From Trypanosoma brucei (lineage: Eukaryota), in the NCBI GenBank assembly GCA_000002445.1, contig AE017150.2, forward strand, positions 864,001 through 928,000: a stretch of 64,000 nt of DNA. The letters run 5' to 3'. A program made the position numbers and the translations under genes. Below, one piece after another: positions 1 through 64,000 of this stretch. The notes beneath the pieces were generated by a model. That model saw only the letters and a list, made by a program, of their open reading frames with translations. It was not told the DNA's origin and ran no database searches. Position 1 is the first letter of the stretch. The number at the start of each line of letters is the position of its first letter.

Positions 1-993
1 CCCACTCATTGCAGCCTCGTCCATCTGCTTCCGCTTCTCACCTTCAGGGAGTCGGTAATTCATAAAAACAATACGCATCTCCTCTGGCGTCATGTCCTTC
101 ACCCAACCTCGTGCATTCAAGTAACGTCGAGCAAGTTCCCGCTCCCTCAAATCACGATGATAAGGGCTCAGTGGGTGGCTCGCTCTCCACAGGGTATCCA
201 GTAAACAGGGGTCACGCAAACCCTCCTCAATCTGTTCATCCGTCAGTGGTGACATATTGGGCCGGTGCAACCGCTCAATCAGTGGTGCCTCTTCAAGTTC
301 ACGCTGCCTCAACGTAGTATATTGTTCCATGTGTATACGCCTGTACCTTTCGCATTCCTCCGTGTACTGCTGCTCAGTCATATCTTTCACGGGGGAACTG
401 TAAGGTGTATCTACGCCAATGAAACAAACACCCATCCGCCTGGCTTGCCCAACAACGCGTCGTACACGGGTCTCCAGTAACGGGTACTCTGGACGTCCCC
501 AACACAACGGTTTCATTTTCGCTATTTCGTATGCCATCTCCAATGTCATCAGAGCACAGTAGTGCCCTCGCAGCGGCACAGGTCCCGTCTCCCGCCGCTT
601 CTTCCGAAGTGCACGCAGAATGAACCACGCAGTAGGTGGCGGTTCAATTGTAAAAAGATACGATTTGTCAAAGTACACTTGGATGCGAACAATCAGCTCG
701 ACATCTTCCTTGAAGTGTGGCTTCGTCCGGTCATTGAACACCTTCGCAAAATCCATCGCCTTCAGCCCAAGTTTCGAAAACTCTTGTCCCACGGGAGGAC
801 CCGTCGCCGCCTTCCCAGCCTTAATAAAGAAACGCCAGTTGTGCAATACACGCTTCCCAGGAAATTCAGGTCGCCCAAATATATCCCTCGCCTTCTCAAC
901 CACCAAAGCTTCAGGCAGTCGGTTTGAACCAGGTTCTACACACACCGTCTTGGGCCGTGCCCTTAGTTGAAGGACGCCACACGCGCGGAGCAT
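1..993 (-). CDS. mitochondrial ribosomal protein uL11 (bacterial-type L11), partial; C-terminus lies beyond window start
   Basis: Manual translation of the minus strand from the ATG at 993 is open to the window edge. It reads ...FIKAGKAATGPPVGQEFSKLGLKAMDFAKVFNDRTKPHFKEDVELIVRIQVYFDKSYLFTIEPPPTAWFILRAL..., which matches the bacterial L11 N-terminal domain pattern (AGKAxPxPPVGPALG...). The long C-terminal extension is typical of kinetoplastid mito-ribosomal proteins. It is absent from the ORF track only because there is no stop codon inside the window. Confidence 0.6.
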   Translation of the reverse strand, partial: MLRACGVLQLRARPKTVCVEPGSNRLPEALVVEKARDIFGRPEFPGKRVLHNWRFFIKAGKAATGPPVGQEFSKLGLKAMDFAKVFNDRTKPHFKEDVELIVRIQVYFDKSYLFTIEPPPTAWFILRALRKKRRETGPVPLRGHYCALMTLEMAYEIAKMKPLCWGRPEYPLLETRVRRVVGQARRMGVCFIGVDTPYSSPVKDMTEQQYTEECERYRRIHMEQYTTLRQRELEEAPLIERLHRPNMSPLTDEQIEEGLRDPCLLDTLWRASHPLSPYHRDLRERELARRYLNARGWVKDMTPEEMRIVFMNYRLPEGEKRKQMDEAAMSG

Positions 994-1535
994 CAGTCAA
1001 CTGTCACTAAATGGCTTACACACAATTACTAGTTGTAAGTCCTTATATACAGTTGCGTACCAGAAGAGAAGAGGGAAGAGATAGTAACAGCAAGCATCCA
1101 AAGAAATGGGCGAGACGGTATACAGGAAACATGTGTATGCATGTAGGCAGTAAGTAGAGCCCGTGCAGCAAGCAAAGGAAATGGTGAAACAGCACAATTA
1201 CCGTATAGTGAAGAGAAGCTTCAGAAACACAAATACAACAAAATGTAAAGGGAAGGGAAGGAATAATACTGAGACCACACACACACGCACACAGAAAGAG
1301 AGAGAGAGAGAGACGTACAGACAAACAAGGAGAAAAAACTCCTCACGATGATTCACATTCCAACACGCGGCATACGACAGTTCCTACCGCAACCGCGTCG
1401 CGCCATATTAACGCACACACTCACTCCATAAATGAATCAAATGTTCAGCACCCGCATCGATCACATCCTAAGCAATGCATTACTCAGTGCATGGCCAAGG
1501 GGAGAGTGCACATCCCAACAAGCTATAATAGCATC

Positions 1536-2516
1536 CTACTCAATTATACCACACAGAAACGACAAGAATAACAGGATACAACAAACAGGAAACGGCACCT
1601 TGTACAGAAGGAACACACTCAATAGTGAGTACATCTCCCTCCCAGAATCAGGTGCAATAACATTCGTCATTCTGCTTGCCTCGCCGACAGCTGCTTCATA
1701 CCCATTACTGCACCGACCGCTAGGAACAGTACCTGAAGCACAGTTAACAGGAGAATAAACCAATGGAGAAGCCGAAGCAGCAGTCTGATCCCCAGCACCC
1801 TTTGGGGAGTGACGGCTCCTCAACGCTGTCGAAGGTGGAGACACCTCTCCTCCAGCATTCCTTACAGCTGAACCTAACTGTGGCTGTGCTGCCGGAGCTT
1901 TCTCCACAGCCGCAGTCTCACAACCTTCCACAAGTCCTTCCACCTTTCCATGACTTCGCTTCATCACAAGGCTATCCGGAACACCCAACTCCCCATAAAT
2001 ACAGCGAAGTGCACACCGAACAGCATTCCGCTCCCTCGCCTGCACACGTCCACGTTGCTTCCAAAATGCAGCAGCGACGTCCGGACCGCTAGGGCCCTTT
2101 CTACTACAGTCACCTCCAAAGAAACCACTCACAGACTCATACGGTGCCATAACTTCCCTCGGCACCACACATATATCCACGAACACCTCATCCCTTGTGC
2201 CAGCGTCTGGCAACTCCACAGCTCCTTCCTCCACGCCACCACGCCTCGCTGCGAGACGACGGAGCCTACGGATGTCAAGCATAAACTTCACCCTCACACA
2301 TTCACCAGCAAATATCAGTCCAACAGATGGTTGAACACCATAGCGATTGCGTACAGCACTGAGAACTTTGAACGCCACAACATTCTCACAAGGGTCCTCA
2401 GTACGTACAAGTAGACTACTTAACTCGATAATATTCTCAATACTGGCATCCGTCAGAGGAGAAGGAAAGTACAGGCACTCCTGTGAAAAACAAACAATGC
2501 CCCCACCACCCTTCAT
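1536..2516 (-). CDS. hypothetical protein (no recognisable domain)
   Basis: 326-aa ORF on the strand used by the PTU. The C-terminal ~50 codons run into low-complexity (CA/GA) sequence, so the true boundaries are uncertain. Confidence 0.3.
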   Translation of the reverse strand: MKGGGGIVCFSQECLYFPSPLTDASIENIIELSSLLVRTEDPCENVVAFKVLSAVRNRYGVQPSVGLIFAGECVRVKFMLDIRRLRRLAARRGGVEEGAVELPDAGTRDEVFVDICVVPREVMAPYESVSGFFGGDCSRKGPSGPDVAAAFWKQRGRVQARERNAVRCALRCIYGELGVPDSLVMKRSHGKVEGLVEGCETAAVEKAPAAQPQLGSAVRNAGGEVSPPSTALRSRHSPKGAGDQTAASASPLVYSPVNCASGTVPSGRCSNGYEAAVGEASRMTNVIAPDSGREMYSLLSVFLLYKVPFPVCCILLFLSFLCGIIE

Positions 2517-3016
2517 CGTGGATGAAAGATACGAAACACTAATTACTCACCCGTAAGAAAGGACAGATACGAAATAGAGAAGAAAAACATAAACACATTC
2601 CCGGGAAGTAATGACAGTCACAGATACAACAAGTATGAAAAAGAAGATATTACACCAATAATAAAATAGCAAAACACCAACCTCTAATACGGTCGAATAA
2701 ATATAAACATATAACATGTCCGCTACGCAACAATTAAGCGAAACAAAAAACAATGAAAGGATAGAAAAAATACAGCGCAAACTTCGTTGGGTTGTCAAAC
2801 AATTCAAAAACACAGATTATGTGGTTGCCCACAGCGCCAACAAATCATATAACCATGCCAAATAACGAGCTGAAAGCACTCCCCACTACGGTGTCATCCT
2901 CATGGTCATACCAATAAAGTAAAATACAGAGCAAAAAAATGATCATACATACCATTCGAACGTATCATAGTACAATGAAAGAGTGACAAACATTTATGCA
3001 GCCACGCAACTCAACA

Positions 3017-3205
3017 TTACAACATATATATACAAACAGTATTAGGCATGGAGAAATACTCCTTCACATTAACAATCACGCGTCCATCATCACCATCAGC
3101 AGCAGTCACATGCAGCGAACACACGGCAGTTAGCAAATATAAAAGACCGCACAGGAGAGCAGCACGCGTAAAACCAAAATTCACCATACGGGTGTCCATG
3201 CTCAT
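3017..3205 (-). pseudogene. truncated 5' fragment of the surface-protein gene at 4049-5104 (signal-peptide exon remnant)
   Basis: The 62-aa ORF MSMDTRMVNFGFTRAALLCGLLYLLTAVCSLHVTAADGDDGRVIVNVKEYFSM is about 90% identical to the first 52 residues of the 351-aa protein. It then diverges into A-rich non-coding sequence. Confidence 0.7.
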
Positions 3206-3441
3206 TGTCAGTGTTGCTTCCTTATGAGTTTATCAAATACACACATATGCGGGAAAGAGGGAAGAGCGTGTGAGTAAAGGGGAAATGCAACAGTGACAAT
3301 AGAAAAAGGAGTTACACAAGATATCAAATAATCACACATACACTCGAGGATAATAAACAAGAAATATGAAAAGGATAACACAAATAATAATGGAAGAGAG
3401 CAGCCATATCACATATCCCAACAAATTGGTTAGTGAGACAC
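3037..3441. repeat. direct repeat copy A (~405 bp, about 97% identical to 4938-5346): 5' end plus upstream region of the surface-protein gene
   Basis: Direct comparison of the sequence aaatactccttcacattaacaatcacgcgtccatcatca...caaattggttagtgag(a/g)cacaggtac in both locations. Confidence 0.85.
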
Positions 3442-4048
3442 AGGTACTCAAAACATTTATTATCATAATGGGCCAAGTATAACTCAGGGATTGAACACTA
3501 TGGAACTCTCGTTTAATGTAACCTCATATAGATTGTTAAAATTATCAAGTGCTGCAAGTTACACGTATAGCAATACATCACACGTAACAGGGAGGACCTA
3601 CAAGCCTCCCACATATACATGGAAGTAAAACATGAAATAACGCGAACTAAACATGACACCCACACACGAAATAAATAATCAACACTAACAACAACGAAAC
3701 AATGGGACATCAAACAGTAAAGATGGTTCAATGGGTCACACACTAAAAGAACAATGATGTGGTCGGAGGGAAGTGATGCCACACATCGGAAGTCCCTCGC
3801 AGAGCCAACATGGTACAAGGAGACCGTTAATATTAGGAACATAAAAGTAATAATTATATAAGAGAGTATTGAGCACTACTGAAAGTAATAGTAGGAAGTG
3901 AAACAATACACGAAGCTAGAAATTGTGACGGTCCGTAACGTAGGATGAAAGCGGTACAGTATTCATTACTCCACTTGATCCTAAACATCACTCAACCACC
4001 ACCCATGTGATACACGATGTGACGCTAATATTATTCACTGGTTCTCAT

Positions 4049-5104
4049 TTAGCCATAATATTGCAGGGCTAAGGGAGGAGCATCAAAACCCTCTGGGGGA
4101 GCAAAAGGTGTTGGCTCCAGGACAAACAACGGTTCTCCAACAACTTCACGCAGCGTCATGGGAATGATCTCCTTTTTAACATTATAATCACAGAACCAAC
4201 GTAAAAGGAAAAGCAGCAACACAATGAGGGAAACAACAGAAATTAGAGCTATGAGAATAATGTGCCAATTACTTCTCTCTTCCAATGACGCAGTTGTCAC
4301 AGTAACTTCTTCATCCTTTGTCACAGTTGGTTCCGGTACTTCGCCTGAGGCAGGTGCAGCTGTAGTTGTTGTCGTCGTGCTGATAGAATCGTGGACCTCG
4401 CAAACAACAACGTAGTCTTGAGACTTTGTTTCAAAGTTCTGACTTGTCCATCGGATAGTCCCAGAAGCCTCCCTGCCATCGTACCAGGTAGTCACATCTT
4501 CGTGTTCATGGTACCATGAAAGGGTATACAACTGACCACTCTTGGGATATTCACTACCCCAAAAGGATGGGTAACCATTCATTGGGGCCGCAAAAGCGTA
4601 TTTGACATATGAACCACGCCAGAACGCCACCCCGTGACCATCAGGCAAAGCCTTTGCAAACAATCCCTTATTCCAACGATACACACAATGACGTGAAGAT
4701 GCCGCGTCTCCAGGCTTACAACGCTTATCAGCTTCAAATACCCTTGTACTGCTGTACACAGCATCTCCACCAAGGTAGCTGACGGCCTCAAACTCAAAAA
4801 TTACACTCTTCATAGCATCCTGCAAACTTTGGTGTGCCGCCTCCGTTTGATCGGCAGGAAGCACAGCACCGTTGTCGACACAATATGCTTCAGCATTATC
4901 GTAACCAACAATGTACCGTTCGTGACGACTAAATGCAAAATTGTCCATAGAGAAATACTCCTTCACATTAACAATCACGCGTCCATCATCATCATCAGCA
5001 GCAGTCACATGCAGCGGACACACGGCAGTTAGCAATAATAAAATACCGCACAGGAGAGCAGCACGCGTAAAACCAAAATTCACCATACGGGTGTCCATGC
5101 TCAT
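4049..5104 (-). CDS. type I transmembrane surface glycoprotein-like protein (signal peptide, Cys-containing ectodomain, Thr-rich stalk, single TM, about 50-aa cytoplasmic tail)
   Basis: 351-aa ORF. The N-terminal hydrophobic signal is MSMDTRMVNFGFTRAALLCGILLLLTAVCPLHVTAA. The stalk is STTTTTTAAPASGEVPEPTVTKDEEVTVTT, the TM segment is WHIILIALISVVSLIVLLLFLL, and a cytoplasmic tail follows. The architecture resembles invariant-surface-glycoprotein-type proteins of trypanosomes; family membership is unverified. Confidence 0.6.
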   Translation of the reverse strand: MSMDTRMVNFGFTRAALLCGILLLLTAVCPLHVTAADDDDGRVIVNVKEYFSMDNFAFSRHERYIVGYDNAEAYCVDNGAVLPADQTEAAHQSLQDAMKSVIFEFEAVSYLGGDAVYSSTRVFEADKRCKPGDAASSRHCVYRWNKGLFAKALPDGHGVAFWRGSYVKYAFAAPMNGYPSFWGSEYPKSGQLYTLSWYHEHEDVTTWYDGREASGTIRWTSQNFETKSQDYVVVCEVHDSISTTTTTTAAPASGEVPEPTVTKDEEVTVTTASLEERSNWHIILIALISVVSLIVLLLFLLRWFCDYNVKKEIIPMTLREVVGEPLFVLEPTPFAPPEGFDAPPLALQYYG

Positions 5105-5346
5105 TGTCAGTGTTGTTTCCTTATGAGTCTATCAAATACACACATATGCGGGAAAGAGGGAAGAGCGTGTCAGTAAAGGGGAAATGCAACAGTGACAATA
5201 GAAAAAGGAGTTACACAAGATATCAAATAATCACACATACACTCGAGGATAATAAACAAGAAACATGAAAAAGGATAACACAAATAATAATGGAAGAGAG
5301 CAGCCATATCACATATCCCAACAAATTGGTTAGTGAGGCACAGGTA
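4938..5346. repeat. direct repeat copy B (partner of 3037-3441)
   Basis: Same evidence as copy A. Covers the 5' coding end and upstream region of the intact gene at 4049-5104. Confidence 0.85.
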
Positions 5347-7087
5347 CACGTCGTATTTGATACAATAGTGGAGAAACTAAAGCAGAAAGAATATACATTA
5401 TTCAACTCTTGTTTGGTACAACCCTACTGTGCGAGGTCACCCGGAGCATTCGAGAGTGATGAAAACCAAATCCTCGCCTATTCATTATCCACGTTAGTTG
5501 AGGAGCGGAACCAACACCGACCGTCACTTCGCAAAGACGAAAAAAAATATGCAGATACAGCATAACATATCAGCTACATGCATGGTTTATGTACTGGAGC
5601 ACAGCTGGACAGTCAGCGACATTTGTCACGTAATTGCGAAACATTGTCCGTTGTTTCGTGCTTGCTGAGAGACTCCTGTAAAGTACATACTCGTCAAAAT
5701 AACCTTAAGGAAGAAAGAGAAGAAAACTAGTGGCAAGCCTTTACGACAGTAGTGAAGTTTTTGCACAAATCCTTCATCACGTGCAAAACTGTTGTAGTCA
5801 TCATCTGTACACTAAATCATTGTGCGCGCCCCATTATTCATTGCTTACTATGTCGCTTTATTGCACTACGCTACGCTGTATAACCTCATCGTCTTGGAAG
5901 TAACGTGGGTCAGATGTGGACCGTTATGAAAAAGTCGTACAACCACCACACGTTGGAAGTGCCCGTGGCGAAGGCAGCGCCGTTGGAGAAGATCAACTTA
6001 TCTTTTGTCCACGTTACGTGCAAACGCAGTTACATCCTTCGGAAACCTTCTGAAGAGCATTAAACCTTCGAAAGACGTTACGCATTTTATCTCGGTCGTG
6101 CCCATACTTACGGCTATGACTCCTCAAAGGATAAATTGAGTAATTATATATGAGTAATCACTCTTCATTTGTCAAAAAAAAAAAGATGAAAGGAAAGGAA
6201 AGGGGGCAAGTTTTAAGATATTGATGTTGTGTAACGGACATGAGTTGCCCTCCATTCCATTTGAAAAAAAAAACAAGATATTTCCTTTATGTTACACACT
6301 CTCTCACATTGTTGTGATTCAGCATTATGAAGCTTACTGCTGCCACTGCCGCTGCCACGCGTTGATAACAGCAACAGCGAGTAGACGGTTTCAGAGGCCA
6401 CCCTCGCCATTTACCGTCCTTCTCGTTTACTTCTCTCCTTTACTAGTTTTGAGACTTCTTTTTTTTTTCTTTTTGCAGCTATCCCCGTGCCTTGTGTCCT
6501 TCGCGTTTGCACAACATAAAGGGGAACTTTGGAGGAGGGGGGGAGGCGATGCCTTTTTATAATGTCATGTGCTCTGTACGAAGCAGAGGAGGGGAGTTAA
6601 ACAGCGTTGTGCTGCTGGCACGAGACGGGGGTTAGACATTTCCTCCAATGCGCATGTCAAAATACACGGGAGGGCTCAAGCAATGTGCAGCACTCACTTT
6701 ACCAGGCAAACCACCTAAAAACAGTCTCTCCACCCCGAGTCAGCATCAAGAGCAGAGGATGGTTGGAGTTAGGATGAAAAAAAAAACTGAGAACGTGAAC
6801 AAGTTAGCGAATGTAAAGTTGAGGGAATCAAGGTACTTTCGTTTTTACACACACACACATACCTACCTACTTGAGCACAGAGCTAAAAAAGAAAATGGGT
6901 AAACTATTTCCCACGCTACTCCACACCATTCTGTCTGACGGAGAGTCCTATGAAGGCAAGAAGCGCCACTCGCTAACCCAACCCATTTCTCCTTCTTTAC
7001 GTGTATCGAAGTTTGTGGAATAAGAAGGAAACTCCTAAAACATACACAAACACACACACACGTATATATATATATACTTCACCACTC

Positions 7088-7825
7088 TCATTTCATCAAC
7101 GTCATGAAGTCTGGAAGTTGAGTCGCCACATTTCCTGGAATGATTTGAGCTGAGTGGGGTGAACTCTCAATCGCGCTCATTAGGGCATCGAACACCAAAG
7201 CGCCTCCAGTCTCACTAAAGTGAAGACCATCAGAAAGGTAATCGCACCACGGCCCTTTGGCTACATTTGGCGACTCAGCGTCTTTTCCAAGAAAACGTTC
7301 GTACAGGTCAACGACATGAACGTCATTGTGCGCTTTTTTCTCCACGCATCCGACCTGCAAAACCGCATCGCGATAACTGAGGACCCTTTCAAGTGATCGG
7401 CCACAGGTGCTGGGGTCTGCCCCAAACTCCCGCTGCAGGCGTTTATGCCACTTTTCAACATTTATAGGTGGTGGCGTCATGAGAAAAATACCGCCGACAG
7501 GAGAAGCGTGTTTACGTACCAAGTCGATGATCGCCCTCAAGTTACTCTTGAATTCATGCAACGGTACGGCCTGACCACCGGTGGCACAGTCATTGGAACC
7601 CAACAACAATGTTATAAACAGCGGACGTGGGGCGTACGCGGGAAGTAAATGGTGCCGTGACTCATCATTCTTCAGTATGCTCAGAATCCAACGAGTGTTG
7701 TAACCACACAACCCACGGTTTATGACGTCTGCGCGGCGGACGTATACGTTGCTCAGTCGTGACGCCCACCCGCACTCAAAGCCCCACTCCGTGAGAGAAT
7801 CACCCAACAAAAGAATGTGAGACAT
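7088..7825 (-). CDS. GDSL/SGNH-family esterase (IAH1-like)
   Basis: The N-terminus is MSHILLLGDSLTEWGF, with the catalytic GDSL motif at residues 8-11. Block II is LLGSND... and a DxxH-like C-terminal region (SDGLHFSETG) is present. Length is 245 aa. Confidence 0.8.
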   Translation of the reverse strand: MSHILLLGDSLTEWGFECGWASRLSNVYVRRADVINRGLCGYNTRWILSILKNDESRHHLLPAYAPRPLFITLLLGSNDCATGGQAVPLHEFKSNLRAIIDLVRKHASPVGGIFLMTPPPINVEKWHKRLQREFGADPSTCGRSLERVLSYRDAVLQVGCVEKKAHNDVHVVDLYERFLGKDAESPNVAKGPWCDYLSDGLHFSETGGALVFDALMSAIESSPHSAQIIPGNVATQLPDFMTLMK

Positions 7826-8125
7826 AGAAAATACGTCGGAGGGGAAAAGAGGTACAAAACTGTTGAATATAGGTGATGTCTGTTGCTAATGTTTCTTCTT
7901 TGATACTATTATTAATACTGGTGGATCGCGTAACGCAATCGCGCAGCAAAAATGAAAGGAGGGAAGAAGGGACATACACGACAAATACTCGGCACTATCT
8001 AACATACAATACAACCGCCACAACAATGTTGTTATTAACCCCAAATGCTCTCCCCCACTTGCCGCACACAAACACCCCATAATAACCGTAAGCGCCAACT
8101 CTGGTGAAGAATAAACCGAAAGCGT

Positions 8126-8126
<1 letters not shown>

Positions 8127-8170
<44 letters not shown>
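8127..8170. repeat. (CA)22 microsatellite in the 3' flank/UTR of the zinc-finger gene
   Basis: Uninterrupted cacaca tract read directly from the sequence. Confidence 0.95.
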
Positions 8171-8175
<5 letters not shown>

Positions 8176-8187
8176 AGACACCTCCAT

Positions 8188-11100
8188 TCATTCATGCAGC
8201 GGCAACAAACCTCCTGCTGCGGTTGTGCATTTAGAACCACCACTGTTAGCGGCGGAATTGGCTGTGGTGTGCCTTTTACACTTACAGATATCATTCATAT
8301 TCGTCCCAACCACCTCTGTCACCACTCGGGACTCACGGGGCACCGCTTTCCGATGTAGACAAGCAGGGCAAACAACATCGTTCACAATCCACTGACGCGG
8401 CAATTTCATGTATCGAAGGTACGCCCAACGCGTCTCACGATAAATGTGAGCCTTTTGCATAGGTCGCACGAGCTCGCACAACTGTGAGAGTACCTCAAAA
8501 CCTAGTTCGTCATAGTCGGTCGTGAGATTCATAAGATCGACCAAATCCAGCGCAATAGCTACCCAGGGCCTCTTGTGTGCCCACGAAACCACCGGCACGC
8601 CGTCAACAACGTTATTGGGCTTTCCTTCCAACGCCAACAAGCAAGCCAACTGAATAATCTCCGCCACGCTCCTTACGGCACTGTGCACTGTGCCATCCTC
8701 CAACACTGGCACCCGTGGGCGTATGCCGCACCTCAAACCTCGAGAAAGGTCACATCCACGCCAGGGCAACGCTGCCTCCTCTGCGCGCTGTAGTGCAGCG
8801 ACTGCGGAACGAAGTAACTTCAAAGCGGTCGAAGGGGAGAGCTCACCATGCGCCGCGCGACGGACCGCGTTGAGAACTATCTTAAGCCTCAAACGGTGAA
8901 CTATCTCTTGCTCCGCCGGCCACACACTGGAAGGCAAAGACCGTCGTTGGTTGCAGTGGTTACATGCAGGACAGACACCGGCTAGATTTTCCAAATGCAA
9001 AAACGTCCCACATGAAGCGCAAGGGGATGGCCCTAAGGGCAGCGGAAAAAGTAGTGCAGTGGGTAAGCAAACCTCAGCACCACCCGGTGAGACACCGTCG
9101 CCGTCTCCCGCAGGGTGGTTCCCGCTGCCGCTAATGTCTTCAACTTCCTTGACTGTGTGATGTAGGTCACTCGCAACCGCAGCCCCGCCAACCTTCTGTT
9201 CAGCAGCGCTGGGATGCATGTCAGTGCACGAACGTATTTCTCGGTACCGAAGAGGATTTGTATAATAAGTAGCGACAGCAACGGCATCGTGAGCAGCACC
9301 ACAGTGCAGGCACGCTAACAGTCCCTCACCACTACCTTTTCGCAAATTGACGCCTAAACAGTTGTTTTTCAGGCAAACCCAAAGCGTGCAAGCGGTATGT
9401 GGGCGAGGAGCATGGCACGTTGGACAAGCCACAGCCTCCTTACCATCGTAGAGGCTACCGCAATGTGGACACGAAGTGTATGCCGGCTCCACCCCACCCT
9501 CAGTAAAATCAATGTCACGTCGGCCTGGATCCCTCTCTGTAGGCTCGAGCACATCCTCGCAGCTACGACAGACAACACTCCACGCAGGGCATGTTGCTCC
9601 ACAGCGAGTGCATTGTCGGGTGGCCCACGGTGTGTCAAGGCGAGTAAATGACGCAGATTTGGTGGCGCCACAGCCGTGACAATGAGTAAGTAGCCATGGG
9701 CAAGCCGTATGGCACTCCACACAACGCCACAATGTCTTTGGAGGACCCGAAGCGGCAGCTGTACACAATGTCCCGCAAAGGGAACACCAAGGACGGAGCA
9801 TCCCAAGAGGATTGTGCCGTCCGCAAACCCTGCAGTCGAATGCAGTTCGCGCCATGGCCTCTTCCATCGTTGGCTGAGGGGATGCACACCGTGCGCAGTA
9901 GAATAAATGTTGCGGTTCGTTTGTGTGGCTGCATCGACCACAGCGCCAGCGTCGTAGTGGAAAGATGGTGCAACCATCAAGAGGAAGCGCGTCACATCCA
10001 ACACCCGCTCCCCGTTCCAATGTTTCCGCTCCACATACAAGACAAATAGGGAAGTTACTGGGAGAAAATCCCCCACAGCCGCGGCATTGAATGACTGCTA
10101 GCTCCAGCGTACCACAGTATTGACACGTGCTGGCACCCCTCCTGTTCCATCGAGTGCATGACCGGCACCTCCACGGCTGTCGCTGCCGCCCAACGTACCG
10201 TCGAAATTCTAAAGCACTCTGCACAGCTTTCAGCACCTTGTCCGTGTGCTCACCCATTTCTGTGGTCGTGACACGGTGGTTCAACGACTCCAATGACGCG
10301 AGTGGCATTTCGTGCAGTGGGCTTAGGTGAGTAACGGGGCATCGAGGCGCGCCCACCACGTCGAGGAGTACAACGCTTATTCCTTCAACGAAACCCAAAC
10401 TAAGGAAGTGCTGAAGGGCCATACGACGCGCACCCAACCCAGGGTGCGCGCGATCCAACAGAGACAAGAGGCAGAAGTGGTCGGATGTAGCTTCCCCGGA
10501 ACGGCATTCACCAAGAAGACGCACGTACAATTCTACAACCTTCGAAAGGAGTCCATCCCTTCGGTAAGTTTCCACTGATGTGTGGCGGTGCAGCAATGCG
10601 TGAAGCAGCTGCAGGCATTCATAAGGCGTAGCATATCCCAAATGACTGTCGTTCGCACCAGCACACCCATGGGCAACTGCAGAAAAGGCGACTGCCGGAG
10701 GTATAGGAAATTTCCATGCTCGCGTCAGGTCGTACAAGCGGAACATACCCACCAAAGCCTCCTCAAATCCTGATTCACTGCAGTACCGCCTAGATGCCCC
10801 CTCCACAGCTTCCAACATCAAATCACGGATGTAGTGAGGGAGGCCGGCAGCAAAGTGCCGCCTCGCACCCAGTAAAAAATGTGTGAAAACCTCCACAGCC
10901 TCAGAATACCTCCCCAACAACACGAGTGCTTTGCCGCCCTCCCACGAACCACCCAATGATGGACAGTCGTGTAGATGCCTCTCAATGATTTCATAGGCGC
11001 CACAGCGTAGAAATAACTTGAAGGAAATGCGAATAGCCTCCCTTAGGCGCCGATCAACCACTGCCCGCGCCCCGCGGTGGAGACCGATGGCATCACGGTC

Positions 11101-12462
11101 ACAGCCGACGGCGGGCGCGCTCCGCTCCAGGGCGTTAAGGTGGGCAACACAACGCGACAGGAGAGAGGATGTTTTCTCTTTCGCATACGCGTTAACGTCT
11201 GGGGCGGTCTCACCAACGTGTCCAACTGTCATGAGAGTGTAGGCGTCAAGCAACAACACTTCTCTGTACACCAAGGGCCCAAATCGCCCTGCTGCGGCAG
11301 AGACAAGCGGAGATTCCAGGCCAGCGACGTCATCCCCCCGCACGGAAGCGTGAGAAGCAGATACCAGGGCACTGTGAAGAAGTAAAATTGGTAGTACGCG
11401 GCCGTGGCGACGGAATGAACAAATGGTACGGCGAAGCGACTGCAACGCGCCGACCTTCGTGCGAGTTCCTACGTCCGTACGGGCAAGCACAAAGTGCGCG
11501 TAACGCACCATCTCAAAAAGAAGCAAGCGCCAAAAAGGGGAAAAGCGCTCTGCCTCCGAAGGAATACAGGAAATTGGTAAAATATTTTGTAACGATAAAA
11601 GCAGTCTCTCTTCTCTCTCGTTCTCACCAAACAGGCACCCATCCAATGCATCCAGCTCTGAGCCGTCATTCGGGAATTGGAAAAGATAACCAGTTGGGGC
11701 CCGGCACACTTCCACCGTTGCGGACTCTAGCAACTCGGTATTTTCAACGTCAGGGCTCACCGCGCACCGCCACAACAACCACAGCACCCCTCCGTGTGCA
11801 CCACGTTTCACCAACAGCTGCATGCTCTTCCGCAAAGGACCTCCAGTGGTGTCCTCAGCTGCAGCAGCACAGGCAAGTGGCAAAAGAAGGTGCACACTCA
11901 AAATATTATCTTGCCGCAACCAGTATGTAAAAATTGTTGTTGCACAATCCCACGTTTCTTGCACTGTCCAGAAGAACTCGTACTTCTTTTCACTCCGTTC
12001 CGCATGCCAACCGCGGCCTAACCGGCATCCACCAACCATGTCCCTCACGAACAGAGCATACTCCCTTTGCACGCCACAGAGAAGCCGCCAGGATCCCCCC
12101 TCCTCTGAAGTAGCGGTGGCTTTATGACGAGTATTTTCCTCACCACCCGGAACCAAAGGAAATGGGGGAGGAGTGTCTAAAAGACCCGCCACAGCGCTTG
12201 CGCCCAGCCCTGTCGCGACTATAATGTCACACAATATTCCCTCGCGTATAAGCGAACGCAGCGGCAGGGAGTTGTACAAAAAGAAAGAAACCGACAGTGC
12301 TGCGTCCGACCGACCCTTCGTCACGTGAAACAACTCGCTGAACAAGTGCGACTTCAGGGAGGGTTTGCTACCCTCAGGGTTAAAGGCGATGCCATACTCT
12401 ACCGGCACAACACAACGCGCGTGCGCAACAGCACTCTGCCGGATAAAAGGTGGCTTCAGCAT
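8188..12462 (-). CDS. large protein (1424 aa) with at least 7 RanBP2-type zinc fingers in its C-terminal half
   Basis: Repeated W-x-C-x2-C-x3-N-x6-C-x2-C motifs, for example WRCRSCTRWNRRGASTCQYCG, WRCGRCSHTNEPQHLFYCARCA, FDCRVCGRHNPLGMLRPWCSLCG, WRCVECHTACPWLLTHCHGCG, WATRQCTRCGATCPAWSVVCRSC and YTSCPHCGSLYDGKEAVACPTCH. The N-terminal ~700 aa show no recognisable domain. Confidence 0.65.
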   Translation of the reverse strand: MLKPPFIRQSAVAHARCVVPVEYGIAFNPEGSKPSLKSHLFSELFHVTKGRSDAALSVSFFLYNSLPLRSLIREGILCDIIVATGLGASAVAGLLDTPPPFPLVPGGEENTRHKATATSEEGGSWRLLCGVQREYALFVRDMVGGCRLGRGWHAERSEKKYEFFWTVQETWDCATTIFTYWLRQDNILSVHLLLPLACAAAAEDTTGGPLRKSMQLLVKRGAHGGVLWLLWRCAVSPDVENTELLESATVEVCRAPTGYLFQFPNDGSELDALDGCLFGENEREERLLLSLQNILPISCIPSEAERFSPFWRLLLFEMVRYAHFVLARTDVGTRTKVGALQSLRRTICSFRRHGRVLPILLLHSALVSASHASVRGDDVAGLESPLVSAAAGRFGPLVYREVLLLDAYTLMTVGHVGETAPDVNAYAKEKTSSLLSRCVAHLNALERSAPAVGCDRDAIGLHRGARAVVDRRLREAIRISFKLFLRCGAYEIIERHLHDCPSLGGSWEGGKALVLLGRYSEAVEVFTHFLLGARRHFAAGLPHYIRDLMLEAVEGASRRYCSESGFEEALVGMFRLYDLTRAWKFPIPPAVAFSAVAHGCAGANDSHLGYATPYECLQLLHALLHRHTSVETYRRDGLLSKVVELYVRLLGECRSGEATSDHFCLLSLLDRAHPGLGARRMALQHFLSLGFVEGISVVLLDVVGAPRCPVTHLSPLHEMPLASLESLNHRVTTTEMGEHTDKVLKAVQSALEFRRYVGRQRQPWRCRSCTRWNRRGASTCQYCGTLELAVIQCRGCGGFSPSNFPICLVCGAETLERGAGVGCDALPLDGCTIFPLRRWRCGRCSHTNEPQHLFYCARCASPQPTMEEAMARTAFDCRVCGRHNPLGMLRPWCSLCGTLCTAAASGPPKTLWRCVECHTACPWLLTHCHGCGATKSASFTRLDTPWATRQCTRCGATCPAWSVVCRSCEDVLEPTERDPGRRDIDFTEGGVEPAYTSCPHCGSLYDGKEAVACPTCHAPRPHTACTLWVCLKNNCLGVNLRKGSGEGLLACLHCGAAHDAVAVATYYTNPLRYREIRSCTDMHPSAAEQKVGGAAVASDLHHTVKEVEDISGSGNHPAGDGDGVSPGGAEVCLPTALLFPLPLGPSPCASCGTFLHLENLAGVCPACNHCNQRRSLPSSVWPAEQEIVHRLRLKIVLNAVRRAAHGELSPSTALKLLRSAVAALQRAEEAALPWRGCDLSRGLRCGIRPRVPVLEDGTVHSAVRSVAEIIQLACLLALEGKPNNVVDGVPVVSWAHKRPWVAIALDLVDLMNLTTDYDELGFEVLSQLCELVRPMQKAHIYRETRWAYLRYMKLPRQWIVNDVVCPACLHRKAVPRESRVVTEVVGTNMNDICKCKRHTTANSAANSGGSKCTTAAGGLLPLHE

Positions 12463-12705
12463 CCATCAGTCACTCTTCCTCTTCCTCCTCCTCCCACGGC
12501 ACAGAAATTAACAGCTGCAACAAGGTAACAAAAAAGCAAAAAAAAGGAAATGAACGATACCACCACAGAAAAAAGGCGGAGGCGGGAATTATAGTGAGCT
12601 CTCCGCCAGCGAACAACAGCCGTGGAATATGTGCTTAGGTGCAAACAAGTGAGCCACAAAACGGGCAGCAAAACTGTCACAAACAGCGAGAACGCCTGGT
12701 AAACA

Positions 12706-13002
12706 TCACACCTCGGTGCCCCGTCCAAACGCGCTCCGGTGCAGCGCATCTACAATATCATGTACGTAAGCGGCCCTGTTGTTCGTAACGCGCAGTCGTT
12801 CTACAGGCTCAAAGTACGGCACCAGTATCTCCTGTCTAAGAAGTTGTAGTGTGCGCTGCAGAACTTCCACCCGTGTCTCTGAAGGAAGCTGACGAGAAAC
12901 ACCATCCGTTGTCATCGCGCCTACAGCGGCGGTGCGGGCTGCGGAAGATGCTGTCTCGCTTGTATTCATAAAGTCCATCAACTTCACGACGACGAAAGGC
13001 AC
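12706..13002 (-). CDS. small hypothetical protein (about 90-98 aa)
   Basis: Short ORF in PTU orientation between two genes. No motif recognised. Confidence 0.25.
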   Translation of the reverse strand: MPFVVVKLMDFMNTSETASSAARTAAVGAMTTDGVSRQLPSETRVEVLQRTLQLLRQEILVPYFEPVERLRVTNNRAAYVHDIVDALHRSAFGRGTEV

Positions 13003-13243
13003 GGCGGCCCTAGACTAGTGTTGAGCATTATGGAAAAGAAAAGGGTTACGGCAAAATCCGTGCATAGGGACAGAAGGGGGAAATGGGCGCAAAGAAACAA
13101 GATAAACCGAGCAAACATGTTGCAACCACTTTGTGATGGGATGTTACGTGTACCATCTTCGAATAGGCCAGGAACGGCATTCGTTTCCACTAGTGGGGGC
13201 CGAGTCCCCTTAAAGCAACTTTACTCCGTTATCGTGCGCGCTG

Positions 13244-15046
13244 TCACACTCCTTGATCATTTGGAGACGCTACTGCAGAACCTGTTGGACTTGGGGGACG
13301 GAAAAGCAAACCCTGCAAAATATCACCCAGCAATTTTATGCCGTCCACTGTCCTAGCGGCTTCCTCGGCACGGGTAGCGATGACATCCTGTCCAGCCTCC
13401 CTTGCTACTGAGGCCACATCTAAGAGAAGTAAGAGCACAGCCGCATCCATAATCGACCGGTCGGCTAGCCGACAGCAATGCAACGGCAATCGTACGTCAC
13501 TACCCGTCCCACTTCCAGGAGAGCACACCACCTCAGGTGACAGAACAGGCCGTCGCAGTACGTAGCTGCGCCCACCACACACTAAGAGCGGATGTGGGAG
13601 AGTACAACCGTAAAGAGTGGACAACGCAACCACGAGATGCGCCGCGCAACCAAGAGAGAGACCCCATTCCTGCAGCAACTCGGTTGACACCCCCTCTGAC
13701 TGGTTGAGTGTTGGCAAGCGGAACCCGCATATACTATACCCAGTGCCGGCCGCCGTGGTGTGGAGAGAGTTACCAGCGCAGCGGATGGGGAACAGCTCCC
13801 GCAACTCCACCACCCTGTAGTACCTCGCCCGCCCAAGCTGTGTGCGAAGGGAGGCATGTTTTCGCTCCTGCTCCTGCACCGTGCTGATGGACAGTTCCTG
13901 TTCCATCCTTTCCTGATCCAACTTTTGCTCTACCGTTTCCAGTTGCGTGTATAGTGACAGTGCGGCCCTCCGTTCATCCGCATATTCTCTACGCAGCTTC
14001 TCCAAGGACAGAAGTTCATATCGCTGCCTCTCGCGGGCACTCTCCAAGCGCGCCTTCAGCACGGCATGCTGCGCCCCCACCACCGCACCCTCTCCTCCCA
14101 AATAGCCGTACTTATCAGCCTTGTCCATGAGTGCCTTCTGCAATTTAGCCCTTGCTGAGCCGAATTCGTTCAAATAGACCCACGCCAAAGTGCCTGTCGA
14201 ACAGGCCTTCAGGTCTCCGACCGACATATTCTTCAAACTGTCAATACGTCGCAGCAGCGCGCCGTTGCGGGTCTCGTTATGAGATGAGGTCACCGAGCCA
14301 CCAGCTCCCCATGCAGTTGGCGCCGCCATTTTGAACAGTGATATTTGTGCTTCCGCAGAGTCCTCCCGCTCCGCACACATGCCTTGGTGTAGCGGAAAGA
14401 AAACACCATCGCTACACCGCAGTAACAAGACAAAAGAATGCAACCCATTGTCCACATGACAGGGCAGTTGCGGTAACTCATCCGCGGCTGTCATGCTCGG
14501 TGCTACAAACTGTACATGGGACGTCTCCACCAACATCTCGTACAGAAGCAAATCCGTATCAGGTGCCGGTCGTGGATCTTTCAGATGTGTTGTGCAGGAG
14601 TACAGAGAAAAGATAAACTTCGTCAGACTTGCGAATTGCATCCGCACCGATTCCGGAATATGCTGCCACACCGGATGCTGAGTATCACACTGAACCTCAC
14701 TCATGTAAATGCAGCGACCCCCATCGGTGGAAGCCCTCTCAGCGACACCCGCATCAACAGCGGCCTCTGAACCTCTTTGGTTTGTGGTCTTCGGAGCAGA
14801 ACTAATAACAAAATAAGATGATATACATCGCCGATCATTCTCCTGGGCTTCTTTGCTTTCGCCATGTGCCCCCGGTTCATCTCCGGCGTTTTTTAGCGGT
14901 AGGTTGCGGGCGTAGATATGCAATATGTGCCGAAAACAGCGAAGCTCAGGTGGAACCACCGAACACGTCATGATGTTCAGTGGTACAGAGCAGGCAACAC
15001 AAACTACGAAAACAAACAAGAGATAACTGTCCAGTTTGTCCCCCAC
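13244..15046 (-). CDS. Beclin-1/Atg6/UVRAG-family-like protein (coiled coil followed by a BARA-like domain); putative PI3K complex subunit
   Basis: There is a central coiled coil (LESARERQRYELLSLEKLRREYADERRAALSLYTQLETVEQKLDQERMEQE). It is followed by ...YSICGFRLPTLNQSEGVSTELLQEWGLSLGCAAHLVVALSTLYGCTLPHPLLVCGGRSYV. This resembles the Beclin BARA signature [33 protein letters not shown]...YRLVPYGNHSY. Confidence 0.4.
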   Translation of the reverse strand: MGDKLDSYLLFVFVVCVACSVPLNIMTCSVVPPELRCFRHILHIYARNLPLKNAGDEPGAHGESKEAQENDRRCISSYFVISSAPKTTNQRGSEAAVDAGVAERASTDGGRCIYMSEVQCDTQHPVWQHIPESVRMQFASLTKFIFSLYSCTTHLKDPRPAPDTDLLLYEMLVETSHVQFVAPSMTAADELPQLPCHVDNGLHSFVLLLRCSDGVFFPLHQGMCAEREDSAEAQISLFKMAAPTAWGAGGSVTSSHNETRNGALLRRIDSLKNMSVGDLKACSTGTLAWVYLNEFGSARAKLQKALMDKADKYGYLGGEGAVVGAQHAVLKARLESARERQRYELLSLEKLRREYADERRAALSLYTQLETVEQKLDQERMEQELSISTVQEQERKHASLRTQLGRARYYRVVELRELFPIRCAGNSLHTTAAGTGYSICGFRLPTLNQSEGVSTELLQEWGLSLGCAAHLVVALSTLYGCTLPHPLLVCGGRSYVLRRPVLSPEVVCSPGSGTGSDVRLPLHCCRLADRSIMDAAVLLLLLDVASVAREAGQDVIATRAEEAARTVDGIKLLGDILQGLLFRPPSPTGSAVASPNDQGV

Positions 15047-15547
15047 TTACACGCCTCCCTGAGTGGGACAATGTGCCCCCTCCCTCCTTACTTCTGCCTT
15101 AGTTTTGCTTCTCCCCTTAATTACGTTTTCGGCCCTCGTACTATCCCTACGAGGGGAAGACGAATAGCTAAAATATATAAAAGTGAAAAGAAAATTATAC
15201 AAATGAGTCACGGAAAGCCATGCAAACAAAGAGGATGGCGTGACCGAGCACTGAGCAACAGGGTGCAACAACAAGAAGCGAACATAAGCAGAAGATGAAT
15301 ACGGTGAGTGATCTGGTGAGGCGAGAGAAGGAGACACAAAAGCGGAAGAGGTGGTACGTTCATAAACATCACATGAACAGTACCCCTTTGCCATTCAGTC
15401 CCCACTCAGCGTCACCGTCACTGCCGTCGATATATTTCCGCACTTATCTCTCTTATTGGTTCCCGCTACTAGCTCCCAGCTTTTATCCCCACCTTCGTTA
15501 CTTCTCAACAAGGTCCTTCACACTCAAACCCTCGCCGAACTTGTCCC

Positions 15548-16387
15548 TTAACGATTGCCGGTGGCTGCTGCACGCGAGAATCCTTCACAAAGGCGGGAGC
15601 ACATGACATGTGCTGTCATCGGGTAGGCGCTGAGACAAACCTGCTGCGTGACATAATCCACCCCATCGAGACTTCCATCCTCAGAGCAACAAATGCAGAA
15701 AAAGCCCGCGACTCCCTTCAAGCCACCCTGCAGCTTGTCATCCACGGGGTTTTCCAGAGCTGCGCGAGCCAACTGCGTGGGGGTGCGAACAGGCGCACTA
15801 TGGGCGTTGGTAAGTCCAATTACTTCTGCGCCATACGGAAGAACTGGGGCAAGCGAGCCAGGGAGTACTTGAAGCAAAACTTCGCCATCTTGCGACCGGA
15901 CTACACCATCGCGTAATAGCGCCGCCACGAGACCCTTGAACCTGCGAAGCGTACGTGGTGGACGCAGTGAAGGGGAAACCTCAACAGTGCGGCCTCCACG
16001 GGAAAATAGGTTGATGAACACGCGTAACTGGCGTTGCTCTTGGGCAAGGCCAGAGTCAAACAGAGCGAGAAGACATTGATGAACGATATCTGGTCGCACG
16101 TCGCGCAGTGAAGCATTCGCAATGGTAGTTGACCCCGCGCGATCGTACGCGTCCACAACGCCCTCGCGCCCAAGCAGTAGTCCAGCTTTTTCGAGTATAA
16201 CAACGACGGAGGGGCAACTAACAGCGGAAGCTCCCGATCCTCTTGTGGATAGTCCACGGCACAAAGGACGGTACAAACTGCTAACTGGAGAAGCGTTGTC
16301 CTCAACTCGCTTTCGTTTCGCCCCTACATGCATCCTAGAACTGAACTGTTGGCCACGTCGATTCAAAAGCGTGTGCGAGGGGGGCAT
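15548..16387 (-). CDS. EMG1: ribosomal RNA small-subunit methyltransferase NEP1/EMG1
   Basis: VVVILEKAGLLLGREG ... RPDIVHQCLLALFDSGLAQEQRQLRVFINLFSRGGRTVEVSPSLRPPRTLRRFKGLVAALL ... SAYPMTAHVMCSRLCEGFSRAA. This matches the conserved Nep1 blocks RLIVVLExASLE, RPDITHQCLL, IPRTFxRFxGLM and LSxxAAxxCxKLxxAxE. Confidence 0.8.
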   Translation of the reverse strand: MPPSHTLLNRRGQQFSSRMHVGAKRKRVEDNASPVSSLYRPLCRGLSTRGSGASAVSCPSVVVILEKAGLLLGREGVVDAYDRAGSTTIANASLRDVRPDIVHQCLLALFDSGLAQEQRQLRVFINLFSRGGRTVEVSPSLRPPRTLRRFKGLVAALLRDGVVRSQDGEVLLQVLPGSLAPVLPYGAEVIGLTNAHSAPVRTPTQLARAALENPVDDKLQGGLKGVAGFFCICCSEDGSLDGVDYVTQQVCLSAYPMTAHVMCSRLCEGFSRAAATGNR

Positions 16388-16787
16388 ACGGCTTCAGGAC
16401 TCTTACTCGTACTCGTACTGGCTCCAGGTGCACAAAAACAAAGAACACGGCACGGGGGAAACAGGTGTACTTAACAGTTAGTTAAGTAAAACAAAGACAG
16501 TACAAGGGGGAAAAGCACACAATGTTCGCGTTGTAACACTTCATCGCACAATGCAATAAAGCACATGATACAAGAGAAAGCCAGGTCAAACACGTGGCAA
16601 GAGCGAAGCAAACAAAAAAAAAACACCACCGCATTGGCTCTTCGAATCTACGAAACGCAACATTTGACAGTACTTAGAGCCGCCAATCATATCACGTCAC
16701 TCTCATGACTTGTGCATTTGCGCCCGCTCGATCCCCCACCTCTTGCGCCCGCCATTTTCCCCCACTCGCTCACTCAGTAAAGGAATA

Positions 16788-19433
16788 TCAAAACGGTCCG
16801 GAGGGCCCCTCTGACGAGACAAATCTCCCCTGTCCGTTGCTCTTGATATCGGGGCGGAGCATCACAGCAGCAGCTGCAACAAGTTGCTCCACACGGGTCA
16901 ATGTCTCTGTTTCCTCTCGCGTCAACGAACGGCCAACTGACTCCTGCGACTCCAAAAACAACCGAAGAGTCTCCTCACACTTCTGCAGTGGAAGAAGAAG
17001 TCTGCCGGGGGTACTCTGCGAAGAACAGTGGGAAGAATCACTTGACGCATCCACAGTGAGCTGCGATCCCTGTGAACCCCCTTTGATTGCCTTTGTTTCT
17101 GAAGTTGGAACCCGACCCAAGTGGGGAAAAAGCATTTGCCAGACGGTAACTTGTGGCGCCAATAAGGCCTCGCATGAGTGCATGGTCACGTCGCCACCAG
17201 TAGTAAGCCCCTTCCCTTCCAGAATCTGACGGAGTGCCGTAGCGACAGAGCCCCCAGGACACAACTCCGCCACCGGTACCGAGGTTTCGCGCTGCGCAAA
17301 AAGGTACAAACACACCGCCGCGTGGTAGCGCAAGATCCCCTCCACACACTGAGACCTGTCGGCTGGCTCTCCGCTGAGCCTACTACCATGTAAGTCGCTT
17401 CCGGATTCCAAGGGTTTGAAGCTTATCTGCACCAGGCGGTGCAACAGTGTGCTATAGGCTGAATCACCACACTGTAAAAGTCCTGCAACAGCAACAATCT
17501 CCGCAGCTACAAATCGTGCACACACGCGAACATCATCCGACGAGTCAGCTGAGTTGTAAAGCGCCTCAATAGCACGCGTGGCAACAGAGAACAAGGGCAC
17601 CACGTTGATGCTACGTGAACCGCTCGTGTGGTTGCACTGCCGCAAAATTTCAACAAGCTTTCCTGGGACCGATGTTAGAACCATGCACAGACGTTGTTTC
17701 TGATCCCCTTCATTGTGTGAAAAAGCGGATTGAAGCTCGTCATGGAGAGCCGAAACAGCCGTTCCCGGTGGAGTCGCTGACACCGCTGCACCCGCTGCGC
17801 GCTCATTACCGCTGAGCACCAGCATCTCCTCCCACCACCACTGATACACACGCGACTGGTGGTACAGTATGCTTACCATGCGATGAAACGTCGGACCTTC
17901 CGGAGGCACGGATCCAACCGTAGAGTCGTTCCTTGTGCCAGTGAGCACCTCAGGCGGGACTCGCAACAGGCGGCATATCTCCGCTGTAAGGACGGCTAGT
18001 AGATTGAGAAATCTGCGCAGAGTCTCCACTTTATCATGCTGCAGAGTATGTGATCTGCGCAGAGCACATAGCTGTCCCTCGCCTAGGAGCAGCAGCTCTT
18101 CCCCCAAGGTTCGACGCAAAGCGCCAGGAAGAGCGTGTAGCGCCGCCTCCCACACCAACAGCACCCGAGCGGCGCTAGTATCGTTTGGTACAAGAAGCGC
18201 GGCAAGCAAAATACTGAAAACCCGAAAGCGCTGTAGCACACCGCACATGAAGCCACTCCCATTCTTTTCGAGGTTTCCGTCCTGCTGATCCAACTGCACG
18301 CTCCTTCGAACGGTACTACGCAGCAGCAACATGAGCTGTGCCCCAAGGTCAAGCTCCTGTGACGACTCCATCGCTTCCACCTCATGCCCCCGACCTGCGT
18401 AGTACACCTCCCGTGGGAGCTCCTTTGCGAGCTGTGAGACGCGTTTGTGCAGTGCACATGCCCCACTATCTTGCTCAACAAGGACAACTGTCATGTCTGG
18501 TAGCCACAAGAGCGAAACCTCCAACAACCGCTCTAGAGAAGCTGGCTTCTCCAACAACGGCACCATCGAACGCGCCATCGCCAACATGGCCGTCATTGCT
18601 GCCACCGCCGTTATAGAATCAACGTCCACCTCATCTCCCAACGATGTCGCTACCTCCGAAGGAGCAGTTCTCAGACACTTCACAAGCAACGGCGACCAGC
18701 CCCCATCCTCCCCAACCTGCTGTTCACCCAGTGTTCCCCCTAAAGCTCCGAGTGTGCCAAGCAGCCGCACCCCAACTTGTTTCTGCAGTTGTTGCGCAGC
18801 CTCCCCATTCTCGGTAGTAACAAGTGTGAAGACGGTCGTGATATGAAGATCCAATATCGAGTTAACAAATGCTTCATCCCGCACCGCAAACGACGGATGC
18901 TTCCTCACGGTCGAAACAAGGTATGAGGCCACGAAGGTTGTGAGTTTAATTTGTTTCGGATCAGACCAGTCGTGCGAAAAAATGTGGTGCTGTAGTTGCG
19001 AGAGCATGAAGTGTAGAATTTTGCAGTAAAGGCCCGCGGTAACATCTTTCAGGGCGGCAACTGAAAGCAGGAGTTTCCATGCAGTGTTCAGTAGCGACAT
19101 GCTGTGGGAACCGCCAACAGAGTTACACAACTGCAGCAGTTCCGGAACAGCTTGCTTATGATGCAAAAGGACTGCGTTTTCATCGAGAGTCCGTATAGAG
19201 TCCGCCTTCCCGGATGACAAAGCCGTCCGGAGGGCGTTAAGTGTGCCTTCCTCACTACCATGTTCCTGTGTCATGAAAACAATCCTTATTGTTGATGAAG
19301 GTATGTATATATTTCTACGTAGACGCGTACGCAAGAATGTCCTTCTGCCCAAAACTCCCCTAGTAAATGCACAAAACGCACACATGTGTACAAACCCAGT
19401 AATTACAGCAAGGGGAAAAGGTAAGCGATTCAA
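16788..19433 (-). CDS. hypothetical large protein (about 830-880 aa; likely helical-repeat)
   Basis: 881-aa ORF in PTU orientation. The true start is probably MTQEHGSEEG at about 19274, because the first 53 codons are odd. No domain recognised. Confidence 0.45.
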   Translation of the reverse strand: MNRLPFPLAVITGFVHMCAFCAFTRGVLGRRTFLRTRLRRNIYIPSSTIRIVFMTQEHGSEEGTLNALRTALSSGKADSIRTLDENAVLLHHKQAVPELLQLCNSVGGSHSMSLLNTAWKLLLSVAALKDVTAGLYCKILHFMLSQLQHHIFSHDWSDPKQIKLTTFVASYLVSTVRKHPSFAVRDEAFVNSILDLHITTVFTLVTTENGEAAQQLQKQVGVRLLGTLGALGGTLGEQQVGEDGGWSPLLVKCLRTAPSEVATSLGDEVDVDSITAVAAMTAMLAMARSMVPLLEKPASLERLLEVSLLWLPDMTVVLVEQDSGACALHKRVSQLAKELPREVYYAGRGHEVEAMESSQELDLGAQLMLLLRSTVRRSVQLDQQDGNLEKNGSGFMCGVLQRFRVFSILLAALLVPNDTSAARVLLVWEAALHALPGALRRTLGEELLLLGEGQLCALRRSHTLQHDKVETLRRFLNLLAVLTAEICRLLRVPPEVLTGTRNDSTVGSVPPEGPTFHRMVSILYHQSRVYQWWWEEMLVLSGNERAAGAAVSATPPGTAVSALHDELQSAFSHNEGDQKQRLCMVLTSVPGKLVEILRQCNHTSGSRSINVVPLFSVATRAIEALYNSADSSDDVRVCARFVAAEIVAVAGLLQCGDSAYSTLLHRLVQISFKPLESGSDLHGSRLSGEPADRSQCVEGILRYHAAVCLYLFAQRETSVPVAELCPGGSVATALRQILEGKGLTTGGDVTMHSCEALLAPQVTVWQMLFPHLGRVPTSETKAIKGGSQGSQLTVDASSDSSHCSSQSTPGRLLLPLQKCEETLRLFLESQESVGRSLTREETETLTRVEQLVAAAAVMLRPDIKSNGQGRFVSSEGPSGPF

Positions 19434-20007
19434 CGAGCGGAAGATAGTTCATACAGAATCATCGTGCTTGTACCTCATCGGCCAAGCACCGGGAGTTGCA
19501 TAAATCGCAACAAACAGTCACACAGCGCTGTAGGGAAGGCGTGGGGGGGAGGGTAAGGAGCTTTCTAAAAAATTAAAACAGAAACGAGATGAGGCTCCAC
19601 TTCCGGTCGGCCATCACAATTCATCGGCTACTATGATTTTGCAGCTGTCTATAGTTTCGTGCCCCGAATGGAGGGACATGGTCATGCGTCCAAAACATTA
19701 AGAAAGGTATAACTAGATAACGATCAACACCACGCCCTTATGTACAAAGAACATATCTATGGTGACGGCTTTCAAAAAAGCACTCCGTGTATTAACACGA
19801 ACCACTCTTTTCCGCCGACTCCAGAGGTGGGCACCACCCGTTTTCGTTTTGTTGCTTCTATCCCCTTGTAACGAACTGGCGTTCACATGCAAGTCCTTTT
19901 TGCATCTATCTACTCTATTCGTTTAGCAGCGTGCTGACGGCTGTACGAACATATAAACAGACCGAAATGACGATAACAACAGCACTGAGTATACACAAAT
20001 ATATTCC

Positions 20008-21240
20008 TCACTTGTGTTGAAGCCTGAGAGCCATTGGTGGAGTCGGTGGCACGCGCAGAGTCACGCCTTTTGCGCCTGTCTCCTGGTGAACTGGCTTCCC
20101 TCGGGTACCACCCGGTGCAAGTAGAGACCCGGAGTTGGCTTCTTCTGTTACGCAGCGGTTTTGTGAACCACGAGCCACGCCAGCTCCGTCCACACACTCC
20201 GTTTTTGTTAGTAATACCTCTCCTTTGACCAATATTGCCTCCTCCAACTGCCGTACCCACTGTAAAAGATACTGAACTTGCGCAACCAACTGGGACTGAC
20301 GCTCCTCCAACCGCGTGGTAGCTTCGTCGTGCTGAAGTTTCAGTGCATGGAAAGCTACCTCTAGCTCCTCACATCGAGCTTCCGCCCGCGTTGCACGCTC
20401 CTGAGCATCCCGAAGGGCTGACTGCATGAAATCCAAACGTGAGTCGATGACTGATGGTTCCCTCCCCACAGAATCGAGCGTAGTCGTACCCTCCGCCTTC
20501 CGGGCGAGGGACACAACCACGGAAGATGCCCTTGAGTTTGAGGGCGCTGACCGGTTCGAGGGCCTTCGCACACTCTCTGAAGGCGCGGCATAACTCTTGC
20601 CCGACACTCTTTGAGTGTGAGCATCAGATCCCGTACTTCCAACACGTTTCAAACCTTCCTGCTGCGGGCGCCTCGGATTATCGGCGCTCGAGCTGCGGGT
20701 AACACGACGTGGCTCTGTGACCGGGTCACTTACGACAGGCTTTTTGCGCGGGGTTGGAGTCCTCCGATTCCACCCCGGCTTTGCCGGCGACTCGTCACGG
20801 CGGGGCGGACGTGGTGAGGGAGGTCGAAGGCCTTTACCCCGATGTCTCTGGTCTTCCCGCTGCTCCAGAGAAGTGCCAATTGGCGTTCGGCATTTTGCTT
20901 TTGTGCACTCGCTTTGTGGTAGTGCACCCGCGACGGCAGCCGTCTCCCTCGTCGGAGCATCACAGTGCTTATGGACGCTGCGCAGGAGCTCTTCGATGTG
21001 AGCCATCCGTGCGGCGCTGTCAAGTATTGCTGTTTCGGCGCAAGCAACACTCTCAAGCACGCGGCCAGGGTGCGCTGTTTGATAGTGATCGGTCAGTATA
21101 CTGCCAGTCGAAGGCAGTGCAGGGGGTTTTCCCCAGAGGGAGCGAGCTGCGGTGACGGATGTAGGCGTTGGCTCAAGCAGTGGGACCCGCACGACGGGGG
21201 GTGGGGGAGCCACACCTCTTGTTGCCATGCCGCTCCTCAC
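20008..21240 (-). CDS. hypothetical Ser/Arg/Pro-rich protein with C-terminal coiled coil
   Basis: 410-aa ORF. It has an RS/RP-rich N-terminal and middle region, and a C-terminal heptad region (LRDAQERATRAEARCEELEVAFHALKLQHDEATTRLEERQSQLVAQVQYLLQWVRQLEE). Confidence 0.4.
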   Translation of the reverse strand: MRSGMATRGVAPPPPVVRVPLLEPTPTSVTAARSLWGKPPALPSTGSILTDHYQTAHPGRVLESVACAETAILDSAARMAHIEELLRSVHKHCDAPTRETAAVAGALPQSECTKAKCRTPIGTSLEQREDQRHRGKGLRPPSPRPPRRDESPAKPGWNRRTPTPRKKPVVSDPVTEPRRVTRSSSADNPRRPQQEGLKRVGSTGSDAHTQRVSGKSYAAPSESVRRPSNRSAPSNSRASSVVVSLARKAEGTTTLDSVGREPSVIDSRLDFMQSALRDAQERATRAEARCEELEVAFHALKLQHDEATTRLEERQSQLVAQVQYLLQWVRQLEEAILVKGEVLLTKTECVDGAGVARGSQNRCVTEEANSGSLLAPGGTRGKPVHQETGAKGVTLRVPPTPPMALRLQHK

Positions 21241-22018
21241 CGTATCTGTGTCCGTTTCGATCCCCTTGCGATGCTAGGAAACCTTGAAAACTTTACCCTC
21301 AAATTATCGGTGCATCGATACGAGCAAATGGGATAGAGAGAATCGCATCGCTAGTAAGTCAAGTGGCAGTGGCACCTCCGGTAAGCGAAAGAAACAACGA
21401 GTCGCTCACCCCGAGAATTTGGACGCAAAGACAGAATGAAACAAAATGGAGAGCAACCCGATCTCCCGTGTCTTCATCAAACGGAGCAGGGTCAATATAT
21501 ACGGAGATGGAAGAAGTGATAAATGAACGGTTGTTGTTGTGCCTTTTGCAGCAGTCCATGGTGGGGTTCGCCCCGACTGGTTCGAACAGAGCGGAGAATA
21601 AGTAAGAGCACCCCTCCTACTATTCCGTCTATGTCCTTAAAACTTCCAACCCAAGTGCTCCACACCCACATACCCTCATGCACCATCTCATTTCAACTAA
21701 TTACGTCTCATCCCCCTGCCACGAATATACAGGAATATAAAGCAATCTCAACCATTACCCTCACTTCCCATCGCTGTCCACCCGTTCTGAACGGACGCGG
21801 ATCAAAATCGGACTCACAGAAGCTTTGCAGAGGCACCGCAATTCAGTCCCAGCGAATATGTTGGCGCAGAAACCACGCAGGGAACCCGAAGAAATGAACC
21901 GCACCCACCTAACCCTCTTCTCGGAGACTGGTGACAGGTCGAAACCGGGTCCCTGCCGCGGTTACAAGCATGCAAAAAAAAAAGGAAAAGGAAGAAACAA
22001 CTTCTATGTGCACCTCTT

Positions 22019-23572
22019 TTATACTACATGTGCGCTCTGGTCATCCAACTGCGTAATAGCAGCAACTGGGTCGTCGCTGCTCATGGTCGCTTGAGACCTT
22101 GGAGAGGTGAGATGCGATAAAAGGTTTGCCAGGGCTTTGCACCAGATATCGGCCTTCGATTTGGATTCCGTGCTTAGCCTCAGAAGCCTTCTCGAAGTTT
22201 TCACGAGCAACGTATGCGGAGTGCGTGGGGCGCGAGTGGGACTTCTGCATTCAACTTCCTCTGATTCACATGTTTCTTTGTAGCACACGCGGGTGATATG
22301 ATCTAACCTAATTTTCCTAGCGAATGTCGTCTCAAAGGTCTCCCAATGCGCCCATAAAAGGAATAAATTCACAATATCCACCCATACCCACCGCGGAGAG
22401 CAGGTGCCCGCCCTGCTGCTCCACTTGTAGAACCAGTCACCGCCACATAGCAAAGACACAGGCGCATAGGTGGTCAGCCTCAACTCATCAACCGGAAGCC
22501 TAGTCAGGGCGTTAGGACGCAGAGAAACCGTGCCTACGCCCCCCTGAGCACCCGGCAATGGTGACACCTGCAGTGGAGCTGGTAAGGGCTTTGGTTCCTC
22601 CGCTTCAAGAAACAGCTCCCCTGATTGTAGTCTGTCACCCTCCAGCTTACCCGTGTCTCTAGAAATTGTATTCTGTAGGTGCTGCACCCGCTCACCGCGA
22701 CGTGGTGTGTCAAGTGAAAAAATGGGGCAAACGGCAAGGCTATCTGCATGGCCAGTGCGGGAAACCGGCGTACAGTTGGGGCTGTCGTAGCGCAAAGGCT
22801 GAACACACGCTTCCTCAAGGGGTTGACGATGGACTAACCTCACAACGCACCGCCCGGGTGAGCCGAACCTGCGCATGCTCAAATCATTGGTGTTTTCCCC
22901 CGATGGGTTGAAGCACGCTTCAGGCTTGCTGTAAGAAAGCTGCGGTACTGTTCGGCCGATGGGAAATTCGTCATAAAGTGCAGTAACAGTGTTAATCGCA
23001 CCCCTTTCGCCATTGACGGAAGAATAAAGACTGTTTGTCCGATGACATGCAGCCTCCCAGCGGCTCCCTTCACAATTACCGTTTCCACGGGGGTTACCGT
23101 GAGGTGATATGGGGAAGCTACAGTACCCCGTATCCGTGCTTAGCATTGTAAATCTTCTCCGGTTGCTGTCACTGTCCGGGTACGTGCTAACATTAATGAC
23201 TAAGCACGGCACACAGCGGTCATCCTCCGCACCTCCCCGGGTGGGCTCCGCTGAGTGAGCAGACGAATTGCAGGTGCGGGTAACCTCCGGCACCGCATCA
23301 ACTGCTTCTTGAGCACGGGGGCGATTTCCCGACACCAAATCCTTTGGGGACGTGGCAGACGATGCCCTTCTCGTTTCTGTTCCTTCGATTGCCTGCACTT
23401 GTTCATCCGTTGCTGCGCCTGCAGGAGGAGAACAGGATATGGTGACTGCGGCGTTGGGCGCGTTGCGCCGCCGACGCCTCTCCAATATCTTCTCTAGGTG
23501 TGCCTCGTGTACGGCGTCCATATCTCCACCGAGAAAGACATGGTTCGTTGTTGTTAAAATGATGGACACCAC
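22019..23572 (-). CDS. hypothetical protein (517 aa)
   Basis: Long ORF in PTU orientation. No confident domain. A possible PH-like segment is ...KETCESEEVECRSPTRAPRTPHTLLVKTSRRLLRLSTESKSKADIWCKALANLL. Confidence 0.4.
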   Translation of the reverse strand: MVSIILTTTNHVFLGGDMDAVHEAHLEKILERRRRRNAPNAAVTISCSPPAGAATDEQVQAIEGTETRRASSATSPKDLVSGNRPRAQEAVDAVPEVTRTCNSSAHSAEPTRGGAEDDRCVPCLVINVSTYPDSDSNRRRFTMLSTDTGYCSFPISPHGNPRGNGNCEGSRWEAACHRTNSLYSSVNGERGAINTVTALYDEFPIGRTVPQLSYSKPEACFNPSGENTNDLSMRRFGSPGRCVVRLVHRQPLEEACVQPLRYDSPNCTPVSRTGHADSLAVCPIFSLDTPRRGERVQHLQNTISRDTGKLEGDRLQSGELFLEAEEPKPLPAPLQVSPLPGAQGGVGTVSLRPNALTRLPVDELRLTTYAPVSLLCGGDWFYKWSSRAGTCSPRWVWVDIVNLFLLWAHWETFETTFARKIRLDHITRVCYKETCESEEVECRSPTRAPRTPHTLLVKTSRRLLRLSTESKSKADIWCKALANLLSHLTSPRSQATMSSDDPVAAITQLDDQSAHVV

Positions 23573-23784
23573 GAAAAAGAAAACACGAATAGGGTAATTC
23601 CCATTGGAGAATAAAACGATAATGCCACAATCGGGGGCGGGGTATTACCACATGCACAAGAAGTGGTGCAGAAGAAGGGGAAGAAAATGAGAGCCGCACT
23701 AAACCAGGGGATACCAAATTTTCACACGAGTGCGCACTGAAAAAAGAAAAAGAAAGAATCAAGCGATTGAAGTAGTTGAATGCA

Positions 23785-25971
23785 TCATTTCTCTTGTGCA
23801 AAGGACTGTTTGCCCGCTAGCCCATGGAAAAGATCAAAATCTTCCCTTGATTCCTCCATCTTCTCTTGCTCCGCCTTAGTGTTTCCGAAAGGCTTCCTAT
23901 CGCCAAACAGAAGAACCTTATCCCCCCGTTGTATCCCTGTGTCGGTTCCCGGGATGGTCCAGTAGGACTCCATATCCTCTGCAGCGCAGGGGGCGCGTAG
24001 AGCCCTCGGAACCTGGAAAGCGTCGACAAGGTTTACACACTGCGGCGCCATGACAGTAACAATGTTATCAAGATGGGAGCTGAGGATGCAGGATTTGCTG
24101 GGACTCATCATTTGTTGGGTGAGAAAGTAATCTAACCGGTCCTGCTGCCTGGAAAGGGCAAATATCCACCCCATGTCACGTAGTATTTTTCTCGCTCGAG
24201 GATCGGTACAGGCCTGGGTTTCGTCCATCATCACTTCCAGTGCGAACATTTCCATGTACGCTTCGCCGCAGTGCACCACCTGTTCGTGACGAAACATTAC
24301 CCAGTCGTACCATTGGTGCTCGGAGCCGCCTTTACGCCTTTCTATTTCACGGGATTGCCGTAGGCGCTTCTTCTCGCGGTAATGCTTGTGACTAAAAAAA
24401 ATCCGATGCCTTCCCAGATCCGCAATTCGTGGTGAATAAAAGGGGTTTTTAACGAACCTATCCAGCGCCGCAAACGACTGGAAACAACTGGAGAGCCACC
24501 AACCCCAATGGGTAGTGCCCACATTTTTGACGACCGATTTGAACGCCACCTCTCGAATAAGTGAAGAATGGTCCAACCCATCACGCCGCATCTGAACTGT
24601 TAAAAGGACGTCGCACGTTCCGGTGCTCCTGAGGGAGGAATGCACATCCATAAAATCATCCGCAAAACTCTTTAGAGTCGACAAATTATCCGTTAAGAAG
24701 TACAGGGTTCCGGCAAGTTTCATCTCATCTTCGTAGTCCGCCGGTTGTGCCTCTGGCTTCGTGAAGGCGGGAAGCACGCGCCGCCAGAGGGTCATGTAAA
24801 CGTACGATGTGCAGAGAAGCTTTACAAGAGGCGATTGGACATGTTGCACTCCAAAGACTGGGTAATTGCGTCGTCCATCAGGCCCCACCATCCACTTTTG
24901 TGCGACGTAGCGGACAATATTCGTCAAACTCCTCTTCAAGGTTCCAACGTAAAGTGCTCCGGATGCCAACCGCATTTGGCGGGTTAGTGCCTGTACGGAT
25001 GTGAGAGTGGCAGCACCACCCGCAAATACAAGTTTTCCATCAACAATCTCGGACGGAAGAAGTAGGGAAGTAACAGGGATGGTAACATTCTCGAAGTGAA
25101 GGACGCCCACGCCGGCAGCAGTCATGGCTTCATTCTCTCCATTAATCGGCCTCGCACTAACGCCCTTTTTCAGCACTCCACCCTCCCTTAGTTGCACTGC
25201 GAAAGCATGAATCCCCATGTTGTCATCCTTGTTAAGCGTAAGGGTGGCAGTAACAATAGCCCAGTCCGCACACACGGCACCCACAACAGCAAACTTTCCC
25301 GAACCGCGCAGTACAAAAACATTTTCGCCGCGGTTGTAGCGCGCTTCTGTGTTGAGAGGGACGCCTTCAGCAATGAGCTCTCTGTGGGCAATTGCCCCAA
25401 CAATGTGGCAACTGTCAACGTGGTCCAGCAGAAGTGCCTTCATTTCTTTCGACCCGTACAACGCTATCATTGCCGCGAAGGTGAAGTGGTCTGCAGCCAA
25501 CAGCGCAAGTGGGGTACAACACATTGCGATGACCTCATAGAAGGTACAAAACAACTGCGGGGTAGAGTTCACCTGCGCAAAAGAAAGAAGTCGCTTCTTG
25601 GCAATTGCACGAAGGAGCTGGACGGTTCGCTGAACAGAACTACCCTGGGACTGAGGCAGGTCATCACGCACGACAAAATTTGATGGGTTCCGGGGGAGCA
25701 CCTCCATTAAAGCCCGCCGCACCTCCTCCTTGTAGTCTATATCGATGCCCTCACAAATAAAGCGGAATGTTGGCTCCTCAAATGCATGTTCCATGCTGTA
25801 CATCTGCTGTGAAGGATTCAACTCGAAGTGCAGCTGAGGGGAACGATGGAACGTCCGCCGCTGAGCAGTTAGCGGCGCCTTCCAGCAACAGCTTTTAAGG
25901 CCCGTGTTCGCGTAAAGAAACCGATACACAATATTTGGGGGCAATTTTGAAAATAGACCCTTGCACATCAT
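23785..25971 (-). CDS. acyl-CoA oxidase/dehydrogenase family-like protein
   Basis: MGIHAFAVQLREGG...GVLHFENVTIPVTSLLL resembles the ACOX middle-domain blocks GxHAFIVxIRD and FxNVRIP. An ACOX-like C-terminal helical domain follows. The true start is probably at an internal Met (MYSMEHAFEE). Confidence 0.5.
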   Translation of the reverse strand: MMCKGLFSKLPPNIVYRFLYANTGLKSCCWKAPLTAQRRTFHRSPQLHFELNPSQQMYSMEHAFEEPTFRFICEGIDIDYKEEVRRALMEVLPRNPSNFVVRDDLPQSQGSSVQRTVQLLRAIAKKRLLSFAQVNSTPQLFCTFYEVIAMCCTPLALLAADHFTFAAMIALYGSKEMKALLLDHVDSCHIVGAIAHRELIAEGVPLNTEARYNRGENVFVLRGSGKFAVVGAVCADWAIVTATLTLNKDDNMGIHAFAVQLREGGVLKKGVSARPINGENEAMTAAGVGVLHFENVTIPVTSLLLPSEIVDGKLVFAGGAATLTSVQALTRQMRLASGALYVGTLKRSLTNIVRYVAQKWMVGPDGRRNYPVFGVQHVQSPLVKLLCTSYVYMTLWRRVLPAFTKPEAQPADYEDEMKLAGTLYFLTDNLSTLKSFADDFMDVHSSLRSTGTCDVLLTVQMRRDGLDHSSLIREVAFKSVVKNVGTTHWGWWLSSCFQSFAALDRFVKNPFYSPRIADLGRHRIFFSHKHYREKKRLRQSREIERRKGGSEHQWYDWVMFRHEQVVHCGEAYMEMFALEVMMDETQACTDPRARKILRDMGWIFALSRQQDRLDYFLTQQMMSPSKSCILSSHLDNIVTVMAPQCVNLVDAFQVPRALRAPCAAEDMESYWTIPGTDTGIQRGDKVLLFGDRKPFGNTKAEQEKMEESREDFDLFHGLAGKQSFAQEK

Positions 25972-26405
25972 CTTCCTGGCCAGACAGGTCTACCGATAGC
26001 TGCACAAAAGTTTTGAGGGAGAACGTACTCATGGGTACGTACACAAAGTGGTGAAGAACAAGTAATTAAAAAAGTGTAACACCCCAAACCATACCACTGA
26101 CCCGGTTTGGGCGCTGACCCCTGCCCTTATTCTTATCTCCCACCAAATCTAGGCGGGTCAACCAATTCCCGCTGCCTCGCTTTAAAACTCTTACCCTTTC
26201 CTTATTCGTAAGGAGGGAATGGATAATGCAAAACGAGGATATACATACACCGCCCATTATTGCTTTCCTTCCCCTCGAACACGTGCTCCTATGTGATACA
26301 TATGATATTGTGACTCCTATTTCCCTTGCCTTGCCACAATTTTGGCTAAGCTTACCTTGACTCGGCATTCCCCAAGCAGACTACGTAGACACCTCGCTGC
26401 CACAC

Positions 26406-28553
26406 TTACTCTATGTCCATCTCGTACCACTCGGAGTTGCCCGCCCAGTCTTCCGATGTCATGCGAGGATTGGGAACCGACAGGTCTGCTCGAGAAGCAT
26501 TATGTGGGTTGCGATTTACCGTTGGAAGCTGCTTCGCTGGTTGTATCTGTTTTGTCGTGGTTCGACCGCCAATAAGCAGGACACAACTAGCATCGACAGC
26601 TACCAACCCTGAGTTTTCCTTCACAGTTTTTACGCGCACAAAAAGGGTAGTGTTAAATACCTGTTCCACACGACCAGTCTGGCCGTCGAGATGATACGGA
26701 GAGCTGTCGTCATTCTGTATAATCACCTCAGATCCACGGGTAATCATGTTAGCCAGCTGGTCCGTGGTTTGGCGCCGCCCAGTGAGGACTGGCTTGATCT
26801 GTGTGGTTGACAAGTAGCGCGTCTCCATCCGATCTGTCAAGACGCATACGTCGTTGCGGTTTAGGCGCACAACACAAGCGACGGATGAGGAATCCGGCAG
26901 CATCACTAGATCAAATAGTTTCCATGACCCCGAAGTATGGCCGAAGGAGCCAACGAGATTGCTCCGATGACAGTCATCTGCACGAACCACCAACTCGCGT
27001 GTAGCAGTAGCCCTATCGGAGAACACATGTACAACATCACCCAGCGCCTTCACCACCGTGCCACTTTCACCAGCATGCACACCCCCATCGATAACGACAT
27101 GGGTCCCCTCGGTGAAGTGCTTCACACACAGTGGAAGCTCGACCCGAAGCTTTATTGTCTCGCCCCTCATGGGAACCCGACATGACAAGGCAACCGTATT
27201 TGTGTCCAGAAAAATATTTTCTATTGTCCCCACAGTTTCGCGCAGCTGTCCAGATACCACCCGCACCATGTCACCAATGCGCAGCCCCGCTGAGCCACGA
27301 CCGTTGGAGGCGAAATGGGAAGCAGCCTCACGCACCCTGTTAAGGTCGCTGCTAAAGAAGGCAGCTAACTCCTCTACTGTGGGCTTCTCCATCTTAACCC
27401 CACTTATAACCTGGCTGAGGGACACGCTGAGGTGAAGGTATCCTTCGCCATCAAAAATGAGGTCACCCCACGCGTACATTTCACCCCGGTTATGAGCTCC
27501 TACGGCAAGATTTGGGACAAATAAGCGTTGGGGCATTCGCACCTCAGGTTTGTTGCAAGTTTTTCCAACGAAGTCCTCCCGAGGAACCACTTTAACCGTC
27601 ACGCGTCGAGAGGCTGAGTCAACGGCAATTACCTGCGCGATATCCAGGCGGTATTGACGCCGCCGCAGCCGAACAAAGGAGCCTACACGAATCTTATCCT
27701 CTGAGGGCCGATGTTCCATCATCTGCATCAGCTCTGAAGGATTTACTAGAGAAATATTGCTTCGAAACAGGCCAACTAACCCGTTGATTGCATTCTCTAC
27801 AAACGCTTTGCGGTGTGATTCAATATATATATATTCTTTCACGTGATCGAAGCAAAACACCGAAATAATACCCAGGTCAACTTTTCGCTTCTCATAATTG
27901 CGACCTATACGAAAAGCGTAGCATTTGTTTACTAATCGGGCGACAAGCACACGAGCCATGCGAGGGCGACACTTAACAGCGAAAACTTTGGGATCCGTAT
28001 CCTGCGGCAGCAAATGCGAAGCATAACGTAGTGACGACAGCTTCCCTTTAGGAATACCAGAAGACAAAAGCGCTTCTGTTCGGTTCGCTTTTTTCCTACC
28101 AGAGCGGTACCGTTCTTCAATAGCACGCGCTACCTCTTCGGCTGTCATGTCCTCTTCTCCCTCAAGAAAGATGTGTCGTTTCCCTCCTTCGCGCATCGCC
28201 ATCGGACCACCATAGACGTCACTTTCGCTGTCCTCATCACTTCCAACAACAAAACCATCGTCAGATTCCGTTTCCCCGCTCTCTGCAGCATCAATAACAA
28301 ACTTGGATCGCACCCTTGGGTTCACGCCATCGCTCTTTCTCCCTCCCGAATGCTTAATACGTGATTTGGCCCCATGACGCGAACGCTTCCTCCTTTTATG
28401 TTTCCTGCTCTCTTCTCTTTCCTGCTGTTCTTTCTTGTAAACTTCGTCATAACTACCTTCTACTTCTGAGGGGTCGGAGGGAACCACAAGGTCCATTGGT
28501 TCATGGTCTGCAAGGAGATCAGCGAGTTCCTTTACACCTAGTTCGTCGGACAT
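26406..28553 (-). CDS. SPT5: transcription elongation factor SPT5
   Basis: There is an acidic N-terminus and an NGN domain (FAVKCRPRMARVLVARLVNKCYAFRIGRNYEKRKVDLGIISVFCFDHVKEYIYIESHRKAFVENAINGLVG). Multiple KOW-like motifs are present (GDMVRVVSGQLRETVGTI, GTHVVIDGGVHAGESGTVV, GSEVIIQNDDSSPYHLDGQTGRV). Confidence 0.8.
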   Translation of the reverse strand: MSDELGVKELADLLADHEPMDLVVPSDPSEVEGSYDEVYKKEQQEREESRKHKRRKRSRHGAKSRIKHSGGRKSDGVNPRVRSKFVIDAAESGETESDDGFVVGSDEDSESDVYGGPMAMREGGKRHIFLEGEEDMTAEEVARAIEERYRSGRKKANRTEALLSSGIPKGKLSSLRYASHLLPQDTDPKVFAVKCRPRMARVLVARLVNKCYAFRIGRNYEKRKVDLGIISVFCFDHVKEYIYIESHRKAFVENAINGLVGLFRSNISLVNPSELMQMMEHRPSEDKIRVGSFVRLRRRQYRLDIAQVIAVDSASRRVTVKVVPREDFVGKTCNKPEVRMPQRLFVPNLAVGAHNRGEMYAWGDLIFDGEGYLHLSVSLSQVISGVKMEKPTVEELAAFFSSDLNRVREAASHFASNGRGSAGLRIGDMVRVVSGQLRETVGTIENIFLDTNTVALSCRVPMRGETIKLRVELPLCVKHFTEGTHVVIDGGVHAGESGTVVKALGDVVHVFSDRATATRELVVRADDCHRSNLVGSFGHTSGSWKLFDLVMLPDSSSVACVVRLNRNDVCVLTDRMETRYLSTTQIKPVLTGRRQTTDQLANMITRGSEVIIQNDDSSPYHLDGQTGRVEQVFNTTLFVRVKTVKENSGLVAVDASCVLLIGGRTTTKQIQPAKQLPTVNRNPHNASRADLSVPNPRMTSEDWAGNSEWYEMDIE

Positions 28554-28874
28554 ACTTCGTGACTACAACAAGGAAGGGTCAAAGTCAAATATATATATAT
28601 ATTAAAAGGCTATGCAGGAAAAAAAAAAAGTAGTTTTTTTTCTTTTGTTCACAACCTAGAACGCGGCGAGCGAGTCAACCTCTTTATTCATCATGACCGT
28701 ATCATATGCCCCAATATTCCACATTGTACAAATTGGTACTGCTGCCGCAGCCCCACACACCTCGTGCTTCATCGAACGAGAGCCTCTCAGTGGGAAATGG
28801 CACCGGGATAACAAATGCGAATGATCATGGTGGTACTCAGAACAATCAACGAGACCCCATGTGCTCAGAGTGCT

Positions 28875-29408
28875 CTATAAACTAACCTCCGCAAGCAAGC
28901 CAACTCCCTGTCCGTGATGGAACTTTCCAGCCCAACGTTTCCCCTTTGCATCGATATATGTCCCTTTACCATGCATTTTGTTGTTTTCCCACTGCCCCTC
29001 GTAGCGGGAGCCATCAGGCCAAGTATACGTTCCCGTCCCCCAAAACGAGTTTGCGTACATACTACCCTCATATGTGGCGCCGCTGGGAAACCGTAGCAGA
29101 CCCTCCCCAGTCATGTCACCCTCAACCCAGCAACCGTCGTACACCAAACCGCCAGCATCTTTAAAAACGCCCTTCCCATGGTGAAAAGGTATGGGAGGGG
29201 GAAGTTCCTGCTGTTGTGCATTGCGCGTCGTTGGTGGGTGGGCAGATGGGAATTGTGATTTAGCCGTTCCATCAGCATTCGACTCACGGCGACAGAACTT
29301 TCCTTCGTACATACTTCCATCAGCAAAGCGGAAGGCACCAAACTCCTCTTCATCTCGGTGCTCTTCCTTCTTTCTCTTCATTCTGTCAGCGTCCCTCTGC
29401 ATGATCAA
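28875..29408 (-). CDS. MORN-repeat protein
   Basis: Tandem YEGxxxxxxxxGxGxxxxxxG units, for example SMYEGKFCRRESNADGT, GGLVYDGCWVEGDMTGEGLLRFPSGATYEGSMYANSFWGTGTYTWPDGSRYEGQWENNKMHGKGTY. Confidence 0.75.
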   Translation of the reverse strand: MIMQRDADRMKRKKEEHRDEEEFGAFRFADGSMYEGKFCRRESNADGTAKSQFPSAHPPTTRNAQQQELPPPIPFHHGKGVFKDAGGLVYDGCWVEGDMTGEGLLRFPSGATYEGSMYANSFWGTGTYTWPDGSRYEGQWENNKMHGKGTYIDAKGKRWAGKFHHGQGVGLLAEVSL

Positions 29409-30052
29409 CTCACTTTAGATGTGCTTTTTTTTCTCCCTTTGGCACTCTGTGGTCCCCCTGATCTATCGTCGCTTCCGTAGCACAACTTGTGCGGGTGGGT
29501 TGGTACAAAACCGGTAGTACTTGTGCACAACGAGAATTTCACTAAGTTGGAAAGAACTTATTGCTGCATTCGATTCGCACGGAACCCCACAGCAAAGACA
29601 TTATATATTTTTTTGAGAAAAAATAAAGGAAGTGCTTAGCTGCTGTGAGGATGTTAGGAACGTCGTTTCATGAAACGAAGCAGCAAAAATATAAAATTAT
29701 ATTTGCTGCTTTGCGCAAAACAACCGCGCCGTCTTGAAAAAGTGCGAGCGCACTGTGGAAAAAAAGAAAAGAAAAACGGTGAAGTGGGAAGATTTAAAAA
29801 AAAAAAAGTAAAACAGCTTCAAAAATAAGGAAGTTCATACAACAACTAAATGAGGTTTGAGGACTGCCAACACTACCTGATGCCCACTTGTAAAATCCCA
29901 TAGCAAACACTGAGCGCCCTCCTCCACCCCCTAACCAGTTCCGTTCTCTGCGTTACGTGTTAGGAAGAAGCGCTTATCAACCCATGTTGAGGTACAGCAA
30001 GCTACATACGTGGGTAACGCAATGCAAGCCAAGACACAAAACCGCGCCTCAC

Positions 30053-31012
30053 TCATAATTTTACATTACTCGAATGATCGTCGGCAAAGCCATCTTCTAC
30101 CCTCTTCAAAAAGGAACTTTTAAACTGAACGATGATGACGGTCATATTATCCGCGCCAGGAGCAGCCGACACAGGAGCCAGGCAAGAGTCCATCAACCGT
30201 TCACATGCCAGCGAAAGATCGCCGTGGTCTCCCACCTCCTCTCGAATAAATTTAACAACCCTTTCGTTAGAAAACTTCTCCCACACGCCATCGCAAGCGA
30301 TAACAACGAACTCATCCTGAGGCGTGAGCTTCACGTGAAGAACATCTGGAACCGCGCTTATCGCTTGATCCTCAGGTTTTAAATGGTGGTCCTTAAATGC
30401 AAAATCACCTAAAGCGCGGCTCAACGACAGTATACCATTTACACGCCCGTTTCGAACGTAACATCCTGCTTTTTTTATCCGCTCCTTTTCCCTGAGAAGA
30501 GTAGGTTTATGATCCTCGCTTAGAGGTAAGGGAACCCCTCCCCGACACATAACCGCACGGCTATCGCCAACATTACCGCAGTATAAATTATTCTGCACTA
30601 GCACTATGCAATTCCCCGTGCAGCCACTCTGCTCATGAGGCATACTCCTCCGAATAGCTGCATCGCCCGAAATGAAGGCTTCAAAAATCGCGTTTTCTAC
30701 ATTTCCCGAAACAAACGACTCACTTGAAGTTATCCATCTCGCCATATGTGTTGCAGCGAACTGAGCCGTTTTGCATCCCGAGTGTCCATCAAAGACTGCT
30801 GCCATAGCAGCGTCATGAGGAGATATATGAAGGGGAAGATTTGGTAGGGAAAGGTGAATGGCGTGGGCATCTTCCATTGTGCTCCTCCATCCCTGCATAC
30901 TACTTGTGCCCACACGAATTTTATCATCCTCCATCAAAATCGAATACTTATCTCTTACTGGTGTACATAGCACCGCCTGTGCATGAGAAGCATAGGCTCC
31001 AAATAAGTCCAT
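30053..31012 (-). CDS. protein phosphatase 2C (PPM family)
   Basis: GTSSMQGWRSTMEDAH, AAVFDGHSG, GCTGNCIVLV, VGDSRAVMC, SEDHKP, LSRALGDFAFK and VIACDGVWE are the canonical PP2C motifs, including the metal-binding aspartates. Confidence 0.9.
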   Translation of the reverse strand: MDLFGAYASHAQAVLCTPVRDKYSILMEDDKIRVGTSSMQGWRSTMEDAHAIHLSLPNLPLHISPHDAAMAAVFDGHSGCKTAQFAATHMARWITSSESFVSGNVENAIFEAFISGDAAIRRSMPHEQSGCTGNCIVLVQNNLYCGNVGDSRAVMCRGGVPLPLSEDHKPTLLREKERIKKAGCYVRNGRVNGILSLSRALGDFAFKDHHLKPEDQAISAVPDVLHVKLTPQDEFVVIACDGVWEKFSNERVVKFIREEVGDHGDLSLACERLMDSCLAPVSAAPGADNMTVIIVQFKSSFLKRVEDGFADDHSSNVKL

Positions 31013-31260
31013 TTTCTATTATCGTTCCTTTCTTGCTATACCAGTGCGCCTAGCTATAAGCTAGTGTCCCGAGAATAGAAAGGAAAAAACAAAGGAGAAA
31101 GCCGTATTGAAACGGACATCGGAAGCATACGCAATCCACGTCTCACAACTTATCATTCAAAAATGGAACGCAAACACAAAACGGTTTAATTCATGGGATA
31201 GAGGAAGCCCTCTTGTTAGTAACACCAATATCGTGGTTATTGAACTTCATCTCTTTTCTA

Positions 31261-32445
31261 TTACTTCTTACCTCCTTTAGCTGCATTAAATTTGAAGAAG
31301 ATTATATCACCGTCCCTTACCTCATAGTTCCTTCCCTCCTGATGTTGCTTACCTGCTTCGCGACAGGCAGCTTCACTCTCCAATTTTTCGTAGTCCTCCC
31401 AGTGAATCACCTCGGCACAGATGAACCCTTTCTCCATGTCAGAATGAATCTTTCCAGCGGCCTGAGGGGCTTTTGTGCCACGTTGTATTGTCCAACATTT
31501 CACTTCATCCGGGCCCGCTGTAAAATAGTGAATCAAGTTAATCGCATGGTAAGCACTGGTTATAATCTTCGGAACTTGAGACTTAGTTTTATTTTGCTTG
31601 AGAAATTCTTCGGCTTCTTCTGAAGACATATTAAGGAGGTTGGCCTCCATCTCCGCGGAAACTGGGATAAGAAGCTCCCCGGTATGCTTGTCGATCCATT
31701 CTTTTAGCTTCGCAAGCCACTTACTCCGTTGACGGATGAAATCTTTCTCGGACATATTAGCCAGAAATATTGCCGGTTTTGCCGTCAATAGTTGAAGTGT
31801 ATTGAGAAAGTCGATCTCCTTATTATTCCACTGATAGCACCGAACCTGTTCACCCTTCTCTAAGTGATCCCTTACCTTATGCAATATTTCTAGATCATTC
31901 TTTTTGGTTTTATCAAGTCCGCGATTGACTATCACAGTTAATTTATCAATCAAACCGTTGACAACCTGTAAATCCTTCAGTACGAGTTCTGAAAAGATGA
32001 TGTCCAAGTCCCGGACAGGATCGAGTTCACCCTCCACATGAGTGATGTCTTCCTCCTCGAAAACACGGATCATATGAATAACACCATCACATTCATTGAT
32101 GTGAGATAAGAAAGCATTGCCAAGCCCCTCCCCGTGACTGGCCCCGCGTACCAAGCCAGCAATATCACGTATATGAACCTGTGCTGGGACAACAGACGCC
32201 GGCTTGTTAAGCTGCACCAGCTTGTCAAATCTGTCATCCGGAATGTTTATGTCCGCCGTATTAGGATCTATCGTGCAAAACGGACGATTTTCCGCTGGAA
32301 CTCCCTTTTTGGATAACACGTTAAAAAATGTGGACTTACCAACGTTCGGGAGCCCAACAATGCCGACCTTCAGATTACTGCCTGGCCGCCCGAGGAGAAC
32401 CGTAAGGGACTCCTGTGATTTGTCATCCTTCTTCTTAGGTGGCAT
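31261..32445 (-). CDS. OLA1: Obg-like ATPase 1 (OLA1/YchF)
   Basis: Start MPPKKKDDK. P-loop LKVGIVGLPNVGKSTFFN. NxxD and G-domain motifs are present. C-terminal TGS-like region (FICAEVIHWEDY...). Confidence 0.9.
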   Translation of the reverse strand: MPPKKKDDKSQESLTVLLGRPGSNLKVGIVGLPNVGKSTFFNVLSKKGVPAENRPFCTIDPNTADINIPDDRFDKLVQLNKPASVVPAQVHIRDIAGLVRGASHGEGLGNAFLSHINECDGVIHMIRVFEEEDITHVEGELDPVRDLDIIFSELVLKDLQVVNGLIDKLTVIVNRGLDKTKKNDLEILHKVRDHLEKGEQVRCYQWNNKEIDFLNTLQLLTAKPAIFLANMSEKDFIRQRSKWLAKLKEWIDKHTGELLIPVSAEMEANLLNMSSEEAEEFLKQNKTKSQVPKIITSAYHAINLIHYFTAGPDEVKCWTIQRGTKAPQAAGKIHSDMEKGFICAEVIHWEDYEKLESEAACREAGKQHQEGRNYEVRDGDIIFFKFNAAKGGKK

Positions 32446-32658
32446 ATATTTCCTTCCAAATTGAAGTTTAGTTAGCACAATTCAGGCGGCTAAGGGTCAA
32501 AAGGGTTGAAACAAAATGAAGAAGGTACTTATTTACAACAAGAAGCACCCAGTACACGCAAATACGCATTTTAAAAAAAAAAAGCGCAACAACTCGATAA
32601 GCCTTTGGGTTATATGGATGGCTAACATTGGTAAACGAACGTTATGCCGCCATTTATG

Positions 32659-33201
32659 TCATAGACTGAATCGAGCAATCGACATATCATTAACTGAGCT
32701 CTCTTCTTCATCTCCGGTGAAGTGGGTGACACTGGGTTCTTGTACACCGCTTCCACCATCGGTAGAACTATACGAACGACAAGCGCAGGCACAACAATTG
32801 TTTTGTAACAATGCCTTCAACTCCTCTAGCTCCCTCGTTTTCGACGATATGAGGGCCGCGTTTTCGGCAAGGGCCTCCAAAAGAACGCGGTCGTCACCAT
32901 CGGCATTTAGGGTGCTAATATCGTTGCTCGATAACGTCTGATGTCTTGTCCCTGAATTACGTCCTTCATCATTCAAGAATTCATTGATGTTAGCGTTGCT
33001 CTCCTTTAGTTTTTGAATATACTTTTCAATTTCTTCGATTTTATATGCAATGATCTCCATTTTATCACCATCCGACACAGGACCAATTAGCTTCCGCGGT
33101 AAAGCGGCGCTCCGTCGGAGCATGAACACACCCGGGAGAACCATATCCCCCCAACCATCACTACCGTCACCCGACATATCCTTTATACTAAAACAACACA
33201 C
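32659..33201 (-). CDS. hypothetical small coiled-coil protein
   Basis: 180-aa ORF. Central coiled coil (KMEIIAYKIEEIEKYIQKLKESNANINEFLNDEG ... TRELEELKALLQNN). Confidence 0.35.
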   Translation of the reverse strand: MCCFSIKDMSGDGSDGWGDMVLPGVFMLRRSAALPRKLIGPVSDGDKMEIIAYKIEEIEKYIQKLKESNANINEFLNDEGRNSGTRHQTLSSNDISTLNADGDDRVLLEALAENAALISSKTRELEELKALLQNNCCACACRSYSSTDGGSGVQEPSVTHFTGDEEESSVNDMSIARFSL

Positions 33202-33387
33202 ACAGATGTATATACCTAGAAAAACGAACGTCTCAACAAAGTGAAAGTTTATGTGTGATATAAAGATAAATTTATATCACAGTGACAATCGCAATAACGC
33301 TCCAAGCAATACAAAGCAAAATGAAAGCTTTAACCTGCACTGAGGCATAATTCAAAAAAAAAACTAAAACTAGATTGCCACACATAT

Positions 33388-34934
33388 CTACAATTTTAAC
33401 TTAGAAATGAGCGAAACACAATCTAGGGCTAACTCAACAGCCCTCACAGACCGCCGAAACTCTTCGCAATCCACCATGTGACCACTTGATACATAAGACC
33501 TACCGCTTCTGTACTGCCCAACAACACTATTTGCATATGACATCGAACTCATCAGCTTAGCGTGATCCTCAGCAATTTTCTCTACCTCCTGGACATACGT
33601 TGCCGGAGGCTCCACCAAAGAGGGGTTAAGACAAATAGCATGTGAAACCAGCACGGCGTGTATGGCGCCAGCAAAGTGCCGAAGGTACGCATTCTGACTA
33701 CCGTGACGGGGTAACCGACGGCAAATATACTCAGCTAAAAACAGACAACATATGCCAACGACCCCGCCGTTGGTATACATCGAACCAGAATACACCTCGT
33801 AGGCGTATTGAGCTGCCTTTTCACACACTTCTAGTAGAGCCAACTTGGTGATGGGATCACCAACGGGAATTACTATTGTCGCCACACTGTTTTTTCCATA
33901 TATCCAAAGCCCTCCCTCTCTTGACAGCGTTGCTCTGCGCACCATTCCGACCTTAAAGAAACCCCGCTTCGCTGATCCAGCGTATTCTGCCCACGCACAA
34001 AACTCGTGCTCGGTATGAAATGGTGTTGCTCCCGTTGCATGCTGGATAGCGTCACAGACACACAACGACAACCGCTCAAGAGAGACTATTCCCATGTCAA
34101 AAAGCAGTTCCTTCAGCTCACAACACATCAGGCGCTGGGATCCCAAGAAACTAACCCCTATACTGCCCACCAACGTTAGAAAGTCCTCCAACACAGCACC
34201 TCTCATCTCAAGTGAGCACGAAAACAGCAGTATACCACCTTCTCTACAGTCACCCTCCAACAGCATTCGTGATTCTATGGGCAAGTTAACAGATATAAAT
34301 ACCCCATCTTCCACATAAACCTCACTCAACTGTGTTTCCACAGATGACAATAAACACTGACTAACTTCTAGCATGTGGGCATCACTCGTTAAAAAGTATA
34401 TATTCTTTTTTTGGATCACAACATTAGAAATAAGTTGCGCAAGAAAGGCACAATCACCTTTTGCCAAAACACCGCAGCTGAGCAAAATCGACTCCACTCC
34501 ATGCAAGCAGCAATGACTAAATGTTGACTTACACCTTTCGGACCACAAGAAGCCGAAATAAGCTTCGTTGGCCCACTCCTTCAGCAACTTTACAGCTTGA
34601 TGCAAATACATACGTTTCCGGTAACAACAACTGACGCCGCCTACAACACCATCTACTGCACCGAAAAGCCTACATACTAAAAAACCAACCAGCAAACGCG
34701 ACGATTCTTCATAAAAATAAACTTCATTTAAACCTGAAGCCCGAGAAAGCAGCAAGGCACCAAAAAGCTGATTACAACTGTCCCCGCTTTGCATCATACT
34801 GTATTTGACAACATAGCTAAACCACGCAGCCTTAACACTAATACCAGAAGAATCAACAAACAAAAAACGTCTACGACGCCCATATACTTCAAAAAAACAT
34901 ATATTTAAAAAAGTTAACAACTCTTTCAAATTCA
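33388..34934 (-). CDS. divergent TCP-1/cpn60-family chaperonin-like protein (BBS/MKKS-type chaperonin-like?)
   Basis: ELLFDMGIVSLERLSLCVCDAIQHATGATP resembles the CCT intermediate/apical hinge block (dl.rla.atGa). SGSMYTNGGVVGICCLFLAEYI resembles the PGGGA(xE) block. The ORF track extends the ORF to 35028, but those extra 31 codons lie inside the SIRE-like repeat. The likely true start is MNLKELL at 34934. Confidence 0.4.
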
Positions 34935-34954
34935 TACTAATCACGCTAATACAA

Positions 34955-35518
34955 ACCTCATAATCAGACGCAAATCCAACATAGAAAAAGAAAAGGGGAT
35001 AAATCCGGTTAATTCCTCCTTCCGCCACACCAGCAGCACAAACACAACAAAAATGACGAAAAATGATACCAAATCACAACTACAAAAGAAAAAAATAAAA
35101 GTTACGAAACCATCCCGACACCTTGAAACATTTGAACAACACAAATAGCTGCGGGGGCTACGACAACCACAACAACGCAGCAACCAGTGGACCCTCTGAG
35201 GGACGGATGCTCGCACCGCAAAGAAAACTTCGGAGAGCACCACACACACACACACACACCCGTCTGAACCGCTCCCGTCGCGAGAAACAGCCTCCGCCTC
35301 TTCTCAGGTCAAGCACCGCTTAATACCACCGAACCAACATTCCCCACTGCATTCCGCACCCACACCACGGAAACACCACCGTCCAGACACGCTACAACAG
35401 TAAATATGAGTAGGGCCCGTCAAAACACACGGCATCCGGTGGGAAATGCCAACACGTTGCCACAAATTGGCGCAATCATGCAAAAGTCACTACCGCAACA
35501 ACCGAGGGCACTCCAGTA
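34955..35518 (-). repeat. intact SIRE-like interspersed repeat (~565 bp; segments X'+A), inverted relative to the split copy at 36640-37057 + 41360-41505
   Basis: The reverse complement of 35095-35518 matches 36640-37057 almost perfectly, including an internal (CA)8. The reverse complement of 34955-35095 matches 41360-41505. The contiguous small ORFs (66 aa MKHLNNTN..., 104 aa MCVCVV...) are mirrored on both strands. Confidence 0.85.
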
Positions 35519-36639
35519 GCCTCAGTTGTCATATCTTCGCTTTTCCTCCCGCTCCTGGAGACACCCTTGCTGTCCCACCAACCGCCTGAATCTACGCGCA
35601 CCTGCCCGCAGACGGCCCTTTTGTCACCGGTTTCCGCCCACACCTGTCACCGCAGCAACAGCCCGCCTATACTCCACGAGCCGGTGCCGGCAGAGGGAAG
35701 TGCCTTGCTTTTCGCATAATGCCACTGAACAAAGTCCCAAGCGAAAACAATGAGGGACAGCCGCACAAGACCGCCCAGTAGCGTAGTGACGGCAGCTCAG
35801 ATAGAGCGCTGCGGACCCAATGGATGCCATGACGGCTCTGAGGTTTACCCCCCCCCCCCCCGTGGAGGCAAACTCAGCGAGACCGGGGTCAAAGGGCCCA
35901 CTTGCCTTGTTCTGCCGATAAAACATAGAAAGGCGACAGGTGACCCGCGGCATCTGGTTTCCTGTCAGCAAGGTGGTGTCGACCACTGCAGCCCCATCGT
36001 GCAGTGGGTGCCATTCCCCAGCGTAAGAAAAGCATCGGTTGGGTGTGTGCCCTATCTGGTCCCCGGATGAACCTTCCCAACATATCGCTAGTCACATTCT
36101 TTTGCGGCGACCCACCCTCAAGCCCTTGCTAGCGGCCAAAGCTCTTCAGACACGGGTGTACTGGTACTTGTTGAGGATTTCCCTCACCTTATTCGGGTTC
36201 CATCTTTGGTGCTTCAGTGCGTTAGAAGGTCCGCCATATGCTGGCTCGTTGGGTGCATTTTTCGATACGTAGAACACGGTCTCAACGTCTTATTGGCGAA
36301 GCTCCGGCAAATTGCTATGGGGGCCCAGTGACCGGGCAAAGGTCCTACGTTTGAGGAGTCGCGGCTGACGGGCGACTTTTGAGTACCACATTTCAAAGGA
36401 AAATGGGGGGGGGGCGGCCAGTGATTCAATCGGTTCGTCCGGAACATTAAGTGGCCTTGGAGATGAAATCCTTTACTTGCCTCGGAAGCGACGCAAATCT
36501 CTCACTATAGTTGGGGAGAAATAGCCCTCGCCCCTCCGGCGTCCAAGCTTGCACGCGGAAGTACCCTAAGGGTGACGCTACCTAATCATAGAGGGACAAC
36601 GCATCACAAGAACTTCGAACTGCGGAAAGATAAGAGTGC

Positions 36640-37057
36640 CCTCGGTTGTTGCGGTAGTGACTTTTGCATGATTGCGCCAATTTGTGGCAACGTGTTGGCA
36701 TTTCCCACCGGATGCCGTGTGTTTTGACGGGCCCTACTCATATTTACTGTTGTAGCGTGTCTGGACGGTGGTGTTTCCGTGGTGTGGGTGCGGAATGCAG
36801 TGGGGAATGTTGGTTCGGTGGTATTAAGCGGTGCTTGACCTGAGAAGAGGCGGAGGCTGTTTCTCGCGACGGGAGCGGTTCAGACGGGTGTGTGTGTGTG
36901 TGTGTGGTGCTCTCCGAAGTTTTCTTTGCGGTGCGAGCATCCGTCCCTCAGAGGGTCCACTGGTTGCTGCGTTGTTGTGGTTGTCGTAGCCCCCGCAGCT
37001 ATTTGTGTTGTTCAAATGTTTCAAGGTGTCGGGATGGTTTCGTAACTTTTATTTTTG
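36640..37057 (+). repeat. 5' part (A') of the split SIRE-like repeat, flanking the retroelement
   Basis: Matches the reverse complement of 35095-35518. Similarity stops at cttttattttt|gtgagg. Confidence 0.85.
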
Positions 37058-37454
37058 TGAGGTTGAGAAAGGAATCGTCCATCCTTACCACTTTCCTTGT
37101 TATTCGTTCTTTCCTTTCTTATATATGCATAGAAAAACTATTACTGAGGAAAGTTTTTTAAAAAGGTAAGTAATCGCTGTAAGTTTTGAGAGATGGTAAC
37201 GACAACCCCTCCAACTATATTGGATGCCGAATGGAAAATAAGTTTGAAAGAAATAAGGACTTTTGTGAAGCAGGGCGGTCGGACCACATTTTCATTCGAC
37301 TATTGTCCCCCTTTTGGAAATACAGCGGTACACGTAGACGGTTTGGTGAGGCTTGAAAATGGAGAGCTTCGAGTGATTTTTGACTAGGCAGCTAAATTTC
37401 GTCGATTTACGGAGCTCGTTGGTTTCCTTCAATATGCCCTAAAACATTGAATTC

Positions 37455-38440
37455 TTGTGTATGTTCAAAGAAAATAGAGATATGTTTCGTAACGAATGTC
37501 TAGCACTAGAAGCAAATAAGTCTAATTTATACCAACAGTACGAAATGACAAGACCACAAATGAATGATGAGCACTGGAGAATGCAAAACCAGTCGATGGA
37601 ACTGAATAGGCAAGTTGAAAGGTTCATGCAAGAAAATTGTGCTTTGAGAGGGGAAATGGAACAGATGCTCTTCCATAACAATAGGTTAGTAGTTGTCATT
37701 GAATCGATAACACCTGAGTTACACCACTGGAAGATATTAGCAAATACGGACGCCACACATAAAACGGATCCAGTTGTCGAACAAGGGAGAGTAAAGAATG
37801 AATCAGATCAAAAGGAAAAAGGTAGAATAGAAATAAAGTTCCCTTTTGACTCATACAAATCACAGTTTTGTCAGAAATCAAGCGGTTAACATGTAAGGAA
37901 CCACAAGGTAGGAATCAGAGGCATTCAGCAGGTAAAAATAGCTTTGTGGGCAAGGGTTTTCCCCCTAAAGAAAACATACGGACGTTTAAAGGGGAGATCG
38001 AATACATGACGGAGACATCACCGGAACAGTTTTTTAACTGCGTACAAAGAATTGTTCCCATTACCACAAAAACCGGATTACGGGTCACAATGCGTCTGGG
38101 AGCAATTTGCGGCGTGGATAAGTGCAGTGGGAGTATAAGGATCTCAGAAGGTGGGATAACAGTCGGGAGGTCGATTCACACTTATCTTCGAGTCTTACAA
38201 ACAGCGAAAGCCCATCCGGGGGTGCGAGTGGAAGCGTTGGCAAAGGCAGTACATGACTCAAGGAGGGACGAGGATCCATACCATCAAGCATACCCAAAAG
38301 TTCAAAAACCGACTTCCCAAGTTAGCAGAATACGATGCTTCCGATGTGGGAAGTTGGAGCACTACAGTGCGTCATGCTTCGTTAAGGATGCCAAGGTTCC
38401 GTGGAAGCCAACAAGCGAATACCGGCCCCGGAAACAGTAA
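37455..38440 (+). pseudogene. gag-like ORF remnant with CCHC zinc knuckle (frameshifted near 37870)
   Basis: A coiled-coil N-terminal ORF (37455-37889) is followed, in a different frame, by a 190-aa ORF ending ...RIRCFRCGKLEHYSASCFVKD. This contains a Cx2Cx4Hx4C motif. Confidence 0.6.
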
Positions 38441-38870
38441 GCTTCGGGGCCGAGAAAATATTGGAATCCGTATCCATGGTTACGGGGCCAAGGACCCACA
38501 AGTGGGTAATAGCGAATGGAGAAATGCCACGGAAAACTTGCCGGGTAAAGGTCTGATGGTAGAGGAGGACACAGAGGACACAAAGGGAAGAGAGCCAGCA
38601 AGAGAAACGGCATCCCCAGTTTTGCGCCCTACGAAAACACCGGTAAACGAAGTTATCGTTATAAAACTGGCGACCCACGATCCGGTTATGGCGGCGTGGG
38701 CTTCATAATCGAATTGCATAGCAAGGGTCATGAGGACACAGTCAACTTGGGAGCAGCGGCGGTCGATTCTCAGAAGATTCTGCGAGTTTGCGGCAAAACA
38801 CAACGTGGAGCCAAGTGAGGGGAATGTTCCCATCTTCATTGTGAGTTTGTAACTGGACAAAAGCAGCGCC

Positions 38871-39382
38871 GTGAGGTATACAGGAACTCTTTTGTCGATG
38901 CTGGCAGCGGAAAAGGCACTAGCAAGAATGTTTTTGTTGGGTTTGCAGAGAAAAGTGGAGGAAACACCAATAAAGCAGGCCTGCCCCATGGAGATGTGGG
39001 AGCTGGACATGATAAGCGACACAACGGAACTGGAAAGGGAGCGAGTGGCCATGCGTCTGTCTTGGGTCACTGCCAGTCGTTGGGGAGAGATTGCTTCGCT
39101 GCAAAAGGAAAATTTTGTCGCTCATCCTCAGGACGAGGAGGCACTAATCGTCGACTGGGGGGCATCCCAAAGACATTCAAGTTAGATCCACGCAGAGCAG
39201 CGAGATATGTGGTCATCGCGGGCGAGGACGCCAAAAAGTTGAAGAAAGTCGTAAGGTTGATGGTGGATGAAGAAAAACTAACCACCATCAGCACAAGGGA
39301 CGTGGAAAACATTCTGAAACCTTACGCAATGACGGTACATTCTATAAAAAAAAAAGGGGGTCTCTACCTCATGCGACCGTAG
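38871..39382 (+). pseudogene. tyrosine recombinase (DIRS/VIPER-type integrase) remnant
   Basis: LSWVTASRWGEIASLQKENFV resembles the box I arginine region (LxxxTGxRxxExxxL) of YR catalytic domains. A later HSIKKKGG...Y region lies in a shifted frame. Confidence 0.4.
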
Positions 39383-39774
39383 CGGTGGTAGAAAACGACC
39401 TCGACTCACACATTCTGGCCCAGATGGGAAAACACGCGGACCCCATGGAATTTCGTCGGAGCACCACTAGGAATTTAGGGTCGTGGGTGGCAGTGCTAAA
39501 CAAGTAAATTTAACAGTGCTCATGCATAAACGGAGGGTGAGTGGGCCACGTTACTGTGGAAGGTTCAGAATCCAACGATAAAAATAATAGGACAGGACCT
39601 TTATTTCAGAGACACAACATTCTCCGACGCACCCATCAAACCAAGGTCGCCTCGGATACTGAGCAACAGGAGTCACCGTAACAACAGATGAATGTGGAGA
39701 CTTTATCGCTAAAATGGATCAAGTAACGACTGAATAGTCAATATTTACAGCTCTTCAATGATGTTTGGGAGACC

Positions 39775-41163
39775 ATGCGCAGACCGGCCAGGAAAGAAGG
39801 TCGGGAATACGAGCCAAAATTGACGATTTCAGACCAGAATACTATCACCGTGGAAAGAGAGGGTACAATTCAGAAAGTGTCCAACAACCCTACCACGGGT
39901 TGGGCGGTGCCCTTCACGGTAGTTGAAGAGAAGCCAACGGGTTGTCGAGGGCGAATCATTACATGGCCAAAGTCTAAGAATGCACAGGACGATTATGAAG
40001 CTATTGTTCCTCTGGGACACGTGCCACGCTACCTGGATGCTGTCCATGATGAGGGTGCAGCGCTTTGTGATTTAAAAGCTTCGTTTTCTTAAAAGCGGGC
40101 TTGCTGATGGACACCCGATCAGGTTTCTTATGCCGGACGGCAGGTGGAAAGCTCGTGGAACTTGCCCGACTTCCTATGGGTTACAAGTGTGGCCCGGGAG
40201 TCTTACACACGGCCCCGTGTGTATTGGCCGGGGACTCTGCAGTAGTGAAAGCTGAATATGCAGCGCCTTCGTAGCTAAAAGTACATGTGTGGATTGATAA
40301 TATTCGTATTAGCAGTCCACGGGAAGTTGTAAACTGATGGAACAAGGTGATTAGAAGAAACATGTTACAGCGCGGCGCAACTTCATGGAAAAGCAAGTCC
40401 ATCACCGCACTATATGATTTCATTGGAGTCCACTTTGGTCATGGTTCAAAGATGGTGCCATTGAGCAAAAAAACGGTGCGGAAACTCAGGAGGCTATCCC
40501 ACTGAGAGGGTTACTGTTGACAGTTTGGAGAGCATAGTATCCCGAATGATGTATGCGGCAGGGGCACGGGGAGGTTCTCTGTTCCGACATTTTTTTTTCT
40601 TAAAGATGGTAAGACGGCGCTTGTCGGAGCTCAACAGGTGTGTCTTGGCGCAGAACGACATGGCACGGCTTTCCCTCCAGGCAATCCGCATGGGGCAGGA
40701 GTGACTAAGCGGGTTGATCGAAAAAGAACCCGTTAAGCCGTCAAGGTAATTACCGACTTCTGCAACATCGGTTACCGATGCTTCTATACACGGCTGGTGA
40801 GCTTCACTTTTTAAGGACAATGGGAAAGTATGGGCTTCAGGAGGCCAGCGGGCACAACCTCCACATTGTATCTCTCATACCAAGGCGAGAGCAGTGACAT
40901 TGGCATTGAGAGCTTTTCAGGGCAGCCTGCTTAATAATATTTACGTATGTGTGGATAATACTACAGTTATGCATGTCACGAAAAAAGGTAACACACACTC
41001 CGATGCTTCGGTTCAAGAAGTAAGTTTAATAGATCATGTTTATCTGGAGGAAGGCATCGAGGCTCTTTGGGACTATGTTGTTTCATTAGCGAATTTCGCT
41101 GATGGTATCTCACGGAGGAGGGCGGTTTTTCCATCGGACTTAGCGAAAGGGTGGAACTTGTGA
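39775..41163 (+). pseudogene. reverse transcriptase / RNase H remnants
   Basis: A VHVWIDNIRIS peptide (YxDD-like, around 40280) is followed by a stop. The ORF 40894-41163 contains ...YVCVDNTTV... and ...SLANFADGISRR, which is an RNase H-like C-terminal (N..AD.LA) pattern. Confidence 0.35.
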
Positions 41164-41359
41164 TAGGGAGCGCGGGAGGCGGGATGAGAACGCTTTCACC
41201 AATTCCTTATCGTAAGTGTTTTGTTTCTTTCATTGTCTTAATATTGGGAGTTTTACCTACATTGAAAAAGCTTACCGTGATACCCCAAAATTGGCCATTT
41301 AAATAATTATATCTTTATCATAATTCTCTTCTATATGTAGGAGTAGGTAAGGTGCAAAC

Positions 41360-41505
41360 TATTCTTTTCTTTTGTAGTTGTGATTTGGTATCATTTTTCG
41401 TCACTTTTGTTGTGTTTGTGCCGCTGGTGTGGCGGAAGGAGGAATTAACCGGATTTATCCCCTTTTCTTTTTCTATGTTGGATTTGCGTCTGATTATAAG
41501 ATTCA
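41360..41505 (+). repeat. 3' part (X) of the split SIRE-like repeat, flanking the retroelement
   Basis: Matches the reverse complement of 34955-35095 (ttcttttgtagttgtgatttggtatcatttttcgtca...ggaattaaccggatttatcccc...). A pyrimidine-rich tract and AG dinucleotides follow, ahead of the VAMP7-like gene. Confidence 0.8.
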
Positions 41506-41712
41506 TCCGTGCGTGTTGTATAATTATTGATTGTTTTATGTTTGTAATTGGTTATTTGTTGCTTGTTTCTTATATTGCTCTTTTATTTGCTTCGTTGATA
41601 TGCTCAAATATATTCTTTTACATGTTTGTAGTGTAGTGTAGTTGAAGGAAAGGGTCCTAGTTTGTACCTGAGTATTGTGTTACTCTTTTTTATATATGGG
41701 AAGGAATTGCCA

Positions 41713-42378
41713 ATGCTTATATCTGCCTCCTTTGTGTCTTACCAGCGCATGATCGTTGCAGAACATCGTGTTACGGCTACAATGAAAGGTGTTGTTGATG
41801 TTATGCTCGAGCAGCTTCCTCGTTATGACACTAAAGCCGTCTATCAGTATGATGAAAGCGTGTTTCATTTTCTTGTTGAAAATGAACTTGTGTACGGTTG
41901 TGTCACAGGTGTGGATCACACAAAGCGCGTGGTATTTGAATTTTTGTCACGTATCCGTGATTTCTTTAAAAAAGAGTTTGCTGGTAGCGATAGGCGATAT
42001 CCACGACCCTCGGCTATTTCTTTCAGTGCTTGCAGTAAATTCGGCGCAGTGCTTTCAGATAATATGCGGTCATTCAATGAAACTAATAGTACAGATAAAC
42101 TTGGTGAAATTAATAAACTTGTTGATGATACGAAGCATACAATGTTGGGGAACATAGACGTGCTAATTGATCGCGGGGAGCGAATTGAATTATTGTGTCA
42201 TAAGACGGAAGTGCTTAACACCGGATCCCGTGCTTTTCAGTCCAGTGCTAGGTCGTTAAAGTGGAAAGTGTGTATGGGAAAGATGCGGTTTGTTATTGGG
42301 ACGTTTTTACTTTTCCTTTTCTTTGCGACCATATCTTTCATTTTCATTTGCGGCACTAACCTCAAGTGCAAAAAGTAG
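41713..42378 (+). CDS. R-SNARE, VAMP7-like longin-domain vesicle-associated membrane protein
   Basis: Longin-like N-terminus (MLISASFVSYQRMIVAEH...VYQYDESVFHFLVENELVYGCVTGVD). SNARE motif NIDVLIDRGERIELLCHKTEVLNTGSRAFQSSARSLK with the central Arg. C-terminal TM segment. Confidence 0.7.
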   Translation: MLISASFVSYQRMIVAEHRVTATMKGVVDVMLEQLPRYDTKAVYQYDESVFHFLVENELVYGCVTGVDHTKRVVFEFLSRIRDFFKKEFAGSDRRYPRPSAISFSACSKFGAVLSDNMRSFNETNSTDKLGEINKLVDDTKHTMLGNIDVLIDRGERIELLCHKTEVLNTGSRAFQSSARSLKWKVCMGKMRFVIGTFLLFLFFATISFIFICGTNLKCKK

Positions 42379-42512
42379 GAAACACGCTATCACGTAGTCG
42401 GACATTTTTTCATAGTGTAGTTTTTTATAGTTATTTCCACTTTGAAAAAAAAACATTGGTCACTTATTGCAGTTGCAGAGTAAGTGGTATTTGACAGATA
42501 CCTGCTGTTTTA

Positions 42513-43778
42513 TTGCATTATCTTTCGGGTCTTATCACTAAAAAGCAAAAAGAAGCTATACAAGGAAAGGGAAACTTGTCAAGGAAGTCCATTCTAAAAG
42601 AACCTATGGTGGTTACTTTGGTGGAACCAACGAAATGGGCTAATTTAATAGAGGAATACCCAGACACTCTTTATTCTTCCGAATCGGCAAAGAATGTTGA
42701 AAATGTACTCTCGAAAACGTCTACGAGGAGGCACCAAAAAGTGCTGTTCAACGCCGCCAAACCCTTTATGCCAAAAATGATACACGATTGCATTGGTACT
42801 TCGATTCTGAACTCTCTTGTTAAGTATGGTACTGTTACTACCGTCGACGGCGTTTGCAAAATAGTTTTCGAGTCTTGTGAAAAAATTCTGAGATGCCGAT
42901 GCAGCCCTGAAAATCAACGAATTGAATCGTTGGGTTCGCTTTTGGAACGCATTGTTTACCGCTACGACTGTTTGGGTAATTACCGGCAAAACATCATCGA
43001 AGTACTGAAGTCTCTAAGGCCCTCACAGCTTATGGGCACCCCTGTGCTCTTGTTGGCTGCCGCGCGACTGTTAATTCAAAATAGGGATTTTGCATCTTTG
43101 GTTCTGACAAATAGTGAGGCTCGAACGGAGTTTTTTTCAGCCTCCTTAGTAAGAACGAATAGGGGCGTCGTATCTGCTTTCTGCAAAATTCTTTTATCAG
43201 AAGATGCTTTAAAGGACGGTGAAATGACTGGTCTTTGTTCGGCGTTTATTTTCGATTCCTTTTCCGGATTGTATGAACCAAAAGCCACGCTGCGACCGAT
43301 GAAAGACATAACACTACTACTGGCTAGCTGCGGTTCCATTGATGGGGTCCGAAATCTCGGGAAAAGTCTGGCGCGTTGGCCGGATATTCACGGTAGGGCA
43401 AAGGGTGATGATTATGCCAAAATTGTGGCTCATATTTTATCCCGCCTACCTGATACCGACAGCGGATTGCCGCTTGTTAAGGCAGTTCTTCACTCTGAAG
43501 AGGATATAAATGATCGACTTCGTTGTCGCAAATCATCTCATTTGCATCTTCTCGCTTCAATTGCTGAAAAGCAGTCGTACGTTCAAGTTCTCTCAGAGGC
43601 ATTGGGTACTTCTGTGGAAAAGAAGCTTGCGAGTGCTGTTGTGCAGTACCGAAGAGTGACGAAACCACGAGTGGTTTCGACAAAAGAGTTGCTTTCCCGA
43701 AAGCTTGCCGATATGCGGAAAGGCTCCGGGGAGAATGACAGCGCGCGTAACGTTTCCAAGAGATTCCGTGAATGGTAA
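42513..43778 (+). CDS. hypothetical protein (421 aa)
   Basis: Long ORF in PTU orientation. No domain recognised. Confidence 0.4.
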   Translation: MHYLSGLITKKQKEAIQGKGNLSRKSILKEPMVVTLVEPTKWANLIEEYPDTLYSSESAKNVENVLSKTSTRRHQKVLFNAAKPFMPKMIHDCIGTSILNSLVKYGTVTTVDGVCKIVFESCEKILRCRCSPENQRIESLGSLLERIVYRYDCLGNYRQNIIEVLKSLRPSQLMGTPVLLLAAARLLIQNRDFASLVLTNSEARTEFFSASLVRTNRGVVSAFCKILLSEDALKDGEMTGLCSAFIFDSFSGLYEPKATLRPMKDITLLLASCGSIDGVRNLGKSLARWPDIHGRAKGDDYAKIVAHILSRLPDTDSGLPLVKAVLHSEEDINDRLRCRKSSHLHLLASIAEKQSYVQVLSEALGTSVEKKLASAVVQYRRVTKPRVVSTKELLSRKLADMRKGSGENDSARNVSKRFREW

Positions 43779-43942
43779 TGAATATCCTTACTATATATAT
43801 AGCGTTTAGTTTGTCATGGTGTTGAGGGATCATGTGATATTGTGTTATTGCCATTTTTAAAAAAAGTCCTGTACTTAACGCATTACATTTCTCCCCTCCC
43901 TCCTTTCCCCTACGGGAGTGGCAAAAAGGTTTAAAAGGCAGA

Positions 43943-44392
43943 ATGAAGCGTGTAGCTCAGAGTGCCCTTATCGCACGGTCGTGTGGGACATTTCTGTGCT
44001 CGAGGCGATGCAGCTTACTTGAACACAGGACGAAAGGCTCCATGTTCATGAAGCATTTAGATTTATATGCTAGACGGGATCCCCAGCTGGCTCCTTACTT
44101 GCTTAGGGAAGTTGACATAGAATATAAGAGGAGGTGTCGAAAGGTCTCGTTTTGTGCATGGATATGCGTATTTACCGCTGTAACTGCAGTGCAAATTCGT
44201 ATGCAAAGTGAGCAGTTGCACTACATGCGTTTGTACGCCGATTGTGTAGAAGCTGAGCAACGCGCTAAGGATGAGGATGGGATCCGGCGAAGGAAGGCAC
44301 TTGTTGCATTGATGAACGTTGCGAAAGATGCATTCGGTCGGAATCAGTCATGGGGTAATGAAGATCAAGAAAAGGCTCTCAAAGAATTGTGA
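43943..44392 (+). CDS. hypothetical small protein (149 aa) with one predicted TM helix
   Basis: ORF in PTU orientation. It has a hydrophobic segment (FCAWICVFTAVTAV). Confidence 0.3.
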   Translation: MKRVAQSALIARSCGTFLCSRRCSLLEHRTKGSMFMKHLDLYARRDPQLAPYLLREVDIEYKRRCRKVSFCAWICVFTAVTAVQIRMQSEQLHYMRLYADCVEAEQRAKDEDGIRRRKALVALMNVAKDAFGRNQSWGNEDQEKALKEL

Positions 44393-45184
44393 ATTATTGG
44401 TGACAATCGGCGTGATAATCGGCAACGTTTCTGAAGGATAGAGAAGCTGCTTTCCCTGTTGACGGTTAGTGCAGCATGGAACTTGTCCTCTGTTTCTTTT
44501 ATTACGCCTACATTTTGCTAACTTTGTTGTAGCGCTGGTTCTTTGTGTTGCGCCTCCTTTTGGGTCGGTGCTGGATTTTAAACCTTAGTAACAAACGTGT
44601 AAACCTTTTTTTTACTCGGGGTGTCGTACATGTCACTGGGCACCATCGTGCATATTCTTATATTCCACTTAAAAGCTTTTTAAATCTTTTTTGAGTGCTT
44701 TGTCATCTAAAGACCGATATGCAGAACTGTCTCGAGCATATATGATTTGTTGGAGATAAGGGGGTTAAAGCGTTTGTATCCATCGTGGTTAGGTAGTCAG
44801 GTCTATTATCATAGTAGTCGAGCAGATGAGGGGGTAGTAAACATTGATGTTTTGTCCCACCTAACGTCAGAGGATCTCCAGTTAGTGGTATGTAATGGAA
44901 ATATTAAACATACACAGCGTAGTTGTATTTTCTTTGCTTTAGGTGAATTTGAGAATCGTGGTCCCTGGCCATACTCCGTCGACTCTCCAAAGTGGCTACA
45001 ATTTTAGCTCCAGAACGCTGGAGGAGGTGGATCAGTGTCTGTGAAAACTAGGTTTACCTGCTGTGCATAAACTTTTTTCCAGTATGCAATTAAATGCAGT
45101 GCTTCTACTTTGCTTTCCTCATTATTTCTTACCATCCAGTTTCCTCATTAAAGGCAACGTATATACTTAGATCTAACCGCATAA

Positions 45185-46654
45185 ATGGATTACGCCGCCG
45201 CAATAAAGCAGCAGGCAGAAGATCTGCAAGACGAGCTGAAGGACTTGGCTTTATGGCAGGAGGAAGTTGCACGTCAGCATGAAGTGAACAAGATGAAAAA
45301 GTCAGCCACATTTGTCACAAACTCTGTTCCTCCTATAAGAGGAACAGTACCATCCCTGAAGGAAGCCGTTTTGAAGAGCGCTGGTGTTGTTGAGAAGGAG
45401 GACCCTGTGAAGAAACAGAAAGACAAAGGTAACGAACTGTTCCAAAGTGGGAAACTCCAGGAAGCAGTGGAGGCATATGCTGTGGGTATAGACCTTGACC
45501 CAGAAGGGCCGATGGCACACGTGCTCTACGGCAACCGAGCGCTTTGTTACTTGAAGTTGGAGAGATGGTCTGATGCCGAACGGGATGCCTCCTCTTGTGT
45601 TCGTCTTAACCGCACATACGCCAAAGGGTACTTTCGCCGCGCTACAGCCAGGAAACAGCTAGGGAATTTAAAAGGTGCGCGTACAGACCTAGAGGCAGTG
45701 TTGGCGCTTTCACCGAATGATGTAAGTGCCACAAATGAGATGTCGTTAGTAACCAAAATGATCCGAGCAGATCGAGATGGCGCTGAACCGGTTACCAGGA
45801 AAAAGATTGTTATTACCGAGGTTGACGACGATGATGATGAGCAATGTGTGGGCGAGGGTGCTCAAGACAAGACGGCCTCTCCAAGTGTGATTGAAAGCAA
45901 CACCGGTCGACACCCTAACACCGTGGGAGATCAGGTAGTGAAAAATGAGATCGCTGAGTTGGAGAGGTTTCGGGCGGCCCAACGAGACGCACAGGAAGCC
46001 AGGTCAAGAGAAAGGGAAACCAAATTGCAGTACAAAGGACGTACTTCGTCGAGAGTGGAGATTGTGGAAGAAATCAACAATGAGAGTAAGGAAGGAGTAG
46101 TTGTTTCTTCGTCCCCTCTGTCACTAAACAACGGAGTGACGTCAGCGTCGGCACAAGAATGTCCTTCGAGAGAACTAGCCGCGGTTTCAACGAGCGGTGC
46201 AGCGCAACGACCGGCGACCTTTAAAGACAAAAAGATGAATGAGCCTGTTGTCCCTCGCATGCTAAAGCCGACTGTAAAGTGGACTAAGGATACTTTGAAA
46301 GCACCCAAGTCGTTTACAGAATTTGAGCGAGTTTTTTTAGACCTTAAGGACGATGAGGAACTGCTCTGTTTTTATGTTTCGGTTATACCCCCTGGGAGCA
46401 TGCAGGTGCTTTTTGGAAGCAATATGACACCTGATATTCTTCTTGGTATGCTGAAAGCGGCAGGAAGGCTTTCAGGAACATCAACGGTTTCTTTTCTCAA
46501 GGGACTGTGTACCGTGAAACGCGTGAGGGATATCTCACTGTTCTTTGATGACTGCGAGAAGAAGGTGGTCGAGGAGGTGATGGATGTTGTTGTCTCTTGC
46601 GGAGCTTCTGATGAGGATGTGAGCCTGTTTAGGCGGCAACTTGGGGTTATATAG
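45185..46654 (+). CDS. TPR-repeat protein (co-chaperone-like, RPAP3/Tah1-type?)
   Basis: Three TPR units are present (KGNELFQSGKLQEAVEAYAVGIDLDPEGPMAHVLYGNRALCYLKLERWSDAERDASSCVRLNRTYAKGYFRRATARKQLGNLKGARTDLEAVLALSPND). An acidic linker and a C-terminal globular domain follow. Confidence 0.55.
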   Translation: MDYAAAIKQQAEDLQDELKDLALWQEEVARQHEVNKMKKSATFVTNSVPPIRGTVPSLKEAVLKSAGVVEKEDPVKKQKDKGNELFQSGKLQEAVEAYAVGIDLDPEGPMAHVLYGNRALCYLKLERWSDAERDASSCVRLNRTYAKGYFRRATARKQLGNLKGARTDLEAVLALSPNDVSATNEMSLVTKMIRADRDGAEPVTRKKIVITEVDDDDDEQCVGEGAQDKTASPSVIESNTGRHPNTVGDQVVKNEIAELERFRAAQRDAQEARSRERETKLQYKGRTSSRVEIVEEINNESKEGVVVSSSPLSLNNGVTSASAQECPSRELAAVSTSGAAQRPATFKDKKMNEPVVPRMLKPTVKWTKDTLKAPKSFTEFERVFLDLKDDEELLCFYVSVIPPGSMQVLFGSNMTPDILLGMLKAAGRLSGTSTVSFLKGLCTVKRVRDISLFFDDCEKKVVEEVMDVVVSCGASDEDVSLFRRQLGVI

Positions 46655-46853
46655 ATGGAAACTTTTAATCTGTGTGACTCAGTCGGGGGGGGGGAAGTGC
46701 TTTTTCGTGCTAATTTTTAGTTGAGCATATGCGGCTTTGTGTTTCGCGTCTCTGCCGGTTTCTGGCGTGTTGCGTTGGTTTTCCGCTCCTTTCCAAACTT
46801 CAGTGTCGTTGCTTTTTTTTTTTTGATCCTTTTGCGTGTGGATGCAAGCAAGG

Positions 46854-48056
46854 ATGGTGAAAGAAACAAAATACTACGACGCTTTGGGGGTCCCTCCCAA
46901 TGCTTCCGAAGATGACATTAAGAGAGCTTACCGCAAACTTGCTTTGAAGTATCACCCAGACAAAAATAAGGAGCCTGGAGCAAACGAAAAGTTCAAGGAG
47001 GTTTCGGTGGCCTACGAATGTCTATCGGATGTGGAGAAAAGGAGACGCTACGACCAGTTTGGCGAGAAGGGCGTTGAGTCAGAGGGCGTCGGCATCGACC
47101 CATCGGATATCTTTTCCAGTTTCTTTGGTGGGAGACGCGCACGTGGAGAGGCCAAACCAAAAGATATTGTTCATCAGCAGCCCGTGCCCCTCGAAACTTT
47201 TTATAATGGTAAGACGATTAAGTTGGCTATTATACGTGATCGGCTTTGCGATTCTTGCAACGGTTCCGGCTCTAAAGATCCCAAGGTTTCCTCGCGGTGC
47301 GTGGAATGTGATGGTCGTGGCGTTAAGATAATTACTCGTTCGATTGGACCCGGCTTTGTTCAACAGATGCAGGTCGCGTGTCCAAGGTGCGGCGGAAAGG
47401 GTACGGATATTAAAGAAGAGCATAAGTGCCAGAGTTGCAGAGGCCAACAGATCGTAAAGGATAAAAAGGTTTTTGATGTTGTTGTGGAGAAGGGCATGCA
47501 GCATGGGGACAGTGTGACTTTCCAGGGTGAGGGCGATCAAATACCGGGTGTTCGCCTTTCTGGTGACATTATCATCATACTGGATGAAAAACCCCATCCT
47601 GTCTTCACGCGCAAAGGTGATCATCTCCTCATTCACCACAAAATATCGTTGGCAGAAGCGCTAACAGGTTTCACAATGAACATTAAGCATCTTGATGAAC
47701 GTGCCATTTCTATACGATCCACTAACGTAATCGATCCCCAAAAATTATGGAGCGTGAGCAGGGAGGGTATGCCCATTCCCGGAACGGGTGGCACGGAGCG
47801 AGGTGACCTGGTAATCAAGTTCGACGTTGTATACCCGTCCGCACAAAGCCTCTCTGGAGATGGCATTGAGCCACTGCGCAGAATCCTCGGGTATCCAAAG
47901 CAAGAAGAGCCTGCGCCTGAGGCCACGGAGCACACGCTGGCTGTAACTTACGTTGATCTGGATAGAGAAGCCAGACGCCGTCGCACTGCCGCGAACGACG
48001 ACGACGATGATGCGGGTCAACATGTACACACCGGTGCAACGTGTACGCAGCAATAG
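46854..48056 (+). CDS. type I DnaJ/Hsp40 (DNAJA/Ydj1-like) with C-terminal CaaX box
   Basis: J domain [35 protein letters not shown] region. Four CxxCxGxG repeats ([32 protein letters not shown]). C-terminal CTQQ immediately before the stop. Confidence 0.9.
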
Positions 48057-48629
48057 TAATTCCAAGCATGAAAAGGAAGAAAGAGGGGTTAAAAGGGAAG
48101 TTGTGCGAGATTTAAGTATTGGATTCACGAGTCCCTACAATGCGAACCTTTTACTTCTAATCTGAATCATCTGGAGAGATGTTCGTGAGAGCGATGACTG
48201 CCATCCAGAATGAAGTGTGGTCTCCCTCCTCCTTTTGTATGTGGCGTTTCTCATCCTTGGAAGAAAGACATAGAGGAGAGATGGGAGCAAAGAATATGCC
48301 CAACTTCTTATATTATTATTATTATTACTATTATTATTATTACTGTTTTCTGTTGAGATTAAATTTCTACTAAATATTATTCTGTTGAAACATGCCCCCC
48401 TTTTCATGTACACGCCTGGAAAGGGGGGGAATGAAGGGGAATTCAGTGCGGGGCGCCGCTGCAATTCAAATGCTCTGCTGATAAAAGCTTCTGTTTCCTA
48501 CTGTTTTTTATTGAAAAATAACACTGGTCGTTTGGCGCGTAGGTATCTGAAAGTCTGCAATAAACTCGCGGACGCGGAGTTGTCTATGCACCGTGGATAA
48601 AGGGAACCTGAACTGAGATACAGACGCAC

Positions 48630-49649
48630 ATGCCTGGGGTTAACGTGATGAGCTACAAGCCGCTTGGTGGACCTGTGCTCGGTGTAACGCGGATGTTACA
48701 GATGAGGAATGGGTACACCATTCCTCAGTGTGGGTTTGGGACATACAGAATGACCCCTACCGAAGCCGGGGCGGCTGTCGAATATGCGGTGCAGGCGGGA
48801 TTCCGTCATTTCGACTGCGCCAAGGCTTACTGCAACCAATTTGCTGTGGGTGATGGATTGCGGCGCGCCATATCGTCGGGGAGGGTGAAGCGAGATGATT
48901 TGTTTGTAACGTCCAAGCTCTGGCCAACCGACCAGCATCCTGAAAATGTGGAAAAGGCCTGTAGGGAGACGTTAGAAGAGCTAAAAGTTTCCTATCTAGA
49001 TCTCTACCTCATACATTGGCCTGTTGCGTGGCGCCACTCACCCGAATTTAAAACCGAAGAAGACAAATATCCCAAGCATGATAGCGGCCTGCCTGCCGTG
49101 GACGAGAGAGTGAAACTTACGGACACATGGAGGGCAATGTGTGCACTAGTTGATAAGGGGCTGGTGCGTTCTATTGGGCTTTCTAACTGTTCTGAGAAAC
49201 ATATTGCGGAGGTAATGGGGGACGGTGACTTGTACGCACCTGTGCTTAATCAGATCGAGCTCCATCCTGCACTTGTGCAGCGGGACCTCCTCAACGTACA
49301 CCGCACCAAAAGGATGCTAACAGCATCGTATAGCCCACTTGGGATGCCTTCAAGGTTCACCTCACCGGACTACAAGGGTCTTCTGACTCATGAAGCGCTG
49401 TTGCCCCTATCTGAGCACTCGGGCTTCAGTGTAGCTCGCCTTCTGCTTAACTGGAACCTCGACATGCACAACGTGGTAATTGTGCGCTCGACAAGGAGGG
49501 ACCACATTCAATCAAATGCAAAGGCGTCGCTCTATACTCTCTCCGATCCTGTTCGGATGATACTTGACCGGTTTCAGGATCGTGAAGGAACCGTGAGGAC
49601 AATTAACCCCACAAACTTCACCCACTCCGGCGAGAGTTTCTTTTCGTAA
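48630..49649 (+). CDS. aldo-keto reductase family protein
   Basis: IPQCGFGTY, FRHFDCAKAYxN, DLFVTSKLW and LDLYLIHWP are AKR catalytic tetrad and signature blocks. The true start may be an internal Met. Confidence 0.85.
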   Translation: MPGVNVMSYKPLGGPVLGVTRMLQMRNGYTIPQCGFGTYRMTPTEAGAAVEYAVQAGFRHFDCAKAYCNQFAVGDGLRRAISSGRVKRDDLFVTSKLWPTDQHPENVEKACRETLEELKVSYLDLYLIHWPVAWRHSPEFKTEEDKYPKHDSGLPAVDERVKLTDTWRAMCALVDKGLVRSIGLSNCSEKHIAEVMGDGDLYAPVLNQIELHPALVQRDLLNVHRTKRMLTASYSPLGMPSRFTSPDYKGLLTHEALLPLSEHSGFSVARLLLNWNLDMHNVVIVRSTRRDHIQSNAKASLYTLSDPVRMILDRFQDREGTVRTINPTNFTHSGESFFS

Positions 49650-49848
49650 TACCGCAGGTAAGTACCTAACAAGTTTTCACGGCCTTGAGCGGGTCTATGT
49701 GACAATGCAATCCCCATCGCAACGTGGACACAACTGGCACATAGACTTTTCCGTGGTGATTAGTCCCCCCGCTGTTTTCTGTCTCTTTAATTTCTTCTCT
49801 GCATACCATTGCTTCGTGTGTTTATTCACATCTTTGTAGGCCAAGTAC

Positions 49849-50541
49849 GTGTGCATGGCGTCCAAGAAAGGAGGGAAGAAGGCTAACGGAGAGGATTTGG
49901 AGGCGGCCATTCTTCGGTGGTTCGAATGCGAGGGTGAACCAGCAACTGTGCAGTCACTGACCGATGCACTTGGAAGTAAGTTCGGTAAGCAACTGGTTCA
50001 AAATACGTTGGAGCAATGTTTAAAGGAACAGAAGCTGTTAGCCAAGGACATAAAAAAGGCACGGTTCTACTTCCTTGCCAGTCCCGCGCCTGGAAGCAAT
50101 GATGAGGGAAGCGATGTAGGCTCGCACAAAATAGATATCGTAAAACAGCTACGACAGTTACGAAATGGGGTCTCCATGCTTTCTTCTGAGTTGAGCGTTC
50201 TCCTGCAGGCCCAGACTTCCTCGAAGAGAGCCACAACGATCGCCTCTCTTGTCTCCGAGTGTGCAGCACTGAGGTCACGGCTTCAGGCACTACATGTGAT
50301 AGCAGGCAAGGAAAGCAGTTGTGTGTCGGACGATGTCTCGCTCCTCATCCACCGTTACAAAAGGGCCAGAGAATTATGGAGGGATCGGAAGCGTATTACG
50401 GTATGCGTCATCGATGCCGTTCTGGGAGATAGTTGTGGCCCGCAGGAGCTTGAGGATATCTTCGGACTGTCCACGGATGAGCAGATGAATCTGTGCCTAT
50501 CTGGAACTGCACTCACACTTCCAGCGACGGTGAGTAGTTGA
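49849..50541 (+). CDS. HOP2: homologous-pairing protein 2 (HOP2/TBPIP) meiotic recombination factor
   Basis: N-terminal winged-helix-like segment (AILRWFECEGEPATVQSLTDALGSKFGKQLVQNTLEQCLKEQKLLAKDIKKARFYFL). Coiled coils. A C-terminal segment (YKRARELWRDRKRITVCVIDAVLGDSCGPQELEDIFGLSTDEQMN) matches the Hop2 motif YxxExxxWRKRKRxxxExxDAILEG...EEVGIETDED. Confidence 0.6.
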   Translation: MCMASKKGGKKANGEDLEAAILRWFECEGEPATVQSLTDALGSKFGKQLVQNTLEQCLKEQKLLAKDIKKARFYFLASPAPGSNDEGSDVGSHKIDIVKQLRQLRNGVSMLSSELSVLLQAQTSSKRATTIASLVSECAALRSRLQALHVIAGKESSCVSDDVSLLIHRYKRARELWRDRKRITVCVIDAVLGDSCGPQELEDIFGLSTDEQMNLCLSGTALTLPATVSS

Positions 50542-51056
50542 TAGGGACAAACTTTCCTCAAAGCAACAGACGGGGCAACTAAAGGTGATTACAGATAGGA
50601 GGGAATCGGATTATTTAACATCACTTGTGTGTATGTATTAATCATTTATCGTTTGTTCTTTTAACATGGTGTTAACCACGCATACATTGTTTTTATTTTA
50701 CATTTACAGAAGCCATTACTTCATTATTTATTTATTAACTCCGCTGACAGATTTTTAAAAATAAAGGTCTCCATTTCCCTGCGTCATGGACGAAAAAAAG
50801 TTTGAGTTTGTGCCATAATGAATTACTTAACCTCCTTGGGGCCATCATACAGCGATGCAGCAACTGTTCAGTTCCTTTAAAGGTCTTTTTACTTTACTTT
50901 TCCCCCTGTCCAGCTATTTATTTCGTTTTTCTGTTCGGTGCACCATCTTTCGGAGGTGCGAGGGAAGAGAGGAAAAAGAGATAGAAGGCCAGGTGTTCAC
51001 AACACGTTTTCTAACCCTAACCCTGCAGTGTCACGATTATTTTTTCAGGTCTCTAA

Positions 51057-53198
51057 ATGGATGAGCAAAACAGTGAGAGCTCGGATGTGGGGGGCTTACT
51101 TGAAGTTCTCGAAGAGTGTGCGCTTGGTGACTGGGACGTGAGTGCAGATGAGTTGCTGTTAAAGTCGTTGATGACAATGCAGGCGAAGCTTTCCGCCCGT
51201 TTTGACTCTATTCGCGGTATGGTGGACTCCCTTTATGATGAGGCGCGTACGGCCTCGATCCAACTTCAAAACGCCATGAATTCCTTTGCCGTCTTATCAC
51301 AGAGGCAGTTCGTGCAGAACCGTGTGTCGGCAGAAGACGAAGGTAGCGAAAGAGAAACCGAGCCCTCCAAGTCTGATGAAGGCGAGTCAGAGGATAGAGA
51401 AAGGGGTCTTGGGGACGTGGAGGTGAGGGTTGCCCGTATGTGCCAAGAGTGCGTAGACCTTAGCTATCGTGTTCTCAAGAAACGAACAATGCCGTTGCTC
51501 GACGAGGACTCTTCCCTGAGTGAGTATGGTTCGGGGGATGATGAGAGCGAAGGAAGCTCCGCTGAGGTTCGCCGCCCTTCTTGCTCTGAGAATCTCTTCA
51601 TGTCACCCATTACTTCAAGAAAATTTCTCAGCGACCCGTACGGGGGCTACTTTGATAATACTGTCGGCAAAGCAGATTTTACCTCGGGAGGGAGGCGTCG
51701 TCTTGGTGGTTCTACGGGACGAATGGGAAGAGGCTCGCGGCAAAACCCGTCAACGAGATTAGGGGGACCGACGACCGTGCGTCCTGCTGCGCCACCGCCG
51801 TTGCCACCCACTCCCCCACCGGTTCAGATGGCGAAGGCGAAAGGGACTTTGCCCCCACCACCTCCACCGATGCCCACAGGAAAGCTTAAGGCTCCCCCGC
51901 CTCCACCGCCACCGTTTGCGTCGATTGCTGGAAAGACGAGGGCACCCCTGCCACCGCCACCCCCTGCGCCTACTGGAAAGACTCAGGCCCCAGCAGCTCC
52001 ACCCCCTGCGCCTACTGGAAAGACTCAGGCTCCAGCAGCTCCACCCCCTGCGCCTACTGGAAAGACTCAGGCCCCAGCAGCTCCACCCCCTGCGCCTACT
52101 GGAAAGACTCAGGCTCCAGCAGCTCCACCCCCTGCGCCTACTGGAAAGACTCAGGCCCCAGCAGCTCCACCCCCTGCGCCTACTGGAAAGACTCAGGCTC
52201 CAACAGCTCCACCCCCTGCGCCTACTGGAAAGACTCAGGCTCCAGCAGCTCCACCCCCTGCGCCTACTGGAAAGACTCAGGCTCCAGCAGCTCCACCCCC
52301 TGCGCCTACTGGAAAGACTCAGGCCCCAGCAGCCCCGCGTGTCGCCGCACAGACGCAAAAGCAGCAGGCAAAAAAAGGTGTAGCTGCGTTTCTCGACTCT
52401 TCCGACAGTTCGGACGGGTCAGAAGCGAAACCATGTGCGGGGGCTGTGGTAAGACCGGGTCTGGCAGCTCCTTCGCTTGTACGAGAGAATTCAACGCTCC
52501 CGTCACCCGCACCAGTGCTAAGCATGAAGAGGCCACCTGCTGCTTCATCGGGAAAGGGAAAGGTTGCCCTGTTCGACTCGAGCTCGGATAGTGACGAAGA
52601 AAACTCTGGTGTGCGAGCAGCCACTTTCACTGAGAAGGATGACCAACAGTTCCCTAAGGGAGGGGTGGGTGCTGGTGATTTGGCGCGCAAAGGCTCTCCG
52701 AGGGGGGTTCCGAGTCGAGCAACGAGCGGCAGTAGGGTCGGTCCAACTGACCAACAGAAGCTGATATCACCAGTGGGCAGCCCGCGGAGCAGGCGTCCAA
52801 TCTTTTCTAGTTCAAGCGGCAGCTCTCCGGAAGCGACTCCACCGAGGGCGAGTATCAAACAAACCGGTTGCCGAGGTGCGGCTCTCGGGGTATCCAGTAC
52901 CGCACAGGTAGGCGGCGGTAATAACCAAAGCACAACCGCAAAACCTCTCCCAACCACATTTCAATCTGTCGAGAGGAGTGTTCCAGCGTCTCCACCGCCG
53001 CCAGAAGGAGTGCGTGCTAGGAGTGAGGCCGCACCTGCACAGTCGCCCGATGCCGCAGCCAATGTGATGCCTATTGTGAAGACGGAAACTCAACCACAAG
53101 GTGATGACAAAGAGCAGCATACTGCTGCGCCCCTGAAGGTGATACCCAATGTAGCCTTCAGCAAGCGTAAAATAAGCGATAGCGATTCCGACAATTAG
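51057..53198 (+). CDS. proline-rich protein with 9 tandem APTGKTQAPAAPPP repeats (FH1-like polyproline region) and acidic LFDSSSDSDEE motifs
   Basis: 713-aa ORF. PPPPPP runs precede a near-perfect 14-aa repeat array. No FH2 or WH2 domain is recognisable downstream. Confidence 0.6.
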   Translation: MDEQNSESSDVGGLLEVLEECALGDWDVSADELLLKSLMTMQAKLSARFDSIRGMVDSLYDEARTASIQLQNAMNSFAVLSQRQFVQNRVSAEDEGSERETEPSKSDEGESEDRERGLGDVEVRVARMCQECVDLSYRVLKKRTMPLLDEDSSLSEYGSGDDESEGSSAEVRRPSCSENLFMSPITSRKFLSDPYGGYFDNTVGKADFTSGGRRRLGGSTGRMGRGSRQNPSTRLGGPTTVRPAAPPPLPPTPPPVQMAKAKGTLPPPPPPMPTGKLKAPPPPPPPFASIAGKTRAPLPPPPPAPTGKTQAPAAPPPAPTGKTQAPAAPPPAPTGKTQAPAAPPPAPTGKTQAPAAPPPAPTGKTQAPAAPPPAPTGKTQAPTAPPPAPTGKTQAPAAPPPAPTGKTQAPAAPPPAPTGKTQAPAAPRVAAQTQKQQAKKGVAAFLDSSDSSDGSEAKPCAGAVVRPGLAAPSLVRENSTLPSPAPVLSMKRPPAASSGKGKVALFDSSSDSDEENSGVRAATFTEKDDQQFPKGGVGAGDLARKGSPRGVPSRATSGSRVGPTDQQKLISPVGSPRSRRPIFSSSSGSSPEATPPRASIKQTGCRGAALGVSSTAQVGGGNNQSTTAKPLPTTFQSVERSVPASPPPPEGVRARSEAAPAQSPDAAANVMPIVKTETQPQGDDKEQHTAAPLKVIPNVAFSKRKISDSDSDN
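51955..52335 (+). repeat. 42-bp tandem repeat, about 9 copies (gctccaccccctgcgcctactggaaagactcaggcYccagca), coding
   Basis: Read directly from the sequence. Copies differ only at synonymous C/T positions and by one A-to-T codon change. Confidence 0.9.
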
Positions 53199-53440
53199 GT
53201 TTATTCAGTTGCAGGAAACACAAATGTGGGTAAAAGACCCATACTGTGAGAAATACTTGATCTTTGCTGTTACCTCGGTACCTCTTTTTGATTTAAAAAA
53301 AAGTTAATGAACTCCTTTCAGATGGGTACAGGTATGCTTTCTTCTTTCCATTTACGGTCTTTCTTTTCTTTGCTTTTTCGTTGATTTTTGTGGCGTGCGT
53401 ATGCCGTCGGTGTGGGATGGGCGGCAAGTGAGGGGCCGGT

Positions 53441-54184
53441 GTGTTGAAAACTGGCCATATGCCATGGAACCTTCAAGGCCGGGTCGCAGTTGTGGTTGGA
53501 GCTTCGTCCACCGTTGGTCGGCAAGTGGCTTCACGGCTTGCTGATGAGCACCGTATGCGATTGGCGTGCGTTTCCAGAAGGGGTTGCGGTAGCTCCCTTC
53601 CGTCGGGGTGCGTCGCATTCAAAGCGGATCTCACAGTCGCACCAGAGTCCGACACTGTAATGAAGCAAGTGAAGGAAACACTTGGTCCTGTTTCTCTCCT
53701 TGTAAACTGCGCGGGAGTCACGCTCAACAAAATTCATGTGCGTTGCACAGACACGGACTACGATGTACTTATGAATGTCAACCTACGGGGAGCGCTCCAC
53801 ATCACGCGTTCAGCACTCCGTCATGGTGGCATGCTTCAGGTAGGGGACGGCTCTGTTGTACACATCGGGTCTCTCGTGGGTTGTATGGGCAATGAGGGTC
53901 AGGTTATTTACTCCGCTTCGAAAGCAGCACTGAGTGGCGCAGTGAAGTCGTGGGCGCGTGAGTATGGCCCAAAGAACATTCGCTTTAATGTCATTGCCCC
54001 TGCGTTAATTGAAGGCGAAGGAATGGCCACAACGTTGACGGAGAATCAAATCGAAGAGTGGCGGCAGCGCTGTCCGCTACGGCGTTTGGCTACGGTAACT
54101 GACGTAGTTGATGCAGTTGTGGGTGTAGCATGCTGCCCCTTTATCAGTGGGCAGACTATACATGTAGATGGGGGAATGTGGTGA
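53441..54184 (+). CDS. short-chain dehydrogenase/reductase (3-oxoacyl-ACP reductase FabG-like)
   Basis: Cofactor-binding motif VVVGASSTVGRQVA. NCAG. Catalytic YSASK. IRFNVIAPALIEG. C-terminal GQTIHVDGG. Confidence 0.85.
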   Translation: MLKTGHMPWNLQGRVAVVVGASSTVGRQVASRLADEHRMRLACVSRRGCGSSLPSGCVAFKADLTVAPESDTVMKQVKETLGPVSLLVNCAGVTLNKIHVRCTDTDYDVLMNVNLRGALHITRSALRHGGMLQVGDGSVVHIGSLVGCMGNEGQVIYSASKAALSGAVKSWAREYGPKNIRFNVIAPALIEGEGMATTLTENQIEEWRQRCPLRRLATVTDVVDAVVGVACCPFISGQTIHVDGGMW

Positions 54185-54332
54185 CGGAGCCCCTTACCGG
54201 TGCCATTGCGGAGACGAACAGCGATTAAATCGTTTTATTCTGCTTTGGTGCGCAATGGTTCTGCGGATGCGTACAATTGTGTACAAGACAGTGCTTGTTT
54301 GGCGGAATGGTGTGCGTTGAAACGTGTGATGG

Positions 54333-55496
54333 ATGCATTCCAATTACCTAAACCCAGATTTCTTTTTTGTTATCTGCTTCTATTCTACCTTTGTTTCATT
54401 ACTTTGTAGGCACTGTTGGTGCAAGACTATCCGTAAGCGGATGCGGTTGAGTGTTTCGGGGCGGTCTTCCGCTCGATCGGGAATGAGTAGTGACACACGG
54501 CTCCCCGCTGCAGTCTTAGAGAGAGAGACGAAGGTGATTAACTACAGCCACTCCACTTCACGGGCCATGGCGGCTCAACTGGAGAACTGTGTCCGGTTGA
54601 TCCGCGGCTACCAAGCGTCGTTGCAGTACTGCAACGAAGAAATCGAGGGGGCGTTGCTATCTCTTGGCGTAGCTACGACCCACTCACTGATTTCCTCCAT
54701 TACTTCCGTTATGGAGGGCTTAGACACTCTCTCCGGGGTGTGCAGGGCCATGCACGAGGGGTACAACGAAGAGGTGCGACATCGCGAGGATCTGCATACC
54801 TCGCTGACAGGAGCGTATATATCCTTAAAAGAGCTCCACGAAGCCACTGAGAATGAGTTGAGAGAAGTTGTTGCGGAACGCGACCGAAAAGTGGCGGCAT
54901 TCGGGAAGGCCGTTGCCTACGTTGAGGCTGTGGTTGCGGAAAGGATGCTCTGGCAGGAGGCGAACGGCTACAACTGCGCCGGTCTTCCAGTTGTGGAAAT
55001 GTCTTTTTCTGAGAGCTGCCACGAAGCGCTTAGAAAGTTTGATGATACAGTGTCTGAAGCACAGGGTGAAGGACACAGCAACGCAGAAAGCCTGCTAGCG
55101 TCCACAGATGTCCCCCAAACACTCGCAAAGCGTTGGGACAATGTCGAGAACTTGCGACACACGAATGGACTGCCATCCGCTCGTGTTCTATATGTTCCAC
55201 CGAAGGATGAGGTTGAGTTACTGCGCAATGTGCTGGAGATGGGTACAGGAGACCGCGCATTAATGTGGGACGTCCAGCAGAGAGAAAGGGCGCTCCAGGA
55301 TTCATTAACAAACATACATGTGTTCGGGCACTCATGTCTGAAGGCACTCCACAGTATGCGAGAAGAACTCGCTGAATTTCGGCAGTGGTTCTTAACGATA
55401 GACCGGAAGTGCGAACCAATCGTCGTGGCGATGAGGAAACTCGGGAACGGAGTTTGTGGATTAAGCAGCGCTTCGGATAAGAATCTCCCACATTGA
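54333..55496 (+). CDS. hypothetical coiled-coil protein
   Basis: 387-aa ORF in PTU orientation. The start is probably an internal Met (MRLSVSG or MSSDTRL). Confidence 0.4.
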   Translation: MHSNYLNPDFFFVICFYSTFVSLLCRHCWCKTIRKRMRLSVSGRSSARSGMSSDTRLPAAVLERETKVINYSHSTSRAMAAQLENCVRLIRGYQASLQYCNEEIEGALLSLGVATTHSLISSITSVMEGLDTLSGVCRAMHEGYNEEVRHREDLHTSLTGAYISLKELHEATENELREVVAERDRKVAAFGKAVAYVEAVVAERMLWQEANGYNCAGLPVVEMSFSESCHEALRKFDDTVSEAQGEGHSNAESLLASTDVPQTLAKRWDNVENLRHTNGLPSARVLYVPPKDEVELLRNVLEMGTGDRALMWDVQQRERALQDSLTNIHVFGHSCLKALHSMREELAEFRQWFLTIDRKCEPIVVAMRKLGNGVCGLSSASDKNLPH

Positions 55497-55975
55497 AGTG
55501 GCGCGAAATGTCTTTGCTGTAAAGTATTTATGAGGCCAACTCGTCTCCTGCGGTATGTGTGAGTCAATGGGAGCATCCGTTTTCGTTGTTGCGGGGCGGG
55601 TGCAAGGCTGGATGGAGGGAGTAAATATACTTATGTAGAGCCTACACCGACCGAAAGAGGGCGGGCAGTTTGCGTGTCAAAAAAAGCAAAAACTTTGCGT
55701 CGCGAACCTCGCGTTGCCTCCTCTCTTGCTCGTTCTATTAACCCACACTGAGCGTTTCTCATCTTGTTTTTGATGTTTGCCCGCCTTACGCTGTTTTCTT
55801 TTTCTTTTTCGTTGGAACCGTCAAGGCGCTGAGACACTTTGCTTTCTCCTAAACTTGTGCACCCTTCCCCTCCCTAGTGGCGGGCAACTTTTTTCACGCA
55901 TCCTTTTTCTTGCCCATATCCTCCATCATACGGGACGTGTTTGACGTCGGCCTTTACCAGAACGCCAACAGTGGA

Positions 55976-56818
55976 GAAATGGAGCGGTACAAGCTGCGCC
56001 CATACCCGTCCGCCCGCACTCCGAGCAGTGCTCTGTACCTCTGCGTTGACCAACTGACTGAAAGGGAGCTTGCCGTGAAGGTTATCGGCAAAGGGAACCC
56101 ATCGGCTGATCGCAGGGTCCGGCGGTTGCTTCATGGAGTTCAAATGGTTGCGCGCGCAGGGCCACATCAAAACCTTATCGCCGTCCACGGTGTCTACGAT
56201 TCCGATGGTAATGTATATGTGTTTATGGACTACGCGGAGGGTGGAACGTTATTGAACTACATAAAGCGTCGAGGGCCACTCCCAGAGGGAGTTACTATTC
56301 AGGTTGTAAGACAGCTGTTGGAAGCACTTGCGCACCTCCACGGCCGAGGTGTAATGCATCGCGACATTAAAGCAGAGAACATCCTAATTCGTGAGCCCAC
56401 GGAAGGGAGGAAGCCCCTGGGGCGTGTGTGCATCTGTGATTATGGTTTCGCGACGTGCTCAACCCCAACAAACGAGTGCGTGGGTTCTCCAGGGTACTGT
56501 GCTCCGGAGATAGCTCTAATCGGAATCACGCAAGGACCGAAGGCGGATGAGAATGGCTACTGTTACGATGAGAAGTGTGACATTTGGTCATTGGGAGTCA
56601 CTACGTATGCAATGTTAAGCGGACAGCTCCCCTTTACCGGAGGCACACCAACAGATGTGTTTAAAAGTATCCTTCGGGATAGCGTGCCATTCAGTTCCCC
56701 CACGTGGGGTAATGTAAGCCACGAGGCAAAGAAGTTTGTTCTTTACCTGATGACCTTCAAGGCAAGTAACAGGCCTTCTGCCCGAGCGGCACTGGGGCAC
56801 CCTTGGTTAGTTGTGTAA
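55976..56818 (+). CDS. serine/threonine protein kinase (CAMK-like catalytic domain only)
   Basis: VAVKVI, HRDIKAENIL, DYGFA, GSPGYCAPE and DIWSLGV subdomain motifs. Confidence 0.85.
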   Translation, partial: EMERYKLRPYPSARTPSSALYLCVDQLTERELAVKVIGKGNPSADRRVRRLLHGVQMVARAGPHQNLIAVHGVYDSDGNVYVFMDYAEGGTLLNYIKRRGPLPEGVTIQVVRQLLEALAHLHGRGVMHRDIKAENILIREPTEGRKPLGRVCICDYGFATCSTPTNECVGSPGYCAPEIALIGITQGPKADENGYCYDEKCDIWSLGVTTYAMLSGQLPFTGGTPTDVFKSILRDSVPFSSPTWGNVSHEAKKFVLYLMTFKASNRPSARAALGHPWLVV

Positions 56819-57220
56819 GAAAGTTTGCGCACTGGACGTGCGGGAAAGGAATTACATGTGCAAATGTTTAGGAATTTGCTTTCACCGAGGCTCCACCTAA
56901 GGGGAGGAGTGATGACGTGGAGACAGTATCTGAGTAGGGGCATGCACCTCTCTTGTGTATAGTGACTAACGGATTTCTTGCGGGTGTACTTTAGGTCTGC
57001 AGATGGGGGACCTCCAAAAATGGGTCTGCCAACACTAGCTACTACCTTTTCCTCTTTCTTTTTCCACTCACACCGCTGGTTTCTCCAGTCTTTTCCTTGC
57101 ACCAACAATCATCACCGAAAGATACTCCTGTTTTCGCATCACTACCCTGAAGGAGCACTACAAAGGAGGAGAGAAGGCCAAGGAGGGGGTGAAAGAGGAG
57201 GGGGAGGGGCGCAGTAAAGT

Positions 57221-58750
57221 ATGTTTTGTTGCATTTCTAACTGTGTGCCGCACGAACCGGTGGTCTCACGCTCCTCCGGCTGCTTGTACGAGCGGTCGCT
57301 GATTGAGAAGTATATTGCAGAGCACGGATGTTGTCCAATAACTGGTGAGGCTCTTCACAAGGAGGATCTCATTGCAGTGCGCCGGACACCTCTGACGGGT
57401 GCAACTTTTGTGGCGGATGAAACTGTGCCTGCATTGCTTGCGAAGTTGCACTCGCAGTGGGATGCCATTATGCTTGAGCAGTTCGCACTGCGACAGCAAT
57501 TGACACAAACACAACAAGAGCTGGCTCAGGCTCTTCACCAATACGAAGCGGCGTGCCGAGTAATTGCGACATTTCTCAGTGACGGCAAGGCGGAGGAGGA
57601 CACACGCGTGGTAGAACAAACTGAGTCAGGCGCAGGGGATGGTAGCAGCGAAGGAAACCGTGTGGATGAAGAAAGAATTGTCTTACCCGGTGAGGTTGTC
57701 CGGGAACTGGAGGAACACGACTCCGCGCAGCGGCAAAGGCGGAGGACCCGGTCGATGCCAACTACATTGGCGACGCTGCAGTGTGTGCAGGGCTTCACAG
57801 AGCGGAATTCCGTCCATTTGGGGAGAGGAGCATGCGGCGTCAGCCGTCTGGTGTGTGGCAATGTTTTTGTTGGTTTGGACAACGCAGCTATAATACGCTG
57901 CGATGTACGAGGTGGGCAGGTGCAGACCGCGGGTGTCGGTCACGAAGGAGCGGTTCGTCATGTTGTCGCCATGTCGGGGTCTTGCGGTGACGGTAATACC
58001 AGCAACGGCACTCTCCGCGTAATATCTGGATCAGACGATGCATCGTTGCGTTTCTGGGCGTCTGAGGGAGAGGTATTGGTTTGTCAAGGCGTAGTGCGAC
58101 ACCATAAGGGAGGGATCGTTGGTCTCCGCAGTCTCACATCTGGCCGCTTGTTCCTATCCGCAAGTTCTACAGAGGTTGGGCTGGTCGATGCGGTTCGATT
58201 GGATTCTGTTGTGTGCGTCAACGGGGCAACAATGGGATTTTCGCGAATAATCAGTCTGGACGCACATCCGTACGGGGCACTGGCGGCAATAGGAGTGGAA
58301 GGAGCGGGCTTTTGTATATGGTCCACTGCTTACATGTGCGTGGACACCACCGTTTCGCTGAAGGGCAAGGGTGACGTGTGCAGTATTGCTTTTAACGGGG
58401 ACTGCTTCACCCTAGCCACCGGTCTGCGCGATGGAAAGGCTCTGTTATGGGACCTCAGAAATTTGTCCACACCTTTCCGTGAAATATTGCCGGAAGCAAC
58501 CGCGCTAAAGGGATCAGCTCTCAGTGGTGCAGTCTGTACCGTTGCCTTCGATGACTACGGCAAGTATTTAGCCGTAGGCGGGTGCCACACCCGCCTGTAC
58601 GACTGGGCGGCGCCATCTGAAGGTCAACAGGAGTTGTGTACGCTGAACACAGGCCCACAGTCGGTTGCTGGCATCCTTTGGGACGTTGATGCGCAAGGGC
58701 TTGTTAGCTGCAGTGTAGATGGTGTGGTGAAGGAGTACAGATCAACATGA
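57221..58750 (+). CDS. PRP19: pre-mRNA processing factor 19 (PRP19/PSO4; U-box E3 ligase with WD40 repeats)
   Basis: The N-terminus MFCCISNCVPHEPVVSRSSGCLYERSLIEKYIAEHGCCPITGEALHKEDLIAV aligns residue-for-residue with the PRP19 U-box. The coiled coil QWDAIMLEQFALRQQLTQTQQELAQALHQYEAACRVIA and C-terminal WD repeats are present. Confidence 0.9.
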   Translation: MFCCISNCVPHEPVVSRSSGCLYERSLIEKYIAEHGCCPITGEALHKEDLIAVRRTPLTGATFVADETVPALLAKLHSQWDAIMLEQFALRQQLTQTQQELAQALHQYEAACRVIATFLSDGKAEEDTRVVEQTESGAGDGSSEGNRVDEERIVLPGEVVRELEEHDSAQRQRRRTRSMPTTLATLQCVQGFTERNSVHLGRGACGVSRLVCGNVFVGLDNAAIIRCDVRGGQVQTAGVGHEGAVRHVVAMSGSCGDGNTSNGTLRVISGSDDASLRFWASEGEVLVCQGVVRHHKGGIVGLRSLTSGRLFLSASSTEVGLVDAVRLDSVVCVNGATMGFSRIISLDAHPYGALAAIGVEGAGFCIWSTAYMCVDTTVSLKGKGDVCSIAFNGDCFTLATGLRDGKALLWDLRNLSTPFREILPEATALKGSALSGAVCTVAFDDYGKYLAVGGCHTRLYDWAAPSEGQQELCTLNTGPQSVAGILWDVDAQGLVSCSVDGVVKEYRST

Positions 58751-59103
58751 TAAATTATTAAGCGGGTGGATGGGTGTAACTGTTAGCGAGGATCACTTGA
58801 GGGATGGCAGTGCGAGCCCACACTGTTGGTGCCCCTATCTCTGTGTACGCACTTTTCCGCTTGTCAGCACCAAGTAATCACTAATGTGAATGGGAAGGTA
58901 CAAAAAAATAGTGTTACCGCTCGTGCCAGACACTCTTGATATGCATCTATGCATAAGTGTTTTATATGCAAGGTTCTTCAATTTGCTCTGACTTTTTTCT
59001 GTTCGGCTATTATTCTTACACATCTCTGCCATTCTCCTAATCTGCTTGCTGACATCTGTGTTTTTTTTTAGGTGGTGTCTGCGCTGTTAGCCACCATCGA
59101 GGG

Positions 59104-60285
59104 ATGAGTGAGTTCCCGTTGGTGTCACCTAACGTGGATTCTGATCGTCCCCCCTTAGGTGCGGCACCCCGTTTCTTCCTTGGAGAGTCGAACTTCAGCG
59201 TGTATGAAGAAATGGCCAGGCAATTGAAGGAAATGGGGTGGTGCGAAGTGCGGTCGAAAGGTTGGCTCCCGACGTGTGATGTCATTTTGGGAGATCGCTT
59301 CACAATTCCATACCCACTGCTTCGCTGCGAGTGCTTACCACCTACTTCACGTTACAGCGGCAGCAGGTGGCTAAATTATTTTCGAGGATCGCACCGGCTG
59401 ACGTTAAAGGCATCCATGGCACGCCTGTTGCAGAAGGCTGACAGCACCTGCGGAGAGTGGATGCCGCGGTCATATGTTCTTGGTGGTGATCAAGAGCGAC
59501 GGAAGGACGATAGAGAAGCTTTCCTGGAGCACGCAGTGAGGGACCCCACTCAAGTGTGGATCATCAAACCGAGCAGTGGCTGCAAGGGAAAGGATATTGT
59601 GTTGACACGCAGCGTGGCGGAGCTTGAAGTTTTCATCTCGGAGTTGGACCCGAAGTGCCGCAGAATATACTTGGTACAGCAGTACGTTCAGCGTCCGCTG
59701 CTCTATCGAGGGAGGAAGTTTGACATGCGCGTTTGGGCGCTGCTGAAATCGCCGTACACAATATATGCCTTTACAAAGGGAAGTTGTCGCACTTCCAGTA
59801 GTCCGTATGACCCAGACGACATCGAAGACTATCTCGTTCACCTCACAAATCACTGCCTACAGGAAGATGCTCCGGAGTTTGGACAGTACGAGGAAGGCAA
59901 CGAGTTATGGTTTGAGGAAGTCGGTGCTTACTTGCATGAAGTTTACCGAAAGCGAGTCCTTGAGGACCGCATCCTGCCACAGATTGCTAGCATCATTATT
60001 CGTACACTGCTAGCCGCGCGGGCAGAGCTTCAAGTGCTGGAAAACGAACCCTATCAATGCTTCCAGTTGTTTGGTTACGATGTCATCGTGGACGAGGGGT
60101 TAAGCGTAATGTTATTGGAGATAAACGGATCGCCGGGGGTCGCGAGCAAGTATTTGCAGCCACTAGTACGCGAGATAATTAAACTCGTCGATGGAGGCGA
60201 GGCGTTGAACGAGTGGGACGTTGATGCGGTTGGATTTGTAAAACTCTGGGCGGAGGGCGATGAATTGCCTATCGGGAGCACGTGA
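59104..60285 (+). CDS. tubulin-tyrosine ligase family protein (TTL/TTLL)
   Basis: WIIKPSSGCKGKDI, YLVQQYVQRPLL, KFDMRVWAL and FQLFGYDVIVDEGLSVMLLEINGSPG are ATP-grasp TTL signature blocks. Confidence 0.85.
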   Translation: MSEFPLVSPNVDSDRPPLGAAPRFFLGESNFSVYEEMARQLKEMGWCEVRSKGWLPTCDVILGDRFTIPYPLLRCECLPPTSRYSGSRWLNYFRGSHRLTLKASMARLLQKADSTCGEWMPRSYVLGGDQERRKDDREAFLEHAVRDPTQVWIIKPSSGCKGKDIVLTRSVAELEVFISELDPKCRRIYLVQQYVQRPLLYRGRKFDMRVWALLKSPYTIYAFTKGSCRTSSSPYDPDDIEDYLVHLTNHCLQEDAPEFGQYEEGNELWFEEVGAYLHEVYRKRVLEDRILPQIASIIIRTLLAARAELQVLENEPYQCFQLFGYDVIVDEGLSVMLLEINGSPGVASKYLQPLVREIIKLVDGGEALNEWDVDAVGFVKLWAEGDELPIGST

Positions 60286-60576
60286 GGTAGATCCAAGGCC
60301 GTGGTTCGATCACCACAGCTGCACCTTTGGGTTCCAAAACAATCGCTTCCCTCTTGTCGTTTCCATTCTTCTTCCCCTAACATTTTTCCACTTATGCTGT
60401 TGTATGCGTATGTTTGTATTTATAGAGATAGATCGGTGGCGGATATATTAAAAGCAGCGCTTTTGTGTCTCTTGTGCTCACCCTCATTGAGCGCGGGCGT
60501 ACCTTATCCCTTCCCCCCGTCTCCCTTTCTTTTTAATAATAATAATTCCAATTACCTCTTCGTTTAGGTACACGGT

Positions 60577-60951
60577 ATGTCTGGTGGTGTTAATCCCACT
60601 GTTCGCCTCAGCGCCACCGCTGGTGGAGGCACTGGCACCGCAGGCAACAATGAGCAGGCGCCACAGCCGAGTGATGCCTCAGTGTCCAAACCGCAACCGA
60701 TAATGTCACGCGCCGCACGGAGACGTGCAAAGAAACCACCGGTTATTGTAACCCCTCAAATGCGGGAAGACGCACGGGAGAGGTTGAGGGAGCTACGGAA
60801 GTACCACCGGTTGCTGAAATCTAACGGAGCGCGCCGGAAGTTGGCGAAGCTTCGCGCACAGAAGCGCCAAAGGGATGTGAACCCCGTGGATGAGGTCTGC
60901 GCCCGTTTCGACACCGACTGTAGACCGCGAAAGAAGAGTCGGCGTGAGTAA
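60577..60951 (+). CDS. small basic hypothetical protein (124 aa, Lys/Arg-rich)
   Basis: ORF in PTU orientation. Strongly basic C-terminal half. Confidence 0.3.
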   Translation: MSGGVNPTVRLSATAGGGTGTAGNNEQAPQPSDASVSKPQPIMSRAARRRAKKPPVIVTPQMREDARERLRELRKYHRLLKSNGARRKLAKLRAQKRQRDVNPVDEVCARFDTDCRPRKKSRRE

Positions 60952-61430
60952 AAGCAGAAGATGCGGTAGCAGCAGCGACAGAAGCTCGAGACAAAAGGTG
61001 GAGGCACCGAACTGCTGGCCGTAAGGAAGGCGCCTTGGGGGCAGCGAAAGGCGCAAAAGTAAAAAAAACAAAGAGGAGTGGGCATGAAATTGCTAGTGGT
61101 GGGGTTCTTTCCATACTAGTGGGCGGAGCTGCGGGCTATTTTTCTTCTGCATGGGGTCGTCAGTTCTGCGAAAAAAAATAATATCATCCTGAGGCGCTGC
61201 TGCACGCACCCTCGCGTGAAGAACCCCAATATGTATTCGGTTAAAATCGCTTTAATTGATTTGTTGTTTCTAGTGCAGACTGCTGCACCGCGGCCCATAC
61301 CCTTCCCTCCAAGGTTTCCTTTTCACCTGTTGTTTCTCGTATTGCAAATCTCCTCTCCACTTTGTTACTGGCTTGGGTAGGATCTACATATAGAGAGAAC
61401 ACGTGTGGGTATTGGTGTCTGCAGTGAGAA

Positions 61431-64000
61431 ATGAATGAAGAACCACCTCAGATGGGGAAGTTATTGCTGGAAGCAGAGATCCCAGAGGAACTGTTGAAGG
61501 ACAAAACACCACAGGAACAAAACATAATCATGCGCGGTCACCTAACGCAGCGCCGCTTCGAGCAGAACGAAACGCCTGTTGTTCGGGATGTGGTGCGGCA
61601 AAAGGTGAAGGAAGACGTACGACAGCTGGGGCTGAAAACATATCCTGCGCAACGACGAGCGCAGACGACTAACCAACTGAACGTCATGCGGGAGATGCAC
61701 CAGGCCACGAAATTCAGAAATCCTACGGCAGCCCCATTGCCAATGCGGTTACCGCCACTTCTAGGAAAAATGCTGCGGCGGCAAAACAGTACGGGTGCGA
61801 AATCTACGCTGCTCGCACAGGATGGCGGTGCAAGTGCGGTGAACCCCGACGCTGAGGTTGAGAAGGATGGAAAGAGGTTGGCCTCGGCACAAGGGCAAGG
61901 TGACAGAGTTAATCCCTCTGCGAGTGGACGAAAATACTTTTTGTTGGAAGATTTTGATAGCACCGATTTTGAGCTTCATACGCCGGAAGAGTGGGTTGCG
62001 CTCGGCGAAGCATGTGGGGGTACGCCGGCGCGGTCGCGCTACTTCATCAAAACAACGAATGGGACGGAGTGGCGTCCATGTCGTGTCGTGGCGTACAATG
62101 AGTCCAGCTGTTGCTACCGCATCGTGTGGGAGTGCGATGGTTGTAGCAAGTGGACCACCAGGCTGAACATTATATTTGATGATGAAAGCGAGTTGAAGTG
62201 GCTTGAGCGTGTACGGCAAGCTGAGGCATATCGAGATGAAACAGAAGCAGCGCTTCGGAGTCGCCTGTACATAGAACAGCTCGACAAGAGCATTCTGGCT
62301 CCAATGGATCAGGTGCAAATGGAGCGGATTCTCTCCCTCGTTGCCCGTCGGTTTCCAATCACAACGCTATCGCTTGTTGATTGTTGTACGCGCGAGGTGG
62401 AAGAACTCTACTATTACAGTCTCAAGCGAGCGCAACACTGGCGGGAGATGGTGAGTGACCCAGAGGAACGGAAGAGAGCACACTTACTGGGACTTCCACC
62501 TCCACCGCCAGGGATGGTGACCGAGACATATACTGAGTCGACGAAGGAGTTACGCGGCACAATTGACACACCATCACCCAATTTTGAGGCCGCACGACAG
62601 TTCGTGGCGGAAAATCTCTTCCAGACACATTTGCTACTGAATACGACCATTCATTCCATTCACTCACAGTGGGGCGAGTACAAGTCTCAGTTGTTCTGCT
62701 TAACACAGTACGGCAAGGGTGACACACCGCTGCAGCTCCGATTGTTCAGTGACATGCAGTCGCACCGCGGTATTGCCACTGCCGAGAAGTTGCGGAATGA
62801 GTGGAGTATGAACGTACGGTACACAATCCTGAACAAGCTGGACCTCCATTTCAAGTTTTATGAAGATGATATAAATCGATACAACGGCAGTCGCATGAAC
62901 CGCTTTGTGAACCTTGTCAACATCATGATGACATCTCAGCTACGTGAGTTACTGGTCGCCTCGCTACAGGAATATGCCGACTTTATCTATCAGTACCGTA
63001 CAGTACCGCTTGACGGCGATGAGGAGATGGAAGAGCTTCAGGAAGACATTGAAGAGGCTCAACACTGGGTGAGACGTCAAAACGAGTGGAAAGCGAAACT
63101 GCGCGCTGACGCTGAAGGAGAACAAGAGCGGTTGCGCAGTGGTGGCGCATCGGCTGGCCCCACAGGCAGTTCCCGCCGTGTCCCGCCTAAGGCCGAAGAG
63201 GAAGATGCGGATGGGGAGGTACCCTTTGTTTGGCGGCTGGGCCAATTCCGGAACAGTATACCGTACACAAGGAGAGTAGTCGAAATGACGATGAACACAC
63301 GCGGCTTACAGCCACTGTTTATACTGAACCTCGTGGAGGAGGACGGCCGCGTTGTATTCTTCCCCACACTTGAGGAAGTCAAACTTCGTGTGCGCGGTGT
63401 CTTTGAGAGCTGTTTCGAACATGCGGATAGAATACAAGGTATGGGTGATCAGCTTTTCCCCTTGTTGCAGCTCCCGCAGGTGATACTCCAACCTCTCGGC
63501 CCGCAGGAACCAGTTGTGTGTGAGGCACGTCGCTTGATTGACAAGGCTCTTGAGGACAACGTCGAGGCCCCTATGCAGCTTCTGCAAATGTACCAAACTT
63601 TTGAGTACATACTACGACTTGATCCTAACGACCTTGTTGAGGAGGCAAACGAGCGTCAGTTGTCCTTGCACGACTTCGACTGGACGTTCGAGCGACTCAC
63701 TCGTGACAAGGAGCGCATTGTGCACCGTACGCATAATCATGTCAAGTACGAAATGTTTTTTATTGACTGTACAGGGATTAAAACAACACTAATCACAAAA
63801 GCAACCAATGTTCAGGACGCGTTGATGGAAGCACTAGCGCAGCGTCTAAGGGGAAATTGTACTTCTATTATAAATGAATATAATATGATGAGTAATCGCA
63901 TGGCGGTGGAGCCTCGAACACCGGAAGAGTTGCAGGAGCTACGTGACTTCCTTGATGCTATTCCGGGCCGTCAGGAACAAATAAACGTGGTGTTCGACAC
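61431..64000 (+). CDS. dynein heavy chain, N-terminal tail region (partial; continues beyond window end)
   Basis: Manual translation from the ATG at 61431 gives more than 850 codons with no stop, up to the window edge. The composition and motifs (for example ...EYNMMSNRMAVEPRTPEELQELRDFLDAIP...) are typical of the DHC N-terminal region 1. Confidence 0.55.
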   Translation, partial: MNEEPPQMGKLLLEAEIPEELLKDKTPQEQNIIMRGHLTQRRFEQNETPVVRDVVRQKVKEDVRQLGLKTYPAQRRAQTTNQLNVMREMHQATKFRNPTAAPLPMRLPPLLGKMLRRQNSTGAKSTLLAQDGGASAVNPDAEVEKDGKRLASAQGQGDRVNPSASGRKYFLLEDFDSTDFELHTPEEWVALGEACGGTPARSRYFIKTTNGTEWRPCRVVAYNESSCCYRIVWECDGCSKWTTRLNIIFDDESELKWLERVRQAEAYRDETEAALRSRLYIEQLDKSILAPMDQVQMERILSLVARRFPITTLSLVDCCTREVEELYYYSLKRAQHWREMVSDPEERKRAHLLGLPPPPPGMVTETYTESTKELRGTIDTPSPNFEAARQFVAENLFQTHLLLNTTIHSIHSQWGEYKSQLFCLTQYGKGDTPLQLRLFSDMQSHRGIATAEKLRNEWSMNVRYTILNKLDLHFKFYEDDINRYNGSRMNRFVNLVNIMMTSQLRELLVASLQEYADFIYQYRTVPLDGDEEMEELQEDIEEAQHWVRRQNEWKAKLRADAEGEQERLRSGGASAGPTGSSRRVPPKAEEEDADGEVPFVWRLGQFRNSIPYTRRVVEMTMNTRGLQPLFILNLVEEDGRVVFFPTLEEVKLRVRGVFESCFEHADRIQGMGDQLFPLLQLPQVILQPLGPQEPVVCEARRLIDKALEDNVEAPMQLLQMYQTFEYILRLDPNDLVEEANERQLSLHDFDWTFERLTRDKERIVHRTHNHVKYEMFFIDCTGIKTTLITKATNVQDALMEALAQRLRGNCTSIINEYNMMSNRMAVEPRTPEELQELRDFLDAIPGRQEQINVVFD

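What the first reader, a model, noticed from the sequence alone, without database searches (positions are those of the whole stretch)
37058..41359. Degenerate tyrosine-recombinase retroelement (VIPER/DIRS-like) sitting in the divergent strand-switch region
Between the two PTUs there is a 4.3-kb block whose plus strand carries four remnants in order. The first is a coiled-coil gag-like ORF ending in a CCHC knuckle (CFRCGKLEHYSASC). The second is a fragment with the YR box-I-like signature LSWVTASRWGEIASL. The third is a YxDD-like RT box (VHVWIDNIRIS). The fourth is an RNase H-like C-terminus (YVCVDNTTV...SLANFADGISRR). The gag-YR-RT/RH order is that of VIPER-type elements rather than classical DIRS1 (gag-RT-RH-YR). 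All four are broken by stops and frameshifts, so this is a fossil. A YR retroelement fossil at a presumed Pol II initiation zone is notable, because repeats at SSRs can shape transcription start and chromatin boundaries.
Basis: partly seen in the sequence, partly recalled or inferred. Interest (0 to 1): 0.8.

Follow-up and report, generated by a model that had tools for sequence, protein, structure and literature searches.

The report
Dead VIPER retrotransposon in trypanosome DNA

Summary
Observation and interpretation both hold. All five quoted motifs are at the stated places. The block 37057-41359 is exactly the extra DNA that interrupts one arm of a 567-bp inverted repeat, whose other arm serves as an empty site.

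Frame-corrected translations match VIPER proteins of other trypanosomes:
- RT/RNase H: E=1.6e-140, 51% identity.
- Tyrosine recombinase (YR): E=2.3e-88, 57% identity.
- Gag-like ORF1 of a T. theileri copy: E=8e-26, same start and same stop.

Order (gag, YR, RT/RH), spacing and the YR/RT overlap equal those of the T. theileri element. An AlphaFold model of the closest YR relative (pLDDT 80.5) retrieves only Cre/Xer/integrase structures. The RT/RH profile hits pararetrovirus and Ty3 RT/RNase H.

The copy is dead. It carries about 16 in-frame stops and at least five frameshifts. The conserved Tyr is Asn, the RNase H Glu is Lys, and no terminal repeats are detectable.

Flanking genes are identical to T. 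equiperdum OVI contigs, so the host belongs to the T. brucei group. VIPER fossils are already documented there (76 copies or fragments reported), as is the link between retroelements and strand-switch regions.

The only mild curiosities are the interrupted inverted repeat, probably a published siRNA-producing locus, and the insertion into a T-rich tract next to the likely start zone.

The parts
37057..41359 (+). Whole VIPER fossil (4303 bp). The 3' boundary is 41359 or 41364, depending on whether a 7-bp TATTTTT/TATTCTT duplication is counted.
   Evidence: It is the extra DNA relative to the uninterrupted left arm of the inverted repeat. All homology to the VIPER proteins tested lies inside it.
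37057..37192 (+). 5' non-coding end of the element.
   Evidence: Its first ~31 nt (GTGAGGTTGAGAAAGGAATCGTCCATCC...) are 24/31 identical to the 5' end of a second, 65%-identical copy in T. b. gambiense (L010). In both copies this sequence sits about 134 nt before the gag ATG. It has no repeat partner at the 3' end.
37193..38440 (+). ORF1, gag-like remnant. It has a central Q/E/L-rich segment (coiled-coil character not rigorously tested) and a CX2CX4HX4C knuckle at 38336-38377. Frames run f2, then f0, then f2; in-frame stops at 37440 and 37887.
   Evidence: It is collinear with the T. theileri VIPER ORF1 (421 aa) from the same Met to the same ...RPRKQ stop, at 31% identity overall. The C-terminal 160 aa give E=8e-26 and the N-terminus E=1e-4. 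zf-CCHC E=0.0014.
38578..39507 (+). ORF2, tyrosine-recombinase remnant. Stops at 38706 and 38850; frameshifts near 39166 and in the A10 run at 39345-39354.

Catalytic-type positions:
- R in ASRWGEIA (39072-39101): kept.
- K in PKTFK (39164-39190): kept.
- H-S-I-K (39335-39352): kept.
- R: its codon is now out of frame.
- H in GKHADP (39427-): kept.
- Tyr changed to Asn (RYLG to RNLG, within 39463-39483).
   Evidence: E=2.3e-88, 57-58% identity and 100% coverage to T. theileri P0023. The family model has a Cre/Xer fold.
38996..41190 (+). ORF3, RT/RNase H remnant, overlapping ORF2 in another frame.

RT motifs:
- A: CDLKASF 40066-40086.
- LPMGYKCGP 40170-40196.
- C: VWIDN 40287-40301.
- E-like: YDFIGV 40413-40430.

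RNase H motifs:
- TDAS 40774-40785.
- Glu changed to Lys in ISHTKARAV 40870-40896.
- VDN 40951-40959.
- ADGISR 41098-41115.

There are 12 in-frame stops and frameshifts at 40088 and 40500.
   Evidence: E=1.6e-140, 51% identity and 100% coverage to T. grayi 'TcC31.12'. The family profile hits the RT/RNase H of 8r0s (1.8e-5) and of Ty3 (4ol8, 7q5b). Relatives carry precomputed PF00078/PF13456.
41191..41359 (+). 3' non-coding end of the element. No split direct repeats were found.
34954..35513 (-). Uninterrupted arm of the inverted repeat. It acts as the 'empty site' for the insertion (insertion point between 35091 and 35092).
36634..37056 (+). Inner part of the interrupted arm, 100% identical to 35091-35513.
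41360..41503 (+). Outer part of the interrupted arm, 97% identical to 34954-35097.

Best explanation
The block is one dead copy of VIPER (vestigial interposed retroelement), the tyrosine-recombinase retrotransposon family of trypanosomatids, in a Trypanosoma brucei-group (Trypanozoon) genome.

Shown:
- It holds the complete coding body of the element: gag-like ORF1 with a CCHC knuckle, then a Cre-like tyrosine recombinase, then an overlapping RT/RNase H. About 136 nt and 170 nt of non-coding ends flank this body.
- It is inserted in the sense orientation into a T-rich tract (TTTTATTTTT^TTCTTTTGTAG) of one arm of a 567-bp inverted repeat. The repeat flanks the centre of a divergent strand-switch region.
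- All three ORFs are disrupted. The position that carries the conserved Tyr is Asn, the RNase H Glu is Lys, and no terminal or split direct repeats remain.

Inferred from the family:
- When alive, the element was transcribed and its RNA was bound by the gag-like protein.
- Today it can neither encode proteins nor move. It is most likely a passive passenger at the head of the right-hand polycistronic unit. It puts 4.3 kb between the likely start zone and the T-rich tract and AG in front of the first gene.
For: Homology of each part:
- RT/RH: E=1.6e-140, 51% identity, full coverage. The tblastn chain runs 39232-41184.
- YR: E=2.3e-88, 57% identity, full coverage.
- gag: E=8e-26, plus a matching N-terminus and an identical end.

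Architecture. In T. theileri L002, gag is 4603-5868, YR 6001-6960 and RT/RH 6429-8658. In the window they are 37193-38440, 38578-39507 and 38996-41190. The gaps (133 vs 138 nt), the overlap (~500 nt) and the total coding length (4056 vs 3998 nt) agree.

Enzyme class:
- AF2 model of P0023: pLDDT 80.5.
- Foldseek against PDB: the 19 hits with E<=0.001 are all Cre/Tre/Xer, followed by phage and transposon integrases.
- The A3 profile aligns AHSIKRGA with Cre GHSARVGA, though below significance.
- R171, K202, H258, K261, R262 and Y301 are conserved across 41 relatives.
- The RT/RH profile hits the RT/RNase H of 8r0s (1.8e-5) and of Ty3.

Decay: 16 stops in about 1390 aligned codons, with frameshifts.

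Insertion. The exact flank match ends at 37056 and resumes at 41365 on a continuous paralogous arm. Homology to a second Trypanozoon copy begins at 37057.

Host. Flanking genes are identical to T. equiperdum OVI contigs, and one of those contigs carries the same 3' junction.

Literature. VIPER occurs in T. brucei and was regarded as extinct (PMC6681497). RepeatMasker counts 76 copies or fragments in T. brucei, 56 in T. evansi and 22 in T. equiperdum, with no TATE (PMC12278014).
Against: - Pfam models give only sub-threshold scores, both on the window fragments and on intact relatives.
- The PDB sequence-profile search for YR is not significant (Cre E=0.92), so the recombinase assignment rests on the fold search and on the literature.
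- The split direct repeats that define complete VIPER copies are not detectable.
- A 7-bp imperfect duplication (TATTTTT/TATTCTT) could be read at the junctions, whereas VIPER is reported to make none (PMC12278014).
- No VIPER reference or consensus sequence (T. cruzi or T. brucei) could be fetched and compared directly. The name rests on the source label 'TcC31.12', on 338-aa T. cruzi Dm28c relatives and on the architecture.
Confidence: 0.95

Rival explanations
1. The motifs are chance matches inside an unrelated (pseudo)gene or non-coding spacer.
For: Pfam hits are all below the curated cut-offs.
Against: E-values of 1e-140, 2e-88 and 8e-26 to three separate proteins that lie side by side in the same order in a T. 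theileri element.
Confidence: 0.005
2. It is a fossil of another tyrosine-recombinase retroelement group (TATE, DIRS1-like, Ngaro-like or PAT-like) rather than VIPER.
For: All these groups share YR plus RT/RH, and TATE has the same ORF order as VIPER (PMC12278014). No TATE, DIRS1, Ngaro or PAT protein was compared directly.
Against: - The best relatives are Trypanosoma proteins, including the one labelled TcC31.12 and 338-aa T. cruzi Dm28c proteins. That is the length given for the T. cruzi VIPER YR (PMC6681497 Table 1).
- TATE is reported absent from T. brucei, T. evansi, T. equiperdum, T. congolense, T. cruzi and T. vivax (PMC12278014 Table 1).
- The order gag-YR-RT/RH excludes DIRS1 proper.
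Confidence: 0.03
3. The inverted-repeat arms are themselves the long ends of the element. The left arm would then be a short SIRE-like derivative (5' end plus 3' end without the body), and the element would span 36634-41503.
For: In T. cruzi, SIRE consists of the 5' and 3' ends of VIPER joined together (PMC6681497). This is formally the same geometry as left arm = inner part + outer part.
Against: - Homology with the second Trypanozoon copy starts at 37057, not further upstream.
- Neither arm sequence occurs next to that copy or anywhere else in the 64 kb.
- The arms are 100% and 97% identical while the body is heavily decayed.
- The arms reach to within 22 nt (left) and 210 nt (right) of the first genes' likely start codons, as expected of host upstream regions.
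Confidence: 0.05
4. The fossil is not a passive passenger. It has been co-opted as a domesticated VIPER-derived gene, as a boundary or spacer element of the Pol II start zone, or as a source or target of siRNAs through the adjacent inverted repeat.
For: - It sits about 640 nt from a G10 run inside a divergent strand-switch region.
- VIPER domestication is reported in Leishmania and Crithidia (PMC5146736).
- VIPER is enriched at T. cruzi centromeric strand-switch regions (PMC13508446).
- Long perfect inverted repeats of T. brucei yield siRNAs (PMC3447711).
Against: - Every ORF is broken, and the longest open stretch (196 codons) is what about 16 random stops in 1390 codons would leave.
- There is no AT-rich satellite of the T. 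brucei centromere type in the window.
- No functional data could be examined.
Confidence: 0.05

Closest known systems
VIPER (vestigial interposed retroelement) of Trypanosoma: the T. cruzi type element, and the degenerate T. brucei and T. vivax copies of Lorenzi et al. 2006 (as cited in PMC6681497)
   Same: - Three ORFs in the order gag-like (CCHC), tyrosine recombinase, RT/RNase H, with the last two overlapping.
- 50-60% protein identity to T. theileri and T. grayi copies and 33-35% to T. cruzi copies.
- The W-I-D-N motif in place of YxDD.
- The degenerate state typical of T. brucei copies.
   Different: - No split direct repeats are detectable.
- A 7-bp duplication is possible at the junctions.
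- It is only 56% (aa) and 65% (nt) identical to another Trypanozoon copy, so the copies in this genome group are old and diverse.
TATE (telomere-associated transposable element) of Leishmania (Viannia) and monoxenous trypanosomatids
   Same: Same ORF order and the same kind of enzymes. Ribeiro et al. 2019 group it with VIPER as 'VIPER-like' (PMC6681497).
   Different: TATE is reported absent from Trypanosoma brucei and its relatives (PMC12278014). It was not compared directly here.
DIRS1 / Ngaro / PAT tyrosine-recombinase retrotransposons
   Same: Retroelements that use a Cre-like tyrosine recombinase instead of an integrase, and an RT/RNase H related to those of LTR elements.
   Different: DIRS1 has the order gag-RT-RH-YR, inverted terminal repeats and an internal complementary region. 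None of these is present here.
Cre/Xer/lambda-integrase tyrosine recombinases
   Same: A two-domain fold for the relative's model. Conserved R...K...H-x-x-(K/R)...H...Y positions across the family.
   Different: Sequence similarity is at noise level. The position matching Cre R292 is Lys followed by Arg (HSIKR). In this copy the Tyr is Asn.

Membership tests
VIPER | Three ORFs in the order gag-like, YR, RT/RH, with YR and RT/RH overlapping | tested here: met
   gag 37193-38440, YR 38578-39507, RT/RH 38996-41190. Spacing and overlap equal those of T. theileri L002.
VIPER | Sequence homology of each ORF to VIPER proteins of other trypanosomes | tested here: met
   E=1.6e-140 (RT/RH), 2.3e-88 (YR), 8e-26 (gag). 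T. cruzi relatives: E=2e-71 (P0011) and 1.7e-31 (P0039). No curated VIPER reference sequence was available for direct comparison.
VIPER | ORF2 is a tyrosine recombinase (fold and R-K-H-R/K-H-Y positions) | tested here: met
   - Fold, tested on the 57%-identical relative P0023: the top Foldseek hits are all Cre/Tre/Xer, E=5e-6.
- Positions are conserved in the family.
- In this copy R, K, H, K and H are kept, the R codon is out of frame and Tyr is Asn. The remnant is therefore homologous but not catalytically intact.
VIPER | ORF3 is an RT with a C-terminal RNase H | tested here: met
   - The A4 profile hits the RT/RNase H of 8r0s (1.8e-5) and of Ty3 (about 7e-3).
- Relatives carry PF00078 and PF13456.
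- The window keeps the motif A Asp, W-I-D-N and three of the four RNase H acidic residues; the Glu is Lys.
VIPER | CCHC (CX2CX4HX4C) box at the end of the gag-like ORF (present in T. cruzi, T. theileri and Leptomonas copies, PMC6681497) | tested here: met
   CFRCGKLEHYSASC at 38336-38377 aligns with CYRCGRIGHYSSTC of T. theileri ORF1. zf-CCHC E=0.0014.
VIPER | Split direct repeats (A1 at the 5' end; B1-A2-B2 at the 3' end) | tested here: not met
   No direct repeat links the two ends at seed 12, 8 or 7. The literature reports these repeats only for near-intact copies and says T. brucei copies lack conserved terminal repeats (PMC6681497). Their absence argues against an intact element, not against descent from VIPER.
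VIPER | Insertion without target-site duplication | tested here: inconclusive
   Exact flank matches abut with no overlap (37056 | 41365). Allowing one mismatch, 7 bp (TATTTTT/TATTCTT) are duplicated. The T-rich context makes either reading possible.
DIRS1 sensu stricto | Order gag-RT-RH-YR, with inverted terminal repeats and an internal complementary region | tested here: not met
   YR precedes RT/RH. The inverted repeats found in 33000-44000 lie outside the element or are split by it.
TATE | Closer to TATE than to VIPER proteins | not tested
   No TATE reference was available. TATE is reported absent from T. brucei-group genomes (PMC12278014 Table 1).
Domesticated VIPER-derived gene (PMC5146736) | A large intact ORF conserved at a syntenic position | tested here: not met
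   16 in-frame stops and at least 5 frameshifts.

The most novel reading that the evidence does not exclude
The fossil may mark something slightly more interesting than itself. It splits one arm of a perfect inverted repeat that straddles the likely bidirectional Pol II start zone. That repeat is probably the siRNA-producing Tb927_02_IR1.

The inner 423 nt of the arms are 100% identical, whereas the 139 nt beyond the insertion have 4 mismatches. The element itself has decayed by roughly 9% per site. This pattern would fit continuing arm-to-arm gene conversion that is blocked by the 4.3-kb heterology. It would also fit arrival of an already dead copy.

Together with the T-run in front of two independent copies, it could also mean that VIPER preferred the T-rich tracts upstream of genes.
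Probability: 0.15. Interest if true: 0.4.

Novelty: already known. Interest (0 to 1): 0.2.

Why it matters
It matters little beyond correct annotation.

- It labels a 4.3-kb stretch of a T. brucei-group strand-switch region as a VIPER fossil, with exact ends and a residue-level account of its decay.
- The paralogous 'empty site' gives a rare clean view of a VIPER insertion junction. Such junctions are poorly documented because terminal repeats are lost in T. brucei.
- Anyone who studies initiation, chromatin or small RNAs at this strand-switch region should know two things. The 4.3 kb between the G-run and the first gene of the right-hand unit are transposon debris. The flanking perfect inverted repeat is longer (567 bp) than its uninterrupted part (423 bp).

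Tried and rejected
- **Pfam on ten stop-free fragments and on intact relatives.** Only sub-threshold hits, so Pfam is not decisive either way.
- **PDB sequence searches.** The shallow YR alignment found nothing. The deeper one found Cre at E=0.92 only. Single RT/RH protein P0002 found nothing relevant.
- **First AlphaFold run with 5 sequences.** pLDDT 39.6, unusable. It was repeated with 41 sequences.
- **Terminal or split direct repeats.** None found.
- **Ends compared with the T. theileri copy.** No conservation.
- **tRNA and Rfam search of 33-43 kb.** Nothing.
- **Satellite arrays of the centromere type.** None.
- **Identity of the 1120-nt spacer of the inverted repeat.** A full HMMER search with its longest open frame returned only the same ORF (a UniParc entry) and repetitive unnamed proteins.
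- **Tests of whether the repeat arms belong to the element.** No copy beside the second VIPER copy or elsewhere in the window.
- **Orthologous locus in other genomes, by exact protein look-up.** Only fragmented T. equiperdum contigs and short Logan contigs were returned. Five other look-ups found nothing (one search gave the same contig). Presence or absence of the insertion in T. b. gambiense, T. congolense or T. vivax therefore could not be checked.
- **G-runs in strand-switch regions.** A literature check for their reported link with T. brucei start sites found no usable passage. That point rests on my recollection of Siegel et al. 2009.


Full report
**What is in the sequence**

The window is a divergent strand-switch region. 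All ORFs of 250 aa or more lie on the - strand up to 35028 and on the + strand from 42513. The cumulative GC skew turns at about 36 kb.

The repeat finder reports two inverted-repeat pairs:
- 35091-35513 / 36634-37056: 423 nt, 100% complementary.
- 34954-35097 / 41360-41503: 144 nt, 97% complementary.

The left arm (34954-35513) is therefore one continuous 560-nt sequence. The right arm is the same sequence interrupted by 4.3 kb.

At the junction the empty arm reads ...AACTTTTATTTTT|TTCTTTTGTAG.... The exact match of the 5' flank ends at 37056, and the exact match of the 3' flank resumes at 41365, with no overlap. If the C/T mismatch at 41364 is tolerated, 7 bp (TATTTTT/TATTCTT) are present on both sides. 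The element is thus 37057-41359 (or -41364). The T-rich context does not allow a decision on a target-site duplication.

**What it is**

Pfam on the stop-free fragments gave only weak hits: zf-CCHC 0.0014, RVT_3 0.018, and nothing for a recombinase or RVT_1. Direct comparison is decisive instead.

*RT/RNase H.* A frame-joined translation of 39727-41160 finds 22 proteins. The best is 'TcC31.12' of T. grayi (E=1.6e-140, 51% identity, 100% coverage). T. theileri, T. melophagium, T. vivax and T. cruzi proteins follow, several with precomputed PF00078 or PF13456. Many carry wrong names such as 'TOR kinase 1'.

*Tyrosine recombinase.* The translation of 38709-39504 finds T. theileri and T. grayi proteins mislabelled 'trans-sialidase' (E=2.3e-88, 57% identity, 100% coverage). 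A profile search extends this to 59 proteins. They include:
- 338-aa T. cruzi Dm28c proteins, the length given for the T. cruzi VIPER recombinase in PMC6681497, Table 1.
- 'Hypothetical, unlikely' ORFs of T. b. gambiense and T. congolense.

*Genomic context of the closest relative.* The contig of the T. theileri recombinase (L002) shows three adjacent + strand genes: a 421-aa ORF, the 319-aa recombinase and an RT. That 421-aa ORF matches the window at its N-terminus (37193-37375, MVTTTPPT... against MLSTTRPS..., E=1e-4). It also matches over its last 160 residues (37964-37437 region, i.e. 37964-38437; E=8e-26), including the CCHC box and the identical end ...RPRKQ-stop.

*Frameshift-aware alignments* give:
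- gag 37193-38440: 31% identity, 2 stops, frames f2, f0, f2.
- Recombinase 38578-39507: 58% identity; stops at 38706 and 38850; frameshifts near 39166 and in an A10 run at about 39350.
- RT/RNase H 38996-41190: 50% identity; 12 stops; firm frameshifts at 40088 and 40500.

The gag-to-recombinase gap is 138 nt here against 133 nt in T. theileri. The recombinase/RT overlap is about 500 nt in both. The coding span is 3998 nt against 4056 nt. This is the published VIPER layout: a gag-like ORF followed by two overlapping ORFs for YR and RT/RH (PMC12278014, PMC6681497). It is not the gag-RT-RH-YR order of DIRS1.

**Enzyme classes**

Intact relatives also score below the Pfam thresholds: Phage_integrase 0.069 to 0.007, RVT_1 1e-5. 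I therefore tested the fold.

An AlphaFold model of T. theileri P0023 from 5 sequences failed (pLDDT 39.6). With 41 relatives it reached pLDDT 80.5. Foldseek against the PDB returned only tyrosine recombinases at the top. Cre, Tre and archaeal Xer fill the 19 hits with E<=0.001 (best 5e-6, probability 1.0), aligned over about 300 or more columns. Phage, transposon, XerH and lambda integrases follow.

The sequence profile aligns AHSIKRGA with Cre GHSARVGA, though not significantly. In the 41-sequence alignment R171, K202, H258, K261, R262 and Y301 (P0023 numbering) are the conserved positions. Matching them to Cre R173, K201, H289, R292 and Y324 is my inference from motif similarity.

In the window copy:
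- R (ASRWGEIA), K (PKTFK), H-S-I-K and H (GKHADP) are kept.
- The following Arg codon is thrown out of frame by the A-run expansion.
- The Tyr is Asn (RYLG to RNLG, codon AAT).

The RT/RH family profile hits the RT/RNase H of PDB 8r0s (1.8e-5) and of Ty3 (4ol8, 7q5b; about 7e-3). The alignments pair FDLKASFFQV with FDCKSGFWQV, LPMGYK..P with VPFGLK..P, DAS..GWG with DASDDYWGG and NPADGISR with HFADFLSR.

The Glu of AQAEARA is Lys (SHTKARA).

**Host and other copies**

Flanking proteins (an aldo-keto reductase, a TPR/RPAP3 protein and a 149-aa protein) are identical to genes on T. equiperdum OVI contigs. One of these contigs contains the 3' junction of the fossil (41169-41364, 100%), joined to the downstream genes at 99.5% identity. 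The window therefore comes from the T. brucei group, and the insertion is shared with T. equiperdum.

A second Trypanozoon copy was recovered from T. b. gambiense chromosome 11 (L010). It has gag, the recombinase and only the start of RT, and it lies between + strand genes and a - strand gene. It is only 65% (nt) and 56% (aa) identical to the window copy. That is no closer than either copy is to the T. theileri and T. grayi copies. The copies are therefore old.

Homology between the two copies begins at the insertion boundary. GTGAGGTTGAGAAAGGAATCGTCCATCC matches GGGGAGCTTGCGAAAGGAATGGCCGATC (24/31), in both cases about 134 nt before the gag ATG and just after a T-run. This supports 37057 as the true 5' end. 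It also argues against the idea that the repeat arms are SIRE-like ends of the element. In addition, the arms have no other copy in the window or next to L010. No split direct repeats are detectable.

Sixteen stops in about 1390 aligned codons imply very roughly 0.09 substitutions per site since inactivation. An open run of 196 codons (the end of gag) is unremarkable at that density.

**Comparison with what is known**

- VIPER was described in T. cruzi and then found in T. brucei and T. vivax. It was regarded as extinct because no functional copies or conserved terminal repeats were seen (PMC6681497).
- A 2025 survey counts 76 VIPER copies or fragments in T. brucei, 56 in T. evansi and 22 in T. 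equiperdum. It finds no TATE and states that VIPER makes no target-site duplication (PMC12278014).
- Degenerate retroelements at strand-switch regions are a known theme. VIPER and L1Tc are enriched at T. cruzi centromeric strand-switch regions, and ingi/DIRE plus AT-rich repeats mark T. brucei centromeres (PMC13508446).
- The window has no such satellite.

The finding is therefore a correct identification of an already known kind of fossil in a genome where it is already known to occur.

**Context worth recording**

The inverted repeat is probably Tb927_02_IR1 of Tschudi et al. 2012. That repeat is 422 bp, 100% identical and a DCL2-dependent source of siRNAs (PMC3447711, Table 3). I matched it by size and identity only. 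From memory, the neighbouring DnaJ and aldo-keto reductase genes fit chromosome 2.

The repeat is really 567 bp long, with its outer 144 bp displaced by the fossil. The inner part has 0 mismatches in 423 nt and the outer part 4 in 139 nt (Fisher p=0.0036). This fits arm-to-arm gene conversion that stops at the heterology, but that is inference.

The 1120-nt spacer (55% GC) carries C14 at 35848-35861 and G10 at 36405-36414. That places a G-run on the sense strand of each diverging unit. Only one other run of 8 or more exists in the 64 kb. As I recall, G-runs have been linked to Pol II start regions in T. brucei (Siegel et al. 2009); I could not confirm this in the papers held.

The fossil lies about 640 nt downstream of the G10 run, in the sense orientation. 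It is inserted in the T-rich tract immediately before a GTAG that may be the splice-acceptor region of the first gene. The tract is partly restored by the element's own 3' end.

**Verdict**

Novelty: already known. Interest is low.

Noticed in passing
34954-35513 and 36634-37056 + 41360-41503: A 567-bp inverted repeat straddles the centre of the divergent strand-switch region. Its inner 423 nt are 100% identical. The outer 144 nt are 97% identical and are displaced by the VIPER fossil (0/423 against 4/139 mismatches, Fisher p=0.0036). It is probably the siRNA-producing Tb927_02_IR1 (422 bp, 100%) of Tschudi et al. 2012 (PMC3447711), matched by size and identity only.
   Followed up: partly
35514-36633: The 1120-nt GC-rich (55%) spacer of the inverted repeat carries C14 (35848-35861) and G10 (36405-36414). 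That places one G-run on the sense strand of each diverging transcription unit, 544 nt apart. No tRNA, Rfam family or recognisable protein remnant was found. Its longest open frame matches only a UniParc copy of itself.
   Followed up: partly
46685-46694: This is the only other G/C run of 8 or more in the window: G10 on the + strand just after the stop of the 489-aa TPR/RPAP3 gene (45185-46654).
   Followed up: no
L010 7834-10731 (T. b. gambiense chromosome 11, FN554974.1 about 3.015 Mb): A second, truncated VIPER fossil (gag, YR, start of RT), 65% identical in DNA to the window copy. It retains an open 141-aa recombinase C-terminus with HSIKRG and RYLG intact. It lies between + strand genes and a - strand trans-sialidase-like gene, so it is also at a change of coding strand. 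Like the window copy, it is preceded by a T-run.
   Followed up: partly
L004 1-560 (T. equiperdum OVI contig CZPT02000724.1) against window 40715-41465: The contig start is scrambled relative to the window. Its positions 1-227 match 40715-40941 at only 96.5%, while the rest matches at 99.5-100%. About 100 nt of the outer repeat arm (41365-41465) are missing. This is either a short-read mis-assembly at repeats or a trace of a closely related paralogous copy.
   Followed up: no
51957-52333: A tandem array of nine 42-nt units (97% matches) lies inside the 713-aa ORF 51057-53198, so that protein contains a 14-residue repeat.
   Followed up: no
protein database hits P0001-P0066: VIPER ORFs in public trypanosome annotations carry misleading names. 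Recombinases are called 'trans-sialidase', 'MCAK kinesin' or 'SH3 domain protein'. RT/RNase H proteins are called 'target of rapamycin kinase 1' or 'rab1 small GTP-binding protein'.
   Followed up: no

What the first reader, a model, noticed from the sequence alone, without database searches (positions are those of the whole stretch)
51057..53198. Proline-rich protein with a near-perfect 42-bp x9 in-frame tandem array and LF-acidic motifs
Nine 14-aa units (APTGKTQAPAAPPP) are encoded by 42-bp repeats that differ only at synonymous C/T sites. This indicates very recent expansion or ongoing homogenisation, and the locus is likely length-polymorphic between strains. Upstream polyproline runs (PPPLPPTPPP, LPPPPPPMP, APPPPPPPF) resemble formin FH1 or WASP-type profilin/SH3 ligands, but no FH2 or WH2 domain is present. 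Downstream, the acidic Ser-rich motifs AAFLDSSDSSDGSE and VALFDSSSDSDEEN recall the LFa motifs of WASH-complex FAM21. This is only a resemblance.
Basis: partly seen in the sequence, partly recalled or inferred. Interest (0 to 1): 0.55.

Follow-up and report, generated by a model that had tools for sequence, protein, structure and literature searches.

The report
Trypanosome FAM21 (WASH complex) with proline repeats
This unnamed Trypanosoma brucei gene is the parasite's diverged copy of FAM21/WASHC2, the subunit that in animals tethers the actin-building WASH complex to endosomes. It carries an unusual, recently expanded and copy-number-variable proline-rich repeat.

Summary
ORF 51057-53198 (+, 713 aa) contains an in-frame 42-bp x 9 array (TRF score 719, 97% matches). 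Proline runs lie upstream of it and Ser/Asp-rich LF motifs downstream.

The window is T. brucei TREU927 chromosome 2. The ORF is XP_951692.1/Q585V1, annotated 'hypothetical protein, conserved'.

It is real homology. Residues 17-201 match the N-terminal head of FAM21/WASHC2:
- An exhaustive phmmer search gave 93 hits. They include proteins named WASH complex subunit 2/FAM21 and proteins carrying Pfam CAP-ZIP_m.
- A profile built from four independently identified FAM21 heads scores the ORF at 56 bits. The best of 1000 shuffles reached 6.7 bits.

Syntenic orthologues exist in T. melophagium and in a metagenomic kinetoplastid. T. brucei WASH is a separate gene, and a strumpellin gene is annotated in Leishmania.

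The tail is derived. It has only 3-4 Ser-rich LF motifs, no CAPZ-binding region and about 20% proline. The 42-bp array is absent from T. melophagium. In T. b. gambiense it is longer and interrupted by an assembly gap. In T. equiperdum the contig ends inside it.

The function is inferred: a WASH-complex subunit that links endosomes and retromer to actin. Whether the proline array docks profilin or SH3 domains is untested.

The parts
51057..53198 (+). Complete CDS, 713 aa plus stop. Equals XP_951692.1 / AAQ15978.2 / UniProt Q585V1, 'hypothetical protein, conserved', T. brucei TREU927 chr 2. Probably Tb927.2.5200, judged from neighbour numbering.
   Evidence: ORF list. Exact-sequence look-up. Neighbours Tb927.2.5180 and Tb927.2.5210 are named in papers.
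51105..51659 (+). FAM21/WASHC2 head domain homology (aa 17-201). It comprises a long helical hairpin (aa 26-97, with W26, L34, N75, L80, Q84-F85, R89 conserved), a third helix (aa 117-143) and the degenerate 'LP.LIGS..F..D..G' motif (aa 180-199, LFMSPITSRKFLSDPYGGYF).
   Evidence: phmmer against 1.84e9 proteins. Names and Pfam of the hits. HMM of 85 non-kinetoplastid heads, 117 bits. HMM of 4 independently identified FAM21 heads, 56 bits, against a shuffle maximum of 6.7. Alignment A2. AF2 model with helices 5-23, 28-97, 117-143 and pLDDT >90 for aa 11-80.
51777..52343 (+). Proline-rich module (aa 241-429) between the head and the first LF motif.
   Evidence: Translation. The tail is 20.5% Pro, against 4-10% in most canonical FAM21 tails.
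51849..51965 (+). Two or three old, diverged copies of the repeat unit. They carry the canonical polyproline runs: LPPPPPPMP, TGKLKAPPPPPPP, AGKTRAPLPPPPP.
   Evidence: Read directly from the translation. The same 'GK.KAPPPPP' grammar appears in TbWASH.
51966..52343 (+). 42-bp x 9 in-frame tandem array encoding (APTGKTQAPAAPPP)n. TRF coordinates are 51957-52333.
   Evidence: Longer and differently built in T. b. gambiense. Absent from T. melophagium.
52383..52424 (+). LF-type motif 1, AAFLDSSDSSDGSE (aa 443-456). Nearly identical in T. melophagium (ISAFLDSSDSSDDD).
52563..52604 (+). LF-type motif 2, VALFDSSSDSDEEN (aa 503-516).
   Evidence: Motif count is 3 in the tail, against a shuffle mean of 0.03.
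52797..52832 (+). LF-type motif 3, PIFSSSSGSSPE (aa 581-592). It contains Ser only and has few acidic residues.
53157..53195 (+). Conserved C-terminal basic-hydrophobic-Ser/Asp end, FSKRKISDSDSDN. Kinetoplastid orthologues end in FSKRHIYSSDSDA, KVLATSSDED or KRSIYSSESD.

Best explanation
The ORF encodes the Trypanosoma brucei orthologue of FAM21 (WASHC2), the tail-bearing subunit of the WASH Arp2/3-activating complex.

Shown here: residues ~17-201 are homologous to the FAM21 head, and the gene has positional orthologues across kinetoplastids.

Inferred from what the family does in animals (Jia et al. 2012, PMC3374753): the head inserts the protein into a complex with WASH, strumpellin, SWIP and CCDC53. 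The ~510-aa disordered tail positions that complex on endosomal sorting domains.

The tail is remodelled in this lineage in two ways.
(i) The 7-16 acidic LFa motifs typical of the family are reduced to 3-4 [F/L][L/F]-Ser/Asp clusters. These are rich in CK2-type sites and would become LFa-like when phosphorylated. They are the likeliest contacts for retromer VPS35 or the endosome.
(ii) A formin-FH1-like proline module lies between head and LF motifs. One of its 14-aa units was amplified to 9 near-identical copies by recent unequal exchange or slippage.

I propose that the proline module is a multivalent docking platform for profilin-actin, or alternatively for an SH3 domain such as that of myosin I, feeding the Arp2/3 branch-making site. 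That step is speculative.
For: Identity and organism: exact match to XP_951692.1.

Head homology:
- 93 hits at E<=1e-3 in an exhaustive phmmer search of 1.84e9 proteins. All are matched at their N-termini to query aa ~22-115/200.
- Named hits include WASH complex subunit FAM21 from Biomphalaria (E 2e-7), WASH complex subunit 2 (Anabrus, Hetaerina), WASHC2A-like (Mizuhopecten) and FAM21/CAPZIP domain proteins.
- 12 of 23 long hits carry PF15255 CAP-ZIP_m.
- A profile of the non-kinetoplastid heads scores the ORF at 117 bits over aa 17-201.
- A profile of only four independently identified FAM21 heads gives 56 bits, E 1.7e-19, against a shuffle maximum of 6.7 bits.
- Conserved columns are W26, L34, N75, L80, Q84, F85, R89 and G197.

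Orthology: the gene order AKR-(Hop2)-X-ketoacyl reductase-...-kinase-Prp19 is conserved in T. melophagium and in a metagenomic kinetoplastid. Head identity to T. melophagium is 48%.

Partners exist:
- TbWASH is a separate protein with a WAHD head and a CA region but no WH2 (Kollmar 2012 text and alignment).
- Strumpellin is annotated in Leishmania and reported for Trypanosoma (PMC11684767).
- Retromer was studied in T. brucei (Koumandou 2011, cited).

Tail motifs are enriched: 3 observed against 0.03 in shuffles, and they are present in all kinetoplastid orthologues.

Profilin context: trypanosomatid profilin binds polyproline, carries its own WH2-like insert and is needed for endosomal sorting (PMC10907219).
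Against: - Pfam finds nothing in the protein, not even PF15255.
- The strict LFa motif is not met, and only 3-4 motifs are present against 21 in human FAM21.
- No experimental localisation, interaction or expression data could be retrieved. The likely gene ID appears in no searchable paper.
- The large profile was built from sequences found with this query, which is an ascertainment bias. The four-sequence profile was made for that reason.
- The repeat units hold only three consecutive prolines (AAPPPAP). That is weaker than classical profilin ligands, and the array is absent from the T. melophagium orthologue, so it may be dispensable.
- SWIP and CCDC53 were not checked in T. brucei.
Confidence: 0.8

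Rival explanations
1. The protein is a FAM21 orthologue, but the 42-bp array is a selectively neutral low-complexity expansion from replication slippage or unequal exchange in a disordered linker. It would have no ligand of its own and only lengthen the spacer between head and LF motifs.
For: The array is absent from the syntenic T. melophagium orthologue. Copy number and composition differ between TREU927 and DAL972. Near-identity at the DNA level shows that it is very young. Tail-repeat copy number also varies in unrelated bodonid-like orthologues (P0017 versus P0106).
Against: The frame is kept in both subspecies. The amplified unit derives from an older proline module that holds canonical P5-P7 runs. 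Most trypanosomatid orthologues, and TbWASH, also have P5-P8 runs.
Confidence: 0.35
2. The protein is itself the WASH-type nucleation-promoting factor of trypanosomes, built as N-terminal helical domain, polyproline region and C-terminal acidic end.
For: The overall layout resembles WASP-family proteins. Kollmar 2012 notes kinetoplastid WASH proteins without WH2, and some without a hydrophobic residue in the acidic region.
Against: The TbWASH and TrcWASH sequences in Kollmar's alignment are different proteins, with a WAHD head and LDALSSLLANRRKGILGMHSDGEDEDDD. The head here matches FAM21-named proteins only. Pfam detects no WAHD or WH2. There is no C-helix and no Trp in the acidic end.
Confidence: 0.03
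3. The head similarity is a coiled-coil or compositional artefact, and the protein is a lineage-specific proline-rich protein unrelated to FAM21.
For: The domain is helical. There is no Pfam or PDB match. The best E-values to individual animal FAM21 proteins are modest, 1e-7 to 1e-4.
Against: Those E-values are for a library of 1.84e9 sequences. HMMER bias terms are small. Shuffled queries score at most 6.7 bits against 56-117 bits. Conservation is position-specific (W..L..D..LL ... N.F..LS..QF[VI][EQ]NR[VI] and the LIGS..F..D..G motif) and spans three separate blocks in the same order.
Confidence: 0.03

Closest known systems
FAM21 / WASHC2 (human WASHC2A/C and orthologues), subunit of the WASH regulatory complex
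   Same: Both have an N-terminal ~200-aa head with the same three conserved blocks. Both have a long, disordered, low-hydrophobicity tail bearing short hydrophobic-plus-acidic/Ser linear motifs. Both are single-copy genes. The partner genes WASH and strumpellin are present in the lineage.
   Different: The tail is ~510 aa rather than ~1100. It has 3-4 half-motifs ([F/L][L/F] followed by a Ser/Asp run, with no second LF) rather than 21 LFa motifs. There is no PF15255/CAPZ-interacting region. The tail is ~20% proline, with P5-P7 runs and a 9 x 14-aa array; canonical tails are 4-10% Pro with runs of 2-3. It also has a kinetoplastid-specific conserved C-terminal K/R-hydrophobic-SDSD end.
Formin FH1 domains and the proline regions of WASP-family proteins, including T. 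brucei WASH
   Same: Both have tandem X-PPPPP(P) runs separated by short Gly/Lys-containing linkers. The 'GK.KAPPPPP' grammar is shared with TbWASH. Such tracts are the classical profilin-actin and SH3 docking sites.
   Different: There is no FH2, WH2, C-helix or Trp-containing acidic region. The amplified units contain only PPP. Binding has not been tested.
Other length-variable in-frame repeat genes in trypanosome assemblies
   Same: They share near-identical DNA units, assembly breaks at the array and copy-number differences between subspecies.
   Different: Here the repeat sits inside a conserved cytoplasmic trafficking protein, not a surface or antigen gene. The N-terminus is acidic and hydrophilic and the C-terminus is charged, so no signal peptide or GPI signal is apparent on inspection of the sequence.

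Membership tests
FAM21 / WASHC2 | N-terminal ~220-aa head homologous to the FAM21 head, the part that incorporates FAM21 into the WASH complex | tested here: met
   The four-sequence independent profile gives 56 bits and the 85-sequence profile 117 bits over aa 17-201. Named WASHC2/FAM21 proteins are among the hits.
FAM21 / WASHC2 | Long disordered tail with multiple LFa motifs, L-F-[D/E]3-10-L-F (Jia 2012) | tested here: inconclusive
   The tail is 63% P/S/A/G/T and 12% hydrophobic. It holds 3 [hydrophobic][F/L]+(S/D/E) clusters plus a C-terminal one, enriched over shuffles. None has the second LF, and Ser outnumbers Asp/Glu. Jia 2012 notes that Ser is frequent in the acidic stretch and that the second Phe matters little.
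FAM21 / WASHC2 | CAPZ-interacting central region (Pfam PF15255 CAP-ZIP_m) | tested here: not met
   No Pfam hit at E<=0.1, and none in the kinetoplastid orthologues. The region is also missing from 11 of 23 long non-kinetoplastid family members, so it does not define the whole family.
FAM21 / WASHC2 | Physical assembly with WASH, strumpellin, SWIP and CCDC53 | not testable with these tools
   Only the presence of partner genes could be documented: TbWASH and strumpellin in Leishmania and Trypanosoma.
FAM21 / WASHC2 | Tail binds retromer VPS35 and targets the complex to endosomes | not testable with these tools
   Retromer exists in T. brucei (Koumandou 2011, cited). No binding data were found.
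Formin | FH2 domain C-terminal to the FH1 proline region | tested here: not met
   No Pfam family was detected.
WASP family (WASH) | WAHD head and C-terminal (V)CA region | tested here: not met
   No WAHD or WH2 hit. TbWASH is a different sequence.

The most novel reading that the evidence does not exclude
In trypanosomes the WASH machine may have been rewired for actin-monomer delivery. TbWASH has lost its WH2 motif, trypanosomatid profilin has gained a WH2-like insert, and both TbWASH and this FAM21 orthologue carry 'GK.KAPPPPP'-type proline modules. The FAM21 tail array would then act as an FH1-like, copy-number-tunable antenna that concentrates profilin-actin next to Arp2/3 on endosomes. 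The 9 versus >=19 unit difference between T. b. brucei and T. b. gambiense would alter endosomal actin output and so the rate of surface-coat recycling.
Probability: 0.15. Interest if true: 0.75.

Novelty: new variant of a known kind. Interest (0 to 1): 0.45.

Why it matters
The entry is annotated only as a conserved hypothetical protein. Pfam-based annotation cannot see what it is, because Pfam has no model that detects the FAM21 head. No paper in the searchable library names a kinetoplastid FAM21.

Assigning the gene fills a missing subunit of the trypanosome WASH complex. WASH is the only WASP-family Arp2/3 activator reported for Euglenozoa (Kollmar 2012).

It also gives an experimental handle on how actin is coupled to retromer and endosomal sorting in a parasite that depends on very fast surface-coat recycling.

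The derived tail has few Ser-rich LF motifs, no CAPZ-binding region and an FH1-like array. It shows how far the adaptor part of FAM21 can drift while the head stays fixed. It also suggests a testable link to the unusual trypanosomatid profilin.

Tried and rejected
- Word-indexed homologue searches found nothing outside T. brucei: N-terminus, C-terminus and the head alignment. The cluster representative is an N-terminally truncated gambiense fragment. Only the exhaustive phmmer search revealed the family.
- Pfam was negative for the ORF and for the kinetoplastid orthologues.
- PDB sequence searches with the protein and with the profile, and Foldseek against PDB, gave only non-significant helical matches. 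No FAM21 head has been solved.
- The AlphaFold-database fold library was not available.
- Several papers that might already list a kinetoplastid FAM21 or describe the head are not held: Derivery & Gautreau 2010, Veltman & Insall 2010, Jia 2010 and Gomez & Billadeau 2009. Prior identification therefore cannot be excluded.
- Searches for the likely gene ID and accessions found no paper on this gene. A 'Fam21' hit in a T. congolense paper is an unrelated surface-protein family.
- Rejected identities: WASH itself and formin. A secreted repeat antigen was also rejected, because the termini are hydrophilic and the gene has cytoplasmic-family homology.
- A sigma-70 promoter/terminator scan is irrelevant to a trypanosome.
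How far the array extends beyond the T. brucei group is therefore unknown.
Full report
**Observation**

The window is Trypanosoma brucei brucei TREU927 chromosome 2. The ORF and its neighbours are exact matches to GenBank proteins of that genome. The gene layout is trypanosomatid: long same-strand gene arrays with a divergent strand switch near 35-41 kb.

ORF 51057-53198 (+) encodes 713 aa. It is XP_951692.1/Q585V1, 'hypothetical protein, conserved'. From the neighbours Tb927.2.5180 (aldo-keto reductase) and Tb927.2.5210 (ketoacyl reductase), it is probably Tb927.2.5200.

Tandem Repeats Finder reports a 42-bp array at 51957-52333 with 9.0 copies, 97% matches and score 719. In codon register there are nine units from 51966 to 52343, all in frame. 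Eight encode APTGKTQAPAAPPP. They differ at one synonymous C/T site, whose alternating pattern suggests amplification of an 84-bp dimer, and at one Ala>Thr change in unit 6. The ninth unit decays into APRV.

**What the protein is**

Pfam finds nothing in the ORF. The word-indexed protein searches found only T. brucei fragments.

An exhaustive phmmer search of residues 1-238 against 1.84 billion representative proteins gave 93 hits at E<=1e-3. The best are kinetoplastid proteins of about 600-650 aa:
- T. melophagium, E 2e-44
- T. cruzi marinkellei, E 6e-37
- several metagenomic sequences
- a diplonemid

The rest are mostly long proteins (900-1870 aa) or fragments. They match at their N-termini to query residues ~22-115, and often out to ~200.

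Where these hits carry names, the names are 'WASH complex subunit FAM21', 'WASH complex subunit 2', 'WASH complex subunit 2A-like' or 'FAM21/CAPZIP domain-containing protein'. Twelve of the 23 long hits carry Pfam PF15255, the CAPZ-interacting central region of FAM21.

A profile built from the 85 non-kinetoplastid heads scores the T. brucei protein at 117 bits over residues 17-201. That profile was assembled from sequences found with this query. I therefore rebuilt it from only four proteins identified independently, three by PF15255 and one by name. It still gives 56 bits (E 1.7e-19 for one comparison). The best of 1000 shuffled queries reached 6.7 bits.

The alignment shows three collinear conserved blocks:
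- W-x-[LV]-x-x-D-x-x-L-L ... N-x-F-x-x-L-S-x-x-Q-F-[VI]-[EQ]-N-R-[VI]
- a second helix
- the 'RPLP-x-LIGS-x-x-F-x-x-D-x-x-x-G' motif, which is degenerate in T. brucei (LFMSPITSRKFLSDPYGGYF)

AlphaFold2 with this alignment predicts helices 5-23, 28-97 and 117-143, with pLDDT above 90 for residues 11-80.

No FAM21 head has been solved. PDB sequence and fold searches returned nothing significant, and the AlphaFold-database library was unavailable.

**Orthology and partners**

The T. melophagium gene and a metagenomic kinetoplastid gene sit in the same gene order as in the window: aldo-keto reductase, (Hop2/TBPIP), this gene, ketoacyl reductase..., kinase, Prp19. They are positional orthologues. 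Head identity to T. melophagium is 48%. The tails align only at short motifs.

The protein is not WASH. The supplementary alignment of Kollmar et al. 2012 (PMC3298513) contains TbWASH and TrcWASH. These are different sequences, with a WAHD head, polyproline, a C region (LDALSSLLANRRKGILGMHSDGEDEDDD) and a terminal DDDDDW. That paper states that Euglenozoa have only a WASH homologue among WASP-family proteins, and that Trypanosoma WASH lacks the WH2 motif.

A strumpellin gene is annotated in Leishmania (LmjF.27.1660, PF10266) and reported for Trypanosoma (PMC11684767). Retromer has been studied in T. brucei (Koumandou et al. 2011, cited). A FAM21 subunit is therefore expected in this organism, and this ORF fills that position.

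**How it probably works**

In human FAM21 the ~220-aa head incorporates the protein into the WASH regulatory complex. The ~1100-aa disordered tail carries 21 LFa motifs (L-F-[D/E]3-10-L-F), which bind retromer VPS35 multivalently and localise the complex to endosomes. Serine is common in the acidic stretch. The first LF and the acidic run are essential, while the second Phe contributes little (PMC3374753).

By homology, the T. brucei head should serve complex incorporation. This is inference. The tail (residues 202-713) is 63% Pro/Ser/Ala/Gly/Thr and 12% hydrophobic, which is consistent with disorder.

The tail holds three [hydrophobic][F/L]-(Ser/Asp/Glu) clusters: AAFLDSSDSSDGSE, VALFDSSSDSDEEN and PIFSSSSGSSPE. 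It ends in a conserved FSKRKISDSDSDN. Shuffled tails give 0.03 such clusters on average. All kinetoplastid orthologues have 2-9 of them, and the first is almost identical in T. melophagium.

Compared with canonical FAM21 tails, the kinetoplastid tails have fewer motifs:

| Feature | Canonical FAM21 tails | Kinetoplastid tails |
|---|---|---|
| LF motifs | mostly 7-16 | 0-3 |
| Residues after the LF | acid-dominated | Ser-dominated |
| Proline content | 4-10% in most | 14-21% |

I read these clusters as phosphorylation-dependent equivalents of LFa motifs. That is inference and needs binding tests.

**The proline module and the array**

Between the head and the first LF motif lies a 190-aa proline module. 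Its 5' part holds canonical runs (LPPPPPPMP, TGKLKAPPPPPPP, AGKTRAPLPPPPP). These are degenerate copies of the same x-x-T-G-K-x-x-A-P-x-x-P-P-P unit that was later amplified. TbWASH uses the same grammar (GKAPPPPPPPPP, AGKMKAPPPPP).

Trypanosomatid profilin binds polyproline, has a WH2-like insert of its own, and needs its proline-binding site for endosomal sorting in Leishmania (PMC10907219). A profilin-actin docking role for the module is therefore plausible but unproven. An SH3 ligand role is an alternative. A neutral expansion is a serious rival.

The array is young and unstable:
- The syntenic T. melophagium gene has only a (CAC)10 tract encoding P8.
- In T. b. gambiense DAL972 the gene is split into two models by a 180-N gap inside the array. 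That array holds 19 perfect cores against 9 here, extra variant units (GKTKAPPAPPPPAPAENNEAPAAPPPA) and a second GKTRAPPPPPPP start after the gap.
- The T. equiperdum contig ends inside the array.

Part of the DAL972 picture could be assembly redundancy. The TREU927 count could also be a collapse.

**Comparison with what is known, and novelty**

The protein meets the defining head criterion for FAM21. It fails the PF15255 criterion, but so do about half of the long family members found here. It is inconclusive on the strict LFa motif. Complex assembly and VPS35 binding cannot be tested with these tools. It is neither a formin nor a WASP-family protein.

No paper in the searchable library names a kinetoplastid FAM21, and public names for the kinetoplastid proteins are all 'hypothetical'. 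The older evolutionary surveys of the WASH complex could not be read, so earlier recognition cannot be excluded.

I class it as a new variant of a known kind: a bona fide FAM21 head joined to a shortened, Ser-rich, proline-rich tail with a recently amplified FH1-like array.

Interest is moderate. The result gives a name and a testable function to an unannotated trypanosome gene and suggests a link to the unusual profilin. The family and its general role are, however, well known.

Noticed in passing
window 35000-41700: Divergent strand-switch region. All long ORFs are on the minus strand up to 35028 and on the plus strand from 41662, and GC skew changes sign near 36 kb. This is typical of a trypanosomatid polycistron boundary.
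   Followed up: no
window 49849-50541 (+): The ORF directly upstream of the target has a TBPIP/Hop2 winged-helix domain (PF07106, E 2.7e-5), so it is a meiotic recombination gene homologue. The annotated gambiense model is 228 aa, so the true start is probably the ATG two codons after the GTG listed.
   Followed up: partly
window 8127-8181 and 48311-48342: (CA)27 and (TAT)10 microsatellites. These are the only other tandem repeats TRF reports in the window.
   Followed up: no
window 51011-51024: CTAACCCTAACCCT, about 2.3 telomere-type hexamers, lies 33 nt upstream of the start codon. It is followed by a T6-CAG that could be a splice-acceptor-like site. This is probably chance.
   Followed up: no
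L001 3819-3998 (T. b. gambiense DAL972, FN554965.1): A 180-N assembly gap sits inside the repeat array. The orthologue is therefore annotated as two separate genes, of 459 aa and a 489-aa 'fragment'. The sequence just after the gap has frameshifted, low-quality repeat units.
   Followed up: yes
L002 1-120 (T. equiperdum CZPT02001625.1): The contig ends inside the array with two units left. The orthologue is therefore annotated only as a 224-aa C-terminal piece starting at an internal Met.
   Followed up: yes
proteins P0017 and P0106 (metagenomic bodonid-like orthologues): The two sequences differ by exactly one 29-aa tail unit (KPVAKRAIGSDDDSESDDAPRAAPKKAPP). Copy-number change in tail repeats therefore recurs in this family, in a different repeat.
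   Followed up: partly
proteins P0015 aa ~255-300 and P0017 aa ~285-330: A ~45-aa conserved insert (R..R.Y..YNP.KL.EV..I...F.GRE..LI.ALV..YGPEP) is present in bodonid-like orthologues and absent from trypanosomes. It has no Pfam match.
   Followed up: partly
TbWASH sequence in Kollmar 2012 supplementary WASH.fas: T. brucei WASH carries proline modules with the same 'GK.KAPPPPP' grammar as the target's older repeat units. It has two separate proline regions flanking its C region.
   Followed up: partly
window 51759-52358 (-) and 51916-52383 (+): ORFs of 155-199 aa in other frames and on the other strand across the array. They are stop-free only because the 42-bp unit has no stop codon in those frames, so they are artefacts and not genes.
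   Followed up: yes
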